Assembly (NCBI GenBank): GCA_947446285.1 | Contig: CANFGH010000004.1 | Location: 12,926-76,925, forward strand | DNA: 64,000 nucleotides | Direction: 5' to 3' | Source of the DNA: Chloroflexota bacterium | Lineage (GTDB): Bacteria > Chloroflexota > UBA11872 > UBA12225 | Shown: in pieces, positions 1-64,000 of the stretch | Layout of the letters: each line of letters starts with the position of its first letter | How positions within the stretch are numbered: the stretch's first letter is position 1 | Notes under the pieces: generated by a model | Seen by the model: the letters and a program-made list of their open reading frames with translations, nothing else | Told to the model about the DNA's origin: nothing | The model's database searches: none | Translations under genes and position numbers: made by a program

Positions 1-349
1 CGCCAATATCCTCCGTCAGATAGAGCGCGCCCACCCAGAGCCCGCATGCGTGCCGGTGAAACACCAGCGAAAAGAGTGTCCCGCCAAACACAAGCCCCAC
101 TATGAGCGGCACGATTGGCGCCCGCTCGAATACTGCACCCCACCAGATCCCGATTGTTGCGAGGATCGTGGTCGCCACTAGATTGATCGCCATGCCTCCA
201 GTGACTTCACCAGTGCGTGTCTCGATTGGGGCGCGACACGCCGGGCAGGACTCGACGAGGGTGAACAACGTCGCACTGATATGCCCGCGCCCGCAGCGGG
301 GGCAGCGCAGGGTAAGACCCCGCAGCAGCAGCCTGAGTGGAACGTTCAT
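1..349 (-). CDS. DUF983-like zinc-ribbon membrane protein (partial; 3' end runs off left edge)
   Basis: ATG at 349-347 on the minus strand. My translation is MNVPLRLLLRGLTLRCPRCGRGHISATLFTLVESCPACRAPIETRTGEVTGGMAINLVATTILATIGIWWG..., a CxxC..CxxC ribbon plus hydrophobic helices. The frame is open to position 1. It is absent from the ORF track because there is no in-window stop. Confidence 0.6.
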   Translation of the reverse strand, partial: MNVPLRLLLRGLTLRCPRCGRGHISATLFTLVESCPACRAPIETRTGEVTGGMAINLVATTILATIGIWWGAVFERAPIVPLIVGLVFGGTLFSLVFHRHACGLWVGALYLTEDIG

Positions 350-381
350 GCCTCGATTATGCGGGCATTCAGGTCCGCCCC

Positions 382-1761
382 CTAGGCTTCTTGCCCGAGA
401 GCCTTCACGGCGAGGGACCCGCGGGGGCGCATCAGGGTGCCCCGGTACCGGATCAGCACGAGCGATAGGAGCGTGCCTGCAACCCCGAGCATCGTGAACG
501 CGGTGACCGGGTCGGTGGCGTCTATAAGCCCCCCGACCAACGGCGTCGTCAGGCCGGAACTCTCCTGGCCGATGAAATAGTACATGCCCAGTACTGTTGA
601 ACGGCGATGGGCGGGAACCGCATCGGCGAACAGGGACTCCAGCACGGGAAGGCGGGTATTCATTGAGAGCCCGTACAGGAGGAGCACCACGATCATCCCG
701 ACCCCGTACGGAACGTAGGTCAGTGCCAGAATGAGCGGACCAACCGATGCGGTCACCGCAATCAGCACTGGTGCCCGACCAAACCGGTCTGAAAGTGCAC
801 CACCAACCGGGGCGGAAACGATCCCGATCCCGGCCAGGAGGGAAATAGACAGTCCGGCAAGGTCACTCGGGACGTGATGGTGATCGACAAGGAAAAATGG
901 GATATAGGCGAACATCGAGGCAGTCAGGAGCTGTTCGCCAAGTGCCACGAACACCAACGGGCCAATCCCACGCAACGACGCGAGTGCACTCCCCTGTGAA
1001 GCGCGTTCCTGTTCGGTTGCCGGCCGTTCGCTTGTGGCTGCCCGAGCCGTCGTGATGAGCATCATTACTCCCGCGACCAGCGGTGCCACACTCAAGGCCA
1101 TGAATGAGTAGCGCCAACTCCCTGTGTAGCGAGCAACAGTGATCGCCATCACGGGAGTTAGCAGGAACGCGAGCGAGCCACCAATCACGTGGGTGCCAAG
1201 TGCCCGGCCTCGCGCTGCCGAAACAAAGGTCGCAGACAGGTAGGTCGACGCCGGCGCATGGTAGGTCGACGCCAGGATGCCCATCAACACAAGACATCCA
1301 ACCAGCGACCAGAAATCCTGCGTGAGCGAGATGGCGATGCAGAGCAGACCCGCACCGACGAGGCCAACGGCAATGACGAGACGCTTGCTCATGTGGTCGG
1401 CAAGGGCCGAGACTGGCAACTGCGCCAACCCAAGGGCTAGCCCTTGGGCCGAAAGCAGCAAGCCCGCCTGCGTGTAATCAAGATGGAAGTCATCCCGCAA
1501 CAGCGGAAGCAGAGGTTGCAGCCCACCAGTTCCGACGTGATGCGCGAGGTGGGCAAACATGAACGTCGGCAGTACCAGCCAGGAAACGACCCGGGACGAG
1601 ACCGCAGGGACCGCAGGCTGCGCTGGAGGCTGCGCTGGAGGCTGCGCTGGAGGCTGCGCTGGAGGCCCCACCTCTGACGCCTGGGCGTCGCCCCCAACCA
1701 CCGAGTGTCTTGATGTGTCCGGGTCATCATCACTGCGATGGGATGCAGGGTCAGTCTTCAC
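382..1761 (-). CDS. MFS transporter
   Basis: 459-aa ORF with about 12 hydrophobic helices, the MFS loop motif G-x-L-S-D-R-F-GR and an acidic/Pro-rich N-terminal tail. Confidence 0.85.
   Translation of the reverse strand: MKTDPASHRSDDDPDTSRHSVVGGDAQASEVGPPAQPPAQPPAQPPAQPAVPAVSSRVVSWLVLPTFMFAHLAHHVGTGGLQPLLPLLRDDFHLDYTQAGLLLSAQGLALGLAQLPVSALADHMSKRLVIAVGLVGAGLLCIAISLTQDFWSLVGCLVLMGILASTYHAPASTYLSATFVSAARGRALGTHVIGGSLAFLLTPVMAITVARYTGSWRYSFMALSVAPLVAGVMMLITTARAATSERPATEQERASQGSALASLRGIGPLVFVALGEQLLTASMFAYIPFFLVDHHHVPSDLAGLSISLLAGIGIVSAPVGGALSDRFGRAPVLIAVTASVGPLILALTYVPYGVGMIVVLLLYGLSMNTRLPVLESLFADAVPAHRRSTVLGMYYFIGQESSGLTTPLVGGLIDATDPVTAFTMLGVAGTLLSLVLIRYRGTLMRPRGSLAVKALGQEA
1616..1663. repeat. 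Perfect 12-nt tandem repeat x4 (ggctgcgctgga), in frame, encoding (PAQP)4 in the MFS N-terminal tail
   Basis: Read directly from the sequence at 1616-1663. The minus-frame protein shows PAQPPAQPPAQPPAQP. Confidence 0.9.
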
Positions 1762-1803
1762 GGCGCGATGGTATCCGCATTACTGACCCAAGTGGCACCG
1801 TAA

Positions 1804-3318
1804 ATGACCCGGCTACAATGCGCAAGTGAGGCATCAATGACATCATCGGGGACGAGGACCGTCGTCGCGGTCATCGCGGGAACCTTCCTGATCATGTTTG
1901 CGGTGTCCCCAATTTCCATCGTCCTGCCGACGTTGGCTGCTGAACTCGGGATTGACCTCGCCGAGGCAAGCTGGATCATGACGGCCTATCTGGTGCCGCT
2001 GACAGCGTGTCTGCTGCCGTCCGGACGACTAGGCGACCAGTTCGGTCACACACGGATCTTCTTCTGGGGTCTCGTGCTTTCGACGTGCGCAGCAATCGCC
2101 GGGTCACTCGCACCACATTGGTACCTGCTGCTGATTGCCCGCGCCGTGCAAGGCGTCGGCGCGGCCCTCGTCTCCGCAAACTGTTATCCGATCATCACGG
2201 CAACGGTTGCGTCCAATCAGCGTGGTCGGGGTGATGGGATTGCGACCATGGCATCTTCCCTCGGGTCGATGGCTGGAACGGCATTGGGGCCGCTCTTTGT
2301 CTCACCGCTGACCTGGCGGTGGGCGTTCGTAACCGCGGCGGCTGCCGGATGCATCGCAATCGCCGTGGCATGGCCGACAGTTGTTTCACCAAGTCCGGCA
2401 CAGTCTGGCGCGACGCCCCGCCGTAACCAGACCGACTGGCCGGGGGCAATCCTCCTCCTGCTCACATTGATCGTGGCGTCGCTGTCACTCAACCACTTCC
2501 ATGACGGCCCGGAAACTTTTGCAGACGGGTGGCGATGGCACCTGCCGATGCACGGGGTCACCGCGGCACTATTCCTGATGTTCGTGTTGATCGAACAGCG
2601 GGTGCCGGAACCCCTAATACGGTTCAGTCAGTTCCGCAATATCCGGTTCTCGACCGCGATGGTGGCGAACGGTGTCCTCCACATGACCATGATGATGACC
2701 ATCTTCAGCATGCCATTCCTCATGCAGAGAGGTCTGGGCATGTCGGCCGTGACGACCGCTGGGCTGGTGGCAACCATGCAGGCCGTCACCGTCGCGATGA
2801 CCCTCATCGGAGGCTGGTTGTATGACCGCACCCGTTCGCCATGGCTGTGCGTCGTCGGTCTGAGTTGCGTGGCAGGAGGACTCACAATCCTTGGGCTCGA
2901 CCCAAGTGGCATGGACATCGTGACGCTTTTCATCCTGATCGTGATCATGGGCTTTGGGTCCGGGATCTTCCTCACCACGAACAACACGCGCATCATGAGC
3001 GCCCTTTCGCCGGAATACCGAGGGTTTGCGTCCGGCATGCTCGAGACGACCAGGCAGTACGGCCACACGCTCGGAGTTGCGGTCGCCACGATTGGCCTGT
3101 CCGGAGTCATCGGTGGGGCGGTGACATCCGAAACGAACCCGGCAGTCCTTGAGGGTTTCGCACTTTCAGCTGCCGTGACAGCCGCAATTACCTGGGTAGG
3201 TGTCGGTCTGGCGGCATACCCCATCTGGTCACGTACGACGCGAATCTCGGAAAGCAGTGACGCCCTTGACGCATCGCCCCTCGGTCTCGCGGTCGAAACC
3301 CGGACCACGAGGGGGTAG
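1804..3318 (+). CDS. MFS transporter, DHA2 (EmrB/QacA-like, 14-TM type)
   Basis: 504-aa ORF with the motif LPSGRLGDQFG, many TM helices and a length typical of DHA2. The start could be the internal ATG at 1837. Confidence 0.85.
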   Translation: MTRLQCASEASMTSSGTRTVVAVIAGTFLIMFAVSPISIVLPTLAAELGIDLAEASWIMTAYLVPLTACLLPSGRLGDQFGHTRIFFWGLVLSTCAAIAGSLAPHWYLLLIARAVQGVGAALVSANCYPIITATVASNQRGRGDGIATMASSLGSMAGTALGPLFVSPLTWRWAFVTAAAAGCIAIAVAWPTVVSPSPAQSGATPRRNQTDWPGAILLLLTLIVASLSLNHFHDGPETFADGWRWHLPMHGVTAALFLMFVLIEQRVPEPLIRFSQFRNIRFSTAMVANGVLHMTMMMTIFSMPFLMQRGLGMSAVTTAGLVATMQAVTVAMTLIGGWLYDRTRSPWLCVVGLSCVAGGLTILGLDPSGMDIVTLFILIVIMGFGSGIFLTTNNTRIMSALSPEYRGFASGMLETTRQYGHTLGVAVATIGLSGVIGGAVTSETNPAVLEGFALSAAVTAAITWVGVGLAAYPIWSRTTRISESSDALDASPLGLAVETRTTRG

Positions 3319-3356
3319 CCCGGCACGGTGAATACACCCACCGGAGGAGACCGGGA

Positions 3357-4700
3357 ATGACTATTCACTTCCCGGAGGTGACCCTATCCCGGCTTCATGG
3401 CCCCGCACAAACTTATGCCATAGCGGTGCGCTCATTTTCGCCAGTATCACGGAACTTCCTCGTGGCCTCATCACTTGGCGGGATCAACGCCGGCGTCTCG
3501 AGCGTCCTGTTGAACCTTTACATCCTTTCCCTCGGGAACGCAGAGGGTTATCTCGGACGTCTGCTTAGCCTTGGATCACTCGGTGCTGCGGCAGGTGCGC
3601 TCATCGGCGCCCAGATTGCCGACAAGTGGAGTTCCTGGGTCGCACTGATGCTTGGAACAGTCGTCGCCGGATCAGGTCTCCTCATCGTGCTCGTACCAGG
3701 GCTTGACCTCTTCCTGCCAGTCGGGACCTTTCTTGGAGGGCTCGGAGCGGTGACAGTCTATCTGGCCGTCCCACCGTTTCTTGCCAGCCACTCCAAACCA
3801 TCGAATCGGCCGTACTTGTTCGGGATCGCAGGTGCGAGCTATGTAGTGAGTACTGCCATCGGAAGCATCCTGGGAGGGTTCCTGCCGGCGATACTCAGGG
3901 ACGCGTTCCCAGAGACGTCTCAACCAGACATCTACCGCATATCGCTTGCGTTCGGTATCGCGTGCTCGGCAATCGGTGTTCCCTTCCTTTGGCGTGCGAG
4001 GCCAACCAGATCAGGATCGAGCGGGAACGATGACAGGGGATCGGATCAAGCGCCTGAATCGCGAATGGCAGGCATCCCAATCGCCCTCGACAAGGTTTCG
4101 TGGGCAACAGTCGTTCGCGATCCCATCGTGCGTCGCACGCTCGCCCGCTTTGTCCTGACAGATGGACTGATCCGCCTCGGGGGAAACCTGATTGTACCGT
4201 TCTTCAGTGTGTACTTCGTTCGCGAACTCGGTGCGTCGGAGGCCTGGTTCGGGACATTGCGCATTATCGAACGATCAATCGAAGTGATTGCAATGCTCGC
4301 AATCGCACCCGTCGCCGCGAGATTCGGTCCCGTGGCAACGATTGCTCTGTCGCAACTGGCCTCGGTTCCGATGCTGCTCGGGCTCGGGTTCGCACCTAGC
4401 CTTGGCTTCGCGTCAGGAATCTTCCTAATCCGTGGCACCCTGATGGAAATGACCGTTCCACTGCGCGACAACTTCATGATGGACCGCTTGCCACCGGGAT
4501 CCAGGGCGACGGTCAGCGCCGCCGTCCTGCTGTTCGGCTACGCGATCGCATTCTTCAGCGTCCGGGTTGGAGGACAGATGGTCCAATCCGGCCATCGAGA
4601 CTACACCTACATGATCGCTGGCGCACTCTACACCATTAGTGCCGTACTCTTCTTCAGTCTCTTCAGAGACGAACCGAGCGACAAAGCGCGCGTCGCCTGA
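3357..4700 (+). CDS. MFS transporter
   Basis: 447-aa ORF with 12 predicted hydrophobic helices and a central cytoplasmic loop. Confidence 0.8.
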   Translation: MTIHFPEVTLSRLHGPAQTYAIAVRSFSPVSRNFLVASSLGGINAGVSSVLLNLYILSLGNAEGYLGRLLSLGSLGAAAGALIGAQIADKWSSWVALMLGTVVAGSGLLIVLVPGLDLFLPVGTFLGGLGAVTVYLAVPPFLASHSKPSNRPYLFGIAGASYVVSTAIGSILGGFLPAILRDAFPETSQPDIYRISLAFGIACSAIGVPFLWRARPTRSGSSGNDDRGSDQAPESRMAGIPIALDKVSWATVVRDPIVRRTLARFVLTDGLIRLGGNLIVPFFSVYFVRELGASEAWFGTLRIIERSIEVIAMLAIAPVAARFGPVATIALSQLASVPMLLGLGFAPSLGFASGIFLIRGTLMEMTVPLRDNFMMDRLPPGSRATVSAAVLLFGYAIAFFSVRVGGQMVQSGHRDYTYMIAGALYTISAVLFFSLFRDEPSDKARVA

Positions 4701-4911
4701 GCCCAGGAACCACCCAACTCGAGCACCATCCATTCGCGTCAGAGACACAAACGGTATATGCTGCGGCCTATAATCACCGTGGGCGTGACCTGGTGCGGGT
4801 CTCCAAGATGAGCATGCTCACGACGCATCCCTCGAAATAGGCCGTGTTCCCGACCACACCAACCTGCTCCGCTTGCGGACCAGTGAACTAGACCCTGAGG
4901 ACTGAATCGGA

Positions 4912-5298
4912 ATGGTCGGTACATCAAACGACCCAACGGAACCGATCGATATACGCTACGACAACTCGAACGCCCGTCTTGAGATCGACTGGGCCGATGG
5001 GGTCACGAGCGTGTACCGCTATGAGTTCCTCCGGTGGGAATGTCCGTGTGCCCAGTGTGCCGGCGAAATGGGCATACCCGGTCAACTTCAGTTCGTCACG
5101 GCATTAGCGCCGGAACAGTACCTGCTTGCAGGCATCCAGATTGTTGGACATTACGCGGTCCGACCAACGTGGTCCGATGGCCATGACACCGGGATTTATG
5201 CGTTCGCCCGCCTCCGCCGGATTTCAGACCGGGCAAGGGAGGATTTCGAATCTCCTCGACCTGCGGGCACCAAAACAACAGTCAATGGTCCGGCGTGA
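4912..5298 (+). CDS. DUF971 (gamma-butyrobetaine hydroxylase N-terminal-like) small protein
   Basis: The pattern LEIDWADG..YRYEFLRWECPCAQC...VRPTWSDGHDTGIY is typical of DUF971. Confidence 0.75.
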   Translation: MVGTSNDPTEPIDIRYDNSNARLEIDWADGVTSVYRYEFLRWECPCAQCAGEMGIPGQLQFVTALAPEQYLLAGIQIVGHYAVRPTWSDGHDTGIYAFARLRRISDRAREDFESPRPAGTKTTVNGPA

Positions 5299-5813
5299 TG
5301 GAACGCCAGTTTCGCGCGTCTTCGTCGGTCAATTGGTGCATCGGGCTTTTGATGTTTGACGCGATCGCATTGGTTTGGGACGCCTTCAACCGGTACCGAG
5401 ACGGGGCGACATTCACACCCATCATGTGGGTCTTGGTTGCCATCGTCTGTGCCGTCACCGGTGCGAACCTGTACATGCGATGGGGACGTTCGCGATGTCG
5501 CTTGAACACCGTCGGCATGGAACTAGAGGTTGATGGCGTCGCCCGGGAAATCCGTTGGGCTGACGTTGCAGGAATTCGTGAGTTTCGCGGCCCAGCCCTT
5601 GGCCTGTACGACCAAGGCCTCCTGGTTGGGCCATTCCTGCCTGGTGGGATGCTTGCCGGGGAACGGATCCTGGAGATCATTCACCGACCCGGGCAACGCA
5701 CCTTGATCAGGGACTCCCTCTTCGAAGGGTATGGGGCACTTCGCGGCGACGTTCTCCGCTTCTGCCGGGACGCCGAGGTCAACATGAACGCGCGCTACTG
5801 GCGGGCCGAGTGA
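5298..5813 (+). CDS. Hypothetical membrane protein (two N-terminal TM helices plus a soluble domain)
   Basis: The ATG at 5298 overlaps the preceding TGA (TGATG), suggesting coupling. Codon bias is coding-like. No family recognised. Confidence 0.45.
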   Translation: MERQFRASSSVNWCIGLLMFDAIALVWDAFNRYRDGATFTPIMWVLVAIVCAVTGANLYMRWGRSRCRLNTVGMELEVDGVAREIRWADVAGIREFRGPALGLYDQGLLVGPFLPGGMLAGERILEIIHRPGQRTLIRDSLFEGYGALRGDVLRFCRDAEVNMNARYWRAE

Positions 5814-5847
5814 CCCGCCGGTAACCAGCGTTCGCTAACTATTGCGA

Positions 5848-7404
5848 TCAATCGTGATACGACGCTTGCCGTTCAAATGGGAAAAGCGGCTTCCGGCGAT
5901 GCACGTAGACGAATGAGTTGAGGTCCGCCGACGTGACCCCGGCGGTATTCGCGAGGATCACTTCCGAGGCGATTGGCTGGTAGGCAGGACGTGGCGAAAC
6001 GACCCCCTTCGCCACGATGATCTGCTTCTGTTCGGGACGAACTCCGCACGAATACATCTGCTCAATGCTTGTGTTGCCGATGCGATGACTGGTCAGGACC
6101 AGCGTGACGCCTCCTGCAAGCTCCAGGACACCCGTCGCACCGCCATCGAAGAAGCGCTGGCCACCGTGTGTGGGACGCCAATCCTCAAAGACTCCGTCGG
6201 TGATCGCACGCACCGTCCCGGTGACCCGCACAGGCTTGCCGTGACGCCCATCGGTCTTGCCACCAACTGAAAGGGTCACTTGCGCCCCAGGGCCGACCTC
6301 CATGCATGCTGCGACGGCCTCGGGGTCATACAAGGTCTGGAGATAGTTCTTGACACCCTGTTTCAGGGCAATCTCAAGCAGAAATGTCGAGTCTGCCGGT
6401 CCGCCACCACCGATGTTGTCTCCGACATCCATGATGACCACCGGTCCAGGTGCCGACGCAGCGTGGGCGATGGCATCGGCAGGGGAATACACATCACCGA
6501 CAAACGCCTCGCGGTTTTCCCAAGCCCTCGCCGCCATCCACCTCGAGCCTCGGGCCGCAAGGTCGGGGTCTCCGTCGGAAATCGCCAGGAATGCCATTCC
6601 CATTTCCTCGACGTCGGCATACGGATACCCTTCTGCCGCACTGGCTGAAAGCATCCCCGGCCAACGTTCGACGGTATCGACATCGGCAACGACAGAGGCC
6701 ATCGGCTCCTCGCCGGTGTATTGCTTGATGATGTTGATCACCATCGGAGGCGTTTCAAGGTGCTGGACCGGACGGATCTCACCCCGGATCGTGCGAAGGA
6801 TCAGGTTGGCACATTCACGTGCCCTTACCCGGGAATCGATGTGTGGGTTTGTCCGGTAGATCGTGGTGATCGTCGTGGCATCGATCATCCTGTGGGTGAT
6901 GTTGCCGTGCATGTCCAGCGCCATGCCGACTGGCACGTCCGGGCCGACGACGGCGCGCACACGTGACGCGACCTCTCCATCCGCGTCTGGGAACCCCTCG
7001 GCAACTGCGGCTCCATGTTGGGCAAGGAGAACCCCATCCCACGGACCATGCTTCTGAAGCAGGTCAATGATTTCTCCGACGATCCGGCCGAACGCGTCAG
7101 ACGTGATCTGCGCACAAGGTCCAGTGGTGGTGTAGAGCAGCGGGACAACGGTGACCCCTGGTTCGCTCCCTACCTCAAGAAATCCGGCAACCGTCGTCTG
7201 CGCCGTTGCATGGACCGCAAGGACTTCGTCCCCACGCAGGATCCCGTCAGCTTCGAAACTCTCATACCGCGCGGGCACGTCTGAGAACGTGTTCGTCTCA
7301 TGCGCAATACCGACCAGCGCGAGGCGGATTGGGCGGGCTTCGGATCGAACAGTCGTGGTCACGCAAACCTCCAGGATCGCATCGGAACTGGTCACGAGGG
7401 TCAC
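5848..7404 (-). CDS. M81 family metallopeptidase (MlrC-like, DUF1485 N-terminal domain)
   Basis: N-terminal IRLALVGIAHETNTFS and overall 518-aa length resemble MlrC/microcystinase C-like proteins. Confidence 0.8.
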   Translation of the reverse strand: MTLVTSSDAILEVCVTTTVRSEARPIRLALVGIAHETNTFSDVPARYESFEADGILRGDEVLAVHATAQTTVAGFLEVGSEPGVTVVPLLYTTTGPCAQITSDAFGRIVGEIIDLLQKHGPWDGVLLAQHGAAVAEGFPDADGEVASRVRAVVGPDVPVGMALDMHGNITHRMIDATTITTIYRTNPHIDSRVRARECANLILRTIRGEIRPVQHLETPPMVINIIKQYTGEEPMASVVADVDTVERWPGMLSASAAEGYPYADVEEMGMAFLAISDGDPDLAARGSRWMAARAWENREAFVGDVYSPADAIAHAASAPGPVVIMDVGDNIGGGGPADSTFLLEIALKQGVKNYLQTLYDPEAVAACMEVGPGAQVTLSVGGKTDGRHGKPVRVTGTVRAITDGVFEDWRPTHGGQRFFDGGATGVLELAGGVTLVLTSHRIGNTSIEQMYSCGVRPEQKQIIVAKGVVSPRPAYQPIASEVILANTAGVTSADLNSFVYVHRRKPLFPFERQASYHD

Positions 7405-7548
7405 CGAAGTGCCTTACATGAATGCAAGCACTCATTGCCCAGATTGGGCAGATTGCTCGTGCTTCCTGCCGTTTTGCGACGGTGAGTACGGTATCCGACA
7501 ACGGAATTCCATGCCGAATACCGCTCGCCTCAGTCGGGTGACTTGCAA

Positions 7549-7776
7549 CTACACCCGACCCGTGAGTTCCCCAGGGTTGGGAAAGCGACCACTGTGCTTC
7601 TTGGAGAAGAGAACCTCGGAGCCGCGTCGAACTTCGAACACGCCACCGCTACCCGGGATCAGCCGAACCTGGTTTGGCATCCCCGCCTGCTTGAACTCTG
7701 CCGCCAGACCGGCGGCTCGCTTTTCATACCCTCAAGACGTGCAATATTCAATCGTGATCTCGACATTTTCGGCCAT
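7549..7776 (-). CDS. SelW/SelT/Rdx-family thioredoxin-fold selenoprotein with in-frame UGA (Sec15)
   Basis: My translation is MAENVEITIEYCTSUGYEKRAAGLAAEFKQAGMPNQVRLIPGSGGVFEVRRGSEVLFSKKHSGRFPNPGELTGRV. The TGA at 7734-7732 falls at the second position of the CxxC/CxxU motif. A GGGAG Shine-Dalgarno sits 5 nt upstream of the ATG. A hairpin lies downstream of the UGA. Confidence 0.75.
7700..7716 (-). promoter_or_regulatory. Putative bacterial SECIS hairpin (GCCGCC-GGUCU-GGCGGC)
   Basis: The stem starts 15 nt after the UGA. The apical GGUCUG is in the reading frame as GGU CUG, and resembles my recollection of the E. coli fdhF SECIS apical sequence. Confidence 0.55.
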
Positions 7777-7887
7777 GGGAACTCCCTTTCACACGGTGCC
7801 AATGATCCCGACCACGCAGGTCCGGAGCGGAACCGCAATGCCCGTCCGGGCGTGCCGCCATTCTGCCACACTTCCGCGTGAACCCAA

Positions 7888-8319
7888 ATGCCGTCCGGCT
7901 CAAAGTTCGAACCTGAAAGCATTGTGATGTGTGACGCGTCTACCATTCGTGCACTTCAGGACCAGACCGGCGAGCGCATCTCCAGTGACGAGGGATGGCA
8001 GTCCCGTTCCAATGCGGACTCCGCGACCGCGAACATCTTTCTGGAACAGGTAATCGCGCGCACGGATGCCGTCATCGCAGAGTGCTTCAGCGCGCAAACT
8101 TACGGAAACAAGTCCCGCAGCCCAAACGAGATTGCCGACGATGTCGCCGATAACGCGCGTCTCCTCCTCCGCGATCTTTGCGAACTCTGGAGAGGGGTTG
8201 CGTTTGAGACTACATCGTTTCACCCGCATGCTGGTACCACGCTGTTTCCCGGGGTTTCCGATCTCGATGAATGGCTTTCGGCGCTCAACACAAGAATGCA
8301 AATGACTGGACTGAGATGA
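7888..8319 (+). CDS. Hypothetical protein (start may be the ATG at 7927)
   Basis: Coding-like GC3 bias. Its stop overlaps the next gene's ATG (ATGA at 8316-8319). No family recognised. Confidence 0.4.
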   Translation: MPSGSKFEPESIVMCDASTIRALQDQTGERISSDEGWQSRSNADSATANIFLEQVIARTDAVIAECFSAQTYGNKSRSPNEIADDVADNARLLLRDLCELWRGVAFETTSFHPHAGTTLFPGVSDLDEWLSALNTRMQMTGLR

Positions 8320-9422
8320 AACTGCGCGGGCGGCTCACATACCTCGCAGTCGTACTCCTCGTCATCGTCATCGTTTTTGCGGTCATCTTGCCTCGCATGC
8401 GCGGGTCCGCGGCGTCCAGACCAGACCCCGCCGCTTCCGGCCCTTGGTTTGACATCGCCTTCACGACACCGGCCGAAGTCGATCGACCGGGAACGCACCA
8501 AGGAGGCATTGATACCCGCTTGGTGAGCCTCATCGACGGCGCACAACGCTCGGTCGATATTGCAGCCTATGACTTCGACCTGATGAACGTCGCCGAGGCA
8601 ATGGCTCGAGCCGCCGGTCGTGGCGTTCGGGTCAGGATGGTGACGGACTCCGACACGGTTGCGAACGTCAAGGACGAACACATTCAGGCTGCCCTCAAGA
8701 CTGTCCGAAGCGCGAGAGTGACAATCGTCGAAGACAACCGTAGAGCCATCATGCACCACAAGTTCGCGGTCGTCGACGAGGCCATAGTCCTTACAGGATC
8801 ATGGAATTTCACCGACGGCGATACCTATCGACTGAACAACAACGCCGTCATCGTCAGGAACGCACAACTCGCCGAGAACTTCACGCACGAATTTGAGGAA
8901 ATGTTCGTGCAGAAACACTTCGGCCCAACAAAGTCAAAGGTCGTGCCGAACCCCCGCATCACGATCGGGACTTCGACGATTGAGTCGTACTTTGCGTCTG
9001 AGACCGACCCGTCGCAGCCTCTGATCCGTCGAATCGAAGCTTCGACATCGAGCATCGACTTTCTCGCCTTTGCGTTCACCCACGATGGCTTGGGTGCCGC
9101 ACTTATCTCCCGCAAGCGTGCCGGGATCCCGGTCCGGGGGGTCTTTGAGAAGACCGGTTCGGAAACGAGATTCTCGGAACACGCGCATTTGAAAGGTGTA
9201 GGCGCCGAGGTCTATCAGGACGGCAACCGCTACGTCATGCACCACAAGGTATTCGTGATCGACGGCACGACGACGGCGTTCGGATCCTTCAATTTTTCGG
9301 ACAACGCCGCCACGGAAAACGACGAAAACCTGCTGATCGTGGATGATCCAGTGTTTGCAAAGGCGTTTACCGCCGAAGTGGATCGGGTCGTTGCGCTGGC
9401 ACGGAAAGTGTCCGGTCGCTGA
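8316..9422 (+). CDS. Membrane-anchored phospholipase D/nuclease-superfamily protein (two HKD motifs)
   Basis: N-terminal TM segment LTYLAVVLLVIVIVFAVIL. HKD motifs are HHKFAVVD..GSWNFT and HHKVFVID..GSFNFS. Confidence 0.8.
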   Translation: MKLRGRLTYLAVVLLVIVIVFAVILPRMRGSAASRPDPAASGPWFDIAFTTPAEVDRPGTHQGGIDTRLVSLIDGAQRSVDIAAYDFDLMNVAEAMARAAGRGVRVRMVTDSDTVANVKDEHIQAALKTVRSARVTIVEDNRRAIMHHKFAVVDEAIVLTGSWNFTDGDTYRLNNNAVIVRNAQLAENFTHEFEEMFVQKHFGPTKSKVVPNPRITIGTSTIESYFASETDPSQPLIRRIEASTSSIDFLAFAFTHDGLGAALISRKRAGIPVRGVFEKTGSETRFSEHAHLKGVGAEVYQDGNRYVMHHKVFVIDGTTTAFGSFNFSDNAATENDENLLIVDDPVFAKAFTAEVDRVVALARKVSGR

Positions 9423-9425
9423 CCA

Positions 9426-10406
9426 ATGCAATTTACGGTTCCTACCCGTGTTCTGACCCGACCCGTCGTGCGCCGCGCCGCACTGGCTGCGGGTTTGGCA
9501 ACGGTTGCCACAGCCACCTCCTGCGCAAGTCCCCCTCACCCGATCGTTATCGCGATCACTGGACGGTCACTCGGCATGGCCTCGATCTTTCTCCTGGTGC
9601 GCCCCGTTGAGGCCGTCACGCGGCTTCTGGACCGTCAGACCAAACTTCCACCACGCCCACCGGTTGCTCTCCGACAAGTCGCGTCACTCAGTGAAGTAAT
9701 GAATCTTGCATCACGACGCGAGGTCGATGCGTCCGTGATGCCAAAAGGGGCGATGCTTGCCAATCTCGCCCGGGAATGGGTTCGTCCCGGTGCCGACATG
9801 CCCAGCCCATGGCCCCCCACTGGTCTCGTCGTTGGAGACCCTGTCGGGGACGAGGTTCCCCTCACCCTTGTGATCCGCCAGTCTGTAATGAATGCCTCGA
9901 TCGACCGCGATGGGTTCTGGACCGGGGCCAAGCGCCCACCCGTGTTAGGACACGTCGCCCCACCGGCAGGCGTGCCGACCACGATGGTCGTCAAGGACAT
10001 CGTGCCCGATGTGTCATCCGGCCTGCCCTCCAGGTTCGGATTTCTCCCACTCGGCGACCCCAACCGATGGGTTTCGTTTCCATCCGATGAGGCAATCGTC
10101 ACTGCAATCGTCGACGACCGATGTGACGTGGCCCTGCTTAATCCCGAGGCGATTGCGATGGCGCGAAATGTCGCACCGCTCGGGTTTGAGATGCAGGTAC
10201 ACGCCGTGAGTCCAGATGGGTGGGCGCACAACTCGTGTCCGGGCCTGATCGGGAACGAATTTCCCGAACCACTTCGCCAGTGGATCCGTGCCACGCGCGA
10301 TGGCCTGCGAGGCCCGGCCCCGACTGATCTCTATCGGCTTGCTTTCCCGGAGCGCGACCCGCTGACCCTAGCCATCGCCTCAAAGGTCGCAACCACTCAT
10401 AGGTAA
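9426..10406 (+). CDS. Hypothetical exported protein or lipoprotein
   Basis: N-terminus carries RR and a hydrophobic stretch ending ATSC (lipobox-like). No confident family. The antisense ORF 9635-10294 is judged a shadow. Confidence 0.4.
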   Translation: MQFTVPTRVLTRPVVRRAALAAGLATVATATSCASPPHPIVIAITGRSLGMASIFLLVRPVEAVTRLLDRQTKLPPRPPVALRQVASLSEVMNLASRREVDASVMPKGAMLANLAREWVRPGADMPSPWPPTGLVVGDPVGDEVPLTLVIRQSVMNASIDRDGFWTGAKRPPVLGHVAPPAGVPTTMVVKDIVPDVSSGLPSRFGFLPLGDPNRWVSFPSDEAIVTAIVDDRCDVALLNPEAIAMARNVAPLGFEMQVHAVSPDGWAHNSCPGLIGNEFPEPLRQWIRATRDGLRGPAPTDLYRLAFPERDPLTLAIASKVATTHR

Positions 10407-10442
10407 TGCCTCGGCATCACGCTGGCGTCTGGTGTCGATGCA

Positions 10443-12014
10443 TCACGTACCGGGCACGAGATCCTTGCGTGGAAAGAGGGGAGTGGGCGTTCCAACCGTC
10501 ACGCCGGCGGGAAATGAACCCCATTCCACGGTATCTGACCATGCACCGGCAACCAGGGGTGGCAGGCCAAGTTGCTCCTGCATCGTCGCGCATGCGGTCG
10601 GCATGAACGGCGTCAACCAGATTGACAAGTTGCGCAAGGCCTCAGCCGTTCCGTGAAGGACGGTGTCCAGTCGGGCAGACTGCGCCTCGTCACGGGCGAG
10701 TTTCCAAGGTTGGTTCTCATCGACGTACTGGTTCGCCCGTTTGACAAGGGTCCACACCGCGTCGAGCGCCCCATCGAAGTCCCACGCCTCAAGACAGGCC
10801 CGCGCTCCAGCCCCGGCCCGTATTGCAATGTTCTGAAGGTCACTATCGCGTAAGTCTGAATGGCCTGATGGTTTCGGGACCAGACCTCCACGGTACCTGC
10901 CGATCATGCTAACCGTGCGGTTGAGCAAGTTTCCGAGATCATTGGCCAAGTCACTGGTGTACCGGGTACGCAGATTCGCGCGATTGAAGTCGCCATCACG
11001 GTCAAACGACACGTCACGAAGAACGTAGTAACGGATCGCATCCGCCCCCCACTCCTGCACCAGTTCCACCGGATCGATCGTGTTTCCGGTGGTCTTGGAA
11101 ATCCGCTGTCCCTCTAGGGTCATGAACCCATGAACAGCCACCTGCCGGGGAACAGGTACACCGGCCGCCATCAACATGGCCGGCCAATAGACGCAATGGA
11201 ACCGAGTGATGTCCTTGCCAATCACATGCGTGTCCGCGGGCCACCAATGTTCGACCCGGCCGGGATCATCTGGAAAGCCAGAAGCCGTCAGGTAATTCGT
11301 CAGGGCATCGAACCACACGTAAAGGACATGGTCAGGGTCACCGGGCACGGCAATGCCCCAAGGCTTTCCGTCAACCACCCGAGCACTTCGAACCGGACGT
11401 GAAACCGAAAAGTCACGAAGTCCGCGTTGCAAGAGACTCCTGATTTCACTCGCCCAGACGTGGGGCACGATGAAGTCCGGATGCGCATCGAGATGGGCGA
11501 GCAGACGATCTGTGTACCGCGAGAGGGCGAAGAAGTAGTTCTCCTCCTCCAGATAGTCGGGGGTGATGGTCTGGTGGTTGGGACAGCATCCGGCCGGCGT
11601 CAGGTCGGCAACTTCATAGAACGTGTTGCAGTTATGGCAGTAATACCCGGTGTAAAGGCCCTTGTAGACATCTCCGGCCGCAAGTGCACGGCGGAATAGT
11701 TCCTGCGACGCCCGTGCGTGGTCTTGATCGACCGCGGTGCGTATGAACCGGTCCGGCGAGACCAACACGCTCGCCCAGGTGCGGCGGAACGTGGCATCCA
11801 TGTGATCGACCCACTCGCGTACGCCCATCCCGTTGGCATCAGCAGCCTTCGGGACGTGCTGACTGTTCTCATCCAGACCCATGCAGAAAAAGGTCTCATC
11901 CCCACACAACCGGTGGTACCTGGCAATTACATCAGCGGCGATCTTCTCGTACGAATGACCGATGTGTGGCGCCGCATTCGGGTAGTCAATCGCGGTGGTG
12001 ATGTAATACTTCAT
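10443..12014 (-). CDS. metG: Methionine--tRNA ligase
   Basis: N-terminus KYYITTAIDYPNAAPHIGHSYEKIAADVIARY (HIGH motif), a Cys-rich knuckle and the KMSKS-like motif RISKTTGN. Confidence 0.95.
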   Translation of the reverse strand: MKYYITTAIDYPNAAPHIGHSYEKIAADVIARYHRLCGDETFFCMGLDENSQHVPKAADANGMGVREWVDHMDATFRRTWASVLVSPDRFIRTAVDQDHARASQELFRRALAAGDVYKGLYTGYYCHNCNTFYEVADLTPAGCCPNHQTITPDYLEEENYFFALSRYTDRLLAHLDAHPDFIVPHVWASEIRSLLQRGLRDFSVSRPVRSARVVDGKPWGIAVPGDPDHVLYVWFDALTNYLTASGFPDDPGRVEHWWPADTHVIGKDITRFHCVYWPAMLMAAGVPVPRQVAVHGFMTLEGQRISKTTGNTIDPVELVQEWGADAIRYYVLRDVSFDRDGDFNRANLRTRYTSDLANDLGNLLNRTVSMIGRYRGGLVPKPSGHSDLRDSDLQNIAIRAGAGARACLEAWDFDGALDAVWTLVKRANQYVDENQPWKLARDEAQSARLDTVLHGTAEALRNLSIWLTPFMPTACATMQEQLGLPPLVAGAWSDTVEWGSFPAGVTVGTPTPLFPRKDLVPGT

Positions 12015-12146
12015 TGCAACTCCAGAAGGGCGGTCACCGAGCTAGGCGCCAAGATCAGCGCGGTAGTGCGACGGTGATGGTCAGTGATTGTGACCATTAC
12101 CCGCCACCTACGGAAGGCCACGTTGTCGGTTGACGGGAAATGGGAC

Positions 12147-12171
12147 GACCCGGCGGGATACCCGTCGGGTC
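12147..12171 (-). terminator. Hairpin downstream of the FliD-like gene (possible terminator)
   Basis: On the minus strand, GACCCGACGGG-TAT-CCCGCCGGGTC forms an 11-bp stem with one mismatch, followed by a weak U-tract. Confidence 0.35.
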
Positions 12172-12198
12172 GCCTTTGAGATGGTCCAGCGTCACGGG

Positions 12199-13608
12199 TC
12201 ACGCCTGGAAGTCGAGCAGGCGCTTGGTGCCACGTGTCTCTAGGCGGTCTGCCTGTGTGATCGAACTCGAGTACGGGGTGCTGTCCTGGCCCCGCGCAAG
12301 CGTCGTGAGAACTTCGGGTGACACCTGGACCGCCCGAGTGATTGCAGCGATTTTGGACGCGAAACCACCAGGACCGCCAAGGACATTCTCAACCGCAGTT
12401 GGGTTCGTCGCGAGCGCTTCCCGAAGCTTCGTCTCGCTCAACTGCAATGCACCATTGGCTCCCGAAGCAAGCCCCAGAGATTCGAGTGACGCCTTCAACC
12501 CATCCGCCGCGCCCTGCAGCCGACTTGCAAGCCCCGGTGAGAGCAGCGAGGGGTTCGCGGCCAAATTTCCTAGAAATGCATTGAATTTGCTGGTCAGGTG
12601 ACGGGTCGCATCGACCACCGCCGCAATATCTGGTGATACCCCGACCGAAATCGTCACCGTCGATGTGGTTGGTCCCTGCAGATACAACTGAACCCGTCCA
12701 GTCGTCGATGACGAATTCGCCAAGTCCAGGTGAACAACGTTGCTCGATGACGTCTGTTGGGACCCGTTCAAGGTGTATGACGAATCACGCGCCGCGGTCG
12801 TTGTCGTGAAACCGAGGACGGTTGCGATATTCCCACCAGTGGTGAATGTGGCAGAGGTGCCGGTGGACGTATGGGTGAGCGCAAGCGTGGAAGTTCCACC
12901 CGTCGACACTGCTTGCGCCCTGACCGGTATTCCCGCAGCGTTCACCGCGGTCGCGATTGCCTGAAGCACGCCAAGATTGGATGTGACTGTAGAGAAGTCC
13001 GGAGTGATCGTCGTCGTGGTGCCACCAGTTGTGACGGTCATGCTCGTTGACCCGGTGATAGGGGACGTGTTGGTGTCCGCGTCGACCACTCCGCCGCTCG
13101 TCAGGCTCTGACCCGCGGCTGTTTGTGAGACCGTGACTGCGTACGTTGCTACCCTGGCTTGATCAGCGACTGACGCCAGAACCCCACCGCCATGTCCGGA
13201 GATCGCAACCTTGCGCGCGCTGAACACACCGCTTGGCGTGGTGCTTGCCGTGGAACCCGAGTTCGACCGATTTCCGCTCGTCCCCGCCATGCGTGACGAC
13301 GAACCAGAAACCAGTTTCGAGGCTGATGCGCCCAACTCGCGTAGCTGGTTCAAGACGTCAGGAACGACATTCTTCAGCGCAGCCGTTGCCACATTCGTGA
13401 GGTGGTCAACGGCCACCATGACTCCGTCCCCAAGGCCGAGCTGATCTGCAGTCTTGAGGACCGCTTGAGCCCCTTGGCGATCAACCAGCGAGTTCCTCAT
13501 TGTCGGTGAGGGAATGCGGTTGCCGGGGACAAACGGGTTCCCTGCACCCGCGTATCGCGGATTCCCGACGAGCGACCGACTGCTGCTCGGCTGACCGGTA
13601 GACGGCAT
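12199..13608 (-). CDS. FliD-like (flagellar cap/hook-associated protein 2-like) Thr/Ser-rich protein
   Basis: Core and C-terminal patterns resemble FliD: YAVTVSQTAAGQSLTSG, YTLNG..SSSNVV, KFNAFLGNL and GALQLSETKLREALATNPTAVENVLGG. The N-terminus is atypical. Confidence 0.5.
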   Translation of the reverse strand: MPSTGQPSSSRSLVGNPRYAGAGNPFVPGNRIPSPTMRNSLVDRQGAQAVLKTADQLGLGDGVMVAVDHLTNVATAALKNVVPDVLNQLRELGASASKLVSGSSSRMAGTSGNRSNSGSTASTTPSGVFSARKVAISGHGGGVLASVADQARVATYAVTVSQTAAGQSLTSGGVVDADTNTSPITGSTSMTVTTGGTTTTITPDFSTVTSNLGVLQAIATAVNAAGIPVRAQAVSTGGTSTLALTHTSTGTSATFTTGGNIATVLGFTTTTAARDSSYTLNGSQQTSSSNVVHLDLANSSSTTGRVQLYLQGPTTSTVTISVGVSPDIAAVVDATRHLTSKFNAFLGNLAANPSLLSPGLASRLQGAADGLKASLESLGLASGANGALQLSETKLREALATNPTAVENVLGGPGGFASKIAAITRAVQVSPEVLTTLARGQDSTPYSSSITQADRLETRGTKRLLDFQA

Positions 13609-13782
13609 CTTGCTTCACCTCACGTGATCGTACTTGTACCTTGATAATGGTTGGTGGGCATCGGTCACCCGGCGGATTTTCTCGGTGGGACCACGACATC
13701 TACCATCGAAGCGGTCGCGACGTGCATCGGTTTCAGCGGCTCGACGCAAAACCCAAGAGATTTCAATCCTCCGGCAACGTGA

Positions 13783-14847
13783 ATGACAGCGCTTCCTGAC
13801 GCCGCATGGCGGATTTCCCGAGACGTGGCGCGCCACCTTGGCCTCGGTGACATCCAGGATCTGGTTGCGGCACCGGGCGGGCGCCTCAACCAAAACCTGG
13901 TCGCAACTACACCGCGTGGCCGCTATTTCCTGAAAGGTTCCCGCTACCCAGACATCGAGACCATCCGGAAAGAACACCAGGTCATCGCGTACGTCGGGAC
14001 CCACAACATCCCGATTGTCCCACCCCTCGCAGCCCGATCGGGTGAGACCGTGACCCGTGCCGGAAACCGATGGTGGGTGGCCTATCCGTGGATGGAAGGT
14101 GCCCCACTTGACACAGGTGGTGTCGGCCCGACAGCCGCCCGCACGATAGGTCGCACATTGGGGGCGTTGCACCGGGTGCTCGCACAAGTGCCTGTCTCGG
14201 TCTCTGCATCGCTACCCCGGCGACCACTGCTCAATGCAACCGAGGCAAGAATGCGTGACCTAGAAGCAGTCATTTCGCGCAACCCGAACCTGTCGGCATT
14301 TGACCGGCACGTCCTTGCCAGCATCGCCTACCGTCGCACCCTCATCAGCCGAGATGGTTCATCCCATGAAGCGTTCGCAATGCTTCCAACCCAAGCACTG
14401 CATGGCGATTTCCACCTCGGAAATCTCCTGATCCACAGATCCACACTCACTGCTGATGTCTCGATCAACGCCATTCTCGACTGGGAACTGACCTGTTGTG
14501 GGCCTCGGATCTGGGAAGTCGCGCGGTCGGCAGACCTGATCCTCGACCTCGCTGCCGATCTCAAGAACGATGCCCCGTGCCTCCGTGAATACCTTTCCGG
14601 CTACTTGCAATACGCACCGCTGACGTCGCAGGAAGCTTTCCAGCTTGCCCCGTTCTACCGTGCCTCGCGGGTGCAGTCGCTGTGGGTCATTGAGGAGCAC
14701 TACCGTCAGGGCCAAGCCCCGACGGATGACATCGCCATCGATGACCTTGGCGCGCTCGATTGGTGGTATCGCAACGGCGAAGCCGTTGGGCAACTGGTCG
14801 GGGAACTCGTCAGGTCAACGAAGGTCATCGAGGGCTTAGCAACCTGA
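13783..14847 (+). CDS. Aminoglycoside phosphotransferase (APH)/homoserine kinase type II-family kinase
   Basis: Catalytic-loop motif LHGDFHLGNLL and a downstream DWE motif in a 354-aa protein. Confidence 0.8.
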   Translation: MTALPDAAWRISRDVARHLGLGDIQDLVAAPGGRLNQNLVATTPRGRYFLKGSRYPDIETIRKEHQVIAYVGTHNIPIVPPLAARSGETVTRAGNRWWVAYPWMEGAPLDTGGVGPTAARTIGRTLGALHRVLAQVPVSVSASLPRRPLLNATEARMRDLEAVISRNPNLSAFDRHVLASIAYRRTLISRDGSSHEAFAMLPTQALHGDFHLGNLLIHRSTLTADVSINAILDWELTCCGPRIWEVARSADLILDLAADLKNDAPCLREYLSGYLQYAPLTSQEAFQLAPFYRASRVQSLWVIEEHYRQGQAPTDDIAIDDLGALDWWYRNGEAVGQLVGELVRSTKVIEGLAT

Positions 14848-14895
14848 TCCGGATGCGAGACCAGAGTGCATCCCTTGACACTTTCGTACGAGCCA

Positions 14896-15252
14896 TCATT
14901 CCTTGAGATGGGTAACGGTCACGGTCGTCGTGATCCCACCCCGCACATTGAACGCACCGACCACGGTAATCCGGCGTGGGTCAAGTGACGCGATCAGATC
15001 ATCCGCGATCTGGTTCGTGACCGCTTCATGAAATCCGCCCTCATCTCTATAGGCCCACAGGTACAACTTGAGGGACTTGAGTTCTATGCACCGCTGATCC
15101 GGGACGTAGGTGATCGTGATCGTCGCAAAATCCGGTTGACCCGTCATTGGGCACACGTTGGTGAACTCCGGGCAGACGCACTGGATCTCAAAGTCGCGTC
15201 CCGGATTGGGGTTCGGAAATGTCTGGATTTCTCTAGAAGCTTGGGTTGACAT
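14896..15252 (-). CDS. queF: NADPH-dependent 7-cyano-7-deazaguanine reductase (unimodular)
   Basis: The motif [23 protein letters not shown] and the downstream sequence ..[21 protein letters not shown] are characteristic of QueF. Confidence 0.95.
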
Positions 15253-15364
15253 CGTGAGTTGAGTGTAACGTCGTCGTGGCTAACCCCAACTTGCAGGAAA
15301 TCCACCAGATGGCCCCCCGGCATCCGCTAGATGACGTGCGCGCCAGCACTCGGAACCCGGTACC

Positions 15365-16543
15365 ATGGCGCTAGAGATGCCAACCAACAACGTGCCGGAC
15401 CCAGTCAGCCAGGCCCGTGCAGCTGCGCGTACTGCGCCCCGGGCGGTGACGCCACGTACGACCCAGATTGGCGTGGACGCACTATCTGGGAATGCCAACT
15501 CTTCGTTCCCGAACCTCCTGACGGACGCCTTACAGGGCTTGGATCCGTCACTTTCGGGAACGTCCGACGGGTTCGGTGTTCCGGGTCTGGGTTCCTCCAC
15601 GAACCCCTTGTCGGCCCTCGCGAACATGACCGGCCTCTCAGGCCTTCAGCGACTAACATCCGGCGCATCTGCGCTCGGCCTATCGGGTATTCCTGGCTTG
15701 ACTGGCCTTACCGGGCTAACCAATCCGGCCCAGGCACCCACCTCGCACTTGGGACAGGCGGCCGTTGACACTGCACTTGGGTATCTGGGACGTCACGACT
15801 GGAACAACTACTGCGAACGGTTCGTGGAAGTTTCCTACGGGACCCAAAACCTCTACCCGAATGCGGCATCAGCCGGCCGGGCGCTCGTCACGCATCGCGG
15901 GACATCGGCGCTTGCCACCGCGCCTGCCGGAGCAATTCTCTACTTCGCTGCTAATGCGGGCAACCAGCAGCAAGGCCATGCCGCCCTCTACCTAGGTGAT
16001 AGCAGAATGGTTTCCGCGACCCCGAACGGTGTCAAGATTGAGCGGGTCGATTCGCCCGCGTATCAGGGGCAGTTTCTGGGTTGGGCAGAACCAGGCAGCT
16101 TCGGTCAGGGCCAGGTCACCGCGCCACGAGGAGCCTCACAGTCCGGGCGCGCACCAACCGTTGCACCACGATCATCAAGCACCTCACGCGTAGGCAACAC
16201 CGTGCCACCCGGCCTGCCCCGCGCCGTGGCATCCGCCCGGGTGACGGCTCCACGTTCGGACGCAACTGCCCTGACGGGGGCGTCGCAGGCCTCCGACACC
16301 GGCCGCATGGCACTCAACCGGACTGTTGCACCCGCGGTACGTGGTCGCGCCACAAGTGAGCCGATTGCACCAAGTAGTGCGAGCCCCGTGGTTCGAACTG
16401 ATCCGGCGGCACCGCTTGTCGCCCCGCTGCCTTTGGCCGCGCAACCGGTGCTCCCGGCAGGTCGGGCACCGGTAACGCCGCCCCAACGGGTTAACCCCTT
16501 GCTTCCTGGCCAGACCGGAAACACGGTTAGCCGTCGCGCCTGA
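15365..16543 (+). CDS. Secreted NlpC/P60-like (papain-fold) cell-wall hydrolase-like protein with a Pro/Ala-rich tail
   Basis: The central segment ALGYLGRHDWNNYCERFVE...GHAALYLGD...V resembles a Cys-His hydrolase core. The N-terminus has GL[ST]G-rich repeats. Confidence 0.55.
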   Translation: MALEMPTNNVPDPVSQARAAARTAPRAVTPRTTQIGVDALSGNANSSFPNLLTDALQGLDPSLSGTSDGFGVPGLGSSTNPLSALANMTGLSGLQRLTSGASALGLSGIPGLTGLTGLTNPAQAPTSHLGQAAVDTALGYLGRHDWNNYCERFVEVSYGTQNLYPNAASAGRALVTHRGTSALATAPAGAILYFAANAGNQQQGHAALYLGDSRMVSATPNGVKIERVDSPAYQGQFLGWAEPGSFGQGQVTAPRGASQSGRAPTVAPRSSSTSRVGNTVPPGLPRAVASARVTAPRSDATALTGASQASDTGRMALNRTVAPAVRGRATSEPIAPSSASPVVRTDPAAPLVAPLPLAAQPVLPAGRAPVTPPQRVNPLLPGQTGNTVSRRA

Positions 16544-16577
16544 CGAGTCGCGTGTCGCGTGTATGCCGGCTCTCGGG

Positions 16578-16600
16578 CTTCGTGAGTGTCTGTCACGAAG
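16578..16600 (+). terminator. Hairpin after the P60-like gene
   Basis: CTTCGTGA-gtgtctg-TCACGAAG forms an 8-bp stem. There is no strong T-tract. Confidence 0.3.
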
Positions 16601-16699
16601 TGTTGCCTGGAGTTGATCTTGGAAGTCACCCTTGAAAGTGCTGCATTCCACGAGTTCCCATCGTAGTCTTGATACGACAGCCAACTACCTTGCGCCTGC

Positions 16700-18004
16700 A
16701 TGGGGGACTACATGCCACTTTTTCCGGGTGCCCGAAACGTTCGATTGAGCCTACCGGTCATTTCAGTACTCATCGTGATGGCCACAATCGTCGGCACGCT
16801 CGCCATGCGCTACGGAACTGTCCAGATATGGCAAGCCATCGTGTCTCACGTCCCTTACGGGATCACAACGGTCGATGCTTCCACGTCCTCGGCACTCTTT
16901 GAGACCGCAATCGTTGTTCCCGAAGGAATGCGACGGGGACGTTTCTCGCAGCCGCGCTACCTGAGCGTGCCGGAGAACTTCTCTGTTTCGGTCTTTGCGC
17001 TTGTTGACGGCGCCCGCGCGCTTCACTACGCACCGTGGGGAGAATGGCTGGTGAGCCTGCCAACCCAAGGGACAATCCTAGGGCTCAGGGACACTGATGG
17101 CGATGGAACCGTGGATCAGACACGAACTGTCCTTTCCGGATTGCGCTGCCCATACGGAATTGTGATCCGCGACGACAACCTGTTCGTCGCCCAATCAACG
17201 TCGATTGCCCGCTTCAACCATCTTTGGGGTGAAGGCACACCTGTCCCCAGCGGCGTGGTTGTGGATGGCCTTCCGGATTCCGGTTGCGGTGCTCACCATT
17301 TCCGCCCGCTAGCGCTCGATGCAACCGGAGCCTTCTACATCGCATTCGGGTCCAGCTGCAACGTGTGTGTTGAAGCCGATACCCGGCGAAGCACTATCTG
17401 GCGGTACGCAAACGACGGCACCGGTCGCGAGTTTGCTAGAGGACTCCGAAACGTCGTCGACCTCTCCTTCGACCCATCATCAGGAACCCTGTGGGCGGCG
17501 ACGAATGAGCGGGATGCTCTGGGCGATGACATCCCACCTGAACCTGTCACCCCGGTGAACGAGGGTGCCGACTACGGCTGGCCCTACTGTTACTGGAATG
17601 GGGATTCTTGGCAGGTCGACACCCGAGTGCCGTCACGAAACCCGCGGTGCGAAGGATTGACACGCTACTTCGGAGTGCAAGCCCATTCGGCACCCCTAGG
17701 AATAACGTTTCCCGTCGGGACGAGCCTACCTGAGTCGTTCCGCGGGAACGGTTTCGCCGCGTACCACGGATCATGGAACCGCAGCATCGCTACCGGCTAC
17801 AAGGTTGCGCGGGTCATAACCAATGAAGGACGACCGGTGGCTTCCGAGGACTTCGTGACTGGTTGGAACCGCGGTCCGCGTGGCCCAGGAGATGCCTGGG
17901 GGAGACCAGTTGACATCCAGGAAGGTCCGGATGGATCACTCTTCCTGACCGACGACGTGGCCGGGGCGGTGTATCGAATTGCATACACGCCACCGGCCCA
18001 GTAA
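16700..18004 (+). CDS. PQQ-dependent sugar (glucose/sorbosone) dehydrogenase-family protein
   Basis: N-terminal TM anchor plus beta-propeller motifs: NERDALGDDIPPE..GADYGWPYCY and GRPVDIQEGPDGSLFLTDD. Confidence 0.85.
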   Translation: MGDYMPLFPGARNVRLSLPVISVLIVMATIVGTLAMRYGTVQIWQAIVSHVPYGITTVDASTSSALFETAIVVPEGMRRGRFSQPRYLSVPENFSVSVFALVDGARALHYAPWGEWLVSLPTQGTILGLRDTDGDGTVDQTRTVLSGLRCPYGIVIRDDNLFVAQSTSIARFNHLWGEGTPVPSGVVVDGLPDSGCGAHHFRPLALDATGAFYIAFGSSCNVCVEADTRRSTIWRYANDGTGREFARGLRNVVDLSFDPSSGTLWAATNERDALGDDIPPEPVTPVNEGADYGWPYCYWNGDSWQVDTRVPSRNPRCEGLTRYFGVQAHSAPLGITFPVGTSLPESFRGNGFAAYHGSWNRSIATGYKVARVITNEGRPVASEDFVTGWNRGPRGPGDAWGRPVDIQEGPDGSLFLTDDVAGAVYRIAYTPPAQ

Positions 18005-18010
18005 CCCACT

Positions 18011-19030
18011 TTAGCGGGGCGCGAGCGAGAAGCGGACCGTCGCGTCCCAGACCTGCCCGGGTTCTAGGATCACCAACCCCGCATCAACCCCCTCGATGTG
18101 GAGATTGACGGCGTTTGTCGTTCCGGAATACGGTTCGAGGCACACCACCGGACGGAACGGGGGAGCGAAGATCACCCATTCACGAAACTCGGGGCTCGCC
18201 TCTACCAGAAGTCGCAAGCCGGAATCCGGATAGATCACACCTGCCTCTGTCCAGCCGTCGGCACGGCGCTCGACATCGGTATACACGTGATCAAGCTCAC
18301 GGGTGGCAATTTCCGGCCAGCCCCGGAGGTCTAGTTCATTGCCCTGGACCGGTATGCGCGTTCCCGTCGGGACGAGATTGTCAAGTTCCCAGATTGAGGC
18401 ACCTGGCACACACACCTGCGTGGCCTCGCGAGGCGATGGTCCCATCGTGACCGGGAACCATGGGTGAATGCCATAGCCCATCGGCATCGCACCAGTTCCG
18501 TGATTGGTGACGATCGTGCGCTGCGTCAGATGGGCTCCGTGCAGCGACGTAGTTATTGAGATCACCGCAGCAAACGGGTATTGCCGTTGGACATCCGCGT
18601 CCGCCCGGAGATCGAACGTCGAGATCTGCCAAGCACCGCGCATTTCATCGACGCCCACACCATCGACCCTCCACGGTCGCCGGTTCACGAGCCCATGGAT
18701 GTGGTTGCCACGCGCAGTCTCATTGACATCCAACTGATGCTTGACGCCTCCAAAGGTGTATGTGCCACCTTTGACCCGGTTTGGGAATGGAAAAAGGATC
18801 GGGTTTCCATATGAATACCCACTATTTGCCTCGTCCGGCGGAACAAGCACGTCTATGAGCTGGTCACCGCCCGCGACATGCACCTGAAACCGTGCCACGT
18901 TGTTGCCTTCGGCCACGCGGATCACTGCCCGTGCCCCGGTGGAATCAGTCAGCGTGACCACGTCGCCGGAATGTGTCGCCGAATACCCTGTACCGACGGT
19001 CTCGTGAGTTTGCATCACATGTCCCTTCAT
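18011..19030 (-). CDS. Aldose 1-epimerase (galactose mutarotase)-family protein
   Basis: Motifs include GNPILFPFPNRV, HG and GYGIHPWF. The protein is 339 aa. Confidence 0.8.
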   Translation of the reverse strand: MKGHVMQTHETVGTGYSATHSGDVVTLTDSTGARAVIRVAEGNNVARFQVHVAGGDQLIDVLVPPDEANSGYSYGNPILFPFPNRVKGGTYTFGGVKHQLDVNETARGNHIHGLVNRRPWRVDGVGVDEMRGAWQISTFDLRADADVQRQYPFAAVISITTSLHGAHLTQRTIVTNHGTGAMPMGYGIHPWFPVTMGPSPREATQVCVPGASIWELDNLVPTGTRIPVQGNELDLRGWPEIATRELDHVYTDVERRADGWTEAGVIYPDSGLRLLVEASPEFREWVIFAPPFRPVVCLEPYSGTTNAVNLHIEGVDAGLVILEPGQVWDATVRFSLAPR

Positions 19031-19071
19031 CTTCGCCAGTGCCGCGGAAGCCGCCCTCTAGTGGCAACGGC

Positions 19072-20166
19072 TCAAAGAGAAATAACCTGGTTTGTGCGCG
19101 CTGACTCCGCCGCAGCTTCGAGTAGCAGGATTGATCGAAGCACCGATGGCGCCGTGACCATCAATTCCTCACGACCCAAAATCGCTCCCGCGACATTTTG
19201 GTAGTAGGCGAGGTAGTTGCCCTCAAGCCCGTCGAGTGCAACGTCCTCGAGCACGCCCTCAACCTCTCGAACAAGTCGTGGTGCATGCTCGGGAAGCATC
19301 TTCCGAGGCCCCACCTCACCCCGGTGCAGAGCCTGTTCCTGTGCGTCGCGCCCGTACTGGACATACGCGCCCGCAGACCCACGAATGAGCCACCGGGGCT
19401 TCGGAACCGCCGAGATGTTCCCCACCTCGACGACGAACCTGACCCCATCACGGCCTGTCCCATCTCCCGCACCAAAGACAAGGGTCGCGGTTCCCGCGGT
19501 CTCCACGTCCCAGTCACGTCGATACTGGAAGTCTGCAACCACGCGCTTCGGCGACCCGCCACACAGTTGAACCGCCTGATCAAGCAGGTGCGCGCCCCAA
19601 TCACGGAACGGCCCACCGCCGAACTCCGCGTACGTCCGCCATCCGCGGGGACGATCACCTGCCGGCAAGCGATAGCCAGGCGTCAACCCAAACCCGGTCA
19701 CCGACGACTCGATCACGAACGGTTCGCCAAGCAGCCCACGGGTGATCACGTCTTGCACAGTCAGGAAATCCGCGTCCCACCTTCGGTTCTGAAACACACT
19801 CAAGAGGACCCCGTTCGTGTCCGCCGCCGCGATCATCGCCTCGCCTTCCAAGACATTCATGCACATGATTTTGTCAACAACGACATGCTTGCCCATTTGG
19901 GCAGCTTCGATGCACAAGGAGGCGTGGGTGTCGTGAGGCGTGGCAATTACCACGAGGTCGACATCGGCATTTGCGAACAGTTCCGACGCAGACGAGTGGA
20001 TGGTCGCTTCCGGGTGATCCGACACCGCTTGCGCGCGACGGCCTTCGTTGCGGACCGTGATTGCGCGAACGGCGAACTCTTCGACGTTGCGTATCAGGGT
20101 CGAGTGAAAGACTCGACCGGCCAATCCATACCCGACAATCCCGACACCGATAGGGCGTTGTTTCAT
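19072..20166 (-). CDS. Gfo/Idh/MocA-family oxidoreductase
   Basis: N-terminal Rossmann motif IGVGIVGYGLAGRVFH and the motif EKIM/DKIM in a 364-aa protein. Confidence 0.9.
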   Translation of the reverse strand: MKQRPIGVGIVGYGLAGRVFHSTLIRNVEEFAVRAITVRNEGRRAQAVSDHPEATIHSSASELFANADVDLVVIATPHDTHASLCIEAAQMGKHVVVDKIMCMNVLEGEAMIAAADTNGVLLSVFQNRRWDADFLTVQDVITRGLLGEPFVIESSVTGFGLTPGYRLPAGDRPRGWRTYAEFGGGPFRDWGAHLLDQAVQLCGGSPKRVVADFQYRRDWDVETAGTATLVFGAGDGTGRDGVRFVVEVGNISAVPKPRWLIRGSAGAYVQYGRDAQEQALHRGEVGPRKMLPEHAPRLVREVEGVLEDVALDGLEGNYLAYYQNVAGAILGREELMVTAPSVLRSILLLEAAAESARTNQVISL

Positions 20167-20405
20167 TGAGGCTTCAACCGGATCTATTCGACGGCAAGGT
20201 CAACGGACGGGATCGTATCACGCACCCTCGTGCCATCTGTGGCGCGCCCGCCCGAATTCCGGGAAGACCGTCGCACCAAGTCTTGGCCGATTACTCGGGC
20301 GCACCCGCACACGCGCTATACTGCCGCTCATCCCTTGCGCGTTCAGGGTGCGATCTGACCGTTTCCGCAAGTTGAACGCACGATCACAGAGGATCACTAC
20401 GAACC

Positions 20406-21077
20406 ATGAGCGAATACCGACCCTACCCCACTGAGGATCTCCCTCCCGAAGACCCCGATGCCGAGGTCAGTGGCGAACATGAAGAGGTCGACGACTTGTC
20501 CGAATCTGGTGGTGAAGGTCGTCCTGCACGTCCGGCACCGAACACCGAACATCCCGGCGGACATCTGCAAGGGACTGTTGCACGACTGAACCGCCCGCGC
20601 CGGTTCGGTTTCCTCCGGGTTTCCGAGGGTGTTGAGGTCTTTTTCCATGCCTCAGCGATTGACAGCGGCCCACAAGCCTTCGACGCCCTGAGAACGGGCC
20701 AGGAAGTGGAGTTCCAGTGCCATCAGGACGATGGCGGCCGAGGATTGGCTGCGAGTGTCGTGACGGTCACCGGCGCACCTCCGGAAGCACCAGTAAGGGC
20801 ACCTCGCCCACCGCGTGCAGAGCGACCGGAACGTCCGGAGCGGGCAGAGCGCCCGGAGCGTCCCGAACGTCAGGCAGCCCCACGACCAGTCCGCGCATCG
20901 TCGCAGACCGGTTGGCATGTCGCGGTCCTTCGTGACCGATATGACATGGCGGTGCCAGCACAGCTTGAGAGGCTCCTTAACGAGCGTCACATCCGGCCGG
21001 GCAACTTCACGCTTGCGGTGAAGGAAGCGTCAGATGGAACCGCTGAGTGCTGGGTGGTCTACCACCTCGGCGACTAG
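20406..21077 (+). CDS. Cold-shock-domain-like protein with an (ERP)n linker and an uncharacterised C-terminal domain
   Basis: The segment GTVARLNRPRRFGFLRVSEGVEVFFHASAI..GQEVEF is CSD-like. It is followed by ERPERPERAERPERPER. Confidence 0.6.
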   Translation: MSEYRPYPTEDLPPEDPDAEVSGEHEEVDDLSESGGEGRPARPAPNTEHPGGHLQGTVARLNRPRRFGFLRVSEGVEVFFHASAIDSGPQAFDALRTGQEVEFQCHQDDGGRGLAASVVTVTGAPPEAPVRAPRPPRAERPERPERAERPERPERQAAPRPVRASSQTGWHVAVLRDRYDMAVPAQLERLLNERHIRPGNFTLAVKEASDGTAECWVVYHLGD

Positions 21078-21110
21078 CCATCCCCTTGCGAACGTCGTGA
21101 ACATGCTTTT

Positions 21111-21147
21111 GGAGGCCTCCCGCTACAGGGTCCGGCCTCCTTTTTTT
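21111..21147 (+). terminator. Rho-independent terminator
   Basis: The stem GGAGGCC...GGCCTCC is followed by TTTTTTT, just after the stop at 21077. Confidence 0.6.
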
Positions 21148-21170
21148 GGCCCGTTATAACCGAGCTGGCT

Positions 21171-21839
21171 TCACGCGTGTTGGGCAACGCCACGAATGGC
21201 GTTGTCCTGCTGCTCCCACTCGCGTGAAACCACCGTGAACTCTTCGGGAGTGAGGCTCCAGACCTGAACATCGGTGAGCGCTCCAATCGGTGACCGACCG
21301 AAATGGCGCAACGTCCCATCCAAGTGGAAACCGCATCGCTCGGCAACCCGCGCACTTCTCCAGTTCCGGACGTCACACCTGATTTCGATCCGGGCTACCC
21401 GGAACGTTTCCAGGCACACCCTTGAAACGGCCCGGACCGTCTCCTGCATGATGCCGTGGCCAGCGGAGTCATCGGCAAGCCAGTAGCCCAGTTCAACCCT
21501 TGGAACCGACCAATTGATCGACTGCAAACCAACCCCACCAAGCAACATCCCCTGATGATTGGTGATCACCAAGGACAACATGTCCTCGTGAATCTGCCAA
21601 CGATGCAGGGCCTGCACGATGAATTGCCGTGTGTTCGCTTGGTCGAGATGACCCGTCTCGGCCCACGGCAAAAACTCTTTCAAAGTGCCTCGAGAACCGT
21701 TGATCGCATCAAACAGCGCGTCTACATCCCCGATCGCATACGGCCTGATGACGAGCCGCGGGGTCTCAAGCCGTTCCGGGAAGCGGATCCGACGGTCAGT
21801 CAAGGTGGAAAACTTCCTCAAGTGGAAGCATCGCCTCAT
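21171..21839 (-). CDS. GNAT N-acetyltransferase (RimJ/RimL-like)
   Basis: Motifs include LETPRLVIRPY, IELGYWL and RSARVAERCGF. The track ORF (to 22070) is over-extended through rhaM. The exact start is uncertain (ATG at 21839 or a nearby TTG). Confidence 0.8.
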   Translation of the reverse strand: MRRCFHLRKFSTLTDRRIRFPERLETPRLVIRPYAIGDVDALFDAINGSRGTLKEFLPWAETGHLDQANTRQFIVQALHRWQIHEDMLSLVITNHQGMLLGGVGLQSINWSVPRVELGYWLADDSAGHGIMQETVRAVSRVCLETFRVARIEIRCDVRNWRSARVAERCGFHLDGTLRHFGRSPIGALTDVQVWSLTPEEFTVVSREWEQQDNAIRGVAQHA

Positions 21840-22113
21840 CGGGCCGTCCCGTGATGCTTTCGAAGAACGGAGCCATGTCGGCCTGCCACCGCGCGTTGAC
21901 TTCGCGGTTTGCCATTCCGGCCCGAGCGGCCTCGAAATCTGGCGTCTCGAGATATCCAAAAAGCATGCCGTCGGGACGCATAAAGATCGAATAGTTGTGC
22001 CACCCGGTCTCACGAAGTGCCTGCAGCATGTCGGGCCACACTTCAGCGTGGCGAATCTTGTACTCCTCAAGTCGATCCTGGCGGACTTTCAATATGAACG
22101 CAACTCGTTGCAT
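21796..22113 (-). CDS. rhaM: L-rhamnose mutarotase
   Basis: The protein begins MQRVAFILKVRQDRLEEYKIRHAEVWPDMLQALRETGWHNYSIF. A strong AAGGAGG Shine-Dalgarno sequence precedes the ATG at 22113. Confidence 0.9.
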   Translation of the reverse strand: MQRVAFILKVRQDRLEEYKIRHAEVWPDMLQALRETGWHNYSIFMRPDGMLFGYLETPDFEAARAGMANREVNARWQADMAPFFESITGRPDEAMLPLEEVFHLD

Positions 22114-22324
22114 TGCACAGCCTCCTTCGGAACGTCGCGCCTGAACACGACCACGGGACAGATGCGGATGAAACGTCCGCGACGCCCGCGAGGCAACAAG
22201 TCGCGTCAACCACATCCCGGAAACAATTTGTGCGATTTGCGGGATGTCCGTTACAGGCACGTTCCGTTCCTGCGCGACGCCCTTGACCCTTCCGCCAAAT
22301 ACCCTTTAGTGTTGCAAAAGAGTT

Positions 22325-22924
22325 ATGGGCCAAAAGGAAACCGGCGGCGCGGTGCTCGCCAAAAACGACGCCCCTACTGAACGGATTGCCGTTGCCGTCC
22401 CACGAGCCCTCGTGATCGACTATCTCAAGATCTTTGATGAACTTGAACGGGCAACGCACGCACAGCGCCAGTTCCACCATTCAGAGGCTTCGCGCCTCTC
22501 GCAGACACTGCTGAAGCAGCCCTTTCCAGAGCGACGGTTGGTGTCTCCAGCGCAGGTGCAACTTGTCATTGACCTGTCGGAACGGGGCCCGGGAACGATC
22601 GGAGAACTTGCGACCCGCCTGAAAGTAACACCATCTGCAATCAGCCTACTGGTTGACCGGATTGAGTCGCACGGGATAGTCGAGCGGGTACGGAGCACAC
22701 TTGACCGTCGGGTAGTGCAAGTACGTCTCACCGATGTCGCCACGCAGATCTCCGCCATCATGCTCCGTGTGGCGCGCGCTCAAATCGAAGAGTTCCTTGA
22801 GGCAACCCCTGCGGATGAGCGGGAGCCCTTCCTTAGAAACCTCACCCGGTTCGTGAAGACAATCGAACGGGTCGAGGATTTCATCCCCGATACACCACGA
22901 GTCACGACACCGGAGGCCACATGA
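22325..22924 (+). CDS. MarR-family transcriptional regulator
   Basis: Winged-helix region TIGELATRLKVTPSAISLLVDRIESHGIVERVRSTLDRRVVQVRLT. The gene lies directly upstream of the RND gene. Confidence 0.85.
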   Translation: MGQKETGGAVLAKNDAPTERIAVAVPRALVIDYLKIFDELERATHAQRQFHHSEASRLSQTLLKQPFPERRLVSPAQVQLVIDLSERGPGTIGELATRLKVTPSAISLLVDRIESHGIVERVRSTLDRRVVQVRLTDVATQISAIMLRVARAQIEEFLEATPADEREPFLRNLTRFVKTIERVEDFIPDTPRVTTPEAT

Positions 22925-23000
22925 GACGTGGCCCACCAGTCCAACCAACAAGGCTCCAGTCACGCACCATGAATTGCACACCGAAGGACGACCGTTCACA

Positions 23001-26000
23001 ATGACCAGCAAGACCACTCCAAACCAGCCAGCAAGTCACGAAGTTGAAAGTGCGCTGAATGACCCTTCCGGTGGCATTGGTGGCATCACCGCGCTGTCGA
23101 TCCGCAGGCCACTCTTGATGCTCATGGTCATCCTCTCGGTGATGATCTTTGGACTGATCGCCTACGGACGCCTAGGCGTTGACTTGTTTCCATCGGTGAA
23201 TTTCCCGGTGGTCAGTGTCAGCATCCCATATCCGGGTGCGAGCCCCGAGGTCGTTGAATCCCTTGTGACTCGACCGGTCGAGGACGCGGTGTCCGGCCTC
23301 GCAGACCTTGACACGATCAATTCGACGTCGTCAGAAGGCGTGGCGGTCGTGATCGTCACCTTCAAGGACAAGGCAGACCCTCAGACGGTCGCCATTGAGG
23401 TGGAAAAGCGGGTCAACGGAATTCGTGGCCAGCTACCCAATGACATCATTGCCCCCACAATCCTCAAATTCGACTTCACTGCCGCCCCCATCATCACTCT
23501 CGGACTGACGGGCGCCAACGTCACTCCTGCGCAGGCTTTCCGGATTGCAGATGAATTGGTGCGTCCGAAGCTGGAGACCACAAACGGTGTTGGTCAGGTC
23601 TCTATCTTTGGAGGCCAGCAGCGGGAAGTTCAGGTCAAGGTTGATCCAAATCGCCTTCGTGCCTACAACCTGACCCTCGCTCAGGTCTCCCAGGCACTTG
23701 GATCAGAAAACATCGACGCACCCGGTGGTCGCGTCGACGACGGCTCCCGGAACCTCAACATCCGCCTCGATGCAAGATTCCGCTCGGTCGATCAGATCAG
23801 GGATACGGTCGTACAGGCTTTGCCTACAGGCGGCACCATCCGGGTGCGTGACCTTGCTGAGGTGATCGACGGATACAAGGAACAGACCTTCCTGGCCCGC
23901 GTCAATGGGAGCCCCGGCGTCGGTATTTCCGTCTCAAAGCAATCGTCCTCAAACGTGACCCAAACAGCCGCCAACGTGCGGGCAACCCTGGCAAAAATAC
24001 GGACGACCCTCCCTGAGGGCGTCCAACTCATCGGTATTCAGGACCAGTCCGAATTCATCCAGACTTCCCTGGCTGGTGTTCAGCGAACCCTGCTGGAAGC
24101 GAACATCCTTACCGGTCTTGTCCTCCTTGCATTTCTTCATTCGTGGAGGAGCACACTGATCGTCCTGTTGGCGATCCCGACCTCGCTCATCGCCACGTTC
24201 GCCTTCATGTATTTGCAGGGGTTTACATTAAACTTCCTGACAACTCTTGCCTTGACGCTCACGGTCGGCATCCTCGTCGACGACAGTATCGTCGTGCTGG
24301 AAAACATCTTCCAGTTCCTCAAGCGCGGTGACTCCCCTCGAGTTGCCGCCGTACGGGGTCGCGCGGAAATTGGTCTCGCGGCCATCGCGATCACCTTGGT
24401 GGACGTCGTCGTCTTCGCTCCGGTAGGCCTTCTTTCGGGCCAGATCGGGCAGTTCTTCCGTCAGTTCGGGTTCACCGTTGTCGCCGCGACCCTCGCATCG
24501 CTCGCGGTCAGTTTCACACTCACTCCCTTGCTTGCGTCCCGCTGGCTTACATCGGAAGACGAACACGGAACCGGACCGCTCGCAATCTTCGGTCGCTGGT
24601 GGGACCGAGGCTTCGATCGACTCGAAGATCGGTACCGCGGGATCCTTCGCTGGTCACTCAGCCACCGTTGGGTCATCATGTTGGTGGCTGTCCTGTCATT
24701 TGCCGGGAGCATTGCCCTGCCGGCTGCAGGTCTGGTGAAGACCAGCTTCTTCCCGAACCAGGATCAGGGCACGTTCAATATCATTCTCGAACTCCCCCCG
24801 GGATCCACCCTTGACGCTACCGCGTCTGCGGTTGCTCAAATGGAAGCAGGGATCACCAAACTTCCCGAGTTCAAGGCCATCTATTCGGTCATCGGCCAAG
24901 GGGAAGGCGGAACGTCCCGCCAGTCTCGATTTGCAAATCTCCAAGTCATCCTCGTCGGGAAGCGCGAACGCACCAAATCAGTCGAACAGCTGGCACGGGA
25001 AGTCAAGGCTTTCGGTGAAGGTTTCCCCGGCCTGAAGGTTCGCGCAGGTGTTCCAGGGCCTGGAGGAGGCGCCGCGCAGCCGGTTAGCCTTCGTGTGTAT
25101 GGCGACGATCTCAAGGTCCTCAACGATCTGGCCGATAAGATCATCGGCAAGTTCCGCGAGACTGGTGGTCTCGTCGACATCACCAACAGCGGTCAAGCGG
25201 GTGCCCCGGAATACGTTGTCACGCTTGACCGGGCAAAGGCCGCTGATCTCGGTCTGTCCGCTGGCCAAGTGGCCCAGACGCTGAGGACCGCGTACGCCGG
25301 TTCTGTGGCCACAACCCTGCGTCGCGACCAGACTTCCGGAACCGCGAGTGGAGTTGACGTTCGTGTCCAGCTGACGGACGACACTCGAAAGGACATCACC
25401 CTTCTCCAGCAGGTGCCCCTCATTAGCCCTGCAAAGGGTGGCCAAGTTTACCTCGGCCAAATTGCGACCGTCGTTCCAGCTGCCGGTCCATCGCAGATCC
25501 AGCGCACCGACCGGCAGCGCGCGCTCACGATCGGTGCCAACCTCGGTGCAGGCCTGATCCTGAGTGATGTGACGAAACGGGTCAATGAAGCAATCGCTTC
25601 CGTTGAAGTTCCAGCAGGCTACCGGATCAAGATCGGCGGACAGGCTGACCAGCAGAACAACACGTTTACTGAATTCGGCAACGCGCTTCTCCTCTCGATC
25701 GCCCTTGTCTACATCCTCCTTGTAGCCCTCTACGAGTCTCTCCTCTATCCGCTGATCGTCATCGCGGCGCTGCCACTTGCCCTTGTCGGGGCAATGGGAG
25801 GGCTGGCCCTCGGACAAGAGACCCTGAATACCTTTTCGCTTATCGGGATCATCGCCCTCGTCGGCCTCGTTGGCAAGAACTCGATCCTTGTGATCGACTA
25901 CACCAACACTCTCCGGCGGGAGCAAGGGATGGGTAGATTTGACGCGCTCATGGAAGCGGGGCCACGACGGCTTCGTCCGATCCTCATGACCTCATCAGCA

Positions 26001-28637
26001 CTGATCTTCGCGCAGATCCCGCTGATGCTCAAGATCGAAGACGGCGCGGAGGTCCAGGCACCGATTGGCTGGGTCATTTTCGGCGGGATGATCAGTTCCA
26101 CCATTCTCGCCCTCGTCTTCGTCCCCACGCTGTACACACTCGTCGACGACTTCCAGAACTGGATTTTGCGGGGGTTCAAGCGCGACCGGTCGCGTGGACC
26201 TAAGGAGAAGGATATGAATGGATCGGGTTCCTCCACATCGGGCAACAACGACGAGATCGTTGTGCGTCCGGCCACGGAGAAGGTTGGCGTCGGGGCCACC
26301 GTCTCGCGCATCGCCACCACTGGCACCAACCTCGCAGTTGCAATCGTTGCCGTCGGAGGACTGTTCCTGAGTGCTTGCGGAACCCAGCCAGACACCGCCA
26401 AGGCTGCCCCGGTTGCGCCACCACTCAATGTGGCGGTCGTCGACGCTCGCAAGGAAACGGTTCGTGCGTCCGTGACCAGCAGTGGCGCGGTTGAGGCAAC
26501 GGATCAGGTTTCAGTCAGTACAAAGGTTTCGGGACGGGTCACCCGCCTCGACGCCGAAGTCGGCCAGAACGTGAAGGCCGGGCAACTGATCGCCGAACTT
26601 GATCGCGTGATCATCGAAGCCCAAGTTGCCCAAGCCGAAGCCGGACTGATGGGTGCCCAGGTCCGCTTGGGCCAACTCGAACGGGGACCACGCGCTGACG
26701 ATGTCGCCGTGGCCGCCGCCCAGCGCACCGCTGCCGAGAAGCAAGCCGACGCCGTCGCATCGCAAGCGGCTGTCGCAGAACAGTCCCTGACCACCTTTGA
26801 CGCCCAGATTGATGCCTCCACCAGCCAGGCCAACGCCTCCAAGGCGTCGGCACAGGCAGCAAAGACGCAGTCCCAAGGCGCACGTGCCCAGGCAAGCGGC
26901 GCGCGCAACCAGGCCAATGCCGCTCGCGCTCAGGCAAACGCCGCCAAAGTCCGCCTTGACCAGCTGAAGAACCCGCGTCCCGAAGACCTCGCTCTTCTTG
27001 AGAGCCAGGTCGAGACTGCCAAGATCCGACTTTCCCAGGCGTCCCAGCGTGACGAGGAAATCCGGGTTGTCCAGGCACAGGTCGAAGCCGCCCGCCTCGC
27101 CCTTCAGCAGGCGCAGGATCCGGCCCGCCCGGAACAGCTCCGGGCCGCTCAGGCACAGCTCGATGTCGCCAAGGCGACGCTGTCGAACCTCACCGAGGCT
27201 CCAGTCCGCGCTGAAGACCTTGAATCGATCCGTCTGGCGTATGAGAGCGCCGACAAGGCGTACGAAGCATCCGGTGACAGCCTGCGAATCGCCGAGAAGG
27301 CATATGACGCGGCCAAGCGCAGCCGGTCCACGTACGGCCCAGCCGTCGTGTCCGACTCGGTTCTCGCCCAGGCCGAAGGTGGTGTCGTCGCAGCTCAGGC
27401 AAATATCGAGCAAGCACGGATCCGCCGTGACACCGCCCGCGAGTCCTACAACAAGGCCCAAGCCGGCGCGACAGGTTGGGACCTCCGCAAGACCCAACTC
27501 GCCGTCGAAGCCGCGCAGGCCACCGTTGACCTGACCCGCAATCCTGACCCGGTCCGCGTCAAGAATGCCCAACTCACCCTCGAACAGGCTCAACTCAACC
27601 TCGAACTCCGGCAGCGCCAGATTGGCTTCGACCTCCAGACCGCCAAGGAAGGCCTGAAGGTTGCCGAGAACCAGCGCGCCAAGGTCGTCAACCCCGGAGA
27701 GTTCGACATCAAGTCCCTTGAAGAGGCTTCAAAGGCCGCTGAGGCCCAGGCACTCGGTGCGGAAGCTTCGGCCCAAGCCGCCGAAGCCAGCGCAGACGCC
27801 TCTGCAATCCAGGCAGAGGCTGCGGCTTCACAGGCCGGCGCCGCGGCCGCTCAGGTCAACGCTCTCTTGTCGCAGCGCACTGGGGCCGAATTCCAGATAA
27901 CAGGTGCCCGCAGTCAAGCCGACGGGGCGCGCGCAACCGCCGACCAGGCGGCTAGTGCGTACAAGTTGCGTGCGAACCCTTACACAGAGGACGACCTCAA
28001 GACCGCTCGTGTCGGTGTGGCTCAGGCCGAGGCGGCCGTCCGCCTCGGCCAAGCCAACCTTGCCGAAACCTACGTCTATGCGCCCATCGATGGCGTGATT
28101 ACCGCCCGGAACACCTCCATCGGATCACTGCTCAATCCGGGCCAACCAGTCGTCACCATCATTTCATCTGCCATCGAAATCACGGTCCCGGTTGAGGAAG
28201 CGAAGGTCGGTTCCGTCAAAGAAGGCCAAGCCGTCACGATGACCTCTCCCGCCCTTCCCGGAGTTTCGCTCGAAGGGAAGATCAACGCTGTCACTCCATC
28301 GGGTGACACCCGTAACCGTTCGTTCACCGCCCGCGTCCGCCTGGTGAAGCCCGACAGCCGACTGCGTCCGGGCATGTTCGTCAACACATCCATTGCCACC
28401 GAAGAGCGAGCGAACGCCATCGTGGTGAACCGCGAGGCCATCATCCTGACCAACGGCAAGAGCCAACTCTTCATAGTTGGAGCTGGCAACAAGGTTGAGA
28501 GCAGGGCCATCAAGGTGGGAATCTCCACGGGCAGCCTCGTGGAGGTTCTCGAAGGCGTGAGCGCCGGCGACAAGGTCATTGTCACGGGGGTCGAGGATCT
28601 CCGGGACGGACAGGTGGTCACCCCGGTATCGAAGTAG
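23001..28637 (+). CDS. RND (AcrB/HAE1-like) efflux permease fused in frame to a TM/lipobox segment and a periplasmic adaptor (MFP) with a giant coiled coil
   Basis: There is no in-frame stop from 23001 to 28637. The N-terminal ~1,070 aa are typical RND (SIRRPLLMLMV..FPSVNFPVVSV..). The segment ..LFLSAC (Cys codon 26376-26378) follows. Lipoyl, hairpin, beta-barrel and MP domains of an adaptor come next (VSGRVTRLDAEVGQNVKAGQLIAELD ... YVYAPIDGVI ...). The TTG at 22974 in the track is a less likely start than the ATG at 23001. Confidence 0.8.
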   Translation: MTSKTTPNQPASHEVESALNDPSGGIGGITALSIRRPLLMLMVILSVMIFGLIAYGRLGVDLFPSVNFPVVSVSIPYPGASPEVVESLVTRPVEDAVSGLADLDTINSTSSEGVAVVIVTFKDKADPQTVAIEVEKRVNGIRGQLPNDIIAPTILKFDFTAAPIITLGLTGANVTPAQAFRIADELVRPKLETTNGVGQVSIFGGQQREVQVKVDPNRLRAYNLTLAQVSQALGSENIDAPGGRVDDGSRNLNIRLDARFRSVDQIRDTVVQALPTGGTIRVRDLAEVIDGYKEQTFLARVNGSPGVGISVSKQSSSNVTQTAANVRATLAKIRTTLPEGVQLIGIQDQSEFIQTSLAGVQRTLLEANILTGLVLLAFLHSWRSTLIVLLAIPTSLIATFAFMYLQGFTLNFLTTLALTLTVGILVDDSIVVLENIFQFLKRGDSPRVAAVRGRAEIGLAAIAITLVDVVVFAPVGLLSGQIGQFFRQFGFTVVAATLASLAVSFTLTPLLASRWLTSEDEHGTGPLAIFGRWWDRGFDRLEDRYRGILRWSLSHRWVIMLVAVLSFAGSIALPAAGLVKTSFFPNQDQGTFNIILELPPGSTLDATASAVAQMEAGITKLPEFKAIYSVIGQGEGGTSRQSRFANLQVILVGKRERTKSVEQLAREVKAFGEGFPGLKVRAGVPGPGGGAAQPVSLRVYGDDLKVLNDLADKIIGKFRETGGLVDITNSGQAGAPEYVVTLDRAKAADLGLSAGQVAQTLRTAYAGSVATTLRRDQTSGTASGVDVRVQLTDDTRKDITLLQQVPLISPAKGGQVYLGQIATVVPAAGPSQIQRTDRQRALTIGANLGAGLILSDVTKRVNEAIASVEVPAGYRIKIGGQADQQNNTFTEFGNALLLSIALVYILLVALYESLLYPLIVIAALPLALVGAMGGLALGQETLNTFSLIGIIALVGLVGKNSILVIDYTNTLRREQGMGRFDALMEAGPRRLRPILMTSSALIFAQIPLMLKIEDGAEVQAPIGWVIFGGMISSTILALVFVPTLYTLVDDFQNWILRGFKRDRSRGPKEKDMNGSGSSTSGNNDEIVVRPATEKVGVGATVSRIATTGTNLAVAIVAVGGLFLSACGTQPDTAKAAPVAPPLNVAVVDARKETVRASVTSSGAVEATDQVSVSTKVSGRVTRLDAEVGQNVKAGQLIAELDRVIIEAQVAQAEAGLMGAQVRLGQLERGPRADDVAVAAAQRTAAEKQADAVASQAAVAEQSLTTFDAQIDASTSQANASKASAQAAKTQSQGARAQASGARNQANAARAQANAAKVRLDQLKNPRPEDLALLESQVETAKIRLSQASQRDEEIRVVQAQVEAARLALQQAQDPARPEQLRAAQAQLDVAKATLSNLTEAPVRAEDLESIRLAYESADKAYEASGDSLRIAEKAYDAAKRSRSTYGPAVVSDSVLAQAEGGVVAAQANIEQARIRRDTARESYNKAQAGATGWDLRKTQLAVEAAQATVDLTRNPDPVRVKNAQLTLEQAQLNLELRQRQIGFDLQTAKEGLKVAENQRAKVVNPGEFDIKSLEEASKAAEAQALGAEASAQAAEASADASAIQAEAAASQAGAAAAQVNALLSQRTGAEFQITGARSQADGARATADQAASAYKLRANPYTEDDLKTARVGVAQAEAAVRLGQANLAETYVYAPIDGVITARNTSIGSLLNPGQPVVTIISSAIEITVPVEEAKVGSVKEGQAVTMTSPALPGVSLEGKINAVTPSGDTRNRSFTARVRLVKPDSRLRPGMFVNTSIATEERANAIVVNREAIILTNGKSQLFIVGAGNKVESRAIKVGISTGSLVEVLEGVSAGDKVIVTGVEDLRDGQVVTPVSK

Positions 28638-28657
28638 GGACCTCTCCAGACCAGCAA

Positions 28658-28693
28658 GCCGAAGGCCCGGTCATGCGTGACCGGGCCTTCGGC
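28658..28693. terminator. Bidirectional stem-loop terminator between convergent genes
   Basis: GCCGAAGGCCCGGTCA-tgcg-TGACCGGGCCTTCGGC forms a 16-bp perfect stem, followed by ATTTC. Confidence 0.6.
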
Positions 28694-28696
28694 ATT

Positions 28697-28951
28697 TCAA
28701 GCGTCCGCAGGGTCGCCGTCAGGTGACGCAAGCAGATAGATGCCAAGAGCCGCCAAAGCCAAGAGCGCGGACAGGACAACGGGCCCGCCGTGCCTGCCGA
28801 CAAATGCCACGACGACACTTGCAGTAACCAAAACCCCGATGGCCCAATTGGCAATCTGTCTCATCGTGAACCCGGCAACCAACGGCTCGGGATTGGCCTC
28901 GCCGTCTCGCAACGGGTCACTTGGGTCGGGAGTGCGATCATCCAACGTCAT
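28697..28951 (-). CDS. Small membrane protein (two TM helices), hypothetical
   Basis: The protein is MTLDDRTPDPSDPLRDGEANPEPLVAGFTMRQIANWAIGVLVTASVVVAFVG..LLALAALGIYLL. Its start overlaps the upstream stop (ATGA). Confidence 0.4.
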   Translation of the reverse strand: MTLDDRTPDPSDPLRDGEANPEPLVAGFTMRQIANWAIGVLVTASVVVAFVGRHGGPVVLSALLALAALGIYLLASPDGDPADA

Positions 28952-29562
28952 GCCAGTCCTATCAGGATGAACGCCACGGCGCCGGCATTGGTCACGTAAT
29001 ACTGGGCAAGGCACGCACCCGGAGGCCCCTCGGCGCGTGAACTCTGGTAGTCTGCAGCACTCAGCACACGTGCCAAAGACACGCTATCGAACCGTTCACG
29101 AGGCCCCGCCTCGCGATCGCCAACGACAAACGCCTCTACTCCTTGAAAAACCGCGTCGGTAGGCAACCACGACCGTGCAACAGTCCCGGCTTCGGCAATC
29201 GTCCAGTCATCCGGTTCGACATCGACCGCATTCGAACTCTGCCTTTCACGACCAACTGAGACCTGGCGCACACGTCCCCCTGGAAGGACATCGGCCACGA
29301 TCCGACCCGGAGGCATCGTCCACGCCAGGCGGAGTTCTCCCCGGTCTCCAGTCGCCTGGAGTGGAGCATGGCCGGAAGCGCGTTGTTCCCACGTCGCAAG
29401 CAATCCACCGATACGCCCGCTCAGCGTTGCAGGTTCAGCAAATGGCATGCCTTCAACGGCAATGCCAATTCCAATCCCCGCAATGCCACTCCCAGCAACG
29501 ATTCCGGCCGTCACAAGGCCGTCACGTCGCGACCACCTGCCCAGTCGCGAGGCTTCAGGCAT
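28948..29562 (-). CDS. Hypothetical membrane-anchored protein
   Basis: One N-terminal TM segment (IVAGSGIAGIGIGIAV) and a C-terminal hydrophobic end. No family recognised. Confidence 0.4.
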   Translation of the reverse strand: MPEASRLGRWSRRDGLVTAGIVAGSGIAGIGIGIAVEGMPFAEPATLSGRIGGLLATWEQRASGHAPLQATGDRGELRLAWTMPPGRIVADVLPGGRVRQVSVGRERQSSNAVDVEPDDWTIAEAGTVARSWLPTDAVFQGVEAFVVGDREAGPRERFDSVSLARVLSAADYQSSRAEGPPGACLAQYYVTNAGAVAFILIGLA

Positions 29563-30031
29563 GGGCCCCACCCTCAAAGTCAGTCGCCCCAATCAGTCCG
29601 ATGACTTGACGCGATGCCACGTCAACTGATGGGTGAAGATTGGTCGCCTTCATGAACTTCATTGTCATGCTGGCCTTCGCCAGGGGATGAGCCCCGACCA
29701 CGTCGCAAAGGTAGACGCCATCGAGGCCCGTACCGCGTGATCGCCGGGCCGAGACCGGGCGCCACTCGTCTGCCTTGATACCGTGCGTGCTTTCCAGGTG
29801 TTCCCGCAAACGCGACTGCGGTTGGTCAAAACGCCCTAATGAAACTCCCGGCAAGGACCACTCGCCAGATGGATCAGCCACCAACAGGACGGCACCGTCG
29901 GAGCCTCGGACCTTACCCACCGCACGAACGGCAACCTTCTCATTGAGAAGCCACATCGTGTGAACGCGTCTACGTTCGATAAAGACCCACGTCCAGACCC
30001 ACGCAACGGCACAAACCGCCATCCGAACCAT
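29555..30031 (-). CDS. Hypothetical protein with an N-terminal TM helix and a degenerate Nudix-like segment
   Basis: LPGVSLGRFDQPQSRLREHLESTHGI loosely resembles a Nudix box. This is a weak call and the start is uncertain. Confidence 0.3.
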   Translation of the reverse strand: MVRMAVCAVAWVWTWVFIERRRVHTMWLLNEKVAVRAVGKVRGSDGAVLLVADPSGEWSLPGVSLGRFDQPQSRLREHLESTHGIKADEWRPVSARRSRGTGLDGVYLCDVVGAHPLAKASMTMKFMKATNLHPSVDVASRQVIGLIGATDFEGGAHA

Positions 30032-30068
30032 GAAAGTCAAGGAGCGCAACTCGGCGATTCGGATGCCG

Positions 30069-31202
30069 TCAGAAACTCGTCGATAGTGGCACGGTACGGC
30101 CATCCCGGGCCGCGACCGGGCACGCGTTCATGATTTCAAGAACGTGGCGAGCATGAGCCGCCGTGAGGACGGGTTCGCGTCCCTCACGGATCGCCCCAAC
30201 CAGATCCTCAACCCCAATAGCCTGCTTGGCTCGGTCAAGCCGTGTCATCGGGGACATCCAGCCTCGCACACCGTGGTCCGCATCATCCAGATAAATCTCG
30301 AAAGGGAGACCACCGGCACGATCTCCACCCGGACTCCCGACGGAAAGCGATCCCTTGCTTCCGAAGATCTCCATCGATGGACCATTCGCCGCCTTCACGC
30401 AGTAACTGCTGTCCACAACTGCGAAGGTCGCGTTTCCAAAGTCCAGCGTGATGAGGTAGTTGTCCGGCACACCCGTGTGGATCTCCTTGCCGTCAAAGGC
30501 ACCTGACCGAACGGTCCGGACGGCCTCCGAGATGCCCGCCAGGCAACTCACCGCCCGAGCAGGTCCCAGGATCCCCGTGATCATTGTCAGTCCATGCACC
30601 CCCATGTCGAGCAGCGGACCCGCACCTTCCTGATGGAACCAAGACGGGTCATGGTCGCGATATTGGAAGTACTCCGGCCCACCATGAGATGACCGAACGC
30701 GTGCGAGTGACACCTTCCCTAGGGCACCCGAACCGACAAGGCGTCGCATCTCCCGCATTTCAGGCCGCAGCATGTGAATTGGCGACGCAGAAATGTAGAG
30801 ACCGCGCGCAGTGGCCTCGGTCATCAAGGTTGAAACCTCCTCGACCGTCGAGGCAAGCGGCTTCTGGGAATAGACATGGAGGCCAGCCTTCAAGGCTGCA
30901 AGGTTGACCGAAAAATGCGCCGGAATGCTTGCCAGATCGACAAGCGCGTCGACCTTTTCAGCCTGTGCAAATGCAATCAGCTTGTCAACATCAGTGAAGA
31001 CGTGGCGAACACCAAACCTCGCCGCCTGGGTCGCCGCCCAATCCGCCCGGACGTCGCACACGGCAACGATCTCGACAGCCGACATTTGGGCGATCTGAGG
31101 CAGGTACTGGTCGACAGCAATGCCACCCAGACCAACGATCACTAGACGGACGTTTCGCGACGGGTTCCCTGCCATCTTGCGCTCCAAATTCGACGGTGTC
31201 AC
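30069..31202 (-). CDS. Gfo/Idh/MocA-family oxidoreductase
   Basis: N-terminal VRLVIVGLGGIAVDQYLP Rossmann fold and the motif QKPLA in a 377-aa protein. Confidence 0.9.
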   Translation of the reverse strand: MTPSNLERKMAGNPSRNVRLVIVGLGGIAVDQYLPQIAQMSAVEIVAVCDVRADWAATQAARFGVRHVFTDVDKLIAFAQAEKVDALVDLASIPAHFSVNLAALKAGLHVYSQKPLASTVEEVSTLMTEATARGLYISASPIHMLRPEMREMRRLVGSGALGKVSLARVRSSHGGPEYFQYRDHDPSWFHQEGAGPLLDMGVHGLTMITGILGPARAVSCLAGISEAVRTVRSGAFDGKEIHTGVPDNYLITLDFGNATFAVVDSSYCVKAANGPSMEIFGSKGSLSVGSPGGDRAGGLPFEIYLDDADHGVRGWMSPMTRLDRAKQAIGVEDLVGAIREGREPVLTAAHARHVLEIMNACPVAARDGRTVPLSTSF

Positions 31203-31217
31203 AACCGCTTCACTGTG

Positions 31218-32192
31218 TCAGGAAAGTTCCGGAACGACGTGCAACGGTCGCTCTCCCCGGTGAACCCGGAGGACCTCGTCAAGGCACATCGCCGCCGAAC
31301 GTGTCTGCGCCTCGATTGCCGCACCGGCGCAGTGTGATGTCGGGATGACCTTCGGGTGTGCGATCAACGCCGCCTGTGCAGCGGTTGGTGGCTCATCGCT
31401 GAAGACGTCCAGCGCTGCCCCGCCCACATGACCGGTGACCAAAGCCTCGAGCAGGGCATGTTCATCGACAAGCTCACCACGGGCCGTGTTGATGATGCAG
31501 ACGCCCGCACGGGCCTGCGCGAGAGATGCGGAGTTGATCAAGTGCCGAGTACCCGCCGTTGATGGCGCGTGCAGGGTGACAATGTGGCTAGCAGCCATCA
31601 ATTCGTCAAGTGATACATAGGAAACGCCGGATTGCGATGCCCAATCATGATTGGGAAAGAGGTCGTACGCAACCAACTTCAGTCCGAAACCCACCGCCCG
31701 GGCCGCAACTTCACGACCGACGCGGCCAGTTCCCACAATCCCGAGCGTCTTGCCCCGGAGCTCGAAACCTGGAAACCGTGCCCATGTGCCATTCTTGGTC
31801 GCATTGGCGGTTTCGGTGACACGCCTCGCAAGGTCGAGCATGAGGCCGAACGTGTAATCGGCGACCGCATCGTGGTTCGAACCGACGGTACTCGTCACCC
31901 ACACTCCGTGAGCTCGCGCGGCCTCAAGGTCGATCGAGTCGTAGCCAACCCCGGATCGTGCAATAAGTTTCAAGGTTGGCGATGCCGCTGCAATCACCGC
32001 TTCCGTGTATGGGTCGGGCATCGAAACCGCGGCGATGCACCCCGGCAGTTGGTCGAGCAACTCCGCCTCGGTGAGCGTCACCGCCTTTGTATCCGGGATC
32101 ACCAGTTCAATCCCGGCTTCCCGCAACCGGTCGGCGTACTCGGGTAGCACCAGACGCACATTTCGCGCGGTAGCAAGGACACGTGCCGACAT
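31218..32192 (-). CDS. D-isomer-specific 2-hydroxyacid dehydrogenase (PGDH/GyaR-like)
   Basis: NAD-binding motif GIVGTGRVGREVA, plus NTARG and the catalytic His region. Confidence 0.9.
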   Translation of the reverse strand: MSARVLATARNVRLVLPEYADRLREAGIELVIPDTKAVTLTEAELLDQLPGCIAAVSMPDPYTEAVIAAASPTLKLIARSGVGYDSIDLEAARAHGVWVTSTVGSNHDAVADYTFGLMLDLARRVTETANATKNGTWARFPGFELRGKTLGIVGTGRVGREVAARAVGFGLKLVAYDLFPNHDWASQSGVSYVSLDELMAASHIVTLHAPSTAGTRHLINSASLAQARAGVCIINTARGELVDEHALLEALVTGHVGGAALDVFSDEPPTAAQAALIAHPKVIPTSHCAGAAIEAQTRSAAMCLDEVLRVHRGERPLHVVPELS

Positions 32193-32320
32193 GGATAGGT
32201 TCAGCCTCTCAATGAAGGGTCACCACACGAACCGTGTCGGCGCCGTTCGCGAGTATATCCCCGTCCGGATTGACTGACCGGTTGACGGCGACATGGTCAC
32301 CATGACACCCTCAGTGCATC

Positions 32321-32617
32321 ATGATTGTTGAAGTCGTCCACCTCCGCGCCAAGTCGGATCAGGCTGATGCGCTTCGTGAAGGTCTGCAAGCGGCCCGCGC
32401 CGTAATGTCACAGGCAGATGGCTATCTCGACAGCGCATTCCACCAAGGGATCGAAAACCCCTTGGCGTTCCTGTTGACCATTCGGTGGACCAACGTTGAC
32501 GCGCACATGGTCGGGTTCCGAGGCGGTCCCCTCTTCCCCGCCTGGCGCAGCCTCTTCACCCACACACTGGACGGTGCGCCGGTAATGAGCCACTACACAA
32601 TCTTCGCCGGGTCGTGA
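32321..32617 (+). CDS. Antibiotic-biosynthesis-monooxygenase (ABM) domain protein
   Basis: 98 aa with a ferredoxin-like pattern (W.s.eAh..f). Confidence 0.7.
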   Translation: MIVEVVHLRAKSDQADALREGLQAARAVMSQADGYLDSAFHQGIENPLAFLLTIRWTNVDAHMVGFRGGPLFPAWRSLFTHTLDGAPVMSHYTIFAGS

Positions 32618-32708
32618 ATCGCTCCTTCAAGGCACCCCTCGCCTCGCCCTGAGAGACATCGTTCGCAACTTGGCAATCCGCACGAACACCAAGGTAGGTA
32701 GCCCACGA

Positions 32709-33866
32709 ATGGCCAAAGCAGTCCCGGGGGCAACCCTGCCAGTTCTCCGCTTTTCCGGCGGCCATACCGCCCTTGGACGCACGATGGGCGCGTATCGTTG
32801 CATTCAAATCCTGAGTACTGTCGAAATCGCCCACGAGGTCCTGACGTCCGAAGGGACTGATGACGCGACCCTTCGGGCTCAGATCGAACCGTATCTGGAG
32901 TTCGCTGAACGGTACACGCCGGGTGCACTCCGCGAACTCGAAGGGCTGGCGTTGGGTGCCGATGTCCCATTCGACACACTCTTTCGCCTGAACTGCTTTG
33001 AATCGCGTCCCGCAGGCTCGGCATTCCTATGGTCACGTCCCGACCGACCAACACCCGACCCAGTCCCGTCGCTTGATCCGGATATTGCGGACACGGGCAT
33101 CCCGCGTTCCCTTGATGCGGGCACTCACACGGATACGGATGCCGCTCCAGGTGGCTGCACAAGCATCGCCAGCCGAAGCGAACAGGGTGTCGTGGTCGGT
33201 CACACCGAGGACTCTTCGCCCGAGAACCTTGATGGCATCTATCTCCTGGACGCCACCGTCCTCAGCGAAGGCAGCAAGGTGGCAAACCGCTTCTCCGCAT
33301 TGAACTACGCCATGTCCCTTGCCGGGTGCGCCGCCGCGGTCAATGGACACGGCTTAATGATCATGATCGACGCCCTCCCGGACCCGGATCGCCGCCATGG
33401 GGTCCCGAGAAGTTGCGTGTCCCGCGTCCTTCTGGATCAACCGTCGATTGATGAGGCAATCGACTTGCTTCACCAAATGCCTCGCGGTGGTGGGTGGAAC
33501 TACTTCATGGTGCAGGGCCACCGGATCGTCAATGTTGAGACAACGGCCACAACCGTGATCGTCAATGACGCCACGCTCAGCGGCGCGTACGCCCATAGCA
33601 ATCACTACCTGACGCCAGAGATTGCAGAACGGGCCGGAGACCCCCGCCCGAACTCCATCGCGCGCCTTGGGAGGGCCCAGGAACTTGTGCGTCCCAAGAT
33701 GCACGTGCAAGACATGATTTCGGCCCTGTCGGACCGGACTGGGTTTCCAGACAGTATCTGTCGCGAGCGCACTATAGCGGCGTGGGTAGCCGACACCGTC
33801 GCGCGCACCGTCAAGGTCTGCTGGGGCGAGCCAGACGACGCGACCTGGACGACGTTTTCGTACTAA
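32709..33866 (+). CDS. C45-family peptidase / acyl-CoA:6-APA acyltransferase-like Ntn hydrolase
   Basis: GGCTSIA is a candidate nucleophile Cys. The overall length and pattern resemble the C45 family. Confidence 0.55.
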   Translation: MAKAVPGATLPVLRFSGGHTALGRTMGAYRCIQILSTVEIAHEVLTSEGTDDATLRAQIEPYLEFAERYTPGALRELEGLALGADVPFDTLFRLNCFESRPAGSAFLWSRPDRPTPDPVPSLDPDIADTGIPRSLDAGTHTDTDAAPGGCTSIASRSEQGVVVGHTEDSSPENLDGIYLLDATVLSEGSKVANRFSALNYAMSLAGCAAAVNGHGLMIMIDALPDPDRRHGVPRSCVSRVLLDQPSIDEAIDLLHQMPRGGGWNYFMVQGHRIVNVETTATTVIVNDATLSGAYAHSNHYLTPEIAERAGDPRPNSIARLGRAQELVRPKMHVQDMISALSDRTGFPDSICRERTIAAWVADTVARTVKVCWGEPDDATWTTFSY

Positions 33867-33882
33867 CCCGGACCCTGGTCGC

Positions 33883-35082
33883 CTACTGCGCGGGCGCGAT
33901 AGCCCGCACTGTCGCGACACGCCAGTTCACCGTCACCACCCACGGGGTGACAACGAGGGCAAGGCACCCGAACGCAATGAACGGTGCAACGGTCGCCGCC
34001 CCAAAGACCTCGGCCAACTGACCGCTCCCAACCTCGCCCGCCACGACGCCAAGCGAGTACGCCGCGTAGAAGACGCCGTACGCCATGCCTCGTTCCGCAG
34101 GGGAGGAGTGGTCAGCAATGTACGACGTGACTGCCGGGAACAGCAGCCCGAAGCCGCAGCCGAAAAGTGCCATCGCACCGTAGACCCCCGCAGTGGTGGC
34201 GGTCACCGCCAATCCAAGCAAGCTGACACCTATCAACGACAATCCACCAGCCAGTGGAAGAAGCCGTCCAAACCTGTTCACCAACCATGGCGACGGTCTT
34301 GCGAAAAGCACTAGCGACACAAGCGCATACACGCTGAACGCAGTACCGCGAACGCTCGCGGATGCCCCACGCGATTCGAGTAACAGGGGCAAGTGAACAA
34401 CCAGTGTGCCTATGCCAGCAGTCCATGCAAGACATGCGACGTTAGCGACGATCAGTTGGGGGCGGCTCAGGATTGCCCCAAGTGACACCTTCGAGGCCCC
34501 AGCGACCGGATCATTCGGGTCCGCCGACACCTCAACGTTCCTGCCAAGGAAAGCCACGAGTGCACTTGCTGCGAGCATCAGCACGGCAACCGCCTGGAAA
34601 ACCGCAACCGACCCGAACACTGTCCCAGCGATGCCTGCGACCGCCGGTCCGATCACGGCGGCAATCGCGATGAACGCACCCGCAGTACCCATCGCCTGTG
34701 CGCGACGGGCAGGAACTACGCTGTCACTCAGCAACGTGAAGGCACCTGGCGAAAGGACCGCCTGCCCAAGCCCATGCAAGGCGCGTACTGCCCCAAACTG
34801 CCAGGGTTCGGACACCACGCCGTAGAGTGCCAGTGCAATGGCAGAGGCTAGTAACCCTCCAACAAGGGTTCGCTGCCGGCCAATTCCAATCAGAACGAAC
34901 CCGGCTGCAAGGTTCCCAATGAGGTTGGCCGCATCGTACGTGGCAACGGTGACCGCAGCGACCAAAGGATCCGCGCCAAGTTGCCGGGCGAACGGTGCCA
35001 CGATCGGGAACTGGCAAAAAAGGTCAAAAAAGGCGACAAAGACCACCAGCCGTGCGACACCAGATCCAGACATTTCCGGCAA
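33883..35082 (-). CDS. MFS transporter
   Basis: 399 aa with 12 hydrophobic helices. Confidence 0.85.
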   Translation of the reverse strand: MPEMSGSGVARLVVFVAFFDLFCQFPIVAPFARQLGADPLVAAVTVATYDAANLIGNLAAGFVLIGIGRQRTLVGGLLASAIALALYGVVSEPWQFGAVRALHGLGQAVLSPGAFTLLSDSVVPARRAQAMGTAGAFIAIAAVIGPAVAGIAGTVFGSVAVFQAVAVLMLAASALVAFLGRNVEVSADPNDPVAGASKVSLGAILSRPQLIVANVACLAWTAGIGTLVVHLPLLLESRGASASVRGTAFSVYALVSLVLFARPSPWLVNRFGRLLPLAGGLSLIGVSLLGLAVTATTAGVYGAMALFGCGFGLLFPAVTSYIADHSSPAERGMAYGVFYAAYSLGVVAGEVGSGQLAEVFGAATVAPFIAFGCLALVVTPWVVTVNWRVATVRAIAPAQ

Positions 35083-35256
35083 AGTGTACGTGAGGGTCCC
35101 GCTCAGAACGTTCCCCGAAGGCGACCCTCAACGGTCATGAAGGAACAATGCCGAACACCAGACCTACCCTCAAATCAGGTCCATGTGCGGGTTCGCGACA
35201 TCGAAGCATCAGTGTCGCCATCCGTATCGCGTCGTCAGACGGCGATGATCCCGAAG

Positions 35257-36729
35257 CTAAAGGTCCGGGGGTTCGTACCCACCTTGCGTGCCTGAACCGG
35301 GGCGCCAGGCGGTGCCACTGACTTCCGAGAGCATCGACCATTCGCCGGGTGTGAGGTGCGCATAGTTGTGATAGACAACCTGACGCACGCCCCCCTCCTT
35401 GATTGCATCGAGAAGCCTGCGGAAGTCGGCAACTCCGACCGGATCGCCCCCTTGGGGACGCCGTCCCGAGCCGACCGAGGGAAGAACCCTCCACGGATAC
35501 CCGTCGGCTTGCGCGATTGCCCGGCGCGCCTCAGGCACCATGAACTCACGCCAGAACGCATCGGGATATCCACGCTCGAAATCACGCAACGTGAGCATTC
35601 GTTGACCCGCCGGAGCGGCCGGATCTGTACTTGGCAAATGCAAGCCGGTCAGCGCGCCGACCGCCTCGAACGACTCCGCTTCCCAAAGCGATGATGACCA
35701 CTCATTCATCGCGGCAACCCATTTCGAGAGCAGTCCATACAGGCCATCATGGCCCCGGTGATGGATGCCAAACCGGGGAACGACCATGTCGCAAACCGTG
35801 GCGAGCCCAGGGAAATCGTAGCCAGCCAAGGGCGCCAGAGACGGCATCGGCGGGCTGAGGCCAAACTTGACTTCCTTGCCACGCGACTTGCCGAGGCGTT
35901 CCGTGACATCGTGAACGGTGAGCAGGAACTTGGAAAGCGCGCGCGCACGGAACGTGAGCCAACTCACAATTCCCGGATCATTTCCCAGCATCGTCGTGGT
36001 TGCGAAGGCCCCACCCCCGGCACCAAGACGCGCAGCTTCCCGGGTCAGCTTTCTCAGACGCGTAACCAACCGTGATTGCGCGGCGATCAATCGGTCAAGG
36101 TCGAAACCCAGAGAGGATGCAACTGGCCCCGCCGTGGCAGGCAACGGCCCAAAGAAGTCCTCCGCACCAGTCGTACCCGGCAGGTACCCCCACTCCGGGC
36201 CAGTGAGGATGATCCCATCGGCCTGAGGCACCTGACCAAGCGTGTCCTCGACCCGTGCGATGAGTGCGCGCTGCCAGGATTCCTCGAAGAGAAGCCGATG
36301 GCGCAAGTCCGAAGGCAACAACCCATCGGCGTCAGGGTTCGGGTCGGGTGCGACCATGCCATTGTCTGGTTCGATGACCCAGACGGCGATGTTCTTGCGC
36401 TTGACTGCATCCAGGAACCGGCCAAGTGCCGCCCACCTTGCCAGCATGTCATGGCCAGAAGGTAAGGGCGCCACGACGCCGTAACGTCGGTATATGGTCG
36501 GGTTCGGTTCAAATGCTGGTACCGAACGCAGGTCGGATGCCGAGCACAGGGTCGCCGTACGCAGGTCCGCAATTGACGGCGCGTCTGGCAGGGCGGTATC
36601 GAAACGAAGCGGACCAATCAGGATCCCCTTGACACCAGCGGACTGCCAAGCGTCGACAACTCGCTCGGTGTCACCGAGGACCGTTTCGATCGGATAGCCG
36701 ACCCGCATCCACGCTTCGAGATCTGCCAT
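35257..36729 (-). CDS. Hypothetical 490-aa soluble protein (possibly a TIM-barrel/glycoside-hydrolase-like fold)
   Basis: Long ORF with coding-like bias. No motif I can name. Confidence 0.5.
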   Translation of the reverse strand: MADLEAWMRVGYPIETVLGDTERVVDAWQSAGVKGILIGPLRFDTALPDAPSIADLRTATLCSASDLRSVPAFEPNPTIYRRYGVVAPLPSGHDMLARWAALGRFLDAVKRKNIAVWVIEPDNGMVAPDPNPDADGLLPSDLRHRLLFEESWQRALIARVEDTLGQVPQADGIILTGPEWGYLPGTTGAEDFFGPLPATAGPVASSLGFDLDRLIAAQSRLVTRLRKLTREAARLGAGGGAFATTTMLGNDPGIVSWLTFRARALSKFLLTVHDVTERLGKSRGKEVKFGLSPPMPSLAPLAGYDFPGLATVCDMVVPRFGIHHRGHDGLYGLLSKWVAAMNEWSSSLWEAESFEAVGALTGLHLPSTDPAAPAGQRMLTLRDFERGYPDAFWREFMVPEARRAIAQADGYPWRVLPSVGSGRRPQGGDPVGVADFRRLLDAIKEGGVRQVVYHNYAHLTPGEWSMLSEVSGTAWRPGSGTQGGYEPPDL

Positions 36730-36851
36730 TGTAGTTCCAGTAGCGCTTGGTGATCGTCGGTCAGGTCACATGCCGTGCGGGGTCAAACGCCCTGCGACAC
36801 CAGCACGGAGGGAGGACCTATGTCCCCAAACGGACGGCATTCCCGAGGCCG

Positions 36852-37772
36852 TCACGGAAGGGCAATACGTAGACCGTGCGCCTTCGCCGGGGTCACACCC
36901 CGTCCGGCACCGTCTGCAGTCCCTCGTTCGCGCAGGTACTCGAGCGTTGCATTCCGGTCAGATGCCTGCAGTGCGATTGCTGTCGGGTGAGGACCGGGAG
37001 GCAAGACGCGACCGCCGCTCGGCGGCGCAATCAGTTCCAGACGGATCGCCCCAAGCCCGAGGACAACCCCACGCCCAGCCAATCCATCATTGATCCTTGG
37101 CCATCCGAACGCCGTCTGGTAGCACTGGGCCGCAAACTCAGGATCCGCAACGAGTACTGAAACACTTTGAAGGTCGCGCCACCCAGCAACGTGCACGGCA
37201 TTGCCTCCAAGACGTTCCACCACATCCCGGCGTCCATCATCACCACCCTCGTACTCCACGAGAATCGGCATTGGCGGCAGGGTCGGACGCGGTGCGGGCT
37301 GTCCACGTGCAGGCAACGAGGGCGCCCTACCCGAAGCGGCGATCACCGCGGGCGCTTGGGTCCGAGGGGTGGATTCCGGCGCCACAATTACTTCACGCCA
37401 CCGCACCATGGACCCGTCGGGCAGTACCCGCTCGCATGCCGTGATCTCAGAGTGGGGGATCCCTTGGGCATCGAGCCGTGCCACGGCACCCTCAAGGTCA
37501 TCCACGGCAACCGCGAAACTCGGAGGGTTCTCCTTCGCGATGTCAAGCCACTCTTTCAGCCACCGGATGGACGGACTTGCTTGGTCACGAACCGCGACAA
37601 GCTCGACCGAGTAGATACCGAAGTGCACGGCGGCCGCGGTTGTCCCCACCAAATCATCTCCGGCAGCCACCACCGAGAACCCCAAGCCATCGCGATAGGT
37701 CGCGATGGCCTTCCTGAGGTCCTTGACAGCGACAACAATATGGTCGAACCTTGCGGCGGTCACTTCACTCAT
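36852..37772 (-). CDS. VOC (glyoxalase/bleomycin-resistance/dioxygenase) family protein, multi-domain
   Basis: The N-terminus is MSEVTAARFDHIVVAVKDLRKAIATYRDGLGF. The track ORF extends to 38009 and is over-extended into bcp. Confidence 0.7.
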   Translation of the reverse strand: MSEVTAARFDHIVVAVKDLRKAIATYRDGLGFSVVAAGDDLVGTTAAAVHFGIYSVELVAVRDQASPSIRWLKEWLDIAKENPPSFAVAVDDLEGAVARLDAQGIPHSEITACERVLPDGSMVRWREVIVAPESTPRTQAPAVIAASGRAPSLPARGQPAPRPTLPPMPILVEYEGGDDGRRDVVERLGGNAVHVAGWRDLQSVSVLVADPEFAAQCYQTAFGWPRINDGLAGRGVVLGLGAIRLELIAPPSGGRVLPPGPHPTAIALQASDRNATLEYLRERGTADGAGRGVTPAKAHGLRIALP

Positions 37773-37884
37773 GGGTTTAGCCCTAATAGTGTACCGGCGA
37801 CGGCACTTCGGCATCCAGAGACGCCCGACGCTAGGACGGTACAACGGTGCGGGAGACCAGCGGTCGGCACCATGTTCGTGAACG

Positions 37885-38349
37885 CTAGGCTCGCAGGCAG
37901 GCAAGAACCTCCTGGGCATGGCCCTTTGGGGTGACACTCGCGAAGACATGCCCGATCGTCCCGTCAGGTTCGACGATGAACGTTGACCGCATGACCCCCA
38001 TGTACTCACGCCCCATGAATTTCTTCAGACCCCAGACCCCGAACGCTTCCGCCAAGGCGTGGTGTTCGTCGGCGATCAGCGTGAACGGAAGCTCAAACTT
38101 CTTCCGGAACTTGGCTTGCGCCTTCACTGGGTCTGGACTGACCCCGAGCACAACGACGCCCAGGTCACCGAACCCTGAGAAGTCATCTCGGATCTCGCAC
38201 GCTTCTGTCGTGCAGCCAGGCGTATCGGACTTTGGATAGAAGTACACCATCACCCGTTGCCCGTAGAAATCATGAAGCGAAACGGACTCGCCGGTGTCAG
38301 TCAACACCGAATCCGTCGGTGCCATTGCTCCAACCTCAAGCATTTCCAA
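37885..38349 (-). CDS. bcp: Thioredoxin-dependent peroxiredoxin Bcp
   Basis: The motif is VYFYPKSDTPGCTTEACEIRD. Confidence 0.9.
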   Translation of the reverse strand: MEMLEVGAMAPTDSVLTDTGESVSLHDFYGQRVMVYFYPKSDTPGCTTEACEIRDDFSGFGDLGVVVLGVSPDPVKAQAKFRKKFELPFTLIADEHHALAEAFGVWGLKKFMGREYMGVMRSTFIVEPDGTIGHVFASVTPKGHAQEVLACLRA

Positions 38350-38381
38350 CCTCTTCTACGCGCCATGACTGGCGCAGACTG

Positions 38382-39041
38382 TTACCCCGACCCCAGTGGT
38401 GTCCGGTGACGTGCGCCATCGCGCCCGGCAACATGCCGCGCCATCGCGTCGTGGGCGAATCCGATCAAGCATGGCACAACATGATCGTCGATCAAATCGT
38501 CGTCCCAACGTGGATCAAGGCGCCGCCGGAGTTCCACCCACCCCCGGTCCGGGTCGTACCGCAGGGTCAGGCACACGAGTGTCACTGGCGCATCCATGTC
38601 CGGTGGCGGCAAGGGACCACCTGGCATCCGACGAGGCTTCACTTCATACGGATCTCCAGGCAAGACCCCCACTGGTGGAACATGCCGGGCGGGCGGGGGC
38701 CGATCGGCCTCAAGCGCGAAGAACAGCGAATGCCACGCACTTAGACGCACACCGACCGCCCCGCCCGGCCCCGGAATGCCGTTGTCCTCGAAGACTGGGT
38801 AACCAGTTGGGCAGTAGCAGTCGATGATGCTCACTGCATCACGCAATCGTGGGCCGACTCGCGCCCTAACTTCAGCGAGGGCCTTCTCACCGTCCCGCCT
38901 CGTCAGAATTTGAGGGGTCGGATAGCGCGCAACAATAGCCGCAACGCGAGCCGAAGCCCGCACCAGTTCAGCCGACCGGTGCAAACTGTCGTGACCATCG
39001 TCGAGGCGTTCGCCTGGGTTCGAGGATTCTGAGGCGGTCAT
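38382..39041 (-). CDS. Hypothetical protein
   Basis: 219-aa ORF with coding-like bias. No family recognised. Confidence 0.4.
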   Translation of the reverse strand: MTASESSNPGERLDDGHDSLHRSAELVRASARVAAIVARYPTPQILTRRDGEKALAEVRARVGPRLRDAVSIIDCYCPTGYPVFEDNGIPGPGGAVGVRLSAWHSLFFALEADRPPPARHVPPVGVLPGDPYEVKPRRMPGGPLPPPDMDAPVTLVCLTLRYDPDRGWVELRRRLDPRWDDDLIDDHVVPCLIGFAHDAMARHVAGRDGARHRTPLGSG

Positions 39042-39210
39042 CTCTAGACAAAATGGTAAGCGCCCACGCTAACGCAAGGTCCTGCCGTTGGAACATCCAT
39101 GAGGCTGTCGCCGGTTGCCCGGGGACGCTACCTGGCGGCGACCCAGTCGGGCGGCAACGTTCAGTGCGCGCTATGCTGCCCGACGACCACAACGTGAAAC
39201 GAGGTATGTC

Positions 39211-40203
39211 ATGTCTGCCGGCGCCCCATCCACCACGTTCTCATCTGCCCAAGTAATCGGAACACCCGGTCAGCAGCCTCGACCTGCACCTACCGGAGCA
39301 TCTACCCGCTTGCCCGACGCGCCCGCCCGACGCCTGCGCGTCCTCCTGACCGGTGCCACGGGGTACATCGCCTCCCAATTGCTGCCGACCTTGCAGACAC
39401 GCTACGACGTGGTCCTTACCGATGCGCGTGGAGCCCGCCGGGACGGAACGAGCATTCCGGACGTACATGTCCTCGACTTCCAGTCGGTCAACGACGACGC
39501 TCTCCGGCCACTGTTTGCCGGATGCGACGCCGTCATTCACCTCGGCTATCACAAGCCAACCGGCCCAGTGACCGTCGGAACCCAGCTCGCCTATGAAGAT
39601 GAGCGAGTGAACGTGGACATGGCCGAACGTGTCTACCGACTTTCACACCAGGCTGGCGTGCAACGGGTCGTGATGGCGTCCTCGAACCACGCCGCTGACT
39701 GGTACGAGCCGCTGATACACGCACGCTCGCTCGACCAGGTCACGCCAGCGGACCTGCCTCGCAGCGACAACTATTACGGGTGGTCGAAGATCGCCTACGA
39801 GGCCCTTGGGTTCACCTACGCCACAGGCGCGCCCGGCCGCCCACTGGAGGTTGTGCAAGTGCGGATCGGTGCTCCAAGACACATCGAGGAGGCGCACTTC
39901 GTCGGGAACCCGGTGGGGTTCAAGCGCGACCTCGGCGCGTGGATCAGTCCGCGAGACCTGACCCAACTCATCGTCCGGAGTGTCGAGACCCTTGACATCC
40001 GCAACAGCGATGGCGTGCCCTTCCTGATCGTCAACGGTGTATCCAATAACACCCGCGGTTTCTGGAGCATCGCCAACGCACGCGTCACCATCGGCTACGC
40101 CCCGGAAGACGACTCCGAGGTGTTCTACGCCGATGCAATCAGGCACATCCTGCTCGACCACGGTGATCGGGGCAGGGTTGGCACCGAACCGACGGGCCAC
40201 TGA
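39211..40203 (+). CDS. NAD-dependent epimerase/dehydratase (SDR extended family)
   Basis: The motif VLLTGATGYIASQLLP and a YxxxK-type motif (YGWSK). The track ORF start at 39115 is over-extended. Confidence 0.8.
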   Translation: MSAGAPSTTFSSAQVIGTPGQQPRPAPTGASTRLPDAPARRLRVLLTGATGYIASQLLPTLQTRYDVVLTDARGARRDGTSIPDVHVLDFQSVNDDALRPLFAGCDAVIHLGYHKPTGPVTVGTQLAYEDERVNVDMAERVYRLSHQAGVQRVVMASSNHAADWYEPLIHARSLDQVTPADLPRSDNYYGWSKIAYEALGFTYATGAPGRPLEVVQVRIGAPRHIEEAHFVGNPVGFKRDLGAWISPRDLTQLIVRSVETLDIRNSDGVPFLIVNGVSNNTRGFWSIANARVTIGYAPEDDSEVFYADAIRHILLDHGDRGRVGTEPTGH

Positions 40204-40232
40204 ACGCACACAGCCAAAGAGGACCACCAGAC

Positions 40233-41435
40233 ATGAAAATCCGTGCCATCACCCCGTGGATTGTGGCCGTGCCGAACCGGGAACCGGGCATCCTGTATTC
40301 CCAGGGTCAACCGGGCTCCGAATCATCCGCCCCTGTGCCAACCCGCCAGTACGTCTTCATCCAGGTCGACACCGACGAGGGGATCACCGGATGGGGCGAG
40401 ATCACTACGTACCCAGGCCCCGTCGCCAACCGTGCGGTATGTGCTGTGGTGCGCGAACTCGCCCCAATGCTCATCGGCCATGACGCGTCTCGCATCGAAG
40501 AGATCTGGCACCGGATCTTTCGGGCATTCACCTATGTCGGGACGCGGGGCTTCACCACGGCGGTCATCAGCGGGATCGACATCGCCCTCTGGGACATTCG
40601 TGGGAAGGCGCTCGGCCTTCCGATCTACGAGCTGCTGGGCGGCGCGATCCGTGACTCGATCGCCCTCTACACCCACTTCCCGTACGCCACGACACCCGAG
40701 GAGAGTGCGCGAAACGCCCTCGTTCCGGTCAACGACGGCGTCCACGCCATTAAGACCGATCCATTCTGGGAAGAGATGGGACGGACCGGGACACGCTATC
40801 TGGACGGCAACATAAGCGCGGCCGGCGAGCAGAAGGGCGTCGACATCATCGCCGCAATCCGTGAAGCGGTTGGCCCTGATGTCGAGATCCTGATCGATGC
40901 GCACGCCCTCTACAACGTTCCGACAGCGATCCGCCTTGCGAACCGCCTCGCCGCTTACAACATCACCTGGTTCGAGGAACCCGTCCCGCCGGAGAGTTAC
41001 CACGCCCTCCGCCAGGTCAGAGATCAGGTGCAGACCCGCATCTGCGTCGGAGAACGGCTTCACACCCGTTTCGACTTCGTCCCTGTGCTCGAACAGCGCC
41101 TTGCGGACTTCATCATGCCCGACGTCACCTGGACCGGAGGCATTTCGGAACTGAAGAAGATCAGCACCATGGCGGAGGCGTACTACGTCCCCGTCAGCCC
41201 CCACGACGCGAGCGGGCCGATCAATGTCCTCGCCGGCGCCCACGTGATGATGACCGTCCCGAATTTCTACAAACTTGAGACCATCCGGTCCAAGCTAGAC
41301 GCTTACAACGCGTTCATCGACACGCCACTCGACACCCGTGGAGGCCACCTCTTCGTGCCGAACAAGCCGGGGCTTGGACTGGAAATGAACATCGACTACC
41401 TGCGTGCCCACGCCCTGGAGGGTTGGGGAGGGTAG
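40233..41435 (+). CDS. Enolase-superfamily (mandelate racemase/muconate lactonising enzyme) sugar-acid dehydratase
   Basis: Motifs include GITGWGE, DIALWD, ILIDAH, WFEEP and GER. The protein is 400 aa. Confidence 0.9.
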   Translation: MKIRAITPWIVAVPNREPGILYSQGQPGSESSAPVPTRQYVFIQVDTDEGITGWGEITTYPGPVANRAVCAVVRELAPMLIGHDASRIEEIWHRIFRAFTYVGTRGFTTAVISGIDIALWDIRGKALGLPIYELLGGAIRDSIALYTHFPYATTPEESARNALVPVNDGVHAIKTDPFWEEMGRTGTRYLDGNISAAGEQKGVDIIAAIREAVGPDVEILIDAHALYNVPTAIRLANRLAAYNITWFEEPVPPESYHALRQVRDQVQTRICVGERLHTRFDFVPVLEQRLADFIMPDVTWTGGISELKKISTMAEAYYVPVSPHDASGPINVLAGAHVMMTVPNFYKLETIRSKLDAYNAFIDTPLDTRGGHLFVPNKPGLGLEMNIDYLRAHALEGWGG

Positions 41436-41505
41436 GCGCCGGCGGACGAGACAGTAACGCGAGGCAATGACGTGGCGGGTTGCGAAAGCCCGCCACGCCC
41501 ACAGA

Positions 41506-42579
41506 TCAGAGCGGGAGGCGAACTTCGGAACCGCTGATGGTCGACTCGCGAATGGCCTTGATGAACTCGATCGAGCGGCGACCTTCCTCGCCCGTCACGA
41601 GTGGGTCGCGTCCTTCGCGGATTGCCGCCAGAAAATCCTGCAGCTGCCACTTGTGGCAGATCGGGAAGGGAGAGAAGTGGTCCTCCTTGGCTTCCCGCGC
41701 CCGTGCCAGTTCCGAAGCTGCCGAAGCTTCCTCGCCTGGGATTGTCCAGATATCGTTGACGCCCATCCGACTCTCCGGGTCCTCAAGCACCGATATCGTT
41801 GCGCCAGTCTCTCCGGTAATCGTAATCCGGGATCCAAGAGTGGGCGTCGTCGAGATTGACACCGACGCAACCCCCAAGGCGCCGTTCTCCCAACGCAGTG
41901 CAGCCACCGCAGTGTCTTCACATTCAATATAAGGATGCGTCAGGTTCGCCCATTTGCCGTAGACGGATGTACATGGCCCGGCCGCTGACATGAGCCAGAG
42001 GTACATGTCGATCCCGTGGACCGCTTGGTTCACCAACGCCGCACCGTTTTCGCCCTTCCACGTGCCACGCCACGGGGCATCGCGGTAATACGACTCATCT
42101 CGGTGCCACTTGAACATGAAGTCACCGCTGATCGGACGCCCGATCTTTCCCGCCTTGATGGCTTCGTGTGCCCGGAGGGCCGCCGGCCAGAACCTGCGCA
42201 TGAAGATGACCCCGAACCGGACATTTGCCTTGCGGGTCGCCTCAATTGCGCGGTCTGCCTCCGCCAAATCCATCGTCATCGGCTTCTCGACAATGGTGTG
42301 CTTCCCTATGGCAGTTGCCATGAGGGTTGCAGGCAGGTGGAAAGGCGGGTTCGTGCACACCGCGATTGCCTCGATGCCCGGGTGGTCGATCACCGCACGC
42401 GCATCGGTGTAGTGGTTCGGGATCCCATGATCCCGCGCCAGCGTGGCTGCCTTCTCCCCATCAAGGTCGGCACACGCGATCAATTCGCACTCGCCCTCGG
42501 CCTCGAGTGACTTCAATGCCATCGCGTGAAACCGAGCGATGTTTCCGCACCCGATGATCCCAATACCTATCCGTCGCAT
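41506..42579 (-). CDS. Gfo/Idh/MocA-family oxidoreductase
   Basis: N-terminal MRRIGIGIIGCGNIARFH and the motif EKPM. Confidence 0.85.
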   Translation of the reverse strand: MRRIGIGIIGCGNIARFHAMALKSLEAEGECELIACADLDGEKAATLARDHGIPNHYTDARAVIDHPGIEAIAVCTNPPFHLPATLMATAIGKHTIVEKPMTMDLAEADRAIEATRKANVRFGVIFMRRFWPAALRAHEAIKAGKIGRPISGDFMFKWHRDESYYRDAPWRGTWKGENGAALVNQAVHGIDMYLWLMSAAGPCTSVYGKWANLTHPYIECEDTAVAALRWENGALGVASVSISTTPTLGSRITITGETGATISVLEDPESRMGVNDIWTIPGEEASAASELARAREAKEDHFSPFPICHKWQLQDFLAAIREGRDPLVTGEEGRRSIEFIKAIRESTISGSEVRLPL

Positions 42580-42734
42580 CGTCCCGCCATTCCTTCCATG
42601 CCGCTCCAACCATGGTCCTGCACAACTCTCTTGAACCCAAGAGGTATGAGGTTCCCGGTCGATTTCGTGCGATCATAGGGGCGTTCGGCCGCATACGTCG
42701 GTCAACGTCACTCACCACGAGGAGTGCTCCGGGC

Positions 42735-43100
42735 GTGGACAGTTATTCGATCACCTATACGCCGGTCATCGCGGCCACATTCCTGGGCATCGGGTTCATT
42801 TCCCTAACCCTCTTGATTGCCAATCTCCTCGCACCACGGGTACGCACCCGAGGCAAGGAGAGCATCTACGAGTGCGGGTCGCCGACCATCGGACAGGGAT
42901 GGAGCCAGATGAACCTGCGCTACTATCTTTATGCGATTCTCTTCCTGATCTTTGAGATCGAGTCGGTATTTCTCTTCCCTTGGACGGTGGTTTACAAGGG
43001 GCTCGGCCCCTTCGCGTTCTGGGAGATGATGCTTTTCATGTCCATGCTGCTATTCGGTCTGGTCTATGCCTGGCGCAAGGGAGTACTGACGTGGGAGTAA
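42735..43100 (+). CDS. nuoA: NADH-quinone oxidoreductase subunit A
   Basis: The segment YECGSP...[25 protein letters not shown] start with GAGGAG upstream is preferred over the track start at 42612. Confidence 0.85.
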
Positions 43101-43732
43101 ACCTAGGGGCACCGACACCGTTTGCGACGGCTTACGCGAACGCAACCGCCCCTGACCTGCCATTAAATGACGGCGCGGCCGGAATGCTTCCGGCGGAGAA
43201 CCTCTATGCACGTCTGCCCCAAGGCATCGTGACAACGAGCGTCGACCAGCTGTTCCAGTGGGCACGCAAGAGCAGCCTGTGGCCGATGACCTTCGGTCTC
43301 GCCTGTTGCGCGATCGAGATGATCTCGACCTTCATGGCCAAACACGACCTTGACCGTTTCGGCCTGATCGGTCAGGTTGGCGCGACGCCGAGGCAGTCAG
43401 ACTTGATGATCGTCTCCGGCACCGTGACGACCAAGATGGCCCCCGCGGTCCGAGTTCTCTGGGAGCAGATGCCAGAACCCAAGTGGGTCATCTCGATGGG
43501 TGGATGCGCCACCTGCGGCGGGCCGTACTACCGGTATCCCACCGTGGTGCAAGGTGTTGACCAGGTTATTCCGGTAGATGTCTACATCGGTGGATGCCCA
43601 CCTCGGCCGGAAGCACTGATGCACGGCATCCTGAAACTTCAGGAAAAGATCATGCGACAGGCAAAGGAAGGTCGTCGTCCGACAGCGGATCTAGAGCTCG
43701 TCTTGGCCGGCGAGGGCGTCGAGGTCGCGTAG
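43091..43732 (+). CDS. nuoB: NADH-quinone oxidoreductase subunit B
   Basis: Motifs include [25 protein letters not shown] and GCPPRPE. The GTG start overlaps the end of nuoA. Confidence 0.9.
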
Positions 43733-43816
43733 GCGGTGGCGATCCGCAGGGATGACCCGGGCGTGCCTCGTGGTGCATCGTGACGTTACGCACGAACTCA
43801 GGAAGGCGAAGCACAC

Positions 43817-44722
43817 GTGAGCACCGAAGGCGGGGCCGCCGGGGCGGCAATATCTCTACGCGCAACCCTTGCGAACTCCAAGTGGTTGGGCACTGCATGC
43901 CCCAAATGCAGCGAAGGGTTTGCGGTTGCCGACCAGGTAGTCCTGTGCCCGTCATGTTTCTCAGCGCACCACGCTGCTTGCTGGCGAGAGAACGGGAATA
44001 CGTGCGCCAAGGACCAGACGCCTGGTCGCATCATCGAGCCCCGTGGGCGCGGTGCCTCGCCCGCATCTGAGGCTCCCGCTCCGGTTCAGGCTCCAGCTTC
44101 GGCTGGGCCAGTCGCAGCACTCGCAGCAGTTGCACGACCCGCCGCTCCGGCCAAGCCTGCTGCACCCGCCGCCCCGGTGAAGGGTGCCGGCCCCGCAGTG
44201 CGCGACGCCAAGGGCCTCCGTCCGATCGATGGTGTGCGTGCTCGAATTCAATCAGCGACGAATGACCTTGCGCCCGTCTTTGGCACCGCCATCGACGAAG
44301 TTACCGTGACCGTTCCACCTGAAAATCTTCCCGAAGCGGCACGCAGGCTGAAGGAAACCGACGGGCTGAAGTTCGATTACCTGAGATGCCTGAGCGGCGT
44401 TGATTACCAGTCAGACGGCATCGAGGTGGTCTACCACTTGTTCAGCACCCGGCTGGCACAGAAGTGCGTTCTCAAAACCCGTTTGGCAGCCGAGGGCGAC
44501 GCCGTTGGGACGGTTACCACGGTCTGGGCAGGTGCCGACTGGCACGAACGAGAAACCGCCGAAATGTTCAACATCCGGTTTGAGGGGCACCCATACCCCG
44601 AACCACTTCTTTTGGAACGCGATGACCAAGGCACCATCGTTCCCGGACCGGTTCTTCTTAAGCGCTTCAAGTTGCGCCCCAAGGAACCGCCCGCTCAGTA
44701 TGGCTTTCCCGAGCAAGAGTAG
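43817..44722 (+). CDS. nuoC: NADH-quinone oxidoreductase subunit C with an N-terminal zinc-finger (prokaryotic RING-like) domain and a Pro/Ala linker
   Basis: The C-terminal ~160 aa are canonical NuoC (FDYLRCLSGVDY...WHERETAEMFNIRFEGHP). The N-terminus has CPKC-x12-CPSC-x3-HH-x2-CW-x7-C. Confidence 0.85.
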   Translation: MSTEGGAAGAAISLRATLANSKWLGTACPKCSEGFAVADQVVLCPSCFSAHHAACWRENGNTCAKDQTPGRIIEPRGRGASPASEAPAPVQAPASAGPVAALAAVARPAAPAKPAAPAAPVKGAGPAVRDAKGLRPIDGVRARIQSATNDLAPVFGTAIDEVTVTVPPENLPEAARRLKETDGLKFDYLRCLSGVDYQSDGIEVVYHLFSTRLAQKCVLKTRLAAEGDAVGTVTTVWAGADWHERETAEMFNIRFEGHPYPEPLLLERDDQGTIVPGPVLLKRFKLRPKEPPAQYGFPEQE

Positions 44723-44731
44723 GAGTTCGCC

Positions 44732-45904
44732 ATGGCCATTGCAACTTCCATCGACATGCTTCGCGAACCTGTGCCCTCGGTGGCTGAGGAGCGCAATCTC
44801 GAAACGGTCGAGATGACGATCAACATGGGGCCACAGCATCCCAGCACGCACGGTGTGTTTCGGATGGTCCTGACCCTTGAGGGTGAACGCGTTAAGAACG
44901 TGCAGTCACACATCGGGTACCTGCACCGGGGCGCCGAGAAACTCGGTGAATCTGGCGATCTCGAGGGCTACCGCAAGGCGATGATCACCCTCGACCGCAC
45001 GGACTATCTCTCGTCATTGCTCAATGAGCATGCGTATGTGATGGCGGTTGAAAAACTGGCGGGTATCAGCGTGCCGGAACGCGCTGAGTACATCCGCGTC
45101 ATTCTGGGTGAAATCACCCGGATAAACTCGCATTGCATGTTCTACGGCGCATTCGGTGCCGACGCCGGTGCCACGACGCCCTATATGTATGCGTTTGCGT
45201 TGCGTGAAGAAATCCAGCAACTGTTCGAGGCGGTCGGTGGCGCACGGATGTTTCCGAACTACTACCGCGCCGGAGGCCTGCGCGAGGATGTTCCCCAGGA
45301 CTTCGTTCGCCGGGTCCAGGCGATCGTTGACCGGGCCCTATACGCCTTCGATGACTTTGACAACCTGATCACCGCCAACGAGATCTTCCTGTCGCGGACC
45401 CGGGGCTTGGGCATCCTTGATCAGACTCGTGCCCTTGACCTCGGTGTATCTGGCCCGTTGCTTCGTGCGACCGGACTCCCATACGACGTGCGAAGGTCCG
45501 AACCCTATTCGATTTACGATCGCTTCGCCTTCGACGTGCCCATCGGCACGACCGGAGACTGCTACGAGCGGTACCTCATTCGCCTAGAAGAGATGCGCCA
45601 GTCAATCCGTATCATTGAACAGGCGCTCAAGGATCTGCCCGCCGGCCCGACCATGGGCAACGCCCCCAAGGCACTGCGTCCCCCGAAAGGCGAGGCGTAT
45701 GTCCGCATCGAGAACTCCCGAGGCGACTTCGGCGTCTACTTGGTGTCGGATGGGAAGTCGAGTGCGCCATACCGGGTGAAGTACCGTTCCCCCTGCTTCG
45801 TAAACCTTCAATCACTCAACGACATGGTGATCGGAACCTACATCGCCGATGCCGTCGTCGCGCTTGGGTCGATTGATATCGTCCTCGGCGAGGTTGACCG
45901 CTAG
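44732..45904 (+). CDS. nuoD: NADH-quinone oxidoreductase subunit D
   Basis: Motifs include NMGPQHPSTHGVFR and IGYLHRG. The protein is 390 aa. Confidence 0.95.
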   Translation: MAIATSIDMLREPVPSVAEERNLETVEMTINMGPQHPSTHGVFRMVLTLEGERVKNVQSHIGYLHRGAEKLGESGDLEGYRKAMITLDRTDYLSSLLNEHAYVMAVEKLAGISVPERAEYIRVILGEITRINSHCMFYGAFGADAGATTPYMYAFALREEIQQLFEAVGGARMFPNYYRAGGLREDVPQDFVRRVQAIVDRALYAFDDFDNLITANEIFLSRTRGLGILDQTRALDLGVSGPLLRATGLPYDVRRSEPYSIYDRFAFDVPIGTTGDCYERYLIRLEEMRQSIRIIEQALKDLPAGPTMGNAPKALRPPKGEAYVRIENSRGDFGVYLVSDGKSSAPYRVKYRSPCFVNLQSLNDMVIGTYIADAVVALGSIDIVLGEVDR

Positions 45905-45963
45905 CCCGTCTCCCGGCCATTCACTGTGCGATCAGCTCAGCCCAGACACCGAGGTTCAGACAT

Positions 45964-47205
45964 ATGACTAACAATGCCGCGTCGGAGTTGACGCTTCAGG
46001 CCGTTCCTTCATGGATGCCGGCATTTCTCGTCGCTCCGATGATCGGGGGACTCAGCCTCGCCGACCTCATTGCGCTGGTCGTCCTGCTGCTCTTCGTCCT
46101 CAACTTCGTCATGATCGAAATCTGGATGGAGCGCAAGGTTGCGGGGCATATCCAGCTCCGTCGCGGACCGCTGCACGTCGGCCCACACGGGTCACTGCAA
46201 AGCCCGGCCGACGTCCTGAAACTGCTCACCAAGGAAGACCTCACTCCAGTCGCTGCGGATCCAATCGTCTTCCCAATGGCTCCCTACCTCGTCTTCGTGC
46301 CCGTCTTCCTGACCTTCCTGGTCATCCCTTGGGGTCCACTCGTCCTCTTCGGGAATTTCGTGATCCGACCGTTCGACCTCGGACTGGTCTACATGGTTGC
46401 GATCCCCGCTATGCAAGGGATCGGGCTGGTAATGGCCGGCTGGTCCTCTGGGAACAAGTATTCGCTGCTTGGCTCGGCCCGGGTGGTCGCCCAGCTCATC
46501 TCCTACGAACTTCCGATGGTGATTGCCCTGCTTGGCGTTGCGATGATGGCGGAGAGCCTGAACCTCACCACAATTGTGGAATCCCAAATGAAGCAGGGAT
46601 GGAATGTCTTCCTGCAGCCAATCGGCTTCCTAGTCTTCTTCCTCGCCACGATGTCAGAAATGAGTCGTGCCCCGTTCGACATTGCCGTGGCTGAGTCGGA
46701 AATCGTGGGCGGCCCGTTTGTCGAGTACAGCGGCATGCGTTGGGGCATGTTCTATCTCGCTGAGTTCGCCGCCGTCTGCCTCAACTCGGCACTTTCGACC
46801 GCCCTCTTCCTCGGAGGATGGGAACTGTTTCCCGGATCGCGTGCCCTCGGTCTTGGGTGGATCTCCGATCAGTTCGGGCTTCTGTTCTTCATGGGGAAGA
46901 TGATCGTCCTCGTCCTGATCATCCAGTGGGCCCGTTTCGCGCTTCCCCGTCTCCGCATTGACCAACTCATGGACTTCGCATGGAAGTTCCTTCTTCCGGC
47001 AGGCTTCGTGAACTTCATCCTCACCGCAATCCTGCAGGTATTCGGCTTTGTGCCGTTTGCCATCGGGATCGGCTTGACCCTCGCATTCGCCGCCGTGTTG
47101 CTTGCGACGTATCAGGCACGACGAAGCCCTTCCACCGTTGCGCTCATCCGGACAGCAGCAGCCGCCGCCGTGCCGACCAGCCAGGGCGTCGGCCTTCCAG
47201 TCTGA
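45964..47205 (+). CDS. nuoH: NADH-quinone oxidoreductase subunit H
   Basis: Motifs include ERKVAGHIQLRRGP, GWSSGNKYSLLG and FDIAVAESEIVGG. Confidence 0.95.
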   Translation: MTNNAASELTLQAVPSWMPAFLVAPMIGGLSLADLIALVVLLLFVLNFVMIEIWMERKVAGHIQLRRGPLHVGPHGSLQSPADVLKLLTKEDLTPVAADPIVFPMAPYLVFVPVFLTFLVIPWGPLVLFGNFVIRPFDLGLVYMVAIPAMQGIGLVMAGWSSGNKYSLLGSARVVAQLISYELPMVIALLGVAMMAESLNLTTIVESQMKQGWNVFLQPIGFLVFFLATMSEMSRAPFDIAVAESEIVGGPFVEYSGMRWGMFYLAEFAAVCLNSALSTALFLGGWELFPGSRALGLGWISDQFGLLFFMGKMIVLVLIIQWARFALPRLRIDQLMDFAWKFLLPAGFVNFILTAILQVFGFVPFAIGIGLTLAFAAVLLATYQARRSPSTVALIRTAAAAAVPTSQGVGLPV

Positions 47206-47238
47206 CCTCCTGACGCTGACCCACAAAGGATTTGACCG

Positions 47239-47730
47239 ATGCGTGGCGTTCTCGGTGGCTTCTTGCAGACACTGAAGTCATTCCTGACCAAACCAGTAAC
47301 CCGCCTGTATCCATATGAAAAGCCACCTCTCGAAGCGCGGTTCATGGGTGCACCTTCCCTCCTTTGGGACGATGCGGTAGACGAGGTCGTCTGTGTTGCA
47401 TGCAATATCTGTGCGCGTTCTTGCCCGGACGACTGCATCACGCTTACCGGAGACAAGTACACGGACGGCAAGACCAACAAGAAGAACATCATCAAGGACT
47501 ATTTCATCGACCTTGGCCGATGCTCTTACTGCGGCATCTGCGTGGAGGTGTGTCCATTCGATGCCAACGAAATGTCCCCGCACTTCGAACTGAGTACCTA
47601 CGACCGCATGACCTTGGTCTACGACAAGGACCAGCTGATCGAGATTGGTAGGGGTGTGACCCGTCGCACCGGCAAGCCGGAACCAGTGGGGCCGCTCCCG
47701 GGGATCCTCGATCCATCCACCTATCGCTAG
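47239..47730 (+). CDS. nuoI: NADH-quinone oxidoreductase subunit I (2x[4Fe-4S])
   Basis: The two cluster motifs are CVACNICARSCP and CSYCGICVEVCP. Confidence 0.95.
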   Translation: MRGVLGGFLQTLKSFLTKPVTRLYPYEKPPLEARFMGAPSLLWDDAVDEVVCVACNICARSCPDDCITLTGDKYTDGKTNKKNIIKDYFIDLGRCSYCGICVEVCPFDANEMSPHFELSTYDRMTLVYDKDQLIEIGRGVTRRTGKPEPVGPLPGILDPSTYR

Positions 47731-47833
47731 TCACAAATCGGTTCGCCCGGACCGTCGAAATCGGGTGTCGGGTGTAGCATCAACGCTTGCACGCGCGAGC
47801 TAATGGATGCGGCATCGTGTCATTGGAGAAGCC

Positions 47834-48352
47834 ATGGAACTGAGCGCGCTCGCCTTCTACGTCGTTGCCGGGGTCACCCTCGTTGCAGCGCTTGGCGTGG
47901 TTGTCGCGCGCAGCGTCGTCTACGCCGCTCTCCTGCTGATCCTGTCACTCGTCATGACTGGCCTCATTTACCTTCTTCTGCTCGCAGACTTCCTCGCCCT
48001 CATCCAAATCCTTGTGTACGGCGGAACAGTGAGCATCCTTCTCCTGTTTGCCCTGATGTTGACGCCACCTGAGACACGCCCGGAACTCAACCATCGGGGA
48101 TGGGCGCTTGGTGCCGTCGCTTCGGGTGCGCTGTTCGTCCTCTTGCTTGTTGCATCACTTGCCGACAAGTGGCCTGCAGCCGGGGGAACGCGTCACATCA
48201 GCCTCGTCGACCTGGGTCGTGCACTCTTCTCGACGTGGGCGGTCCCCTTCGAAGTGGCATCGGTAGTCTTGCTCGTTGCGCTTCTCGGCGCGCTGACCAT
48301 CGCGCGCAGCACCACACCTGGCAGCAAAATCGCCCCCCGTGCTTCGGCATGA
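47834..48352 (+). CDS. nuoJ: NADH-quinone oxidoreductase subunit J
   Basis: The segment FLALIQILVYGGTVSILLLFALML. The ATG at 47834 has GGAGA upstream. Confidence 0.85.
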   Translation: MELSALAFYVVAGVTLVAALGVVVARSVVYAALLLILSLVMTGLIYLLLLADFLALIQILVYGGTVSILLLFALMLTPPETRPELNHRGWALGAVASGALFVLLLVASLADKWPAAGGTRHISLVDLGRALFSTWAVPFEVASVVLLVALLGALTIARSTTPGSKIAPRASA

Positions 48353-48373
48353 TGATCGTCTGAGGCGAAACGA

Positions 48374-48682
48374 ATGGTTCCCATCGAACACATCATGGTT
48401 TTCACCGGCGCCCTGTTCTGCATTGGCGTCTACGGTGTCATGGCTCGCAGGAACGCCGTGCTGGTGCTCATGGCGATCGAACTCATGCTCAACGCCGTTG
48501 CCATCAACTTGGTGGCTTTCGGCACGCTGGTCTATCCCGGGCAAATCAATGGCATGGTGTTTGCGATCTTCGTCGTGACCATCGCCGCTGCCGAACTCGG
48601 GCTCGGTCTTGCAATCGTCCTGCGGGTGTACCGGATGCGTTCAAGCATCAATGTTGACGATATCGATTTGATGAGGTGGTAG
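48374..48682 (+). CDS. nuoK: NADH-quinone oxidoreductase subunit K
   Basis: 102 aa with three TM helices and the segment IELMLNAVAIN. Confidence 0.9.
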   Translation: MVPIEHIMVFTGALFCIGVYGVMARRNAVLVLMAIELMLNAVAINLVAFGTLVYPGQINGMVFAIFVVTIAAAELGLGLAIVLRVYRMRSSINVDDIDLMRW

Positions 48683-48685
48683 CTC

Positions 48686-50695
48686 GTGGACTACGCGTGG
48701 CTCGCGCCCGTGCTGCCGATCGGTGCCTTTGCGCTCAACGTGCTGATCTGGCGACAGATGGGCGCCAGAAAGCATGCCCTGTCGGCTCTGACAACACTCG
48801 CCGCCATCGGTGGCGCGTTCCTGGTTTTTCTCGCCGTCTTCTCAGATGCGTCAGCGCACCTTGAAGAAACCGCAACGAGCAGTGGCCGACATCTGATCTT
48901 CGAGGGTGCGCCGTGGTTCACGGTGGGCATCTCGCCACACCTCTATGTCTTCGCGCCAACATTGGTGGTCGACTGGCTGTCGATCATGATGCTTGGCGTC
49001 GTCACATTCCTTGCATTCCTGATCGAGTTCTACGCAACGGGCTACATGAAGGGAGACAACCGCTACTGGTGGTTCTTCTCCGTCAAGGCCCTCTTCACCG
49101 CAGCAATGCTCGGTGTTGTCCTTTCATACAACTTCCTGCTGATGTACATCTGTTGGGAGCTCGTCGGCCTCTGTTCGTTCCTCCTGATCGGTTTCTGGTA
49201 CTCGGAACGGGCAAACGCCGAGGCTGCCAAAAAGGCATTCATCACCACCCGCGTCGGTGACGTTGGGTTCTTCATCGGCCTCGCCCTGCTATTTCTCAAG
49301 ACTGGTACCTTCGACATGAAGGCGACGTTCGCCGCCGTCGAATCCGGCGCGATCGACCCTGCCACCGTCACGATTGCCGGCATCCTGATTTTTCTCGGGG
49401 CGATGGGCAAGAGTGGACAGTTCCCCCTGCATGTCTGGTTGCCTGACGCCATGGCCGGCCCGACGCCGGTCTCTGCACTCGTTCATTCGGCAACCATGGT
49501 CGCGGCGGGTGTCTATCTAGTCGGTCGTGCATATCCGATCTTCCATGCGTCGTCAACGACGATGGGAGTGATCACCACCATCGGAACCATCACGGCCATT
49601 TTCGCGGCAACGATCGCGCTGACCCAACGCGATATCAAGCGCATCCTTGCCTACTCGACCATCAGCCAACTCGGATACATGATCATGGCCTTGGGTGTCG
49701 GTGCCTACACCGCGGGCCTTTTCCACCTGTTCACTCATGCCTTCTTCAAGGCCCTACTGTTCCTTGGTGCCGGATCAGTCATCCACTCCATGGAACCCGT
49801 CCTGCACGGGACCGGGCGCAACCCAAATGACATCTTCAACATGGGTGGCCTTCGCAAGCAGATGCCCGTGACGTTCTGGACCTTCCTGCTGGCTTCACTT
49901 TCCCTGGCGGGCATCGCGCCTCTCGCTGGCTTCTGGAGCAAGGACGCCATCCTCGTCGGCGCCTATGAAGCCGAAGCCTGGTTGCCTTTGTTCGTTGCAC
50001 TGCTTACGGCGTTCCTGACCGCCTTCTACATGTTCCGGTGCATCTATCTGGTGTTCTTCGGACCGGCCAAGTGGCAGGTCGCGACGGCAGCAGGCGACCA
50101 CCATGACAACCGTTCGACTGACCACGTCACGGGTCACCATGCAGTGCCCCACGAAAGCCCGTGGACGATGTCACTTCCACTTGTGGTGATATGCGTGCCC
50201 GCGATTGCAGCCGGGTGGATCGGTATTCCCGGATTTTCTGAGGGCTTCGCCGAGACCGTCCGGTTCGGTCCAGTGATCGAGGAACACATCAATCTGGTCC
50301 TTGCCGGGGCCGGAACGCTTGCCGGGGTGCTCGGCATCGGTCTCGCAACATTGATGTACCTCACGCCCGTATCCGGACCTCGCCTCATCTCGGAGAGTTT
50401 CCCGTCCGCCTACAAGACCCTCTACAACAAATACTACTTTGATGAGATGTACCAGTGGATCATCGACCATATTGTGCTTGCGATTGCCTCACTGGCTGCG
50501 ACAGTCGATCGGAAGATCCTTAACGATCGCATCGTTGACTGGTGCGGGCCATTCCTGCAGGGCGCGGGCGCCCGCCTGCGCCTCACCACCTCCGGCTACA
50601 TCTATCACTACGCGTTCGGCTTCATTGTCGGCATCATGGCCATTGGTGTGGTCATGTCGGGCGGTATCCCGGACATGCGGTTCGCACTCTGGTAG
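48686..50695 (+). CDS. nuoL: NADH-quinone oxidoreductase subunit L
   Basis: Antiporter-like motifs GKSGQFPLHVWLPDAMAGPTPVSALVHSATMV. The protein is 669 aa with a C-terminal lateral-helix region. Confidence 0.95.
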   Translation: MDYAWLAPVLPIGAFALNVLIWRQMGARKHALSALTTLAAIGGAFLVFLAVFSDASAHLEETATSSGRHLIFEGAPWFTVGISPHLYVFAPTLVVDWLSIMMLGVVTFLAFLIEFYATGYMKGDNRYWWFFSVKALFTAAMLGVVLSYNFLLMYICWELVGLCSFLLIGFWYSERANAEAAKKAFITTRVGDVGFFIGLALLFLKTGTFDMKATFAAVESGAIDPATVTIAGILIFLGAMGKSGQFPLHVWLPDAMAGPTPVSALVHSATMVAAGVYLVGRAYPIFHASSTTMGVITTIGTITAIFAATIALTQRDIKRILAYSTISQLGYMIMALGVGAYTAGLFHLFTHAFFKALLFLGAGSVIHSMEPVLHGTGRNPNDIFNMGGLRKQMPVTFWTFLLASLSLAGIAPLAGFWSKDAILVGAYEAEAWLPLFVALLTAFLTAFYMFRCIYLVFFGPAKWQVATAAGDHHDNRSTDHVTGHHAVPHESPWTMSLPLVVICVPAIAAGWIGIPGFSEGFAETVRFGPVIEEHINLVLAGAGTLAGVLGIGLATLMYLTPVSGPRLISESFPSAYKTLYNKYYFDEMYQWIIDHIVLAIASLAATVDRKILNDRIVDWCGPFLQGAGARLRLTTSGYIYHYAFGFIVGIMAIGVVMSGGIPDMRFALW

Positions 50696-50769
50696 GAACC
50701 CGCCACCTCGAGTTGTCGGTCACCAACGTAATCTGAAACCATCAATCGCTACCTGTAAGGACAAGCTCA

Positions 50770-52242
50770 GTGGGCTACCTGTCGACGATGACCCTCGCGC
50801 CGTTCATAGCGGCGCTCATCATCATGCTGATACCGAGTCAACGGCCGGGTCTGACCCGTGCGGTGGCGCTCGTAGCCAGCGTCATATCGTTCGGGTTGTC
50901 CCTTGTGGTCTTCGCCGGGTACGACTGGCATCGGGCCGGGTTCCAGTTCCGCGAGGCTTACCAGTGGCTTCCGGACTACGGGATAACGATCAGCCTTGGC
51001 GTCGACGGCATCTCAGCTCCTCTGATCATTCTCAATGCCGTGGTCCTTCTGACCGGCACGATCGTCTCATTCAAGATCGCTGACCGCCCGAAGGAGTTCT
51101 ACGCGCTCTTCCTGGTGTCGGTGGCCGGGGTCTTCGGCGTCTTCGCTTCCCTCGACCTTTTCATCCTATTCCTCACCTATGACATCGCCGGCCTTCCGAT
51201 GTACCCGCTGATCGTGATCTGGGGCAGTACCCGCAAGAATTACGCCGCACTCAAGCTCACCCTCATGCACGTCTCCGGAAGCCTGTTCATATGGGTGGGC
51301 ATGATTGCCATCTACGTCCAGGCCGGTGCGAAATCCTTCGATCTTGAGTACCTCGCTTCCCAGGCACATTCCCTTCTCACACCGGGCTTCCAGACCATCT
51401 TCTTTCCCGTCATCTTCATCGGGTTCGGCTTCCTCGCCGCGATGTGGCCACTTCACACGTGGTCGCCCGATGGTCATGGTGCGGCGCCAACCGCAGTCTC
51501 GATGGTGGCTGCTGGAGTGTTGATGAAGCTCGGCGCCTACGGATGCATCCGTGTCGGCGTCTGGCTCCTGCCTGAAGGTGCGATGGTGTGGTCTCCGGTC
51601 TTTGTGACCCTCGGGACAATCGGTGCCGTATACGGTGGCGTCATGGCAATCGCGCAACGTGACTTCAAGTTCGTGATCGCCCATTCATCGGTCAGCCACA
51701 TGGGATACGTGATCGTAGGCATCTCAACGATGTCACTGGTCGGCTTGAATGGCGCGGTCTTGCAAATGGTCAGCCATGGCCTCATGACTGCCCTCTTCTT
51801 CGCAATGATCGGTGCCATGTATGACCAAGCACACACGCGCGAAGTTGGCATCTTTGGCGGGTTGGCCAAAAACATGCCCTGGTACACCGGGTTCTTCACC
51901 ATTGCATGCCTCGCGTCACTTGGCCTGCCAGGGTTGTCGGGGTTCGTTCCTGAACTACTCATCTTCCTGGGGGCCTTCCAGACATATCCAATGGTGGGCA
52001 TCCTTTGTGTTGCGACCGTCGCACTGGCGGCCACCTACATGCTCCGGTTGGTGGCTCGTGCATTCTTCGGACCACTCAGTCCTCGCTGGGCGTCACTCCA
52101 TGACCTCCTTCCAAACGAGTGGTTCGTGGGTGCTTTCCTTGTGATGACACTGATCATCGTCGGCGTCTATCCCACCCCGTTCCTCGACATGATCAACGCC
52201 TCAGCCGCACCAGTAATTGAGCGCGTGGGAGGGATACGTTGA
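50770..52242 (+). CDS. nuoM: NADH-quinone oxidoreductase subunit M
   Basis: Motifs include WPLHTWSPDGHGAAPTAVSMVAAGVLMKLG and IAHSSVSHMG. Confidence 0.95.
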   Translation: MGYLSTMTLAPFIAALIIMLIPSQRPGLTRAVALVASVISFGLSLVVFAGYDWHRAGFQFREAYQWLPDYGITISLGVDGISAPLIILNAVVLLTGTIVSFKIADRPKEFYALFLVSVAGVFGVFASLDLFILFLTYDIAGLPMYPLIVIWGSTRKNYAALKLTLMHVSGSLFIWVGMIAIYVQAGAKSFDLEYLASQAHSLLTPGFQTIFFPVIFIGFGFLAAMWPLHTWSPDGHGAAPTAVSMVAAGVLMKLGAYGCIRVGVWLLPEGAMVWSPVFVTLGTIGAVYGGVMAIAQRDFKFVIAHSSVSHMGYVIVGISTMSLVGLNGAVLQMVSHGLMTALFFAMIGAMYDQAHTREVGIFGGLAKNMPWYTGFFTIACLASLGLPGLSGFVPELLIFLGAFQTYPMVGILCVATVALAATYMLRLVARAFFGPLSPRWASLHDLLPNEWFVGAFLVMTLIIVGVYPTPFLDMINASAAPVIERVGGIR

Positions 52243-52275
52243 TCTCGGTACGAGCCGGCACCAAGAGGTTTTCCG

Positions 52276-53979
52276 ATGCCCAACTTTGATCCAGCGACGC
52301 TCGATTACGTCCTGCTCGCCCCCCAGTTCATCGTCACCGGCCTGATTTTCGTGTGCCTCACGCTTGACCTCATGGTCTCCGGGCGAGGGCACCGGTTCAT
52401 CGGGTGGGTCGCAATCCTGGGCCTCGGGATAGGCATAGGCGCACAGGCATCGCTGTGGGGTGTCCGCAGCTCGTTCGCAGGCGTGCTCCGCGTCGACGAC
52501 TACTCGAACCTGTTCAACATCATCTTCATGGCGGCTGGCATGGGAGTCGTCTTCCTGTCGTTCGACTACGCCGAGCGGTTCTTCACGCAACCTGGCGAGT
52601 TCTACGCGTTCCTTGTGGCCGGGGTTCTCGGCATGGGACTGATGGCCCAAGCCCAGGAGCTGCTAACCGCGTACATCGCGCTGGAACTGCTGAGCTTTTC
52701 CAGTTACGTGCTCGTGTCGTACGCCAAGACCAACTTGAAGAGCAACGAAGCGGGATTGAAGTACATCATCCTCGGATCGTTCAGCTCGGCAATCCTCCTC
52801 TACGGAGTGAGCCTCCTGTTCGGCGCCGTTGGCTCCACCATGTTTACCGACATCAGGACAGCGCTCGGCACCTCGGTTGCCACGAGCGCCGTAGCCCAGA
52901 TTGCGCTTCTGATGATCACCGCCGGCTTGGCGTTCAAGGTCGCGGCCGTCCCCTTCCACATGTATTCACCGGATGTCTATGAGGGGGCACCAACCCCGAT
53001 TACCGCATACCTGTCAGTTGCCTCCAAGGCCGCTGGGTTTGCCCTCACCATGCGGTTCGTCGTCATGGCCCTTTGGCCAGTGCGTGGCCCCGTATCCGAC
53101 GTGATCGCCTTCCTTGCCGTCCTCACAATGACGCTTGGCAATGTGGTCGCTCTCCGACAGACAAACATCAAGCGTCTGATGGCGTACTCAAGCATTGCCC
53201 AGGCCGGCTACGCACTGATCGGGGTGGCAGCGTTCTTTGCCGCAGGTGAAATCGCCGAGCAGGCTTCCCGGGGCGTGATCCTGCAACTCATTGGCTACCT
53301 GTTCACCACGCTGGCAGCGTTCGGTGGGATTATCGCCTTCCAAGTGGTTGCCGATGGAAGAGAGAACATCTCAGACTTGGCAGGCTTGTCTCGGCGGTCG
53401 CCATTCGCCGCGTTTGCCATCATGTCCGCGCTGTTCAGCCTTGCCGGCATGCCCATCTTTTCGGGGTTCATGACGAAACTCTTCCTGTTCGCACCCGTGG
53501 CCCGCGCGGGCCTCCTTTGGCTGGTGGCAATCGCCGTACTCAACAGCACCATTTCCCTGTACTACTACTTGCAGGTCCTCCGCGTGATGTACTCAGAGTC
53601 ACCTGCGGGTGTCACCGCACTCAATGCTTCCGCCGTGGCAGCTATCAAGGCGGCGGCTATCCACTACGAAGTACCGGTACTCGTCGGTGCTGCAGTCGCT
53701 CCTGGGTCCGGACACGCATCGGACAGCCACGGAACGGCTCATGGAAGCCGTGGTGCCGAAGCGCATACCGAGGTGGCGCCGTCACCCGTCGGACCGTGGT
53801 GGCGACGACGTCTCACCGATGGCATGGAACCCGAACTGCGTTTCCCGATCGATCCGATTTCCGTTGAGCTCGGGATCGGGATCACGCTTGCGCTTGCCGG
53901 CATCTTTGCATTGGGGCTGTATCCAGCCCCGTTTGTAGACCTTGCGTATGACGCCAGCATGGCCCTCTTCGCCAAGTAG
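52276..53979 (+). CDS. nuoN: NADH-quinone oxidoreductase subunit N (with a ~90-aa insertion before the last TM helix)
   Basis: Motifs include PFHMYSPDVYEGAPTPITAYLSVASK and LMAYSSIAQAGY. The protein is 567 aa. Confidence 0.9.
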   Translation: MPNFDPATLDYVLLAPQFIVTGLIFVCLTLDLMVSGRGHRFIGWVAILGLGIGIGAQASLWGVRSSFAGVLRVDDYSNLFNIIFMAAGMGVVFLSFDYAERFFTQPGEFYAFLVAGVLGMGLMAQAQELLTAYIALELLSFSSYVLVSYAKTNLKSNEAGLKYIILGSFSSAILLYGVSLLFGAVGSTMFTDIRTALGTSVATSAVAQIALLMITAGLAFKVAAVPFHMYSPDVYEGAPTPITAYLSVASKAAGFALTMRFVVMALWPVRGPVSDVIAFLAVLTMTLGNVVALRQTNIKRLMAYSSIAQAGYALIGVAAFFAAGEIAEQASRGVILQLIGYLFTTLAAFGGIIAFQVVADGRENISDLAGLSRRSPFAAFAIMSALFSLAGMPIFSGFMTKLFLFAPVARAGLLWLVAIAVLNSTISLYYYLQVLRVMYSESPAGVTALNASAVAAIKAAAIHYEVPVLVGAAVAPGSGHASDSHGTAHGSRGAEAHTEVAPSPVGPWWRRRLTDGMEPELRFPIDPISVELGIGITLALAGIFALGLYPAPFVDLAYDASMALFAK

Positions 53980-54013
53980 CGGTGACAATCTGGCGGAGTG
54001 ACCCTTCGTCGGG

Positions 54014-54064
54014 AAAACAAAAAGAAGGAGGAGAGTTCGAACTCTCCCCCTTCTTTTTGTTTTT
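54014..54064 (+). terminator. Rho-independent terminator of the nuo operon (long near-perfect palindrome)
   Basis: AAAACAAAAAGAAGGAGGAGAG-TTCGAA-CTCTCCCCCTTCTTTTTGTTTT forms a stem flanked by A- and T-runs. It lies 35 nt after the nuoN stop. Confidence 0.7.
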
Positions 54065-54116
54065 AACGCACTGATCTGGGATGTCCCGCCCAGCTAGTCG
54101 GCTAGTCGGGAGCCGA

Positions 54117-54227
54117 CTAAACCCCGGTGAACTTCTGCATGAAGTAGATCCCACCGATTGTGAAGAAGAGGACAAGCAGCACGCAGACCAACTGCATGGT
54201 TTCGCTGATCACGACGCCATTAATCAT
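54117..54227 (-). CDS. Possible 36-aa single-TM micro-protein downstream of the MFS gene
   Basis: The peptide is MINGVVISETMQLVCVLLVLFFTIGGIYFMQKFTGV. GC3 bias is coding-like and GGAG lies upstream. A 9-bp hairpin (54095-54119) overlaps the stop. Confidence 0.3.
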   Translation of the reverse strand: MINGVVISETMQLVCVLLVLFFTIGGIYFMQKFTGV

Positions 54228-54302
54228 TGTCCAAGACTCCAGACGAGCCAGTTGGGCAACGTATCGTGCCCGGCCCCTAAAGGCGGTTTTCACTGTCAAG
54301 GA

Positions 54303-55571
54303 TCATCGTAGCAAACCTGCCCGTCGACCCGCGCGATCACTCATGAAAAACGTTCCGCACGCGACCGCCATCAGGACTGACGCGATGACAAAGACTGGCG
54401 ACCACCCGATGTTCTCGGCAACATAGCCAAGCGCGGGCGCCGCCACCACCGGTCCAACCATCGACGCCGCGTTGTACACTGCAATCGCGGTACCGCCTCG
54501 CTTGGGAAGCAAGTTCTGGGCGTGGACGATCCCGAATCCAAACGTCGCCGTAACGACGATCGCGTAGAGGACCTCGATGGCGAGGAATGGTGCGAATGTC
54601 GATGTGAACGCGATGGCACCAAAGTAGAAGATGCCAGCCGCATTGCCGATAAACAGGAACGGCACCACCCCGTAACGGCGCACCACTGACGCCGCCAACA
54701 ACGAGATCGGTATCTCGTACACCGGTTCAATGCCGAAGACGATGCCAACCGATTCAGTGTCAACTTTGACGACATCTCGGAGATACAAGGGCAGCATCGT
54801 CATTCGTGCCACTGAAGCGGCGCCAGTACATATCGTGGTGAGCAGGTACCACGCCATTGGTGCCCGGATGAGGTCGTGCCAAACCGACTTGGCCACGACC
54901 CCGTCAACTTCCACGACTGGCGCAATGTTCGTGAATGGAGCATCACGCACACCCAAAGCGAGGACCGCGAACGACAGGAATTGCAGCACGGCAGTCGTGA
55001 GAAACAGCCCATCAAAACCAACCATGGCAACGACGCGTCCCGCGGCGAATGAGCCGATCAGCCAGCCGATGGTGAACCCAAGCCGGACGATGTTCGTAAT
55101 CTCGGCCCCGCGCTCGTCTTTCCGATGCCGAAACCAGTCCCCAAGGATTGCGAAGAACAGGGTAAACATGGCCACGCTGATGGCCGCATAGAGCAACGTG
55201 CCGATGATGAAGTTTTCGGTCCAGGCAATCGCGATGCGCAGCGGGATCGCAAGGCCGAATGCGACCACCAGCCATGGCACACGCCTCCGCGTCCGGTCTG
55301 TAACCACACCGTAGCTCAGGCCGAATGCGGCCGTCGCAAGTGATGTCACCAGCGAAATCGTTCCAACCTCTACAGGACCAACGCCAAGGCGTTCGGTTGC
55401 CCAAAGTGGCATGAACGGCATCTGGGATCCCAACGCAACTCCCTGGATGATGAGAATGATGAAGATTGACCGGAAGACCGGATCAGTCATCACCGCTTCG
55501 ATCGCACCACCGGACAGCAACCGCGAAGCCCACCCGGGCCTCACACCTTGGCTCCTCGACGCTCCCGTCAC
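54303..55571 (-). CDS. MFS transporter
   Basis: 422 aa with 12 TM helices. The GTG start overlaps the stop of the upstream CCA-enzyme gene (GTGA). Confidence 0.85.
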   Translation of the reverse strand: MTGASRSQGVRPGWASRLLSGGAIEAVMTDPVFRSIFIILIIQGVALGSQMPFMPLWATERLGVGPVEVGTISLVTSLATAAFGLSYGVVTDRTRRRVPWLVVAFGLAIPLRIAIAWTENFIIGTLLYAAISVAMFTLFFAILGDWFRHRKDERGAEITNIVRLGFTIGWLIGSFAAGRVVAMVGFDGLFLTTAVLQFLSFAVLALGVRDAPFTNIAPVVEVDGVVAKSVWHDLIRAPMAWYLLTTICTGAASVARMTMLPLYLRDVVKVDTESVGIVFGIEPVYEIPISLLAASVVRRYGVVPFLFIGNAAGIFYFGAIAFTSTFAPFLAIEVLYAIVVTATFGFGIVHAQNLLPKRGGTAIAVYNAASMVGPVVAAPALGYVAENIGWSPVFVIASVLMAVACGTFFMSDRAGRRAGLLR

Positions 55572-56977
55572 GTTGGATCTCCCGCGGCAAGGAACGCCCG
55601 TGCCAGTTCCGTTGCACGCTCACGGTCATATTCGGCCAGTTCGCCGTCAATGACCAATCCGAGCAGGTAATCCTTGACTGGCCTGATCCATTGGCCAGGT
55701 CCACGGCCGAACAGGTGCATCAACGCGTCCCCATCCAGTGGGCTCTGAAGACGTGCCACATCCTGCGCTGCTTGGAGTTCACGGCATCGTCGCGCAAAGT
55801 CGTCGACGCGGTCATTCACGGCCTGGACTTTCTCGGCACGGTAACTCGTCACGTCAGCACGGGAAAGCGCGATCAGATCGTCAAGTTCATCGCCGACCTC
55901 ACGGATCAGGCGCCGGACCGCCGTGTCGGTCCATGTCGGTTCATACGCATTGATCCGCAAATGCATCCGCACAAGGTTCGTGACCCGTGCGATCAGCGAC
56001 GCATCCAGGTTGAGGCTTCGCATGATGCGGTTCGCCATGCGTGCACCTACTTCTTCATGCCCGAAGAAATGCACCGCACCCTGGTTCACAGACTTTGTCG
56101 GGGGCTTGCCAATGTCATGAAGGAGGGCGGCCCATCGCAGCCCCGCTTCAGCAGGAATGTTCTCGACCACACCCATGGTGTGCTCAAATACATCCTTGTG
56201 ATGGACTGGCCGCTGGCTCATTCCACGCATCGGCAGGACATCAGGAATGATGCGTTCCATCAATCCCAGATCCGTCGCGAGACGCAATCCCATCGCCGGT
56301 CGTGTCGACACCAGGATCCGGCCCATTTCAGCCGCAATCCGCTCGCGACTGATCCGATCCAGCCCAGCGGCGCCGGTGGCGATTGCAGCGCGGGTCGGTT
56401 CCGCAAGCGTGAACCCGAGCTCGCAGACGAACCGTATACCGCGCAGCAATCTCAGCGGATCGTCAGAAAACCGGGCATCAGCGTCACCGACCGCTCGCAC
56501 AACCTTCGAGACGATGTCGTCCCTGCCACCGCACGGATCATGGAGTTCGCCCGTAAGCAGGTTGACCGCGATCGCATTGATGGTGAAATCGCGTCGGGCA
56601 AGGTCTTCGTTGAGTGACGTTCCGAACTGAACGGTCGGCTTCCGGGTGCCATCCTGATACTGCTCAGTCCTGAAAGTCGTAATTTCGACACCCCAGGTCG
56701 CATCGGTCGTCCCACCGGATGGGTCAGGCACCGTGTAGACCATGCCTATCGTGCCGAACCGTGCACCAACGTCGTAGACCGCCGACGGACGTGAAACGCC
56801 CACCATGCGGCGGACTTGATCCGGCGTCGCGTCCGTCGTGAGGTCCACGTCCTTGATCGGCCGTCCGATAAACCAGTCCCGAACCGGTCCGCCAACGACG
56901 AAGAGACGATGACCGTGAGCGTGAAAAGCCTGCGCCAATTCCATGAGGCGGTCGTTGATGGGTGTTGCCAGTTCCAT
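55568..56977 (-). CDS. cca: CCA tRNA nucleotidyltransferase / poly(A) polymerase-family protein with an HD domain
   Basis: Motifs include LFVVGGPVRDWFIGRPIKDVDLTT, RRDFTINA and HD-domain LLHDIGKP. The track start at 57169 would overlap gpsA, so the ATG at 56977 is preferred. Confidence 0.85.
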   Translation of the reverse strand: MELATPINDRLMELAQAFHAHGHRLFVVGGPVRDWFIGRPIKDVDLTTDATPDQVRRMVGVSRPSAVYDVGARFGTIGMVYTVPDPSGGTTDATWGVEITTFRTEQYQDGTRKPTVQFGTSLNEDLARRDFTINAIAVNLLTGELHDPCGGRDDIVSKVVRAVGDADARFSDDPLRLLRGIRFVCELGFTLAEPTRAAIATGAAGLDRISRERIAAEMGRILVSTRPAMGLRLATDLGLMERIIPDVLPMRGMSQRPVHHKDVFEHTMGVVENIPAEAGLRWAALLHDIGKPPTKSVNQGAVHFFGHEEVGARMANRIMRSLNLDASLIARVTNLVRMHLRINAYEPTWTDTAVRRLIREVGDELDDLIALSRADVTSYRAEKVQAVNDRVDDFARRCRELQAAQDVARLQSPLDGDALMHLFGRGPGQWIRPVKDYLLGLVIDGELAEYDRERATELARAFLAAGDPT

Positions 56978-57059
56978 ATACCTGCCGGTAAGTATCCCTG
57001 TCGGCCGAGGCACCGCGATGCCTTGCCCGGGATCATCGACCAATCGTCGAACCGCGGGA

Positions 57060-58160
57060 TCAATCGGTTGGGGTGACCCGGTGCGGTGCGGGGTAATCAA
57101 CCCGCTCGCGACCCGCTTGGCGACCAAGCAACCGGGCACCTGCCTCGCGAGGATCCAGTGTTCCGTCAATTACCGCTCCCAGTATCGCCGTGATGGGCAA
57201 TTCAACCCCCAGTTGCGACGCCACATGTAGGGCAGCCCGCGTCGTTGGCACTCCTTCCGAGACCGATCCAGACGTCTCGATCAGGTCTTCCAAGCGCTCA
57301 CCACGAGCAAGGCGAAGGCCAAAGGTGCGATTTCGGCTCAGTGGGCTTGAACAGGTCGCGACCAGGTCGCCAAGTCCAGCCAGACCCGCGAAGGTCAGCG
57401 CCTCGCCACCAAGCGCCTGCCCGAGACGAGCCATCTCCGAAAGACCTCGGGTGATCAACGCGGCCTTCGCGTTCTCGCCAGCATCGAGACCTTCGGCAAT
57501 GCCGATCGCAAGGGCAATCACATTTTTGAGCGCCCCGCCAAGTTCCACACCAATCACGTCATGATGCCGGTAGATCCGCCACGTCGGCGTCGATAGGATC
57601 GACTGCACCAACTGGCCAACACGGTCATCCGTACACGCCACCACTGATGAAGCCGGCTTTCCGGAAGCGATCTCGGCCGCCAAGTTGGGTCCGGACAAGG
57701 CACAAATCGGATGAGCACTTCCGGTGAACGACGCAATGACCTCGGTCATGCGGAGTCCAGTTGCAATCTCTAGTCCCTTGGTGGCACTTACCACCGTCGC
57801 CCCTGGTGAAAGGTGCGGCGCAACCAACCCGAAATTCAGACGCATCGACTGGGCGGGTACCACCATGACCACGATGGACGCGGTAGAGATGGTGTCCTGG
57901 AGATCGGCAGAAACCTGAAGGTTGTCAGGTAAGGCGATGCCCTGAACCCGCGGGGATCGTCTTGTCGTACTGAGCAACGATGCCTCTTCACGGGTACGCG
58001 CGACGAGCGTGACTGCACGCACCTGGGACGCAACCTGCGAGGCAACCTGCGAGGCCAAAACCACACCCCACGCACCGGTGCCCACCACCGCAAGGTTCGT
58101 TGAGCGTGTGCTTGCGACTACCGGCCTCATTGGTGTCCTGAACGTCAGCAACAGCTTCAC
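57060..58160 (-). CDS. gpsA: NAD(P)H-dependent glycerol-3-phosphate dehydrogenase
   Basis: Motifs include VVGTGAWG, GALKNVIALAIG and SSPLSRN. The start may be the internal ATG at 58130. Confidence 0.9.
   Translation of the reverse strand: MKLLLTFRTPMRPVVASTRSTNLAVVGTGAWGVVLASQVASQVASQVRAVTLVARTREEASLLSTTRRSPRVQGIALPDNLQVSADLQDTISTASIVVMVVPAQSMRLNFGLVAPHLSPGATVVSATKGLEIATGLRMTEVIASFTGSAHPICALSGPNLAAEIASGKPASSVVACTDDRVGQLVQSILSTPTWRIYRHHDVIGVELGGALKNVIALAIGIAEGLDAGENAKAALITRGLSEMARLGQALGGEALTFAGLAGLGDLVATCSSPLSRNRTFGLRLARGERLEDLIETSGSVSEGVPTTRAALHVASQLGVELPITAILGAVIDGTLDPREAGARLLGRQAGRERVDYPAPHRVTPTD
58030..58065. repeat. Perfect 12-nt tandem repeat x3 (gcaacctgcgag) encoding (QVAS)3 inside gpsA
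   Basis: Read directly from the sequence. The protein shows LASQVASQVASQVRAV immediately after the GxGxxG motif. Confidence 0.85.
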
Positions 58161-58259
58161 GGTGCACTTGCCCCGGAACTTCCGTGCATGGACAATGCAT
58201 CACGACCTGCGTACTACCACCCCTTTGGTAAACGCTTTGCCATTTCGTCACGGATACCA

Positions 58260-59213
58260 ATGCCTGAGTTACCTGAAGTCGAGACAATCTGCCGAACCCT
58301 CGCCCCCATTTTGGTCGGATCGGCATTCGCACGCGCCGAGCTTGTCTGGCCAGGTTGCATCGGAAACGGCAGTGCACCCGACTTCGAGGCCTCGTTGGCG
58401 GGTTCGATTTGCACTGGCATTTCCCGCCGTGGCAAGTATCTATTGATCGCCCTCGACCATTCACGGTGGTTGGGGGTCCATCTGCGGATGACCGGTCGCT
58501 TCACGATGATGGACAGCGGCGCCGACCGCGACCGCCACCTGCGTGCCGTCCTCCACCTTCAGGATGGACGCGAACTCCACTTCATTGATCAGCGGAAGTT
58601 CGGTCGCCTTGCCCTCGCGTTCGGCATCGACGGCCTACGACACTTCCTCCGCCGACTTGGGCCGGAGCCAGTGATTGCTGCCGCACGATCGTCGAACAGT
58701 CACCCCGGAGAGGCGGACGACACTGCGGGTTCTGGGTTCGCGAACGTTCCCGGACCTGAATTCATGACTGCGGCCAGCCTCGCCTCCCGATTCTCCGGTC
58801 GACGCGCGCCCATCAAGTCGCTCCTCCTCGACCAGCAATCGGTAGCGGGCCTTGGGAACATCTATGTCGACGAGGCACTCTTCCGGGCACGCATCCACCC
58901 CCTGACGTCGGGAGGCAGTCTCGGGACAGCCGAAATCGGAAACCTCTGCGAAGCGATCCTTGAATCACTTGCGCAAGGCATAGAGAATCGGGGCACTACC
59001 CTTTCCGACTACCGTGACGCACTTGGGGGCACGGGATCGAACCAGACGAAATTGCTCGTCTTCCGACGAAATGGCAAACCATGTCTGGTCTGCGGCACCG
59101 AAATCATCCGTGTCCGTGTCTCCGCGCGGGGCACGCACATTTGCCCGCGATGCCAAGTTGAACCCACTGCCACTTCTGCCGCTGTGCGCCCACCAAGTGT
59201 GAAGGGCGACTAG
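58260..59213 (+). CDS. mutM: Formamidopyrimidine-DNA glycosylase
   Basis: N-terminus MPELPEVETI, H2TH region LLDQQSVAGLGNIYVDEALF and C-terminal zinc finger CLVCG..CPRCQ. Confidence 0.9.
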   Translation: MPELPEVETICRTLAPILVGSAFARAELVWPGCIGNGSAPDFEASLAGSICTGISRRGKYLLIALDHSRWLGVHLRMTGRFTMMDSGADRDRHLRAVLHLQDGRELHFIDQRKFGRLALAFGIDGLRHFLRRLGPEPVIAAARSSNSHPGEADDTAGSGFANVPGPEFMTAASLASRFSGRRAPIKSLLLDQQSVAGLGNIYVDEALFRARIHPLTSGGSLGTAEIGNLCEAILESLAQGIENRGTTLSDYRDALGGTGSNQTKLLVFRRNGKPCLVCGTEIIRVRVSARGTHICPRCQVEPTATSAAVRPPSVKGD

Positions 59214-59259
59214 TCGCTCGCAGGGGTCAATCAAAAATATCCCCGTACACTCTACTTAT

Positions 59260-61308
59260 ATGTCGCTCGTATCCGCTTCAAATCTCGCCCGCGCCTACGG
59301 TGCCCAAGACATCTTCGCCGACGTGGGATTCGAGATACATGCCCGTGAGCGCATCGCCCTCGTCGGAGTCAATGGCGCCGGTAAATCGACCTTGCTCCGG
59401 TTGCTCGCCCGGGTCGAACCTCTTGACCGCGGTTCCCTCTCGCTCCCGCCACGCGACCGCGTTGGGTACCTGCCCCAGGAAGTCACCTTCGCCGAAGGCA
59501 TGACCCTCCAGACCTATCTGGACGAGGCATTTGCCCGTGTCCGCCAACTGGAGGTCGAACTTCGGGAACTTGAGGACGCGCTGGCATCGCCACCGCCCGG
59601 TGTGACGATTGACGAACTGCTTATCCGTCACTCTGATGTCTCAGTTGCGTTCGAGGCCGCCGATGGGTACGCGTACCGCCACCGGATTCATGAGACGATT
59701 GCCGGGCTTGGCATCCCGGAAGCACACCTCGAACGCGAGGTGACGACATTCAGCGGAGGTCAACGAACCCGGGCAGCCCTTGCCCGGCTCCTACTAGGTG
59801 GGAGTGACCTCCTGCTCCTCGACGAGCCCACGAACCACCTCGACGTTGATGCGACCGAATGGCTTGAGGGCTTCCTCACAGGGGTCCACGCGGCCGTGGT
59901 TGTCGTCTCCCATGACCGCTACTTCCTCGACGCTGTCGCAACCCGGACGTGGGAAATAGCCGACGGCAACTTTGAGACGTACACCGGCAATTACACCCAA
60001 TTTGCGCGTCAGCGAGCCGAACGGGAAGCGCGAAAGCAGCGCGACTTCGCAACCCAGCAGGCGCACATTGCCCGGACCGAGGCATTCATTCGACGCTATC
60101 GCGCCGGGGTCAAGGCTCGTCAGGCACGCGGTCGCCAGAAGCAATTGGACCGCCTCGGCCGCGTCGGACCACCGCGTACACACGGGCAAATGAACCTGGC
60201 AATCCGGGCAACCCTCCGGGCGGGAGACACTGTCCTCGCCTTCGAGAACCTAGGCATCGCCCCCGACGCACCGGTCGGGAATGGCTTGCTCGGCCAAACC
60301 CCTGGCATGCCGTTCGTTCACGAAACAACTGCCCAGTCGCGCGCCTTGGCCCCCTTGGCTCACGCGCACGAGATCGAAGTGGCCCGGGGAGAACGGGTTG
60401 CGATTGTCGGGCCAAACGGAGCCGGGAAAACAACCCTCCTTCGCGTCATCATGGGAGAACTCATTCCGGTCCGCGGTCGCGTGCACATCGGCTATGGGGT
60501 CCAGATCGCCTATTACGCGCAGGCGCACGAGCAACTCGATCCCAAGGGCACCGTGATGACTGAGGTCACCGACGGGCACGCAATGAGTGAAACCGAGGCA
60601 CGCACCTACCTCGGACGCTTCCTATTCACGGGCGACGACGTCTTCAAGGCCGTCCGCGCACTATCCGGTGGTGAGCGAAGCCGTCTCGCACTCGCGAAAC
60701 TCGCCCTCTCGTCGGCGAATGTCCTGATCCTCGACGAACCGACAAACCACCTCGATATCTACTCGCGCGAGGCACTGGAGGGCGTCCTTGACCAGTTCGA
60801 CGGAACCATCATTTTCGTGTCGCACGACCGCTTCTTCATCGACGGTCTCGCGACCCAGATCTGGGAAGTCGCTGACGGAAAGCTGACCGTCCACCGGGGG
60901 ACGTGGTCGGAAGTCCGCGCCGCGAGACACGACGTCGGGCGACGAACCGCGAAGCCAGAAGACCGCCCCGGTCTGGCAAACGCGTCCACTGTGCCCGAAC
61001 CGACGAAGCAACTCTTCCCACCCATTACACGGTCATCACCTGCCCCCAGACCAACGGCAAACCCGAGGGAAATCCGCGCGGCACGGGAACGTATCGAGAA
61101 ACTCGGTCGAGAACTTGCGAAACTCGAGACCGATCTGCAGCTCCTCGATCAGGAAATAGATGTGTCATCACGTTCGGGAGACGGCGTCAAACTGGTCGAA
61201 CTTGGGGCACGCCACGTGGTCGTCAGTGAGCAATTGCGGGCGACTGAGGAGCGTTGGCTCGACGCACAGGCAACCCTTGAGGCGCTTGAGTGCGTGACCG
61301 CGTCCTGA
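59260..61308 (+). CDS. ABC-F family ATPase (two NBDs, no TMD; Uup/EttA-like)
   Basis: Two Walker A motifs (GVNGAGKST and GPNGAGKTT), two LSGG signatures, an inter-domain linker and a C-terminal coiled coil. Confidence 0.9.
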   Translation: MSLVSASNLARAYGAQDIFADVGFEIHARERIALVGVNGAGKSTLLRLLARVEPLDRGSLSLPPRDRVGYLPQEVTFAEGMTLQTYLDEAFARVRQLEVELRELEDALASPPPGVTIDELLIRHSDVSVAFEAADGYAYRHRIHETIAGLGIPEAHLEREVTTFSGGQRTRAALARLLLGGSDLLLLDEPTNHLDVDATEWLEGFLTGVHAAVVVVSHDRYFLDAVATRTWEIADGNFETYTGNYTQFARQRAEREARKQRDFATQQAHIARTEAFIRRYRAGVKARQARGRQKQLDRLGRVGPPRTHGQMNLAIRATLRAGDTVLAFENLGIAPDAPVGNGLLGQTPGMPFVHETTAQSRALAPLAHAHEIEVARGERVAIVGPNGAGKTTLLRVIMGELIPVRGRVHIGYGVQIAYYAQAHEQLDPKGTVMTEVTDGHAMSETEARTYLGRFLFTGDDVFKAVRALSGGERSRLALAKLALSSANVLILDEPTNHLDIYSREALEGVLDQFDGTIIFVSHDRFFIDGLATQIWEVADGKLTVHRGTWSEVRAARHDVGRRTAKPEDRPGLANASTVPEPTKQLFPPITRSSPAPRPTANPREIRAARERIEKLGRELAKLETDLQLLDQEIDVSSRSGDGVKLVELGARHVVVSEQLRATEERWLDAQATLEALECVTAS

Positions 61309-61361
61309 TTTGTTGCCATCGCCCCTCTTGACGCCGTGGACCACCCACGCTATCGTGACAA

Positions 61362-61664
61362 GTGCCAATGGAAACTGAGAACATCATCCTGATTGCGTTC
61401 ACCCTGACCATCTTGGGTAGCCTTGCGTCTTTTGTGAACGGGTACCTCGGCGCCGGTCTCGCGACGTTTGCCTGGCTGGTCCTGCTCGGCATCGTGCGTC
61501 AACCGGTGGCAGTCACCGCTGAAGTCCTCCAGGTCACGGAAAATACCTGGGCGCCGCACCTCCTCTTGCCACTCACGTTGTTTCTGATCGTTTGGCAGGC
61601 GCGTCTACGCGGACGCATCGCACCCCACATCGGTCTCCGTGACATCTTCGGACGGCGGCGCTAG
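61362..61664 (+). CDS. Small membrane protein, hypothetical (3 TM helices)
   Basis: 100-aa hydrophobic ORF with a basic C-terminus. Confidence 0.4.
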   Translation: MPMETENIILIAFTLTILGSLASFVNGYLGAGLATFAWLVLLGIVRQPVAVTAEVLQVTENTWAPHLLLPLTLFLIVWQARLRGRIAPHIGLRDIFGRRR

Positions 61665-61817
61665 AGGGTACCTCCCGTCACTTTTTGCCGGAGAATAGCG
61701 CCCGGTCTGTATCCTGTGACTGGCAATGCACGCGCACCGGAGACGTTTTTGTTACGTCAACAGATGCACATGTATGCCTGATCAGATACTCGAACCGGAA
61801 GAGAGAACCGAGCGATC

Positions 61818-62735
61818 ATGGCGAGTCTTGACACCTTGCGAACCCATCTGAAAGGCGTGACAGCCTTCCCGATCACGCCGTTCCACGCCAACCTTGACCT
61901 TGACCTCGACGGTCTCCGCCACAACGTGGACTGGATGATCAGGCACGGGATCGTGACCTTGGTCGCCGCCGGCGGAACTGGGGAGCTCTATTCCCTCACG
62001 ACCGAGGAAACAGAAGCCGTCCACCGCACGGTCATCGAAGCGGCCTCCGGTCGTGCCGCGGTCATCTGTGGAGTGGGCGGGAAACAACGTGAGTCCCAAA
62101 AACTTGCTGCAACCGCCGAAAAGGCCGGAGCGAGCGGCATCCTCATGCTCCCTCCCGCGTACGGACCCTCACCCGAGGATGGCTTGCTTGCCTTCTATGC
62201 GGGCATTGCGCAGTCGGTCCACATTGGCGTCTTGCCCTATGCCCGCGACTGGGCCGTCTTCACGCCCGAGATGGTCGAGAAACTCGCAACCACGTCACCA
62301 AATGTTGTCGCCTTCAAGGATGGTTCGGCTGACTTGCGCCTGTGGGCGCGCATTCGGGCCAGACTCGGCGACCGACTGGTTTGGGTCGGCGGGGTCGGAG
62401 ACGATATGGTGCACACCTACTTCGCAGCTGGCGCCGAGGGCTTCACCTCCAGTGTCGCGAACTTCATGCCCTGGGTAAGCCAGGAGCTGTATGACACAGC
62501 TCATCGTGGTGATTTCGCCGCAACACGTCGCATCTTTGATGAGAAGGTCGCCGAGTTCTACGCAATCCGCGCGCGACGCCGGGGTTTTGAAGTCTCAAGC
62601 GTCAAAGCTGTAATGGAACTCTGCGGCTTGCCAGCGGGTCCGGTCCGGCCACCGCTCGGCGCCCTCGGGTCCGAGGAACACGCAATCATCGCTTCGGTTG
62701 TGGCACGTCTTGGCCTCGGAGCGAAGAACCCTTAG
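61818..62735 (+). CDS. DapA-family lyase, 5-dehydro-4-deoxyglucarate dehydratase (KdgD)-like
   Basis: The segment FPITPF...LVAAGGTGELYSLTTEE and FKDG (catalytic Lys region) resemble KdgD more than DapA. Confidence 0.8.
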   Translation: MASLDTLRTHLKGVTAFPITPFHANLDLDLDGLRHNVDWMIRHGIVTLVAAGGTGELYSLTTEETEAVHRTVIEAASGRAAVICGVGGKQRESQKLAATAEKAGASGILMLPPAYGPSPEDGLLAFYAGIAQSVHIGVLPYARDWAVFTPEMVEKLATTSPNVVAFKDGSADLRLWARIRARLGDRLVWVGGVGDDMVHTYFAAGAEGFTSSVANFMPWVSQELYDTAHRGDFAATRRIFDEKVAEFYAIRARRRGFEVSSVKAVMELCGLPAGPVRPPLGALGSEEHAIIASVVARLGLGAKNP

Positions 62736-62816
62736 GCACCACCAACACACGCCGGACCTCCGCGCGAATCATCACGTGATGCGACGTTCCGAATTACTGA
62801 CTGAGGAATATCCCGC

Positions 62817-64000
62817 ATGGCACGATCACCAGGCACAGTAGCGAGTACTCCAAAACCAAACGGCTTGCGTGACCTCGTGTGGCAGGCGTTTCACCGACCT
62901 GGTTCCGCCGCGTTTGGTTTCACATCGCGGGTCACGTTCCTGATGATCAGCCTGTCCGTCGGGTCACTCATCGTCGAATCGATGCAACCCGATGCGGCCA
63001 CCGTTGCGACGCTCAACGTTATAGAGGCACTGCTCGTCGTGGTTTTCACGGCCGAGTACCTGCTTCACCTCTGGGTTGCTGAAAACCGGATCAAGTACGC
63101 CACCAGTTTCTGGGGAATTGTCGACCTGTTGGCAATCCTCCCGGCACTTTTGGCATTCCTTCCAAACGCAGGCCTTCGTGTCGTGCGCACGCTGCGGGTG
63201 CTGCGGGTGCTCCGGATGCTCAAGTTGATGAAGCTCGCCGCCGATCAGGCTCGGGCGAGTGCCCACCTCGCATCGCGAGGCAAGCCATCGGTCTTCAACG
63301 ATGCGCTCATCTACTTCATGGCGCTCTTTACCGTGTTGACAATATCCGCAACGCTTGCATATTATGCAGAGTTCGACGAGACGGCCGAGGCGACGGCAAC
63401 CACTTTCAGTTCAATCCCCCAGGCAATGTGGTGGAGCATCGTGACTATCACGACCACCGGGTATGGCGACATGGTCCCGTCAACCCTCATCGGACGGCTG
63501 ATTGCCGTGGCGACGATGTTTTCGGGACTTGCGCTCTTCGGCATCCTGACGAGTGTGATCGGGCGTGCAGTGTTGACCACGGTGTTCGGGCGTGACCCGG
63601 AGGTCGTTGAAGCTGACGACACCGATCCTGATCCAAGGTTTGCGTCCACGGTTTCACGGGTCGCAGCACCCCCCGTACCTTTGCGTGACGTCGGAATTGC
63701 GATCGCCGCGGTCATTTCCGTGATCATGCTTGTACTGGAAACGGTCCCTGGAATCTACGATTCTGCGCCGACCTTCTTCTCGTACGGTGAGATAGTTTTT
63801 GTAGCCATATTCTCGATCGAATATCTCTACAACATCACTACGGCACCATCGAAGCGTGCGTACCTGCTGAGTTTTGGTGGGCTCGTCGACCTCCTTTCGA
63901 TCCTTCCCTCGTACATGGGACTGATCGACGTCACCGGTCTGAAGGCATTCCGTGCACTGCGCGTGCTCCGTGTGCTCCGTGTCCTCAAACTGATCAAGAT
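62817..64000 (+). CDS. Voltage-gated K+ channel with a tandem second voltage-sensor repeat (partial; runs off right edge)
   Basis: My translation runs from the ATG at 62817, with GAGGA upstream. It contains S1-S4 (RVVRTLRVLRVLRMLKLMK) and pore TITTTGYGD (TTTGYGD codons 63450-63470) plus S6. A second S1-S4 (FRALRVLRVLRVLKLIK) follows from about 63691. No stop occurs before 64000. Not in the ORF track. Confidence 0.8.
   Translation, partial: MARSPGTVASTPKPNGLRDLVWQAFHRPGSAAFGFTSRVTFLMISLSVGSLIVESMQPDAATVATLNVIEALLVVVFTAEYLLHLWVAENRIKYATSFWGIVDLLAILPALLAFLPNAGLRVVRTLRVLRVLRMLKLMKLAADQARASAHLASRGKPSVFNDALIYFMALFTVLTISATLAYYAEFDETAEATATTFSSIPQAMWWSIVTITTTGYGDMVPSTLIGRLIAVATMFSGLALFGILTSVIGRAVLTTVFGRDPEVVEADDTDPDPRFASTVSRVAAPPVPLRDVGIAIAAVISVIMLVLETVPGIYDSAPTFFSYGEIVFVAIFSIEYLYNITTAPSKRAYLLSFGGLVDLLSILPSYMGLIDVTGLKAFRALRVLRVLRVLKLIK

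What the first reader, a model, noticed from the sequence alone, without database searches (positions are those of the whole stretch)
26190..26380. Fusion junction retains a full internal translation-start signal and a lipoprotein signal
The junction reads cc-TAAGGAGAAGGAT-ATG, an AAGGAG Shine-Dalgarno sequence 6 nt before the in-frame ATG at 26214. About 55 codons later comes a signal-anchor with lipobox (AVAIVAVGGLFLSAC). These are the features expected for an independently translated lipoprotein adaptor. One hypothesis is that the locus makes both the fusion and a free adaptor by internal initiation. That would top up the 1:1 fusion towards the usual 2:1 adaptor:pump ratio. The out-of-frame TAA inside the Shine-Dalgarno region also raises the possibility of frameshift-controlled fusion versus split expression.
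Basis: inference. Interest (0 to 1): 0.6.

Follow-up and report, generated by a model that had tools for sequence, protein, structure and literature searches.

The report
Pump–adaptor fusion keeps internal start
A Chloroflexota efflux pump gene is naturally fused to its adaptor gene, and every relative keeps a ribosome-binding site and start codon at the joint, so one gene probably makes both the fused protein and extra free adaptor.

Summary
ORF 22998-28637 (+) encodes a full RND permease joined in frame to a full periplasmic adaptor. At the joint lie TAAGGAG, a 6-nt spacer and an in-frame ATG (26214). Cys55 of that reading (26376) sits in an LSAC lipobox after a hydrophobic segment.

The fusion is not an artefact. 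It recurs in many independent assemblies and defines a monophyletic Chloroflexota clade (52-99% identity). Its sister group has separate pump and adaptor genes in the same order.

In all 10 sequenced junctions the linker is unalignable and full of indels. Even so, it stays in frame and always holds one ATG with GGAG 5-7 nt upstream. Only 8% of the other 167 in-frame ATGs have such a site. The lipobox Cys is invariant.

It does not prove it. Codon choice cannot separate RNA-level from peptide-level constraint. The window's own junction mRNA is not unusually open. The n-region of the internal product is long.

The frameshift/TAA idea is not supported: the T is synonymous and absent at 94% identity, and there is no slippery site. 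I rate this a new variant of known kinds, of moderate interest.

The parts
22325..22924 (+). MarR-family regulator gene directly upstream. It is syntenic in the fused relatives and in the unfused sister.
   Evidence: Pfam MarR 2.9e-12. MarR lies upstream of the pump gene in L012, L014, L015, L016, L019 and L020.
22998..28637 (+). Single ORF of 1879 codons plus stop that encodes the RND permease~adaptor fusion.
   Evidence: ORF list and translation. Full-length homologues of 1842-1888 aa at 52-97% identity. The 97% cluster has 142 members, with full-length copies from many independent assemblies, e.g. RLT56999.1.
23088..26144 (+). RND (HAE1-type) permease domain. It is complete, with the canonical 12 TM helices.
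   Evidence: PF00873 ACR_tran aa 31-1049, matching profile positions 2-1020 of 1021, 886 bits. NF033617 RND_permease_2, 798 bits.
26145..26213 (+). Cytoplasmic C-terminal tail of the pump, the pre-Met part of the linker. It is not conserved in sequence or length but is always in frame.
   Evidence: Linker alignment is unalignable between clades. The distance from DDxQ to Met is 23, 30, 32, 37 or 46 aa in different loci, always a whole number of codons.
26201..26207 (+). Shine-Dalgarno sequence TAAGGAG, with a 6-nt spacer to the ATG. Its first three bases form the out-of-frame TAA.
   Evidence: Duplex with the anti-SD is -8.2 kcal/mol. GGAG at -11..-8 is 90-100% conserved across 10 loci while flanking columns are 40-60%. 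The T at 26201 is C in L020.
26214..26216 (+). In-frame ATG, the proposed internal start of a free adaptor.
   Evidence: An equivalent ATG with an SD is present in all 10 junctions. The JGI gene call P0029 starts at the homologous Met.
26217..26309 (+). Acidic and Gly/Ser-rich N-terminal extension. It is predicted disordered and would be cytoplasmic.
   Evidence: AF2 pLDDT is below 50 for residues 1-67. Not alignable between clades.
26310..26375 (+). Hydrophobic segment I33-A54. It would be TM13 of the fusion, or the h-region of a signal peptide in the internal product.
   Evidence: Translation. A conserved hydrophobic block preceded by basic residues is present in all 14 proteins.
26367..26378 (+). 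Lipobox L-S-A-C, with Cys55 at 26376-26378.
   Evidence: L[ST][AG]C-G is conserved in all 14 fusion proteins and the Cys is invariant. Unfused relatives have a lipobox Cys after a short signal peptide.
26376..28634 (+). Mature adaptor (PAP/MFP) with lipoyl, beta-barrel and membrane-proximal domains.
   Evidence: TIGR01730 185.7 bits. HlyD_D23, HlyD_3 and Biotin_lipoyl_2. The AF2 model matches AcrA, MexA, MacA, BesA, CusB and EmrA with Foldseek E values of 1e-19 to 1e-13.
26607..28064 (+). Unusually long alpha-helical hairpin region of the adaptor, about 486 residues.
   Evidence: AF2/DSSP helices span residues 132-617 with pLDDT mostly 70-90, including two 92-residue helices. The lipoyl half-motifs are split about 460 aa apart.

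Best explanation
The region is the joint of a natural, evolutionarily stable gene fusion between an RND efflux permease and its membrane-fusion/periplasmic adaptor protein in a Chloroflexota lineage. The ancestor had separate genes in the order MarR - pump - adaptor. Loss of the pump stop codon joined them.

The pump's cytoplasmic C-terminus now continues through a disordered linker. It then enters a 13th hydrophobic helix, the former lipoprotein signal peptide, which carries the chain back across the membrane so that the adaptor sits outside.

The former adaptor ribosome-binding site (GGAG) and ATG (26214) have been kept inside the ORF. They most likely still recruit ribosomes. One mRNA would therefore give two products: the 1:1 tethered pump~adaptor and additional free adaptor. 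The free adaptor would be exported through the same hydrophobic segment and lipid-modified at Cys55.

Together these would supply more than one adaptor per pump protomer, as needed for the usual hexameric adaptor ring around a trimeric pump.

Shown: the fusion is real, conserved and of single origin; SD+ATG, reading frame and lipobox are all conserved; the adaptor has a canonical PAP fold. Inferred: that initiation at 26214 happens, that the product is lipidated, and that the purpose is stoichiometry.
For: (1) The fusion is real. The ORF is continuous, both domains are full length, and there are 13 distinct full-length or near-full-length fused homologues at 52-97% identity. The 97% cluster has 142 members from many assemblies.

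(2) Single origin. The fusions are monophyletic in an NJ tree of the pump domain. They are sister to the unfused P0135-P0138. The locus of one of these, L019, is MarR - pump - 47-nt spacer with AGGAGG - adaptor.

(3) All 10 junction DNAs carry an in-frame ATG preceded by GGAG, AAGGAG(G) or AAGGA at 5-7 nt, with duplex energies of -6.6 to -13.1 kcal/mol. The loci are the window, L021 99%, L020 94%, L012 72%, L001 71%, L013 70%, L014 57%, L016 56%, L015 54%, L017 53% and L018 52%. L021 is near-identical to the window.

(4) Null comparison. Among the 167 other in-frame ATGs of eight fusion ORFs, only 5.4% reach -8 kcal/mol and 8.4% reach -6.5. Called gene starts in the same contigs have a median of -6.1.

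(5) When the junctions are anchored at the ATG, GGAG is 90-100% conserved and the flanks are at the 40-60% background. At protein level the linker is unalignable between clades. The encoded peptides differ (KEKD, EEDG, KEDG, TEGE, KEGN, PETI, KEET), yet all spell xxG-GAG.

(6) The frame is kept across at least four indels in the pre-Met linker, with lengths of 23, 30, 32, 37 and 46 aa. This implies that the fused product is itself selected.

(7) The lipobox Cys is invariant in all 14 fusion proteins. That is expected only if lipid modification or cleavage is still used.

(8) In five of eight loci the junction lies in the least-structured 1-9% of the ORF mRNA.

(9) RND pumps are known to need two adaptors per protomer, a 3:6:3 assembly (PMC3143649, PMC4446572).
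Against: There are no expression data. Synonymous resampling shows that, given the encoded amino acids and codon usage, 36-91% of synonymous versions would be as SD-like as the observed sequence. RNA-level selection therefore cannot be separated from selection on a charged xExxM peptide.

In the window itself, and in L020 and L012, the mRNA around the junction is no less structured than the ORF average, at the 48th-75th percentile. In the window the SD is predicted to pair with a downstream CCUCC, although that fold is not significant (z = 0.56).

The internal product would have its lipobox Cys at position 55, and at positions 37-64 in relatives. This is far beyond the usual 15-35. Stand-alone Chloroflexota adaptors such as P0246 and P0250 also have long n-regions, however.

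The lineages are related, so the 10 junctions are not 10 independent trials. There are roughly five clades with different linkers.
Confidence: 0.55

Rival explanations
1. Polyprotein processing only. The fusion is the sole translation product. TM13 with its lipobox is recognised by Lgt and signal peptidase II, which cut before Cys55. This releases a lipidated adaptor and a 13-TM pump at a strict 1:1 ratio. The SD-ATG would be a relic or a peptide motif. This could also operate alongside internal initiation.
For: The lipobox Cys is invariant in all fusion proteins. The hydrophobic segment with preceding basic residues looks like an intact lipoprotein signal peptide inherited from the unfused state. 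The frame is kept across indels, so the fused precursor matters. Codon choice does not prove RNA-level constraint on the SD.
Against: It does not explain why a GGAG at the right spacing plus an ATG survives in every clade inside a linker that has otherwise randomised. Cleavage of an internal lipobox about 1,130 residues into a polytopic protein is not a documented Lgt/Lsp substrate type (own knowledge). A 1:1 ratio falls short of the 2:1 seen in solved RND assemblies (PMC3143649, PMC4446572).
Confidence: 0.2
2. Only an uncleaved fusion is made. TM13 is a plain membrane anchor. The SD-ATG and lipobox are non-functional leftovers, or reflect selection on the peptide (a charged patch plus Met).
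For: Synonymous resampling shows that the SD follows largely from the K/E/G codons in a high-GC genome. The window's junction mRNA is not unusually open. No internal promoter-like site was found upstream of 26214 on the + strand.
Against: The clade has diverged to about 50% identity with an unalignable linker, so neutral relics should have decayed. Yet 10 of 10 junctions keep SD+ATG against an 8% background, and 14 of 14 proteins keep the lipobox Cys. The peptide before the Met is not conserved as a peptide: only the nucleotides xxG-GAG and the Met are.
Confidence: 0.12
3. Frameshift-controlled split. A fraction of ribosomes shift to the -1 frame before the joint and terminate at TAA 26201, giving a free pump. 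The adaptor is then made by termination-reinitiation at 26214.
For: TAA is present in the -1 frame 13 nt before the ATG in the window and in L021, and a TGA is at the same offset in L012.
Against: The T is a synonymous third base (CCT/CCC Pro) and is C in L020 at 94% identity. L015, L016 and L001 have no -1-frame stop within 200 nt upstream, and the other loci have them at scattered offsets. The window has no X XXY YYZ slippery heptamer within 200 nt upstream. TAAGGAG and TGAGGAGG are simply extended matches to the anti-SD.
Confidence: 0.02
4. Assembly or sequencing artefact: a missed stop codon or indel falsely joins two genes.
For: Some related contigs, which look like error-prone assemblies (L001, L018, P0134), show frameshifts elsewhere in the gene.
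Against: The same continuous ORF is present in many independent assemblies and samples, and in clades down to 52% identity with different linker lengths.
Confidence: 0.01

Closest known systems
Tripartite RND efflux systems with a separate lipoprotein adaptor (AcrAB-TolC, MexAB-OprM, MtrCDE, CusCBA)
   Same: There is a full-length HAE1-type RND permease and a canonical PAP with lipoyl, beta-barrel, membrane-proximal and hairpin domains. The adaptor has a lipobox. A local repressor gene lies upstream.
   Different: The pump and adaptor are one ORF in the order pump then adaptor. No outer-membrane factor gene is adjacent. The hairpin region is about 486 residues, against about 60-130 in AcrA and EmrA. 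The host is Chloroflexota. The known assemblies use two free adaptors per pump protomer (PMC3143649, PMC4446572).
Unfused sister operon in Chloroflexota (L019: MarR - pump P0136 - adaptor, GCA_042408875.1)
   Same: The gene order and regulator are the same. The pump is 55% identical and is the sister clade in the tree. The adaptor is a long-hairpin lipoprotein of the same family. An AGGAGG SD lies before the adaptor ATG.
   Different: The pump ends in TGA, followed by a 47-nt spacer. The adaptor has a short 25-residue signal peptide (MKRLPSKVAGLAAAGVALAVLLLPAC) rather than a 37-64-residue one.
Engineered or natural adaptor fusions (AcrA fused to AcrZ for cryo-EM, tandem AcrA dimers, natural fused-dimer PAP DSY0927)
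   Same: Covalent tethering of an adaptor is compatible with function and has been used to fix stoichiometry (PMC4446572).
   Different: Those are laboratory constructs or PAP-PAP fusions. I found no description of a natural RND-PAP fusion in the searched library. None of them relies on an internal start.
In-frame internal translation starts that yield a shorter proteoform co-assembling with the full-length protein (SpaO long/short in the T3SS sorting platform, Cas8b/Cas11b, two-polypeptide phage endolysins)
   Same: There is an SD+ATG inside an ORF at a domain boundary. [quoted passage not shown] The proposed role is to set subunit ratio in a complex (PMC13059759, PMC11899642, PMC9430671).
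   Different: Here the short form must be exported and lipidated, and the long form is a polytopic membrane transporter. Nothing here has been shown experimentally.
YknX-type adaptors of Gram-positive (monoderm) bacteria
   Same: Precomputed Pfam hits to YknX_C (PF25989) are recorded on the adaptor part. It is an adaptor with a hairpin in a lineage usually regarded as lacking a classical outer membrane (PMC4446572).
   Different: YknX partners an ABC/FtsX-type transporter, not an RND pump, and is not fused to it.

Membership tests
RND permease, HAE1 type (Pfam PF00873 ACR_tran) | Full-length match to the 12-TM, two-large-loop RND architecture above the curated threshold | tested here: met
   PF00873 covers aa 31-1049, matching profile positions 2-1020 of 1021, at 886 bits against a cut-off of 28. 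The NCBIfam RND_permease_2 score of 798 bits is below that subfamily's strict cut-off of 1250, so the protein is a divergent member.
Periplasmic adaptor / membrane fusion protein of RND pumps (TIGR01730 RND_mfp) | Score above the family cut-off, with lipoyl, beta-barrel and membrane-proximal domains and an alpha-hairpin | tested here: met
   TIGR01730 scores 185.7 bits against a cut-off of 94.9. The AF2 model has a mean pLDDT of 76.7, with strands at residues 71-129 and 620-806 and helices at 132-617. Foldseek top hits are AcrA, TMexC, MexA, MacA, BesA, ZneB, CusB and EmrA.
Bacterial lipoprotein precursor (Lgt/Lsp substrate) | Lipobox [LVI][ASTVI][GAS]C after an uncharged hydrophobic stretch preceded by a basic residue | tested here: met
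   R32, then 19 residues free of D, E, R, K and Q, then L-S-A-C55. The Cys is invariant in the 14 fusion proteins and a lipobox Cys is present in the unfused relatives.
Bacterial lipoprotein precursor (Lgt/Lsp substrate) | Cys within about 15-35 residues of the N-terminus (PROSITE PS51257-type rule, from own knowledge) | tested here: not met
   Cys is residue 55 from Met26214, and residue 37-64 in relatives. It is about residue 1127 of the fusion.
Bacterial lipoprotein precursor (Lgt/Lsp substrate) | Actual diacylglyceryl modification and signal peptidase II cleavage | not testable with these tools
   This needs mass spectrometry, globomycin sensitivity or lipid labelling. The presence of lgt and lsp in this genome was not examined.
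Internal in-frame translation initiation site (N-terminal proteoform) | SD complementary to the anti-SD at 4-9 nt from an in-frame start codon | tested here: met
   TAAGGAG with a 6-nt spacer, -8.2 kcal/mol. It is the only one of 16 in-frame ATGs in this ORF with such a site.
Internal in-frame translation initiation site (N-terminal proteoform) | Conservation of SD+start in orthologues beyond the surrounding sequence | tested here: met
   10 of 10 junctions carry it. GGAG and ATG columns are 90-100% conserved against 40-60% in the flanks. The background among other in-frame ATGs is 8%. Caveat: this cannot be separated from peptide constraint by codon choice.
Internal in-frame translation initiation site (N-terminal proteoform) | Locally reduced mRNA structure around the start | tested here: inconclusive
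   The junction is in the lowest 1-9% of structure in L013-L017, but at the 48th-75th percentile in the window, L020 and L012.
Internal in-frame translation initiation site (N-terminal proteoform) | Ribosome initiation or a protein N-terminus observed at the site | not testable with these tools
   No Ribo-seq or proteomics is available for this uncultured lineage.
Programmed -1 ribosomal frameshift site | Slippery heptamer X XXY YYZ in frame, with a conserved -1-frame stop or stimulator | tested here: not met
   No heptamer lies within 200 nt upstream in the window. The -1 stop is absent in L020, L015, L016 and L001.

The most novel reading that the evidence does not exclude
One gene encodes a complete pump:adaptor assembly with two adaptors per pump protomer. 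The tethered adaptor and the internally initiated free adaptor would occupy the two non-equivalent adaptor positions around each pump protomer. The ~486-residue helical hairpins would form a very long TolC-independent exit tube through the Chloroflexota envelope. This would be a natural counterpart of the engineered fusions used to fix AcrAB stoichiometry, and a previously undescribed architecture for RND efflux.
Probability: 0.25. Interest if true: 0.75.

Novelty: new variant of a known kind. Interest (0 to 1): 0.55.

Why it matters
RND pumps are central to drug and toxin efflux, and how the 2:1 adaptor:pump ratio is achieved and maintained is normally left to separate gene expression. A natural pump~adaptor fusion would matter in three ways.

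- It would show that covalent tethering of one adaptor is compatible with function in nature.
- It would be an example of internal translation initiation being used to set subunit stoichiometry in a membrane transport machine.
- It would give a tractable construct for structural work on RND pumps from a phylum with an atypical envelope, because the pump and adaptor are already linked.

It also has a practical consequence for annotation. Pipelines currently label these roughly 1,880-aa proteins as either 'permease' or 'adaptor'. They miss both the fusion and the probable second product.

Tried and rejected
1. The genome-contig scan with the adaptor alignment chose low-complexity A/Q-rich patterns.
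It gave only one close relative (L021, 99%). The other 79 loci were distant adaptors, none with an RND fused upstream in frame.
3. The first protein search with the 450-aa junction segment returned mostly short fragments. The full-length query was needed to find the fusions.
4. No DNA could be retrieved for P0029, a stand-alone-called adaptor that starts at the homologous Met, or for P0131. I therefore cannot say whether any clade member is truly unfused.
5. The synonymous-codon resampling test for RNA-level selection on the SD had no discriminating power.
6. The mRNA accessibility test gave mixed results.
7. The predicted SD:CCUCC hairpin in the window is not significant and is confined to the window's sub-clade. 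I rejected it as a conserved regulator.
8. No sigma-70-like promoter lies on the + strand upstream of 26214 inside the pump gene.
9. The frameshift/TAA idea was rejected.
10. The Rfam scan of the window found nothing.
11. Literature searches for natural RND-adaptor fusions found none. This shows absence in the held library only.


Full report
**1. Observation**

The sequence at the stated coordinates is as described. It reads 26199 CCT AAG GAG AAG GAT ATG 26216. AAGGAG lies six bases before an ATG that is in frame with a very long ORF, 22974/22998-28637 on the + strand. The TAA at 26201-26203 is in the -1 frame. Counting from Met26214, the peptide is MNGSGSSTSGNNDEIVVRPATEKVGVGATVSRIATTGTNLAVAIVAVGGLFLSAC. 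It has a single basic residue (R32), then a 19-residue uncharged hydrophobic stretch, then L-S-A-C55 (26367-26378). That is a good lipobox.

**2. What the ORF is**

Pfam places a complete RND permease on residues 31-1049 (ACR_tran, profile positions 2-1020 of 1021, 886 bits). HlyD/lipoyl adaptor domains lie on residues about 1171-1202 and 1665-1795. NCBIfam RND_mfp (TIGR01730) scores 172-186 bits against a cut-off of 94.9.

An AlphaFold2 model of the part from Met26214 has a mean pLDDT of 76.7. Residues 1-67 are disordered (pLDDT below 50). Beta domains lie at 71-129 and 620-806. Between them is a helical region of about 486 residues, 132-617. Foldseek matches it to AcrA, TMexC, MexA, MacA, BesA, ZneB, CusB and EmrA.

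The gene therefore encodes pump, linker, hydrophobic helix with lipobox, and adaptor. The RND C-terminus is cytoplasmic in AcrB-type pumps (established knowledge). The extra helix is thus exactly what is needed to put the adaptor on the outer face of the membrane. A MarR gene lies immediately upstream, at 22325-22924.

**3. The fusion is real, conserved and of single origin**

A full-length search found fused proteins of 1842-1888 aa at 97, 94, 72, 72, 70, 57, 62, 54, 56, 53 and 52% identity. Where named, they come from Chloroflexota MAGs. The 97% cluster alone has 142 members. Full-length copies come from many independent assemblies, for example RLT56999.1, and annotators label them either 'permease' or 'adaptor'.

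In a neighbour-joining tree of the pump domain, the fused proteins form one clade. Its sister is a group of unfused pumps, P0135-P0138. The locus of one of these (L019) reads MarR - pump - TGA - 47-nt spacer containing AGGAGG - ATG adaptor. That adaptor has a short 25-residue lipoprotein signal peptide. The ancestral state was therefore two genes in the same order, and the fusion arose once by loss of the pump stop.

In a 50%-clustered library of 1.8 billion proteins, this family collapses to a single fused representative. At most one or two unrelated candidates (P0338, P0297) show a similar layout. None of 79 more distant adaptor loci from metagenomes has an RND fused upstream in frame.

**4. 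The junction across the clade**

I obtained junction DNA for ten loci: the window, L021, L020, L012, L001, L013, L014, L016, L015, L017 and L018. L021 is nearly identical to the window.

At protein level the linker cannot be aligned between clades. The distance from the end of the pump (DDxQ) to the Met is 23, 30, 32, 37 or 46 residues. The distance from Met to Cys is 36-63 residues.

Every locus nevertheless has an in-frame ATG preceded at 5-7 nt by TAAGGAG, AAGGAG, AGGAGG, AAGGAGG, GGAGG, GGAG or AAGGA. Anti-SD duplex energies range from -6.6 to -13.1 kcal/mol. When the sequences are anchored on the ATG, GGAG at -11..-8 and the ATG are 90-100% conserved. Flanking columns sit at the 40-60% background. 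The peptides before the Met differ (KEKD, EEDG, KEDG, TEGE, KEGN, PETI, KEGD, KEET). What they share is the nucleotide string xxG-GAG.

For comparison, only 5.4% of the 167 other in-frame ATG codons in eight fusion ORFs have a duplex of -8 or better, and 8.4% reach -6.5. Called gene starts on the same contigs have a median of -6.1, with 36% at -8 or better. In the window's ORF the junction ATG is the only one of 16 with such a site.

If the roughly five clades with different linkers are treated as independent, chance retention is of the order of 0.08^5. That figure is my own rough inference.

**5. Two further signs of selection**

First, at least four indels separate the pre-Met linkers and all preserve the frame, with no stop. 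The fused polypeptide is therefore itself maintained. If only the internal product mattered, frameshifts there would be harmless.

Second, the lipobox (L[ST][AG]C-G) is conserved and its Cys is invariant in all 14 fusion proteins. A plain membrane anchor would not need the Cys. This implies that Lgt/Lsp-type processing still acts on at least one product.

**6. Most likely mechanism**

One mRNA gives two products. The first is the pump~adaptor fusion, in which the former signal peptide serves as TM13. The second is a free adaptor initiated at 26214, exported by the same hydrophobic segment and lipid-anchored at Cys55.

Solved and biochemically characterised RND assemblies have six adaptors per pump trimer (PMC3143649, PMC4446572). 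A 1:1 fusion alone would therefore be short of adaptor, and internal initiation would make up the difference.

The logic has experimentally supported precedents: SpaO long/short, Cas8b/Cas11b and two-polypeptide endolysins (PMC13059759, PMC11899642, PMC9430671). Tethered or tandem adaptors are known to work in engineered AcrA constructs, and a natural PAP-PAP fusion exists (PMC4446572).

- **Shown here:** the anatomy and its conservation.
- **Inferred:** initiation, lipidation and the stoichiometric purpose.

**7. Caveats and rivals**

- Resampling synonymous codons shows that 36-91% of synonymous versions of the six or seven codons before the Met would be equally SD-like. Codon choice therefore adds nothing. 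A constraint on a charged xExxM peptide cannot be formally excluded, although no such peptide function is evident.
- mRNA around the junction is among the least structured 1-9% of the ORF in L013-L017. It is average in the window, L020 and L012.
- In the window the SD can pair with a downstream CCUCC. That fold is not better than shuffled sequence (z = 0.56), and the CCUCC is absent from other clades.
- The internal product would have an unusually long n-region, with Cys at position 55. Stand-alone Chloroflexota adaptors such as P0246 and P0250 also have n-regions of 26-34 residues.
- A processing-only model, with Lsp cutting the fusion at the lipobox, explains the Cys but not the SD-ATG. It may well act in addition to internal initiation.
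- A model in which both features are leftovers is hard to reconcile with divergence to 50% identity.

**8. The frameshift suggestion**

The T that creates TAA is the synonymous third base of a Pro codon. It is present in L021 (99%) but is C in L020 (94%). Stops in the -1 frame occur at scattered offsets or not at all in other loci. There is no X XXY YYZ heptamer within 200 nt upstream in the window. TAAGGAG is simply a longer match to the anti-SD. I regard this part of the interpretation as unsupported.

**9. Novelty and verdict**

The components are known: an RND pump, a PAP, a lipobox and an internal start. I found no description of a natural RND~PAP fusion, or of one with a retained internal start, in the searchable literature. 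Annotation pipelines do not flag it.

I classify it as a new variant of known kinds. Interest is moderate (0.55). It would rise if the two-product, 3:6 assembly, or a TolC-independent long exit tube, were demonstrated.

Noticed in passing
window 26607-28064 (adaptor residues 132-617): The adaptor carries about 486 residues of helix between its lipoyl half-motifs, including two 92-residue helices. This is several times longer than the AcrA, MacA or EmrA hairpins. No outer-membrane-factor gene is adjacent. It might form a very long exit tube in a lineage with an atypical envelope. The global arrangement in the model is uncertain (pTM 0.29).
   Followed up: partly
window 22325-22924 and 30069-32192; L012, L020: Synteny is conserved: MarR lies upstream of the fusion in all loci with enough flank. 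A GFO_IDH_MocA oxidoreductase and a 2-hydroxyacid dehydrogenase lie downstream on the opposite strand in the window, L012 and L020.
   Followed up: partly
window 26204-26249: The SD GGAG is predicted to pair with a downstream CCUCC (about 26243-26249) in a small hairpin that also covers the ATG. The fold is no better than shuffles (z = 0.56), and the CCUCC occurs only in the window's own sub-clade (L020, L021).
   Followed up: yes
P0338 (1504 aa) and P0297 (1300 aa): P0338 is an unrelated protein (31% identity) with an RND part followed by an Arg/Cys-rich junk-like linker and then an adaptor with its own signal peptide and lipobox. It may be an independent read-through fusion or a frameshift artefact. 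P0297 is an RND with an N-terminal extension of about 270 aa.
   Followed up: no
L001 (ERZ25039547 contig_127575), L018 (ERZ25039476 contig_56234), P0134: Some related contigs break the fusion ORF by frameshifts at other places. In L001 this happens just after the junction ATG, in a G/C homopolymer-rich stretch. The clean homologue P0132 reads through there, so these look like assembly errors rather than real splits.
   Followed up: partly
P0029 (JGI 3300045391, 2372-nt contig): A gene caller started a 747-aa stand-alone adaptor exactly at the Met homologous to 26214, with 60 nt of contig upstream. No DNA was retrievable, so it is unknown whether this clade member is unfused.
   Followed up: partly
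window 20406-21074 (+): This ORF has a cold-shock (CSD) domain embedded in a 223-aa protein, plus a weak EspG-family hit. That is unusual for a cold-shock protein.
   Followed up: no
window 1-64000: The Rfam scan at gathering thresholds found no RNA family anywhere in the 64-kb window: no tRNA, rRNA or riboswitch.
   Followed up: yes

What the first reader, a model, noticed from the sequence alone, without database searches (positions are those of the whole stretch)
26600..28070. Adaptor coiled coil of about 490 aa built from roughly seven reiterated hairpin-turn modules
About 1.47 kb of Ala/Gln/Glu/Arg-rich heptad-like sequence lies between the two lipoyl half-motifs (..GQLIAELD and YVYAPIDGVI). 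Well-studied adaptors have hairpins of roughly 60-130 aa. By eye I count about seven copies of a turn-like module:
- GPRADDVAVAAAQ
- NPRPEDLALLESQ
- DPARPEQLRAAQAQ
- APVRAEDLESIRLA
- NPDPVRVKNAQLT
- NPGEFDIKSLEEA
- NPYTEDDLKTARVG
Each is followed by long helices. If it is a single hairpin, it would project several tens of nm, far beyond a normal periplasm. If it is serial hairpins, it would form a novel cage or tube. It may substitute for a missing TolC-like duct or span a thick wall or sheath.
Basis: partly seen in the sequence, partly recalled or inferred. Interest (0 to 1): 0.6.

Follow-up and report, generated by a model that had tools for sequence, protein, structure and literature searches.

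The report
Giant coiled-coil arm on efflux adaptor
A drug-efflux pump of a freshwater Chloroflexota bacterium is fused to an adaptor protein whose helical arm is about three times longer than any studied one, long enough (about 36 nm) to reach across the wide cell wall of a bacterium that has no outer membrane.

Summary
Window 26604-28070 encodes 489 residues of all-helical, Ala/Gln-rich heptad sequence. It is inserted between the two lipoyl half-domains of an RND-type membrane-fusion (adaptor) protein. All seven turn motifs are present.

The "serial hairpins / cage" reading is not supported. I find ten breaks, not seven, in five mirror-image pairs around one true tip (G1455-P1456). Pair positions sum to 2905-2907. 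Among relatives, the long proximal segments of the two arms are always equal in length and differ by whole heptads: 67/67, 74/74, 88/88, 95/95. This marks a single antiparallel two-stranded coiled coil of about 244 residues per arm, roughly 36 nm if extended.

AlphaFold2 predicts helices with 2-4-residue breaks. The nearest PDB folds to the distal part are elongated hairpins.

The protein is not unique. Chloroflexota metagenomes hold many adaptors with 400-527-residue hairpins, paired with RND or MFS pumps. None appears to be characterised. Here the adaptor is also fused in frame to its RND pump, and the fusion is conserved in relatives.

Most likely function (inferred, not shown): an envelope-spanning exit duct or strut in a monoderm lacking TolC. 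Verdict: new variant of a known kind, moderately interesting.

The parts
22325..22924 (+). MarR-family regulator gene directly upstream of the pump gene
   Evidence: Pfam MarR E=2.9e-12. A MarR gene also precedes the long-hairpin adaptor P0086 in L007.
22974..28637 (+). Single ORF of 1887 aa: an RND pump fused in frame to the adaptor
   Evidence: ORF list. ACR_tran covers aa 39-1057, E=3e-266, and HlyD domains lie at the C-terminus. The same fusion is open in L001 (1895 aa), L003 (1094 codons open upstream), P0004 and P0109, and P0121 (1854 aa).
23088..26144 (+). RND (AcrB/MdtBC-like) transporter domain, aa 39-1057
   Evidence: PF00873, 886 bits, profile positions 2-1020 of 1021. NF033617, 798 bits.
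26202..26216 (+). Internal Shine-Dalgarno-like AAGGAG, a 6-nt spacer, then ATG (M1081) at the start of the adaptor part
   Evidence: Read directly from the sequence. L004 shows a similar GAGGAGG-acggt-ATG. Use as a start codon is inferred, not shown.
26331..26378 (+). Hydrophobic anchor helix ending in the lipobox-like LFLSAC (C1135)
   Evidence: Read from the translation. A Cys at this position is conserved in most RND-linked homologs in alignment A1.
26508..26603 (+). N-terminal half of the lipoyl domain (aa 1179-1210, ends GQLIAELD)
   Evidence: PF13533 Biotin_lipoyl_2, aa 1179-1210.
26604..27335 (+). Ascending arm of the hairpin, aa 1211-1454. Helices of 27, 92, 21, 21, 22 and 42 aa are separated by breaks at 1238 GPR, 1333 NPRP, 1358 SQRD, 1382 DPARP and 1409 APVR.
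   Evidence: Motif positions. AF2 helices and breaks. Heptad a/d occupancy.
26694..26969 (+). Proximal ascending Ala/Gln heptad rod (aa 1241-1332, 13 heptads in one register). It contains 21-nt periodic DNA repeats at 26826-26941.
   Evidence: Single register with 85% a/d hydrophobic occupancy, z=5.8. Repeat family D1 with 21-nt spacing. Its length varies in steps of 7 aa among relatives.
27336..27353 (+). Hairpin tip loop (aa 1455-1460, GPAVVS)
   Evidence: AF2 loop at adaptor residues 375-380. It is the centre of the mirror symmetry, 2906/2 = 1453. The tip region is least conserved (0.47) and has no RLS motif.
27354..28070 (+). Descending arm of the hairpin, aa 1461-1699. Breaks lie at 1498 GATG, 1523 NPDP, 1548 QIGF, 1573 NPGE and 1668 NPYTE, mirroring those of the ascending arm.
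   Evidence: Pair sums 2906, 2906, 2905, 2907. Module alignment: +2 hydrophobic 10/10, +12 Ala 10/10. AF2.
27702..27974 (+). Proximal descending Ala/Gln heptad rod (aa 1577-1667), partner of 26694-26969
   Evidence: Single heptad register, z=4.8. Its length equals that of the ascending partner in every relative with both arms.
28071..28634 (+). C-terminal lipoyl half, beta-barrel and membrane-proximal domain of the adaptor (aa 1700-1887)
   Evidence: HlyD_D23 and HlyD_3. TIGR01730 RND_mfp, 186 bits against a cutoff of 94.9, profile positions to 321 of 322. Foldseek hits to AcrA, MacA, MexA and BesA.

Best explanation
The region encodes the alpha-helical hairpin domain of an RND-type periplasmic adaptor (membrane fusion protein) from a freshwater Chloroflexota lineage. 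The adaptor is fused to its own RND pump.

Shown:
- The 489 residues form one antiparallel, two-stranded coiled-coil hairpin of about 244 residues per arm, roughly 36 nm if extended.
- The hairpin has a single tip at G1455-P1456.
- Each arm is cut into segments by five short helix-capping breaks of the form [G/N]-P-x-x-[D/E]-[D/E]-[L/I/V].
- The breaks face each other in mirror pairs.
- The distal half consists of 25-residue units (three heptads plus a 4-residue break).
- The proximal half consists of two unbroken 13-heptad Ala/Gln rods. These grow and shrink by whole heptads, simultaneously in both arms.

Inferred:
- As in MacA, AcrA and EmrA, six adaptors would pack their hairpins side by side into a 12-helix tube on top of the RND trimer.
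- The organism has no outer membrane and no TolC. The tube itself would therefore carry substrates from the pump through the wide wall zone to the outside. Cryo-ET of another Chloroflexota (Tepidiforma) shows about 40 nm between membrane and S-layer.
- The hairpin length would be tuned to envelope thickness by heptad indels.
For: Identity as an adaptor:
- A split lipoyl domain, beta-barrel and membrane-proximal domain flank the insert.
- The AF2 model matches AcrA, MacA, MexA, BesA and EmrA.
- It is fused to ACR_tran.

Single hairpin:
- Break pairs 1238/1668, 1333/1573, 1382/1523 and 1409/1498 sum to 2906, 2906, 2905 and 2907. The chance of this is about 6e-7.
- The only other proline is at the predicted tip.
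- AF2 places the only long loop at residues 1455-1460.
- Family-wide, mirrored proline clusters number 331 observed against 82 expected in 115 proteins.

Paired heptad indels:
- The proximal segments measure 95/95 (window, L001), 88/88 (L004, P0121), 74/74 (P0004) and 67/67 (P0002, P0003).
- 21-nt periodic DNA repeats lie in that segment.

Coiled-coil character:
- a/d occupancy is 83-100% against 20-37% elsewhere, with z up to 5.8.

Extended rather than compact:
- AF2 breaks are 2-4 residues long.
- One 47-residue helix runs uninterrupted past a node.
- pTM is 0.38-0.41 at pLDDT 79-81.
- The nearest PDB folds of the distal fragment are long hairpin rods: chemoreceptor 2ch7 (TMq 0.42), SH3BP5, and SMC/MukB arms.

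Envelope fit:
- Tepidiforma has a 7 nm membrane, a 40 nm periplasm and an S-layer (PMC10284905).
- Chloroflexota lack BAM and LPS genes (PMC13319060, PMC7332563).
- No OEP/TolC was found among 20 window ORFs scanned.
- The tip lacks the RLS motif and is the least conserved part.
- Long hairpins occur with RND and with MFS pumps in this phylum. The length therefore tracks lineage, not pump type.
Against: - No coordinates, oligomer model or experiment are available. The tube and the extended geometry are inferred.
- The Foldseek matches of the distal fragment are weak (E >= 1e-3).
- AF2 confidence is low (pLDDT 45-65) in the middle of both Ala/Gln rods.
- The envelope of this particular uncultured lineage is unknown. 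The 40 nm figure comes from a different class.
- Some Chloroflexota show an outer-membrane-like layer by cryo-ET (PMC7332563). An unknown outer partner therefore cannot be excluded.
- Only 64 kb of the genome was examined for a TolC-like gene.
- Paired Pro-containing breaks could act as fold-back points, as in CusB.
Confidence: 0.55

Rival explanations
1. Folded-back hairpin. The paired Pro/Gly breaks are hinges at which the long hairpin folds on itself into a compact multi-helix bundle, as CusB folds its hairpin into a short bundle. The domain would then be a bulky cap or chamber just above the pump, not a 36 nm reach.
For: - Breaks occur on both arms at the same level, which is what a fold-back needs.
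- Distal units are of nearly equal length (25, 24, 27 | 25, 25, 25).
- CusB is a precedent (PMC4446572).
- The distal arms are as conserved as the beta domains (0.64), as expected for a packed domain.
Against: - AF2 gives breaks of only 2-4 residues, and a continuous 47-residue descending helix opposite two ascending units.
- pTM of 0.41 at pLDDT 81 is typical of an elongated model, not a compact one.
- Foldseek neighbours are all elongated hairpins, with no bundles.
- The 92-residue proximal rods have no breaks at all, and alone give about 14 nm.
Confidence: 0.15
2. Docking to an unknown outer component. The hairpin is extended but does not end freely. Its tip engages an as yet unidentified channel or pore in an outer layer (S-layer or the outer-membrane-like layer seen in some Chloroflexota). 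This would be a true tripartite system with a non-TolC partner.
For: - Cryo-ET shows outer-membrane-like or additional layers in some Chloroflexota (PMC7332563, PMC13319060).
- In all studied systems the hairpin tip is the docking site.
Against: - The tip is the least conserved part of the hairpin among close relatives, and it lacks the RLS motif.
- The tip region is gapped and variable across the family.
- No candidate partner gene lies in the operon here or in L007, L008 or L010.
Confidence: 0.15
3. Strut or tether rather than duct. The long coiled coil does not form a conduit. It anchors or spaces the pump relative to the wall or S-layer, or acts as a ruler or scaffold. Substrates would simply be released into the wall zone.
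For: - Reviews note that the role of hairpins in Gram-positive adaptors is unexplained (PMC4446572).
- Several homologs carry Gly/Gln/Pro-rich C-terminal tails that could interact with the wall.
Against: - All structurally known adaptor hairpins assemble into tubes.
- Conservation of the distal arms suggests lateral packing surfaces.
- There is no recognisable wall-binding domain.
Confidence: 0.1
4. Disordered low-complexity spacer. The Ala/Gln-rich sequence is compositional drift in a GC-rich genome, without defined structure.
For: - AF2 pLDDT falls below 50 in the middle of both Ala/Gln rods.
- The sequence is 25% Ala.
- Long spurious antisense ORFs cross the region.
Against: - A single heptad register is kept over 13 heptads in both rods (z 5.8 and 4.8).
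- Indels are always multiples of 7 and always matched in both arms.
- The positions of the breaks are mirror-symmetric.
Confidence: 0.03

Closest known systems
RND periplasmic adaptors AcrA / MexA (TIGR01730 RND_mfp)
   Same: - Split lipoyl domain, beta-barrel and membrane-proximal domain.
- Lipobox-type anchor.
- Paired with an AcrB-like RND pump.
- Best Foldseek matches.
   Different: - The hairpin is 489 residues, against about 60-80. AcrA is 58 A and MexA 47 A (PMC4158417).
- No RLS tip motif.
- No TolC-like gene nearby.
- Fused to the pump.
- Gene order is pump then adaptor.
EmrA (A. aeolicus, 4TKO) and HlyD: the known 'long hairpin' adaptors
   Same: - A long antiparallel coiled coil with heptad discontinuities at matching levels in both helices.
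- Extension by heptad insertion (PMC4158417, PMC4446572).
   Different: - EmrA's coil is 168 residues and 127 A; here 489 residues and about 360 A.
- EmrA lacks the membrane-proximal domain and serves MFS pumps. This one has the domain and serves an RND pump.
- The NCBIfam EmrA and HlyD models score far below their cutoffs (67.7 against 390.8; 56.4 against 208.65).
YbhG-type hairpin (Pfam PF25881 HH_YBHG; NCBIfam PRK03598)
   Same: - The break motif G/N-x-R-x-E-[ED]-[ILV], about 28 and 32 residues from the lipoyl halves, is the motif I recall from E. coli YbhG (from memory, not tested).
- PRK03598 is among the better NCBIfam hits (E=7e-29).
- Homologs carry weak or faint PF25881 hits.
   Different: - YbhG-type proteins have one break per arm; here the module is reiterated five times per arm.
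- The score of 101 bits is far below the equivalog cutoff of 393.
- YbhG works with an ABC transporter in a diderm.
Gram-positive adaptors (B. subtilis YknX, S. pneumoniae Spr0693)
   Same: - An adaptor with a prominent hairpin in an organism without an outer membrane.
- The hairpin's role is debated (PMC4446572).
- Homologs carry YknX_C and Beta-barrel_YknX Pfam hits.
   Different: - Those pair with MacB-like ABC transporters and have hairpins of ordinary length.
- This one pairs with, and is fused to, an RND pump, and its hairpin is several-fold longer.
CusB (hairpin folded back into a helical bundle)
   Same: An RND adaptor whose helical domain departs from the simple hairpin. The breaks allow fold-back (PMC4446572).
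   Different: CusB's helical domain is short. Here AF2 and Foldseek point to an elongated hairpin.

Membership tests
Periplasmic adaptor / membrane fusion protein (HlyD superfamily; TIGR01730 RND_mfp) | Lipoyl domain split by the helical insert | tested here: met
   Biotin_lipoyl_2 at aa 1179-1210. HlyD_D23/HlyD_3 resume at 1673/1701.
Periplasmic adaptor / membrane fusion protein (HlyD superfamily; TIGR01730 RND_mfp) | Beta-barrel and membrane-proximal domains; score above the curated cutoff | tested here: met
   TIGR01730, 186.1 bits against a cutoff of 94.9, profile positions to 321 of 322. Foldseek E down to 9e-20 to AcrA, MacA, MexA and BesA.
Periplasmic adaptor / membrane fusion protein (HlyD superfamily; TIGR01730 RND_mfp) | Genetic linkage to an inner-membrane transporter | tested here: met
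   Same ORF as ACR_tran. In relatives it is adjacent to RND genes (L008, L010).
Periplasmic adaptor / membrane fusion protein (HlyD superfamily; TIGR01730 RND_mfp) | Antiparallel coiled-coil hairpin whose length changes by heptads in both helices | tested here: met
   Paired indels 67/67, 74/74, 88/88 and 95/95. Heptad occupancy.
Periplasmic adaptor / membrane fusion protein (HlyD superfamily; TIGR01730 RND_mfp) | Hexameric assembly into a funnel or tube | not testable with these tools
   Only monomer predictions without coordinates were available.
TolC-dependent tripartite efflux pump | Conserved RLS (R-x3-L-x6-S) motif at the hairpin tip for docking the outer-membrane factor (the motif definition is from my own knowledge of the AcrA/MacA literature) | tested here: not met
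   No R...L......S anywhere in aa 1211-1699. The tip is the least conserved segment.
TolC-dependent tripartite efflux pump | An outer-membrane factor (Pfam OEP) gene in the operon or genome | tested here: inconclusive
   None among 20 window ORFs scanned, nor in L007, L008 or L010. The whole genome was not available. The phylum is reported to lack BAM and LPS (PMC13319060).
EmrA/EmrK and HlyD type-I-secretion long-hairpin adaptors | Score above the NCBIfam cutoffs; no membrane-proximal domain (EmrA); MFS or ABC partner | tested here: not met
   TIGR00998, 67.7 against 390.8. TIGR01843, 56.4 against 208.65. The membrane-proximal domain is present and the partner is RND.
YbhG-type adaptor (PRK03598 / PF25881 HH_YBHG) | Equivalog-level score; hairpin with one G-x-R-x-E-E-I break per arm | tested here: not met
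   101.1 bits against a cutoff of 393. There are five breaks per arm, not one. The motif type is shared, so the hairpin works like an extended YbhG-type hairpin without the protein being a YbhG orthologue.
CusB-like folded-back helical domain | Hairpin folded into a compact bundle | tested here: inconclusive
   AF2 secondary structure and Foldseek neighbours favour an elongated hairpin. No coordinates were seen, however.

The most novel reading that the evidence does not exclude
Pump and adaptor alone form a two-component (here even single-polypeptide) trans-envelope machine. Six giant hairpins would build a TolC-independent alpha-helical tube about 35-40 nm long through the peptidoglycan zone to the surface layer of monoderm Chloroflexota. 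The length of the tube would be set, heptad by heptad, to the thickness of the envelope. Adaptor hairpin length could then be read from genomes as a molecular ruler of envelope architecture in uncultured lineages.
Probability: 0.35. Interest if true: 0.8.

Novelty: new variant of a known kind. Interest (0 to 1): 0.55.

Why it matters
Adaptor hairpins are understood as couplers to TolC-like ducts in diderm bacteria. Why monoderms keep them is an acknowledged open point (PMC4446572). The envelope architecture of Chloroflexota is also a long-running debate (PMC7332563, PMC13319060).

A large, uncharacterised class of adaptors with hairpins three times longer than the longest solved one gives a concrete, testable hypothesis for both questions. 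The relevant facts are:
- The hairpin length matches the roughly 40 nm wall zone seen by cryo-ET in one member of the phylum.
- The length evolves by paired heptad steps.
- In this lineage the adaptor is fused to the pump.

It also offers a natural, tunable protein nanotube or rod design. The natural RND-adaptor fusion bears on the pump:adaptor stoichiometry question.

Tried and rejected
- **Kyte-Doolittle Fourier analysis at period 3.5.** It was insensitive in these Ala-rich helices; most segments were not significant. I replaced it with an a/d occupancy test.
- **Free search for the symmetry centre of proline clusters.** My tie-breaking biased it towards the midpoint. I redid it with the centre fixed at the insert midpoint.
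- **Local Pfam copy.** It does not report the newer MFP sub-domain families (PF25881 etc.) for the window protein, even at E <= 1. Their names came from precomputed hits on homologs.
- **Literature searches.** Searches for long Chloroflexota adaptors, monoderm RND adaptors and natural RND-adaptor fusions found nothing specific. The large Chem Rev review is held only in part.
- **Tandem repeat finder on the DNA.** It found only one weak 21-nt array. The protein modules are therefore old and diverged, not recent duplications. The exception is the 21-nt periodicity in the Ala/Gln rod.
- **PDB sequence search.** It gave only ordinary adaptors aligned outside the hairpin.
- **Geometry.** The hairpin length could not be measured directly, because the structure tool returns no coordinates. 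I used secondary structure, pTM and Foldseek neighbours of a distal fragment as indirect evidence.
- **Rejected explanations.** Serial independent hairpins, a disordered spacer, and a sequencing-error origin of the fusion. The fusion is present in at least four independent assemblies and at 30-73% identity.

Full report
**What is at the coordinates**

The finding lies inside one ORF, 22974-28637 (+), of 1887 aa.
- Residues 39-1057 are a full-length AcrB-type RND transporter (PF00873, E = 3e-266).
- A cytoplasmic linker of about 60 residues follows, then a hydrophobic helix ending in a lipobox-like LFLSAC (C1135).
- The C-terminal 750 residues are a periplasmic adaptor (membrane fusion protein). 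Biotin_lipoyl_2 lies at 1179-1210, and HlyD_D23/HlyD_3 begin at 1673/1701. TIGR01730 RND_mfp scores 186 bits against a cutoff of 94.9.
- GQLIAELD ends at aa 1210 (nt 26603) and YVYAPIDGVI begins at aa 1700 (nt 28071). The insert is 489 aa (nt 26604-28070).
- Counted over the 507 aa that include both motifs, 124 residues are Ala and 53 are Gln.

**Anatomy of the insert**

The eleven prolines of the insert fall in seven break motifs plus one site at G1455-P1456. Degenerate proline-free copies are recognisable in the family alignment at 1358 SQRDEE, 1498 GATGWDL and 1548 QIGFDL. With these there are ten breaks.

When aligned, the ten breaks share several features:
- an acidic residue at +1 (9 of 10);
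- a hydrophobic residue at +2 (10 of 10);
- an Ala at +12 (10 of 10);
- hydrophobic residues at +9 and +16.

Each unit is thus a helix N-cap followed by three heptads.

The breaks form mirror pairs. Positions 1238/1668, 1333/1573, 1382/1523 and 1409/1498 sum to 2906, 2906, 2905 and 2907. This centres the structure at residue 1453, next to the G1455-P1456 site. Four random breaks would match mirrored positions this well with a probability of about 6e-7.

The distal half of each arm has a 25-residue period: 1333, 1358, 1382, 1409 on one arm and 1498, 1523, 1548, 1573 on the other. The proximal half of each arm is an unbroken Ala/Gln rod of about 92 residues.

**Coiled-coil character**

In every helical segment a single heptad register places Ala or a hydrophobic residue at 83-100% of a/d positions, against 20-37% at other positions. 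The two long rods keep one register over 13 heptads. They score z = 5.8 and 4.8 against shuffles, with 0 and 1 of 5000 shuffles reaching the observed value.

**Decisive comparative evidence**

In relatives of 45-97% identity, I measured the proximal segment between the first two breaks of the ascending arm, and its partner on the descending arm.

| Sequence | Ascending / descending (aa) |
|---|---|
| window, L001 | 95 / 95 |
| L004, P0121 | 88 / 88 |
| P0004 | 74 / 74 |
| P0002, P0003 | 67 / 67 |
| P0005, P0001 (truncated) | descending only: 81 and 88 |

Every difference is a multiple of seven, and the two arms always change together. That is the signature of one antiparallel two-stranded coiled coil, and it rules out independent serial hairpins. 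The reviews describe adaptor hairpins as extended or shortened by heptad indels in both helices (PMC4446572).

At the DNA level the ascending rod carries 21-nt periodic repeats at 26826-26941. This suggests growth by duplication of heptad-sized units.

Across 115 family members, proline clusters mirrored about the insert midpoint number 331, against 82 expected.

**Structure prediction**

AF2 on the 807-aa adaptor with 33 aligned sequences gave pLDDT 79.1 and pTM 0.38.
- It predicts helix from 1211 to 1697.
- The only long loop is at 1455-1460.
- Breaks of 2-4 residues fall at the motif positions.
- Confidence is low only in the middle of the two Ala/Gln rods.
- The model's best PDB matches are AcrA, MacA, MexA, BesA and EmrA.

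A second model covered the distal 266 residues and gave pLDDT 81 and pTM 0.41.
- It shows the same pattern, including a continuous 47-residue descending helix opposite two ascending units.
- Its nearest PDB folds are elongated antiparallel hairpin rods: chemoreceptor 2ch7 (TMq 0.42), SH3BP5, and SMC and MukB arms. No compact bundles appear.
- All of these matches have weak E-values of 1e-3 or worse.

At 1.485 A per residue, the 244-residue arm gives about 36 nm.

**How unusual it is**

Literature values come from PMC4158417. The A. aeolicus EmrA hairpin, described as exceptionally long, has 168 residues and measures 127 A. The others are AcrA 58 A, MexA 47 A, ZneB 52 A and MacA 67 A. The window's hairpin has three times the residues of EmrA's.

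It is not a singleton, however.
- Among the top 120 homologs the insert length clusters at about 225-300, 400-475 and 500-527 residues.
- Every homolog that carries a taxon name from its source is Chloroflexota, except one from Armatimonadetes.
- Long-hairpin adaptors sit downstream of separate RND genes (L008, L010).
- One lies in a MarR-adaptor-adaptor-MFS operon (L007). Length therefore follows lineage, not pump type.
- A hairpin-only search of 1.84 billion representatives found only 57 hits at E <= 1e-3. They include P0121, a complete 1854-aa fusion.
- The nearest genomes are freshwater Chloroflexota MAGs: UBA2235, the Lake Biwa TK10 bin, and a bin labelled Thermoflexus.
- I found no paper describing these adaptors.

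**Function (inferred)**

Several points bear on the role of the hairpin.
- Chloroflexota are regarded as monoderm and lack BAM and LPS genes (PMC13319060, PMC7332563).
- Cryo-ET of Tepidiforma shows a 7 nm membrane, a 40 nm periplasm containing about 20 nm of peptidoglycan, and an S-layer (PMC10284905).
- From my own knowledge of AcrAB-TolC structures, a roughly 36 nm hairpin would start on top of the pump's periplasmic domain, several nm above the membrane. It would then span such a gap.
- No OEP/TolC gene is among 20 window ORFs scanned, nor in the related loci.
- The hairpin lacks the RLS tip motif (motif definition from my own knowledge).
- The tip is the least conserved part (0.47 identity). 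The distal arms are as conserved as the beta domains (0.64).

I therefore favour an adaptor-only exit duct or reach across the wall zone, with length tuned by heptad indels (confidence about 0.55). The rivals are:
- fold-back into a compact bundle (0.15);
- docking to an unknown outer-layer partner (0.15);
- a non-conducting strut (0.10);
- a disordered spacer (0.03, effectively refuted).

**The fusion**

The in-frame RND-adaptor fusion recurs in several sequences:
- L001;
- L003, with 1094 open codons upstream;
- P0004 and P0109, at 45% and 30% identity;
- P0121.

It is therefore not an assembly error. An AAGGAG-N6-ATG sits at the start of the adaptor part, and L004 has a similar signal. Both a fused and a free adaptor might therefore be made. 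I speculate that this would give the usual six adaptors per RND trimer.

**Verdict**

- The feature is a new variant of a known kind: an adaptor hairpin extended to an extreme, in a monoderm phylum, fused to its pump.
- The class is widespread but uncharacterised.
- Interest is 0.55.

Noticed in passing
window 26100-26400 (junction inside ORF 22974-28637): The RND pump and the adaptor are one reading frame with no stop codon. Yet a strong Shine-Dalgarno-like AAGGAG plus ATG (26202-26216) and a lipobox LFLSAC (C1135) sit at the start of the adaptor part. The fusion is conserved in L001, L003, P0004, P0109 and P0121. I found no report of natural RND-adaptor fusions. Fused and free adaptor may both be made; a 3 fused + 3 free stoichiometry is speculation.
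   Followed up: partly
L008 4056-10514; L010 2688-8328: In relatives with separate genes the order is RND pump then adaptor. This is the reverse of the usual acrA-acrB order, and it is the arrangement that allows the fusion seen in the window.
   Followed up: partly
L007 7537-13003: The longest hairpin found (P0086, 527-residue insert) lies in an operon of MarR, long adaptor, a second short adaptor (303 aa) and an MFS transporter. Giant hairpins are therefore not tied to RND pumps.
   Followed up: partly
window 26826-26941: 21-nt (one heptad) periodic DNA repeats lie inside the ascending Ala/Gln rod, encoding A-[SN]-[GA]-A-R-[AN]-Q-like heptads. One related copy lies in the descending rod at 27831-27862. 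This is a likely substrate for the heptad-step length changes.
   Followed up: partly
alignment A1, columns 440-490 (P0012, P0013, P0015, P0016, P0018, P0021, P0053, P0077): One subgroup of long-hairpin homologs has a Ser/Thr/Arg-rich tip insert flanked by two conserved cysteines (…CGR… and …QSC…). This may be a disulfide staple across the hairpin tip.
   Followed up: no
alignment A1, columns 1000-1127 (P0006-P0011, P0053 and others): Many homologs end in Gly/Gln/Pro/Ala-rich low-complexity tails of 30-120 residues after the membrane-proximal domain. The window protein has none. Their role is unknown.
   Followed up: no
window 26511-27593 (-), 26611-27156 (-), 26998-27534 (+): Long ORFs of 178-360 aa run on the opposite strand and in other frames across the coil region. 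They look like by-products of the GC-rich, Ala-codon-rich repetitive sequence rather than genes.
   Followed up: no
window 12199-13608 (-): An ORF of 469 aa matches the flagellar cap FliD C-terminus (E = 2e-11). Flagellar motility is reported as rare in Chloroflexota (PMC10284905).
   Followed up: no
window 382-4700, 33883-35082, 54303-55571: Five separate MFS transporter genes lie in 64 kb, three of them clustered at 382-4700.
   Followed up: no
L001 (CAMDTO010000070.1): The 96%-identical contig is titled 'Thermoflexus hugenholtzii JAD2'. It is a metagenome bin, and its closest relatives here are freshwater TK10/UBA2235 bins. The species label looks doubtful.
   Followed up: no

What the first reader, a model, noticed from the sequence alone, without database searches (positions are those of the whole stretch)
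43817..44240. NuoC carries an N-terminal Cys4-His2-Cys zinc-finger (prokaryotic RING-like) domain plus a Pro/Ala-rich tether
About 140 aa precede the canonical NuoC fold. They consist of C28-P-K-C31 ... C44-P-S-C47-x3-H51-H52-x2-C55-W ... C63, followed by ASPASEAPAPVQAPASAGPVAALAAVARPAAPAKPAAPAAPVKG. The Cys/His spacing resembles the Prok-RING_1-type pattern (CxxC-x(n)-CPxC-x3-H-x3-CW). In an enzyme lacking NuoEFG, a tethered zinc or redox-Cys domain on the peripheral arm could dock an alternative electron donor or act as a regulatory or assembly handle. I know of NuoC-NuoD fusions but not of this architecture.
Basis: partly seen in the sequence, partly recalled or inferred. Interest (0 to 1): 0.6.

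Follow-up and report, generated by a model that had tools for sequence, protein, structure and literature searches.

The report
RING zinc finger tethered to NuoC
A complex I subunit (NuoC) of an uncultured Chloroflexota bacterium carries a real, conserved two-zinc RING-like domain on a floppy Pro/Ala tether, and relatives, including one genome bin that has both, put the same module on a cytochrome bc complex subunit, which points to a shared interaction handle on respiratory complexes rather than a redox cofactor.

Summary
ORF 43817..44722 (+, GTG, 301 aa) has three parts. Residues 8-78 are a Prok-RING_1 domain (PF14446, 38.7-42.2 bits against a cut-off of 29.1). Residues 79-130 are a disordered Ala/Pro linker. 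Residues 131-301 are a normal NuoC domain. The gene sits in a nuoABCDHIJKLMN operon with no nuoEFG.

The extension is translated. GTG 43817 is the only possible start, about 45 orthologues (47-94% identical) keep the architecture, and dN/dS of the RING region is about 0.12.

The ligand set is C28,C31,C44,C47,H52,C55,C63,D66. That is C4HC3-type with Asp, or Cys in one lineage, as the eighth ligand. H51 is not conserved. AlphaFold gives pLDDT 90-94 and the best PDB matches are RING-H2 domains. In 18 of 119 paralogous modules, ligands 1, 2, 5 and 6 are lost together, which is the cross-brace signature.

The new point: the same module (about 60% identical) is fused to subunit IV of a b6-type menaquinol:cytochrome c reductase and to small tail-anchored membrane proteins. 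One MAG carries both the NuoC and the subunit IV fusions.

I read the domain as a cytoplasmic, tethered protein-interaction handle shared by respiratory complexes. The partner is unknown. A dedicated electron-donor dock is less likely. The architecture is a new variant of a known kind and I found no description of it in the literature searched.

The parts
43800..43806 (+). Shine-Dalgarno-like AGGAAGG, with a 10-nt spacer before the start codon
   Evidence: Read directly from the sequence.
43817..43819 (+). GTG start codon of the RING-nuoC gene
   Evidence: It is the first start codon after an in-frame TGA 11 codons upstream, with no other start between. Orthologues start within a few residues of it.
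43838..44050 (+). RING-like binuclear zinc module, residues 8-78. It comprises a pre-RING strand (AAISLRxT..SKWLG), the ligands C28,C31,C44,C47,H52,C55,C63,D66, and a post-RING strand (RIIE).
   Evidence: PF14446 scores 38.7-42.2 bits against GA 29.1. Invariant residues are T17 W23 C28 P29 C31 V42 C44 C47 H52 C55 W56 C63. AF2 gives pLDDT 90-94 in 10-residue blocks over residues 11-70. Foldseek's top hits are RING-H2 domains. dN/dS is 0.12.
44051..44206 (+). Ala/Pro-rich flexible linker, residues 79-130
   Evidence: pLDDT is below 50 for residues 78-124. The fraction of P+A is 59%. Linker length is 42-113 aa (median 56) across 44 orthologues. The sequence is poorly conserved.
44207..44722 (+). 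NuoC (30 kDa subunit) domain, residues 131-301, plus the stop codon. It ends in a conserved tail RPKEPPxxYGFPEEE.
   Evidence: PF00329 E 1.2e-29. TIGR01961 82.8 bits. PDB sequence and fold matches are to NuoC/NDUFS3 chains of complex I.
42735..43732 (+). nuoA (about 42735-43100) and nuoB (about 43091-43732) immediately upstream
   Evidence: Pfam Oxidored_q4 and Oxidored_q6. The starts are inferred from the 121-aa and 213-aa orthologues.
44732..53979 (+). nuoD, H, I, J, K, L, M and N downstream. No nuoE, F or G lies in the operon.
   Evidence: Pfam on each ORF. Relatives have the same gene order.

Best explanation
What it is (shown): nuoC of an 11-subunit complex-I-type operon encodes an extra N-terminal module. 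The module is a compact RING-like, cross-brace, two-metal (presumably zinc) domain of the Prok-RING_1 family. An intrinsically disordered Ala/Pro tether of about 50 residues joins it to a normal NuoC fold.

How it most likely works (inferred): the domain is not a redox cofactor. It is a structural protein-interaction handle that swings on its tether at the cytoplasmic face of the membrane. Relatives have put the same module, on the same kind of tether, on the cytoplasmic N-terminus of subunit IV of a b6-type menaquinol:cytochrome c reductase and on small tail-anchored membrane proteins. The handle therefore most likely recognises something common to these carriers. That could be another copy of the module (RING-RING contacts) or one shared partner. 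Either way it would organise, assemble or co-regulate the respiratory complexes, for example by keeping complex I and the bc complex together. It probably does not feed electrons into complex I. The partner is not identified.
For: Domain identity and translation:
- Pfam score above the cut-off.
- 26 aligned orthologues at 47-95% identity have invariant ligands.
- Against the 72%-identical orthologue, pN is 0.20-0.24 and pS about 0.7, giving dN/dS about 0.12 for the RING and 0.08 for NuoC.
- GTG 43817 is the only possible start.

Fold:
- AF2 pLDDT is 90-94 (10-residue block means, residues 11-70) for the RING, below 50 for the linker, and high for NuoC.
- The best PDB matches are the RING-H2 domains of RNF13, RNF38, RNF12 and RMR1: TM 0.55-0.6, rmsd about 2 A over 60 columns.

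Cross-brace pairing: of 119 distinct modules, 98 keep all eight ligands and 18 have lost exactly ligands 1, 2, 5 and 6 together while keeping 3, 4, 7 and 8.

Shared module:
- The nearest non-NuoC hits of the RING profile are RING + Cytochrom_B_C proteins.
- About 22 further clusters sit in cyt b6 / RING-subunit IV / Rieske / cytochrome c operons.
- Tail-anchored RING + linker + TM proteins also exist.
- MAG GCA_035699365.1 carries both RING-NuoC and RING-subunit IV, and their modules are 62% identical.

Exchange or concerted evolution:
- The RINGs of the divergent lineage, on NuoC and on subunit IV, resemble each other (47-48%) more than their counterparts elsewhere (33-42%).
- A degenerate subunit IV RING is 75% identical to a tail-anchored one.

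Constraint: all 36 NuoC-fused modules keep all eight ligands.

Topology (established knowledge of cytochrome b6f/bc and complex I): the N-terminus of subunit IV and NuoC are both on the cytoplasmic (n) side. In the tail-anchored forms an RR motif precedes the TM helix.
Against: - No interaction was tested. Neither RING-RING contact nor a common partner is shown.
- Co-occurrence in one genome is shown for a single metagenome bin only. I could not scan the window's own genome.
- RING modules cluster mostly by fusion partner, so each may have its own separate function.
- The tail-anchored paralogue lies next to aminotransferase and ABC-2 permease genes, not respiratory genes.
- The Foldseek E-values for the RING are weak (1e-2) and no relative has a solved structure.
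- Zinc binding is inferred, not measured.
Confidence: 0.45

Rival explanations
1. Electron-donor docking arm. The tethered RING captures a soluble donor (ferredoxin, flavodoxin or a dehydrogenase) and delivers it to the NuoI/NuoD surface that NuoEFG would otherwise cover.
For: - The operon lacks nuoEFG.
- The direct donor of 11-subunit complex-I-like enzymes is an open question (PMC11238625).
- Moparthi and Hagerhall suggested that NuoC extensions might contact partner proteins (PMC3144371).
- All NuoC-fused modules keep both metal sites.
- b6f-type complexes have been proposed to meet ferredoxin on the n side. This rests on my own knowledge and was not tested.
Against: - The same module sits on bc subunit IV and on tail-anchored proteins with no redox domain.
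- No donor gene is conserved next to the operon. Upstream neighbours differ between relatives.
- Nothing in the domain resembles a known ferredoxin-binding subunit.
Confidence: 0.15
2. E3-like or quality-control handle. The RING recruits a conjugation enzyme (a prokaryotic E2/Ubl system), or a protease or chaperone, to mark, assemble or degrade the membrane complexes that carry it.
For: - The fold is closest to eukaryotic RING-H2 E3 domains, several of them solved in complex with E2.
- Prokaryotic RINGs with a C4HC3 arrangement have been discussed as E3 analogues (PMC11354881).
- Related binuclear treble clefs in prokaryotes are linked to folding, stability and proteolysis of membrane proteins (PMC4506424 citing Burroughs et al. 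2011).
Against: - No E1, E2, Ubl or JAB domain appears among the 20 window ORFs scanned or in the relatives' flanks.
- Residues that typically contact E2 are not evident: a hydrophobic residue in the first loop, and Pro in the last C-P-x-C. Here the first loop is C-P-K-C and the last pair is C-A-x-D. This is my reading from general knowledge of RING-E2 contacts.
- Not all prokaryotic RINGs have ubiquitin-related roles (PMC4029887).
Confidence: 0.1
3. Intramolecular cap or switch. The RING folds back onto the exposed top of the Q-module, or onto the carrier complex generally. It regulates or protects that surface, possibly responding to zinc or to thiol oxidation.
For: - Seven of the eight ligands are Cys or His.
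- The tether is long enough to reach any part of the peripheral arm: 42-113 aa.
- NuoC-fused modules are under strict ligand conservation.
Against: - AF2 places no confident contact between the RING and NuoC: pTM is 0.51 and the linker is disordered.
- Modules that lost a whole metal site persist on other carriers, which is unlike a dedicated thiol switch.
- The same module would need different docking surfaces on unrelated carriers.
Confidence: 0.12
4. Membrane- or lipid-binding domain, like C1, FYVE or some PHD fingers, that pins the carrier's cytoplasmic part to the bilayer surface.
For: - Related multi-RING proteins also score against the C1_1 and PHD models.
- There are invariant Trp residues (W23, W56) and several conserved basic residues.
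- All verified carriers are membrane complexes or membrane-anchored.
Against: - The window domain's own matches to PHD, and to RING_2, are far below threshold.
- The carriers are already membrane-bound, so a lipid anchor adds little.
- No lipid-binding motif was identified.
Confidence: 0.08
5. Not a real protein feature. Translation would start near 44240, leaving an untranslated leader, or the fusion would be an assembly artefact.
For: - Some database entries call a 165-174 aa NuoC.
- One other apparent fusion of this module (to ribosomal L12) is a chimeric contig.
Against: - The short calls are start miscalls or frameshifted long-read contigs that still encode the RING.
- The fusion is present in dozens of independent assemblies, including a 4.28-Mb chromosome, always between nuoB and nuoD.
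- dN/dS is about 0.12.
- The ligands are invariant.
Confidence: 0.01

Closest known systems
Pfam PF14446, Prok-RING_1 (prokaryotic RING finger family 1; Burroughs, Iyer and Aravind 2011)
   Same: - The HMM match is above the gathering score.
- The ligand order is C4HC3-type.
- The predicted fold is a small cross-brace.
- Paralogues have the family's usual RING + transmembrane helix layout.
   Different: - Here the domain is fused to a soluble core subunit of complex I, and in relatives to bc subunit IV.
- The eighth ligand is usually Asp.
- There is a conserved extra N-terminal strand (AAISLRxT..SKW).
- No member of the family has a solved structure or a tested function.
Eukaryotic RING-H2 E3 ligase domains (RNF13, RNF38, RNF12, RMR1)
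   Same: They are the best structural matches of the AF2 model: TM 0.55-0.6, rmsd about 2 A over about 60 residues. Both have two metal sites in cross-brace order.
   Different: - Sequence identity is only 16-22% and the Foldseek E-values are weak.
- The ligand order is C4HC3(D), not C3H2C3.
- No E2 or Ubl partner is in sight.
- Ligase activity was not tested.
N-terminally extended NuoC of Bacillaceae 11-subunit complex I (Moparthi and Hagerhall 2011, PMC3144371)
   Same: It is an extra N-terminal region on NuoC in an enzyme lacking NuoEFG, and it was speculated to contact partner proteins.
   Different: The paper describes that extension only as peculiar and limited to Bacillaceae and reports no zinc finger in it; that it is long, low-complexity and lacks a RING is my recollection, not checked here. 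NCBIfam model PRK07735 (430 aa) matches the window protein only over the NuoC part.
Ala/Pro-rich swinging-arm linkers (lipoyl domains of 2-oxoacid dehydrogenase E2; hinge of ribosomal protein bL12)
   Same: A small folded domain on a flexible Ala/Pro tether of tens of residues. Linker length varies freely between orthologues.
   Different: The comparison is an analogy from general knowledge, not homology. The cargo here is a zinc finger with no known prosthetic group.

Membership tests
Prok-RING_1 (PF14446) | Sequence match to the family HMM above the curated gathering score | tested here: met
   38.7 bits on the whole protein and 42.2 bits on residues 1-78, against GA 29.1. The precomputed PF14446 label is present on about 35 orthologue clusters.
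Prok-RING_1 (PF14446) | Eight metal ligands in C4HC3 order, conserved across relatives | tested here: met
   C28,C31,C44,C47,H52,C55,C63 are invariant. Position 66 is D (91/119), C (7/119) or E (2/119). The C4HC3 order is reported for prokaryotic RINGs (PMC11354881).
Prok-RING_1 (PF14446) | Cross-brace binuclear fold (ligand pairs 1+3 and 2+4) | tested here: met
   The test is computational only. AF2 pLDDT is 90-94 and the top PDB matches are RING-H2 domains. Ligands 1, 2, 5 and 6 are lost together in 18 of 119 modules, with 3, 4, 7 and 8 kept.
Prok-RING_1 (PF14446) | Association with a transmembrane helix in the same protein (as the family is described in PMC4029887) | tested here: not met
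   The NuoC fusion has no TM helix. Paralogues P0058, P0060 and P0166 and loci L116-L121 do have one. Here membrane association comes through complex I.
Prok-RING_1 (PF14446) | Binds two zinc ions | not testable with these tools
   This needs metal analysis of the recombinant domain.
RING-type E3 ligase | Works with an E2 and Ubl system encoded in the genome or neighbourhood | tested here: not met
   No E1, E2, Ubl or JAB domain was found in the 20 window ORFs scanned or in the flanks of relatives. The whole genome was not available.
RING-type E3 ligase | E2-binding surface and ligase activity | not testable with these tools
   Only a qualitative reading of loop residues was possible.
NuoC / complex I 30 kDa subunit (PF00329, TIGR01961) | HMM match, position between nuoB and nuoD, and NuoC fold | tested here: met
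   PF00329 E 1.2e-29. Operon order confirmed. Foldseek and phmmer hit NuoC/NDUFS3 chains of solved complex I structures. TIGR01961 scores 82.8 bits, below its 122.45 cut-off, so this is a divergent member.
[quoted passage not shown] | Operon encodes A, B, C, D, H, I, J, K, L, M and N and no E, F or G | tested here: met
   Pfam on all eleven ORFs of the window. Relatives have the same order.
[quoted passage not shown] | No nuoEFG elsewhere in the genome | not tested
Rubredoxin-like or zinc-ribbon redox centre | Sequential CxxC pairs (1+2) form one metal site | tested here: not met
   The co-loss pattern pairs ligands 1,2 with 5,6 and 3,4 with 7,8. The zinc-ribbon Pfam models score far below threshold.

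The most novel reading that the evidence does not exclude
The RING modules tethered to complex I (NuoC) and to the menaquinol:cytochrome c reductase (subunit IV), perhaps with the tail-anchored RING proteins as hubs, bind one another or a common factor. That would form a zinc-dependent, flexible physical link between respiratory complexes. It would be a bacterial way of building or regulating a respiratory supercomplex through a RING-type domain, with no ubiquitin system involved.
Probability: 0.2. Interest if true: 0.8.

Novelty: new variant of a known kind. Interest (0 to 1): 0.62.

Why it matters
Complex I core subunits rarely carry extra folded domains. How the widespread 11-subunit, N-module-less enzymes are fed and organised is still open (PMC11238625, PMC3144371).

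A strictly conserved two-zinc RING-like domain on a swinging tether on NuoC gives a concrete, testable handle on the partners of such an enzyme. The same module on the bc complex, in the same genome bin in one case, adds to this. It also gives the uncharacterised Prok-RING_1 family its first link to defined, well-understood machines. If the modules connect the two complexes, this would be a new principle of respiratory-chain organisation in bacteria.

If the module turns out to be only a stabilising or assembly appendage, the finding remains a clean example of a lineage-specific mobile domain-plus-linker cassette spreading among membrane proteins.

Tried and rejected
1. Alternative start or untranslated leader: rejected.

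2. 'Close relatives lack the extension': rejected.
- P0019 (174 aa) is an internal-start call on a 97%-identical gene.
- P0034/L081 (165 aa) is a frameshifted long-read contig that encodes the RING in another frame.
- P0046 is likewise a short call.

3. RING fused to the ribosomal protein L12 C-terminal domain (P0165): rejected as a probable chimeric contig. L090 is 96-98% identical to the tail-anchored RING locus L117 up to the Ala/Pro linker and then switches to L12.

4. A second RING gene in the window: none found by tblastn.

5. The RING-profile search in the word-indexed protein database returned almost only contig-end fragments. The exhaustive representative search was the informative one.

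6. Burroughs et al. 2011 (PMC5938088) is not held. Statements about the family rest on papers that cite it.

7. The long NuoC homologues (340-430 aa) from Dehalococcoidia, HR24 and Streptomyces have C-terminal repeat extensions, not N-terminal ones. They are not comparable.

8. Gene neighbourhood of the tail-anchored paralogue (aminotransferase, ABC-2 permeases, FAD oxidoreductase): no functional clue.

9. A second same-assembly co-occurrence, attempted via P0317, P0450 and P0001: no shared accession found.

10. Rfam on the window: no hits.

11. Lineage assignment: the sample labels and a 2018 paper hint at freshwater Chloroflexota such as 'Ca. Limnocylindria'. I could not confirm this.

12. 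Sequence search of the PDB with the RING profile: nothing significant.
Full report
**1. What is in the sequence**

The ORF 43817..44722 on the + strand encodes 301 aa from a GTG codon. An in-frame TGA lies 11 codons upstream and no ATG, GTG or TTG lies between it and 43817, so this GTG is the only start that can produce the conserved N-terminus. AGGAAGG sits at 43800-43806, 10 nt before it.

Pfam finds two domains:
- Prok-RING_1 (PF14446) at residues 25-66. It scores 38.7 bits on the whole protein and 42.2 bits on residues 1-78, against a gathering score of 29.1.
- Complex1_30kDa (PF00329) at residues 164-272, E 1.2e-29.

NCBIfam sees only NuoC-type models, over residues 140-273. The gene lies in a nuoA-B-C-D-H-I-J-K-L-M-N operon (42735..53979) with no nuoE, F or G. 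Every ORF of the operon was confirmed by Pfam.

**2. The extension is a translated, selected part of NuoC**

A search of 5.8 billion proteins found about 35 clusters with the same PF14446 + PF00329 architecture. All are from Chloroflexota metagenome-assembled genomes, at 47-94% identity. With cluster members there are 45 RING-NuoC proteins in the set.

In an alignment of 26 of them, T17, W23, C28, P29, C31, V42, C44, C47, H52, C55, W56 and C63 are invariant. H51 varies (H or Q). D66 is about 90% conserved and is Cys in the most divergent lineage.

Against the 72%-identical orthologue (L084), synonymous sites are saturated (pS about 0.7) while pN is 0.20-0.24 in the N-terminal 78 residues. This gives dN/dS about 0.12 there, against 0.08 in the NuoC domain.

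In every relative examined the gene lies between nuoB and nuoD. This includes a 4.28-Mb chromosome-level MAG (L001, OZ241866.1), where its GTG overlaps the nuoB stop codon.

Database entries of 165-174 aa are artefacts. P0019 is an internal-start call. L081 is a frameshifted long-read contig that still encodes the RING upstream in another frame.

**3. Anatomy**

AlphaFold2 with the orthologue alignment gives three regions:
- a compact N-terminal domain (10-residue block means of pLDDT 87-97 over residues 11-70 in the full-length model, 90-94 in the separate model of residues 1-79);
- a disordered stretch (residues 78-124, pLDDT below 50);
- a confident NuoC fold from about residue 131.

In the small domain, an N-terminal strand (residues 10-16, the conserved AAISLRxT) and a C-terminal strand (69-73, RIIE) are predicted on either side of the zinc knuckles and a short helix (53-58).

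The best PDB matches of the small domain are RING-H2 domains of RNF13, RNF38, RNF12 and RMR1, with TM 0.55-0.6 and rmsd about 2 A over about 60 columns. Their E-values are only about 1e-2. No solved structure is detectably related by sequence. The NuoC part matches NuoC/NDUFS3 chains of solved complex I structures.

The linker is 54 aa here and 59% Ala+Pro. It ranges from 42 to 113 aa (median 56) in 44 orthologues, with little sequence conservation.

**4. Ligand pairing**

The eight ligand positions were read in 119 distinct modules aligned to the profile:

| Pattern (positions 28,31,44,47,52,55,63,66) | Modules |
|---|---|
| CCCCHCCD | 91 |
| Cys at position 66 (CCCCHCCC 5, CCCDHCCC 2) | 7 |
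| CCCCHCCE | 2 |
| CCCRHCCD | 1 |
| Ligands 1, 2, 5, 6 lost together; 3, 4, 7, 8 kept | 18 |

Ligands 1, 2, 5 and 6 are positions 28, 31, 52 and 55. Ligands 3, 4, 7 and 8 are positions 44, 47, 63 and 66. This all-or-none loss is what a cross-brace predicts (site 1 = pairs 1+3, site 2 = pairs 2+4). It argues against a rubredoxin-like pairing of consecutive CxxC motifs.

The order C4-H-C3 is the one reported for prokaryotic RING domains (PMC11354881). All 36 NuoC-fused modules keep all eight ligands. The domain is therefore best described as a structural binuclear RING-like finger. Metal identity (zinc) is inferred.

**5. The same module on other carriers**

An exhaustive HMM search with the module profile against 1.84 billion representatives gave 2988 hits at E up to 1e-3 and 67 at E up to 1e-10. 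The closest non-NuoC hits are of two kinds.

(a) RING + Ala/Pro linker + Cytochrom_B_C proteins (P0163, P0168).
- A follow-up search found about 22 further clusters of these in Chloroflexota, some named 'menaquinol-cytochrome c reductase cytochrome b/c subunit' or 'RING finger protein'.
- They are always encoded in an operon of cytochrome b6-like, RING-subunit IV, Rieske and c-type cytochrome genes.
- The membrane part carries the WPHLL...PWYF motifs that I read as the helix E/ef-loop region.
- From the established topology of b6f/bc complexes, its N-terminus, and hence the RING, is on the cytoplasmic side.

(b) RING + Ala/Pro linker + conserved DPYRYA..WRRNIMT motif + one C-terminal TM helix. 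These are tail-anchored proteins (P0058, P0060, P0166; loci L116-L121).
- Some have only the second metal site left (P0076, P0088, P0091, P0167).

One metagenome bin, GCA_035699365.1, carries both RING-NuoC (contig 870) and RING-subunit IV (contig 502). Their modules are 62% identical.

In a neighbour-joining tree the modules group mostly by carrier, with two exceptions:
- The divergent lineage's NuoC and subunit IV modules group together (47-48% identity to each other, against 33-42% to other modules).
- A degenerate subunit IV module (P0312) is 75% identical to a tail-anchored one (P0076).

These exceptions indicate cassette exchange or concerted evolution.

More distant family members are multi-RING proteins and fusions to WD40, ankyrin, SH3 or DUF2628 domains. 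That is typical of an interaction module. An apparent fusion to the ribosomal L12 C-terminal domain (P0165) is most likely a chimeric contig joined at the Ala/Pro tract. I discount it.

**6. Mechanism**

Shown:
- A conserved, translated, RING-like two-site finger is tethered to NuoC by a disordered linker.
- The same module is tethered to a bc-complex subunit and to tail-anchored proteins in the same lineage.
- All carriers place the module at the cytoplasmic membrane surface.

Inferred: the module is a protein-interaction handle with a target common to these carriers, either another module or a shared factor. Its role would be organisation, assembly or co-regulation of respiratory complexes. 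I give this about 0.45.

The rivals:
- *Donor-docking arm* (about 0.15). It does not explain the module on subunit IV or on tail-anchored proteins, and no donor gene is conserved nearby.
- *E3-like or quality-control role* (about 0.10). The fold suggests it. However, no E1, E2, Ubl or JAB gene is seen in the window or in relatives' flanks, and prokaryotic RINGs are not all ubiquitin-related.
- *Fold-back cap or redox/zinc switch* (about 0.12).
- *Lipid-binding role* (about 0.08).
- *Artefact* is excluded.

**7. Comparison with what is known**

By every sequence-level test the domain is a member of Prok-RING_1. It lacks the TM helix usual for that family. In its place it is attached to a membrane complex.

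Extra regions on NuoC in 11-subunit enzymes have been noted before. The Bacillaceae extension (PMC3144371) is one such region; the paper describes no zinc finger in it, and that it is low-complexity is my recollection rather than a result obtained here.

Full-text searches for PF14446/Prok-RING, and for NuoC with zinc finger or N-terminal extension, found no description of this architecture or of a RING on a bc-complex subunit. The library is incomplete, and the primary paper on prokaryotic RINGs was not available. The fusion is already visible in precomputed Pfam labels of public proteins, so it is unreported rather than undetectable.

**8. Verdict**

- Observation: confirmed, with small corrections (H52 rather than H51; an eighth ligand at D66; the extension is about 130 aa).
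- Interpretation: partly supported.
- Novelty: a new variant of a known kind.
- Interest: moderate to high (0.62). This rests mainly on the module being shared between complex I and the bc complex, which makes partner hunting for an N-module-less complex I directly testable.

Noticed in passing
window 22974..28637 (+): A single 1887-aa ORF joins an AcrB-type RND transporter (ACR_tran, residues 39-1057, 886 bits) to a HlyD-type membrane-fusion protein (Biotin_lipoyl_2 near residue 1179; HlyD_D23 and HlyD_3 at residues 1673-1803). This is an RND pump and its periplasmic adaptor in one polypeptide.
   Followed up: no
L088, L101-L112 (relatives; not in the window): Operon of cytochrome b6-like, RING-subunit IV, Rieske and c-type cytochrome genes in Chloroflexota. 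Subunit IV carries the same RING + Ala/Pro linker at its N-terminus, and P0163 carries two RINGs in tandem. In every locus whose flank extends that far, a PspA/IM30 gene follows on the opposite strand.
   Followed up: partly
L116-L124, L082, L083 (relatives): Small tail-anchored proteins: RING + Ala/Pro linker + conserved DPYRYA..WRRNIMT motif + one TM helix. They lie downstream of an aminotransferase gene and two ABC-2 permease genes. Several have lost exactly metal site 1.
   Followed up: partly
L090 2627..3094 (P0165): An apparent RING + ribosomal L12 C-terminal domain protein. The contig is 96-98% identical to the tail-anchored RING locus L117 up to the Ala/Pro linker and then switches. 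It is probably a chimeric assembly at a low-complexity tract.
   Followed up: yes
Linkers of P0010-P0024 (NuoC), P0058, P0172 and fragments; absent from window 44051..44206: A conserved short motif P(T/S)S.TP..PTPS.DT lies inside the otherwise variable linker. It occurs in 11 of 45 RING-NuoC proteins and in 7 other RING proteins, but in none of the subunit IV fusions. It may be a modification or binding site.
   Followed up: partly
window 44660..44719 (NuoC residues about 282-301): The C-terminal tail RPKEPPxxYGFPEEE is conserved in most of the clade, with low pLDDT. The divergent lineage (P0036, P0037, P0043) keeps only RPPEPP and ends differently. In Thermus the NuoC C-terminal loop contacts NuoG (stated in PMC3144371), which is absent here, so the conserved acidic tail may have another partner.
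   Followed up: no
L081 4476..6533: A long-read metagenome contig has frameshifts in nuoB and in the nuoC linker. They merge or split the gene calls. This is the source of the '165-aa NuoC' entries in protein databases.
   Followed up: yes
window 41506..42609 (-): A GFO/IDH/MocA-family oxidoreductase gene diverges from nuoA. The same neighbour is present in the 72%-identical relatives (L084, L085) but not in more distant ones.
   Followed up: no
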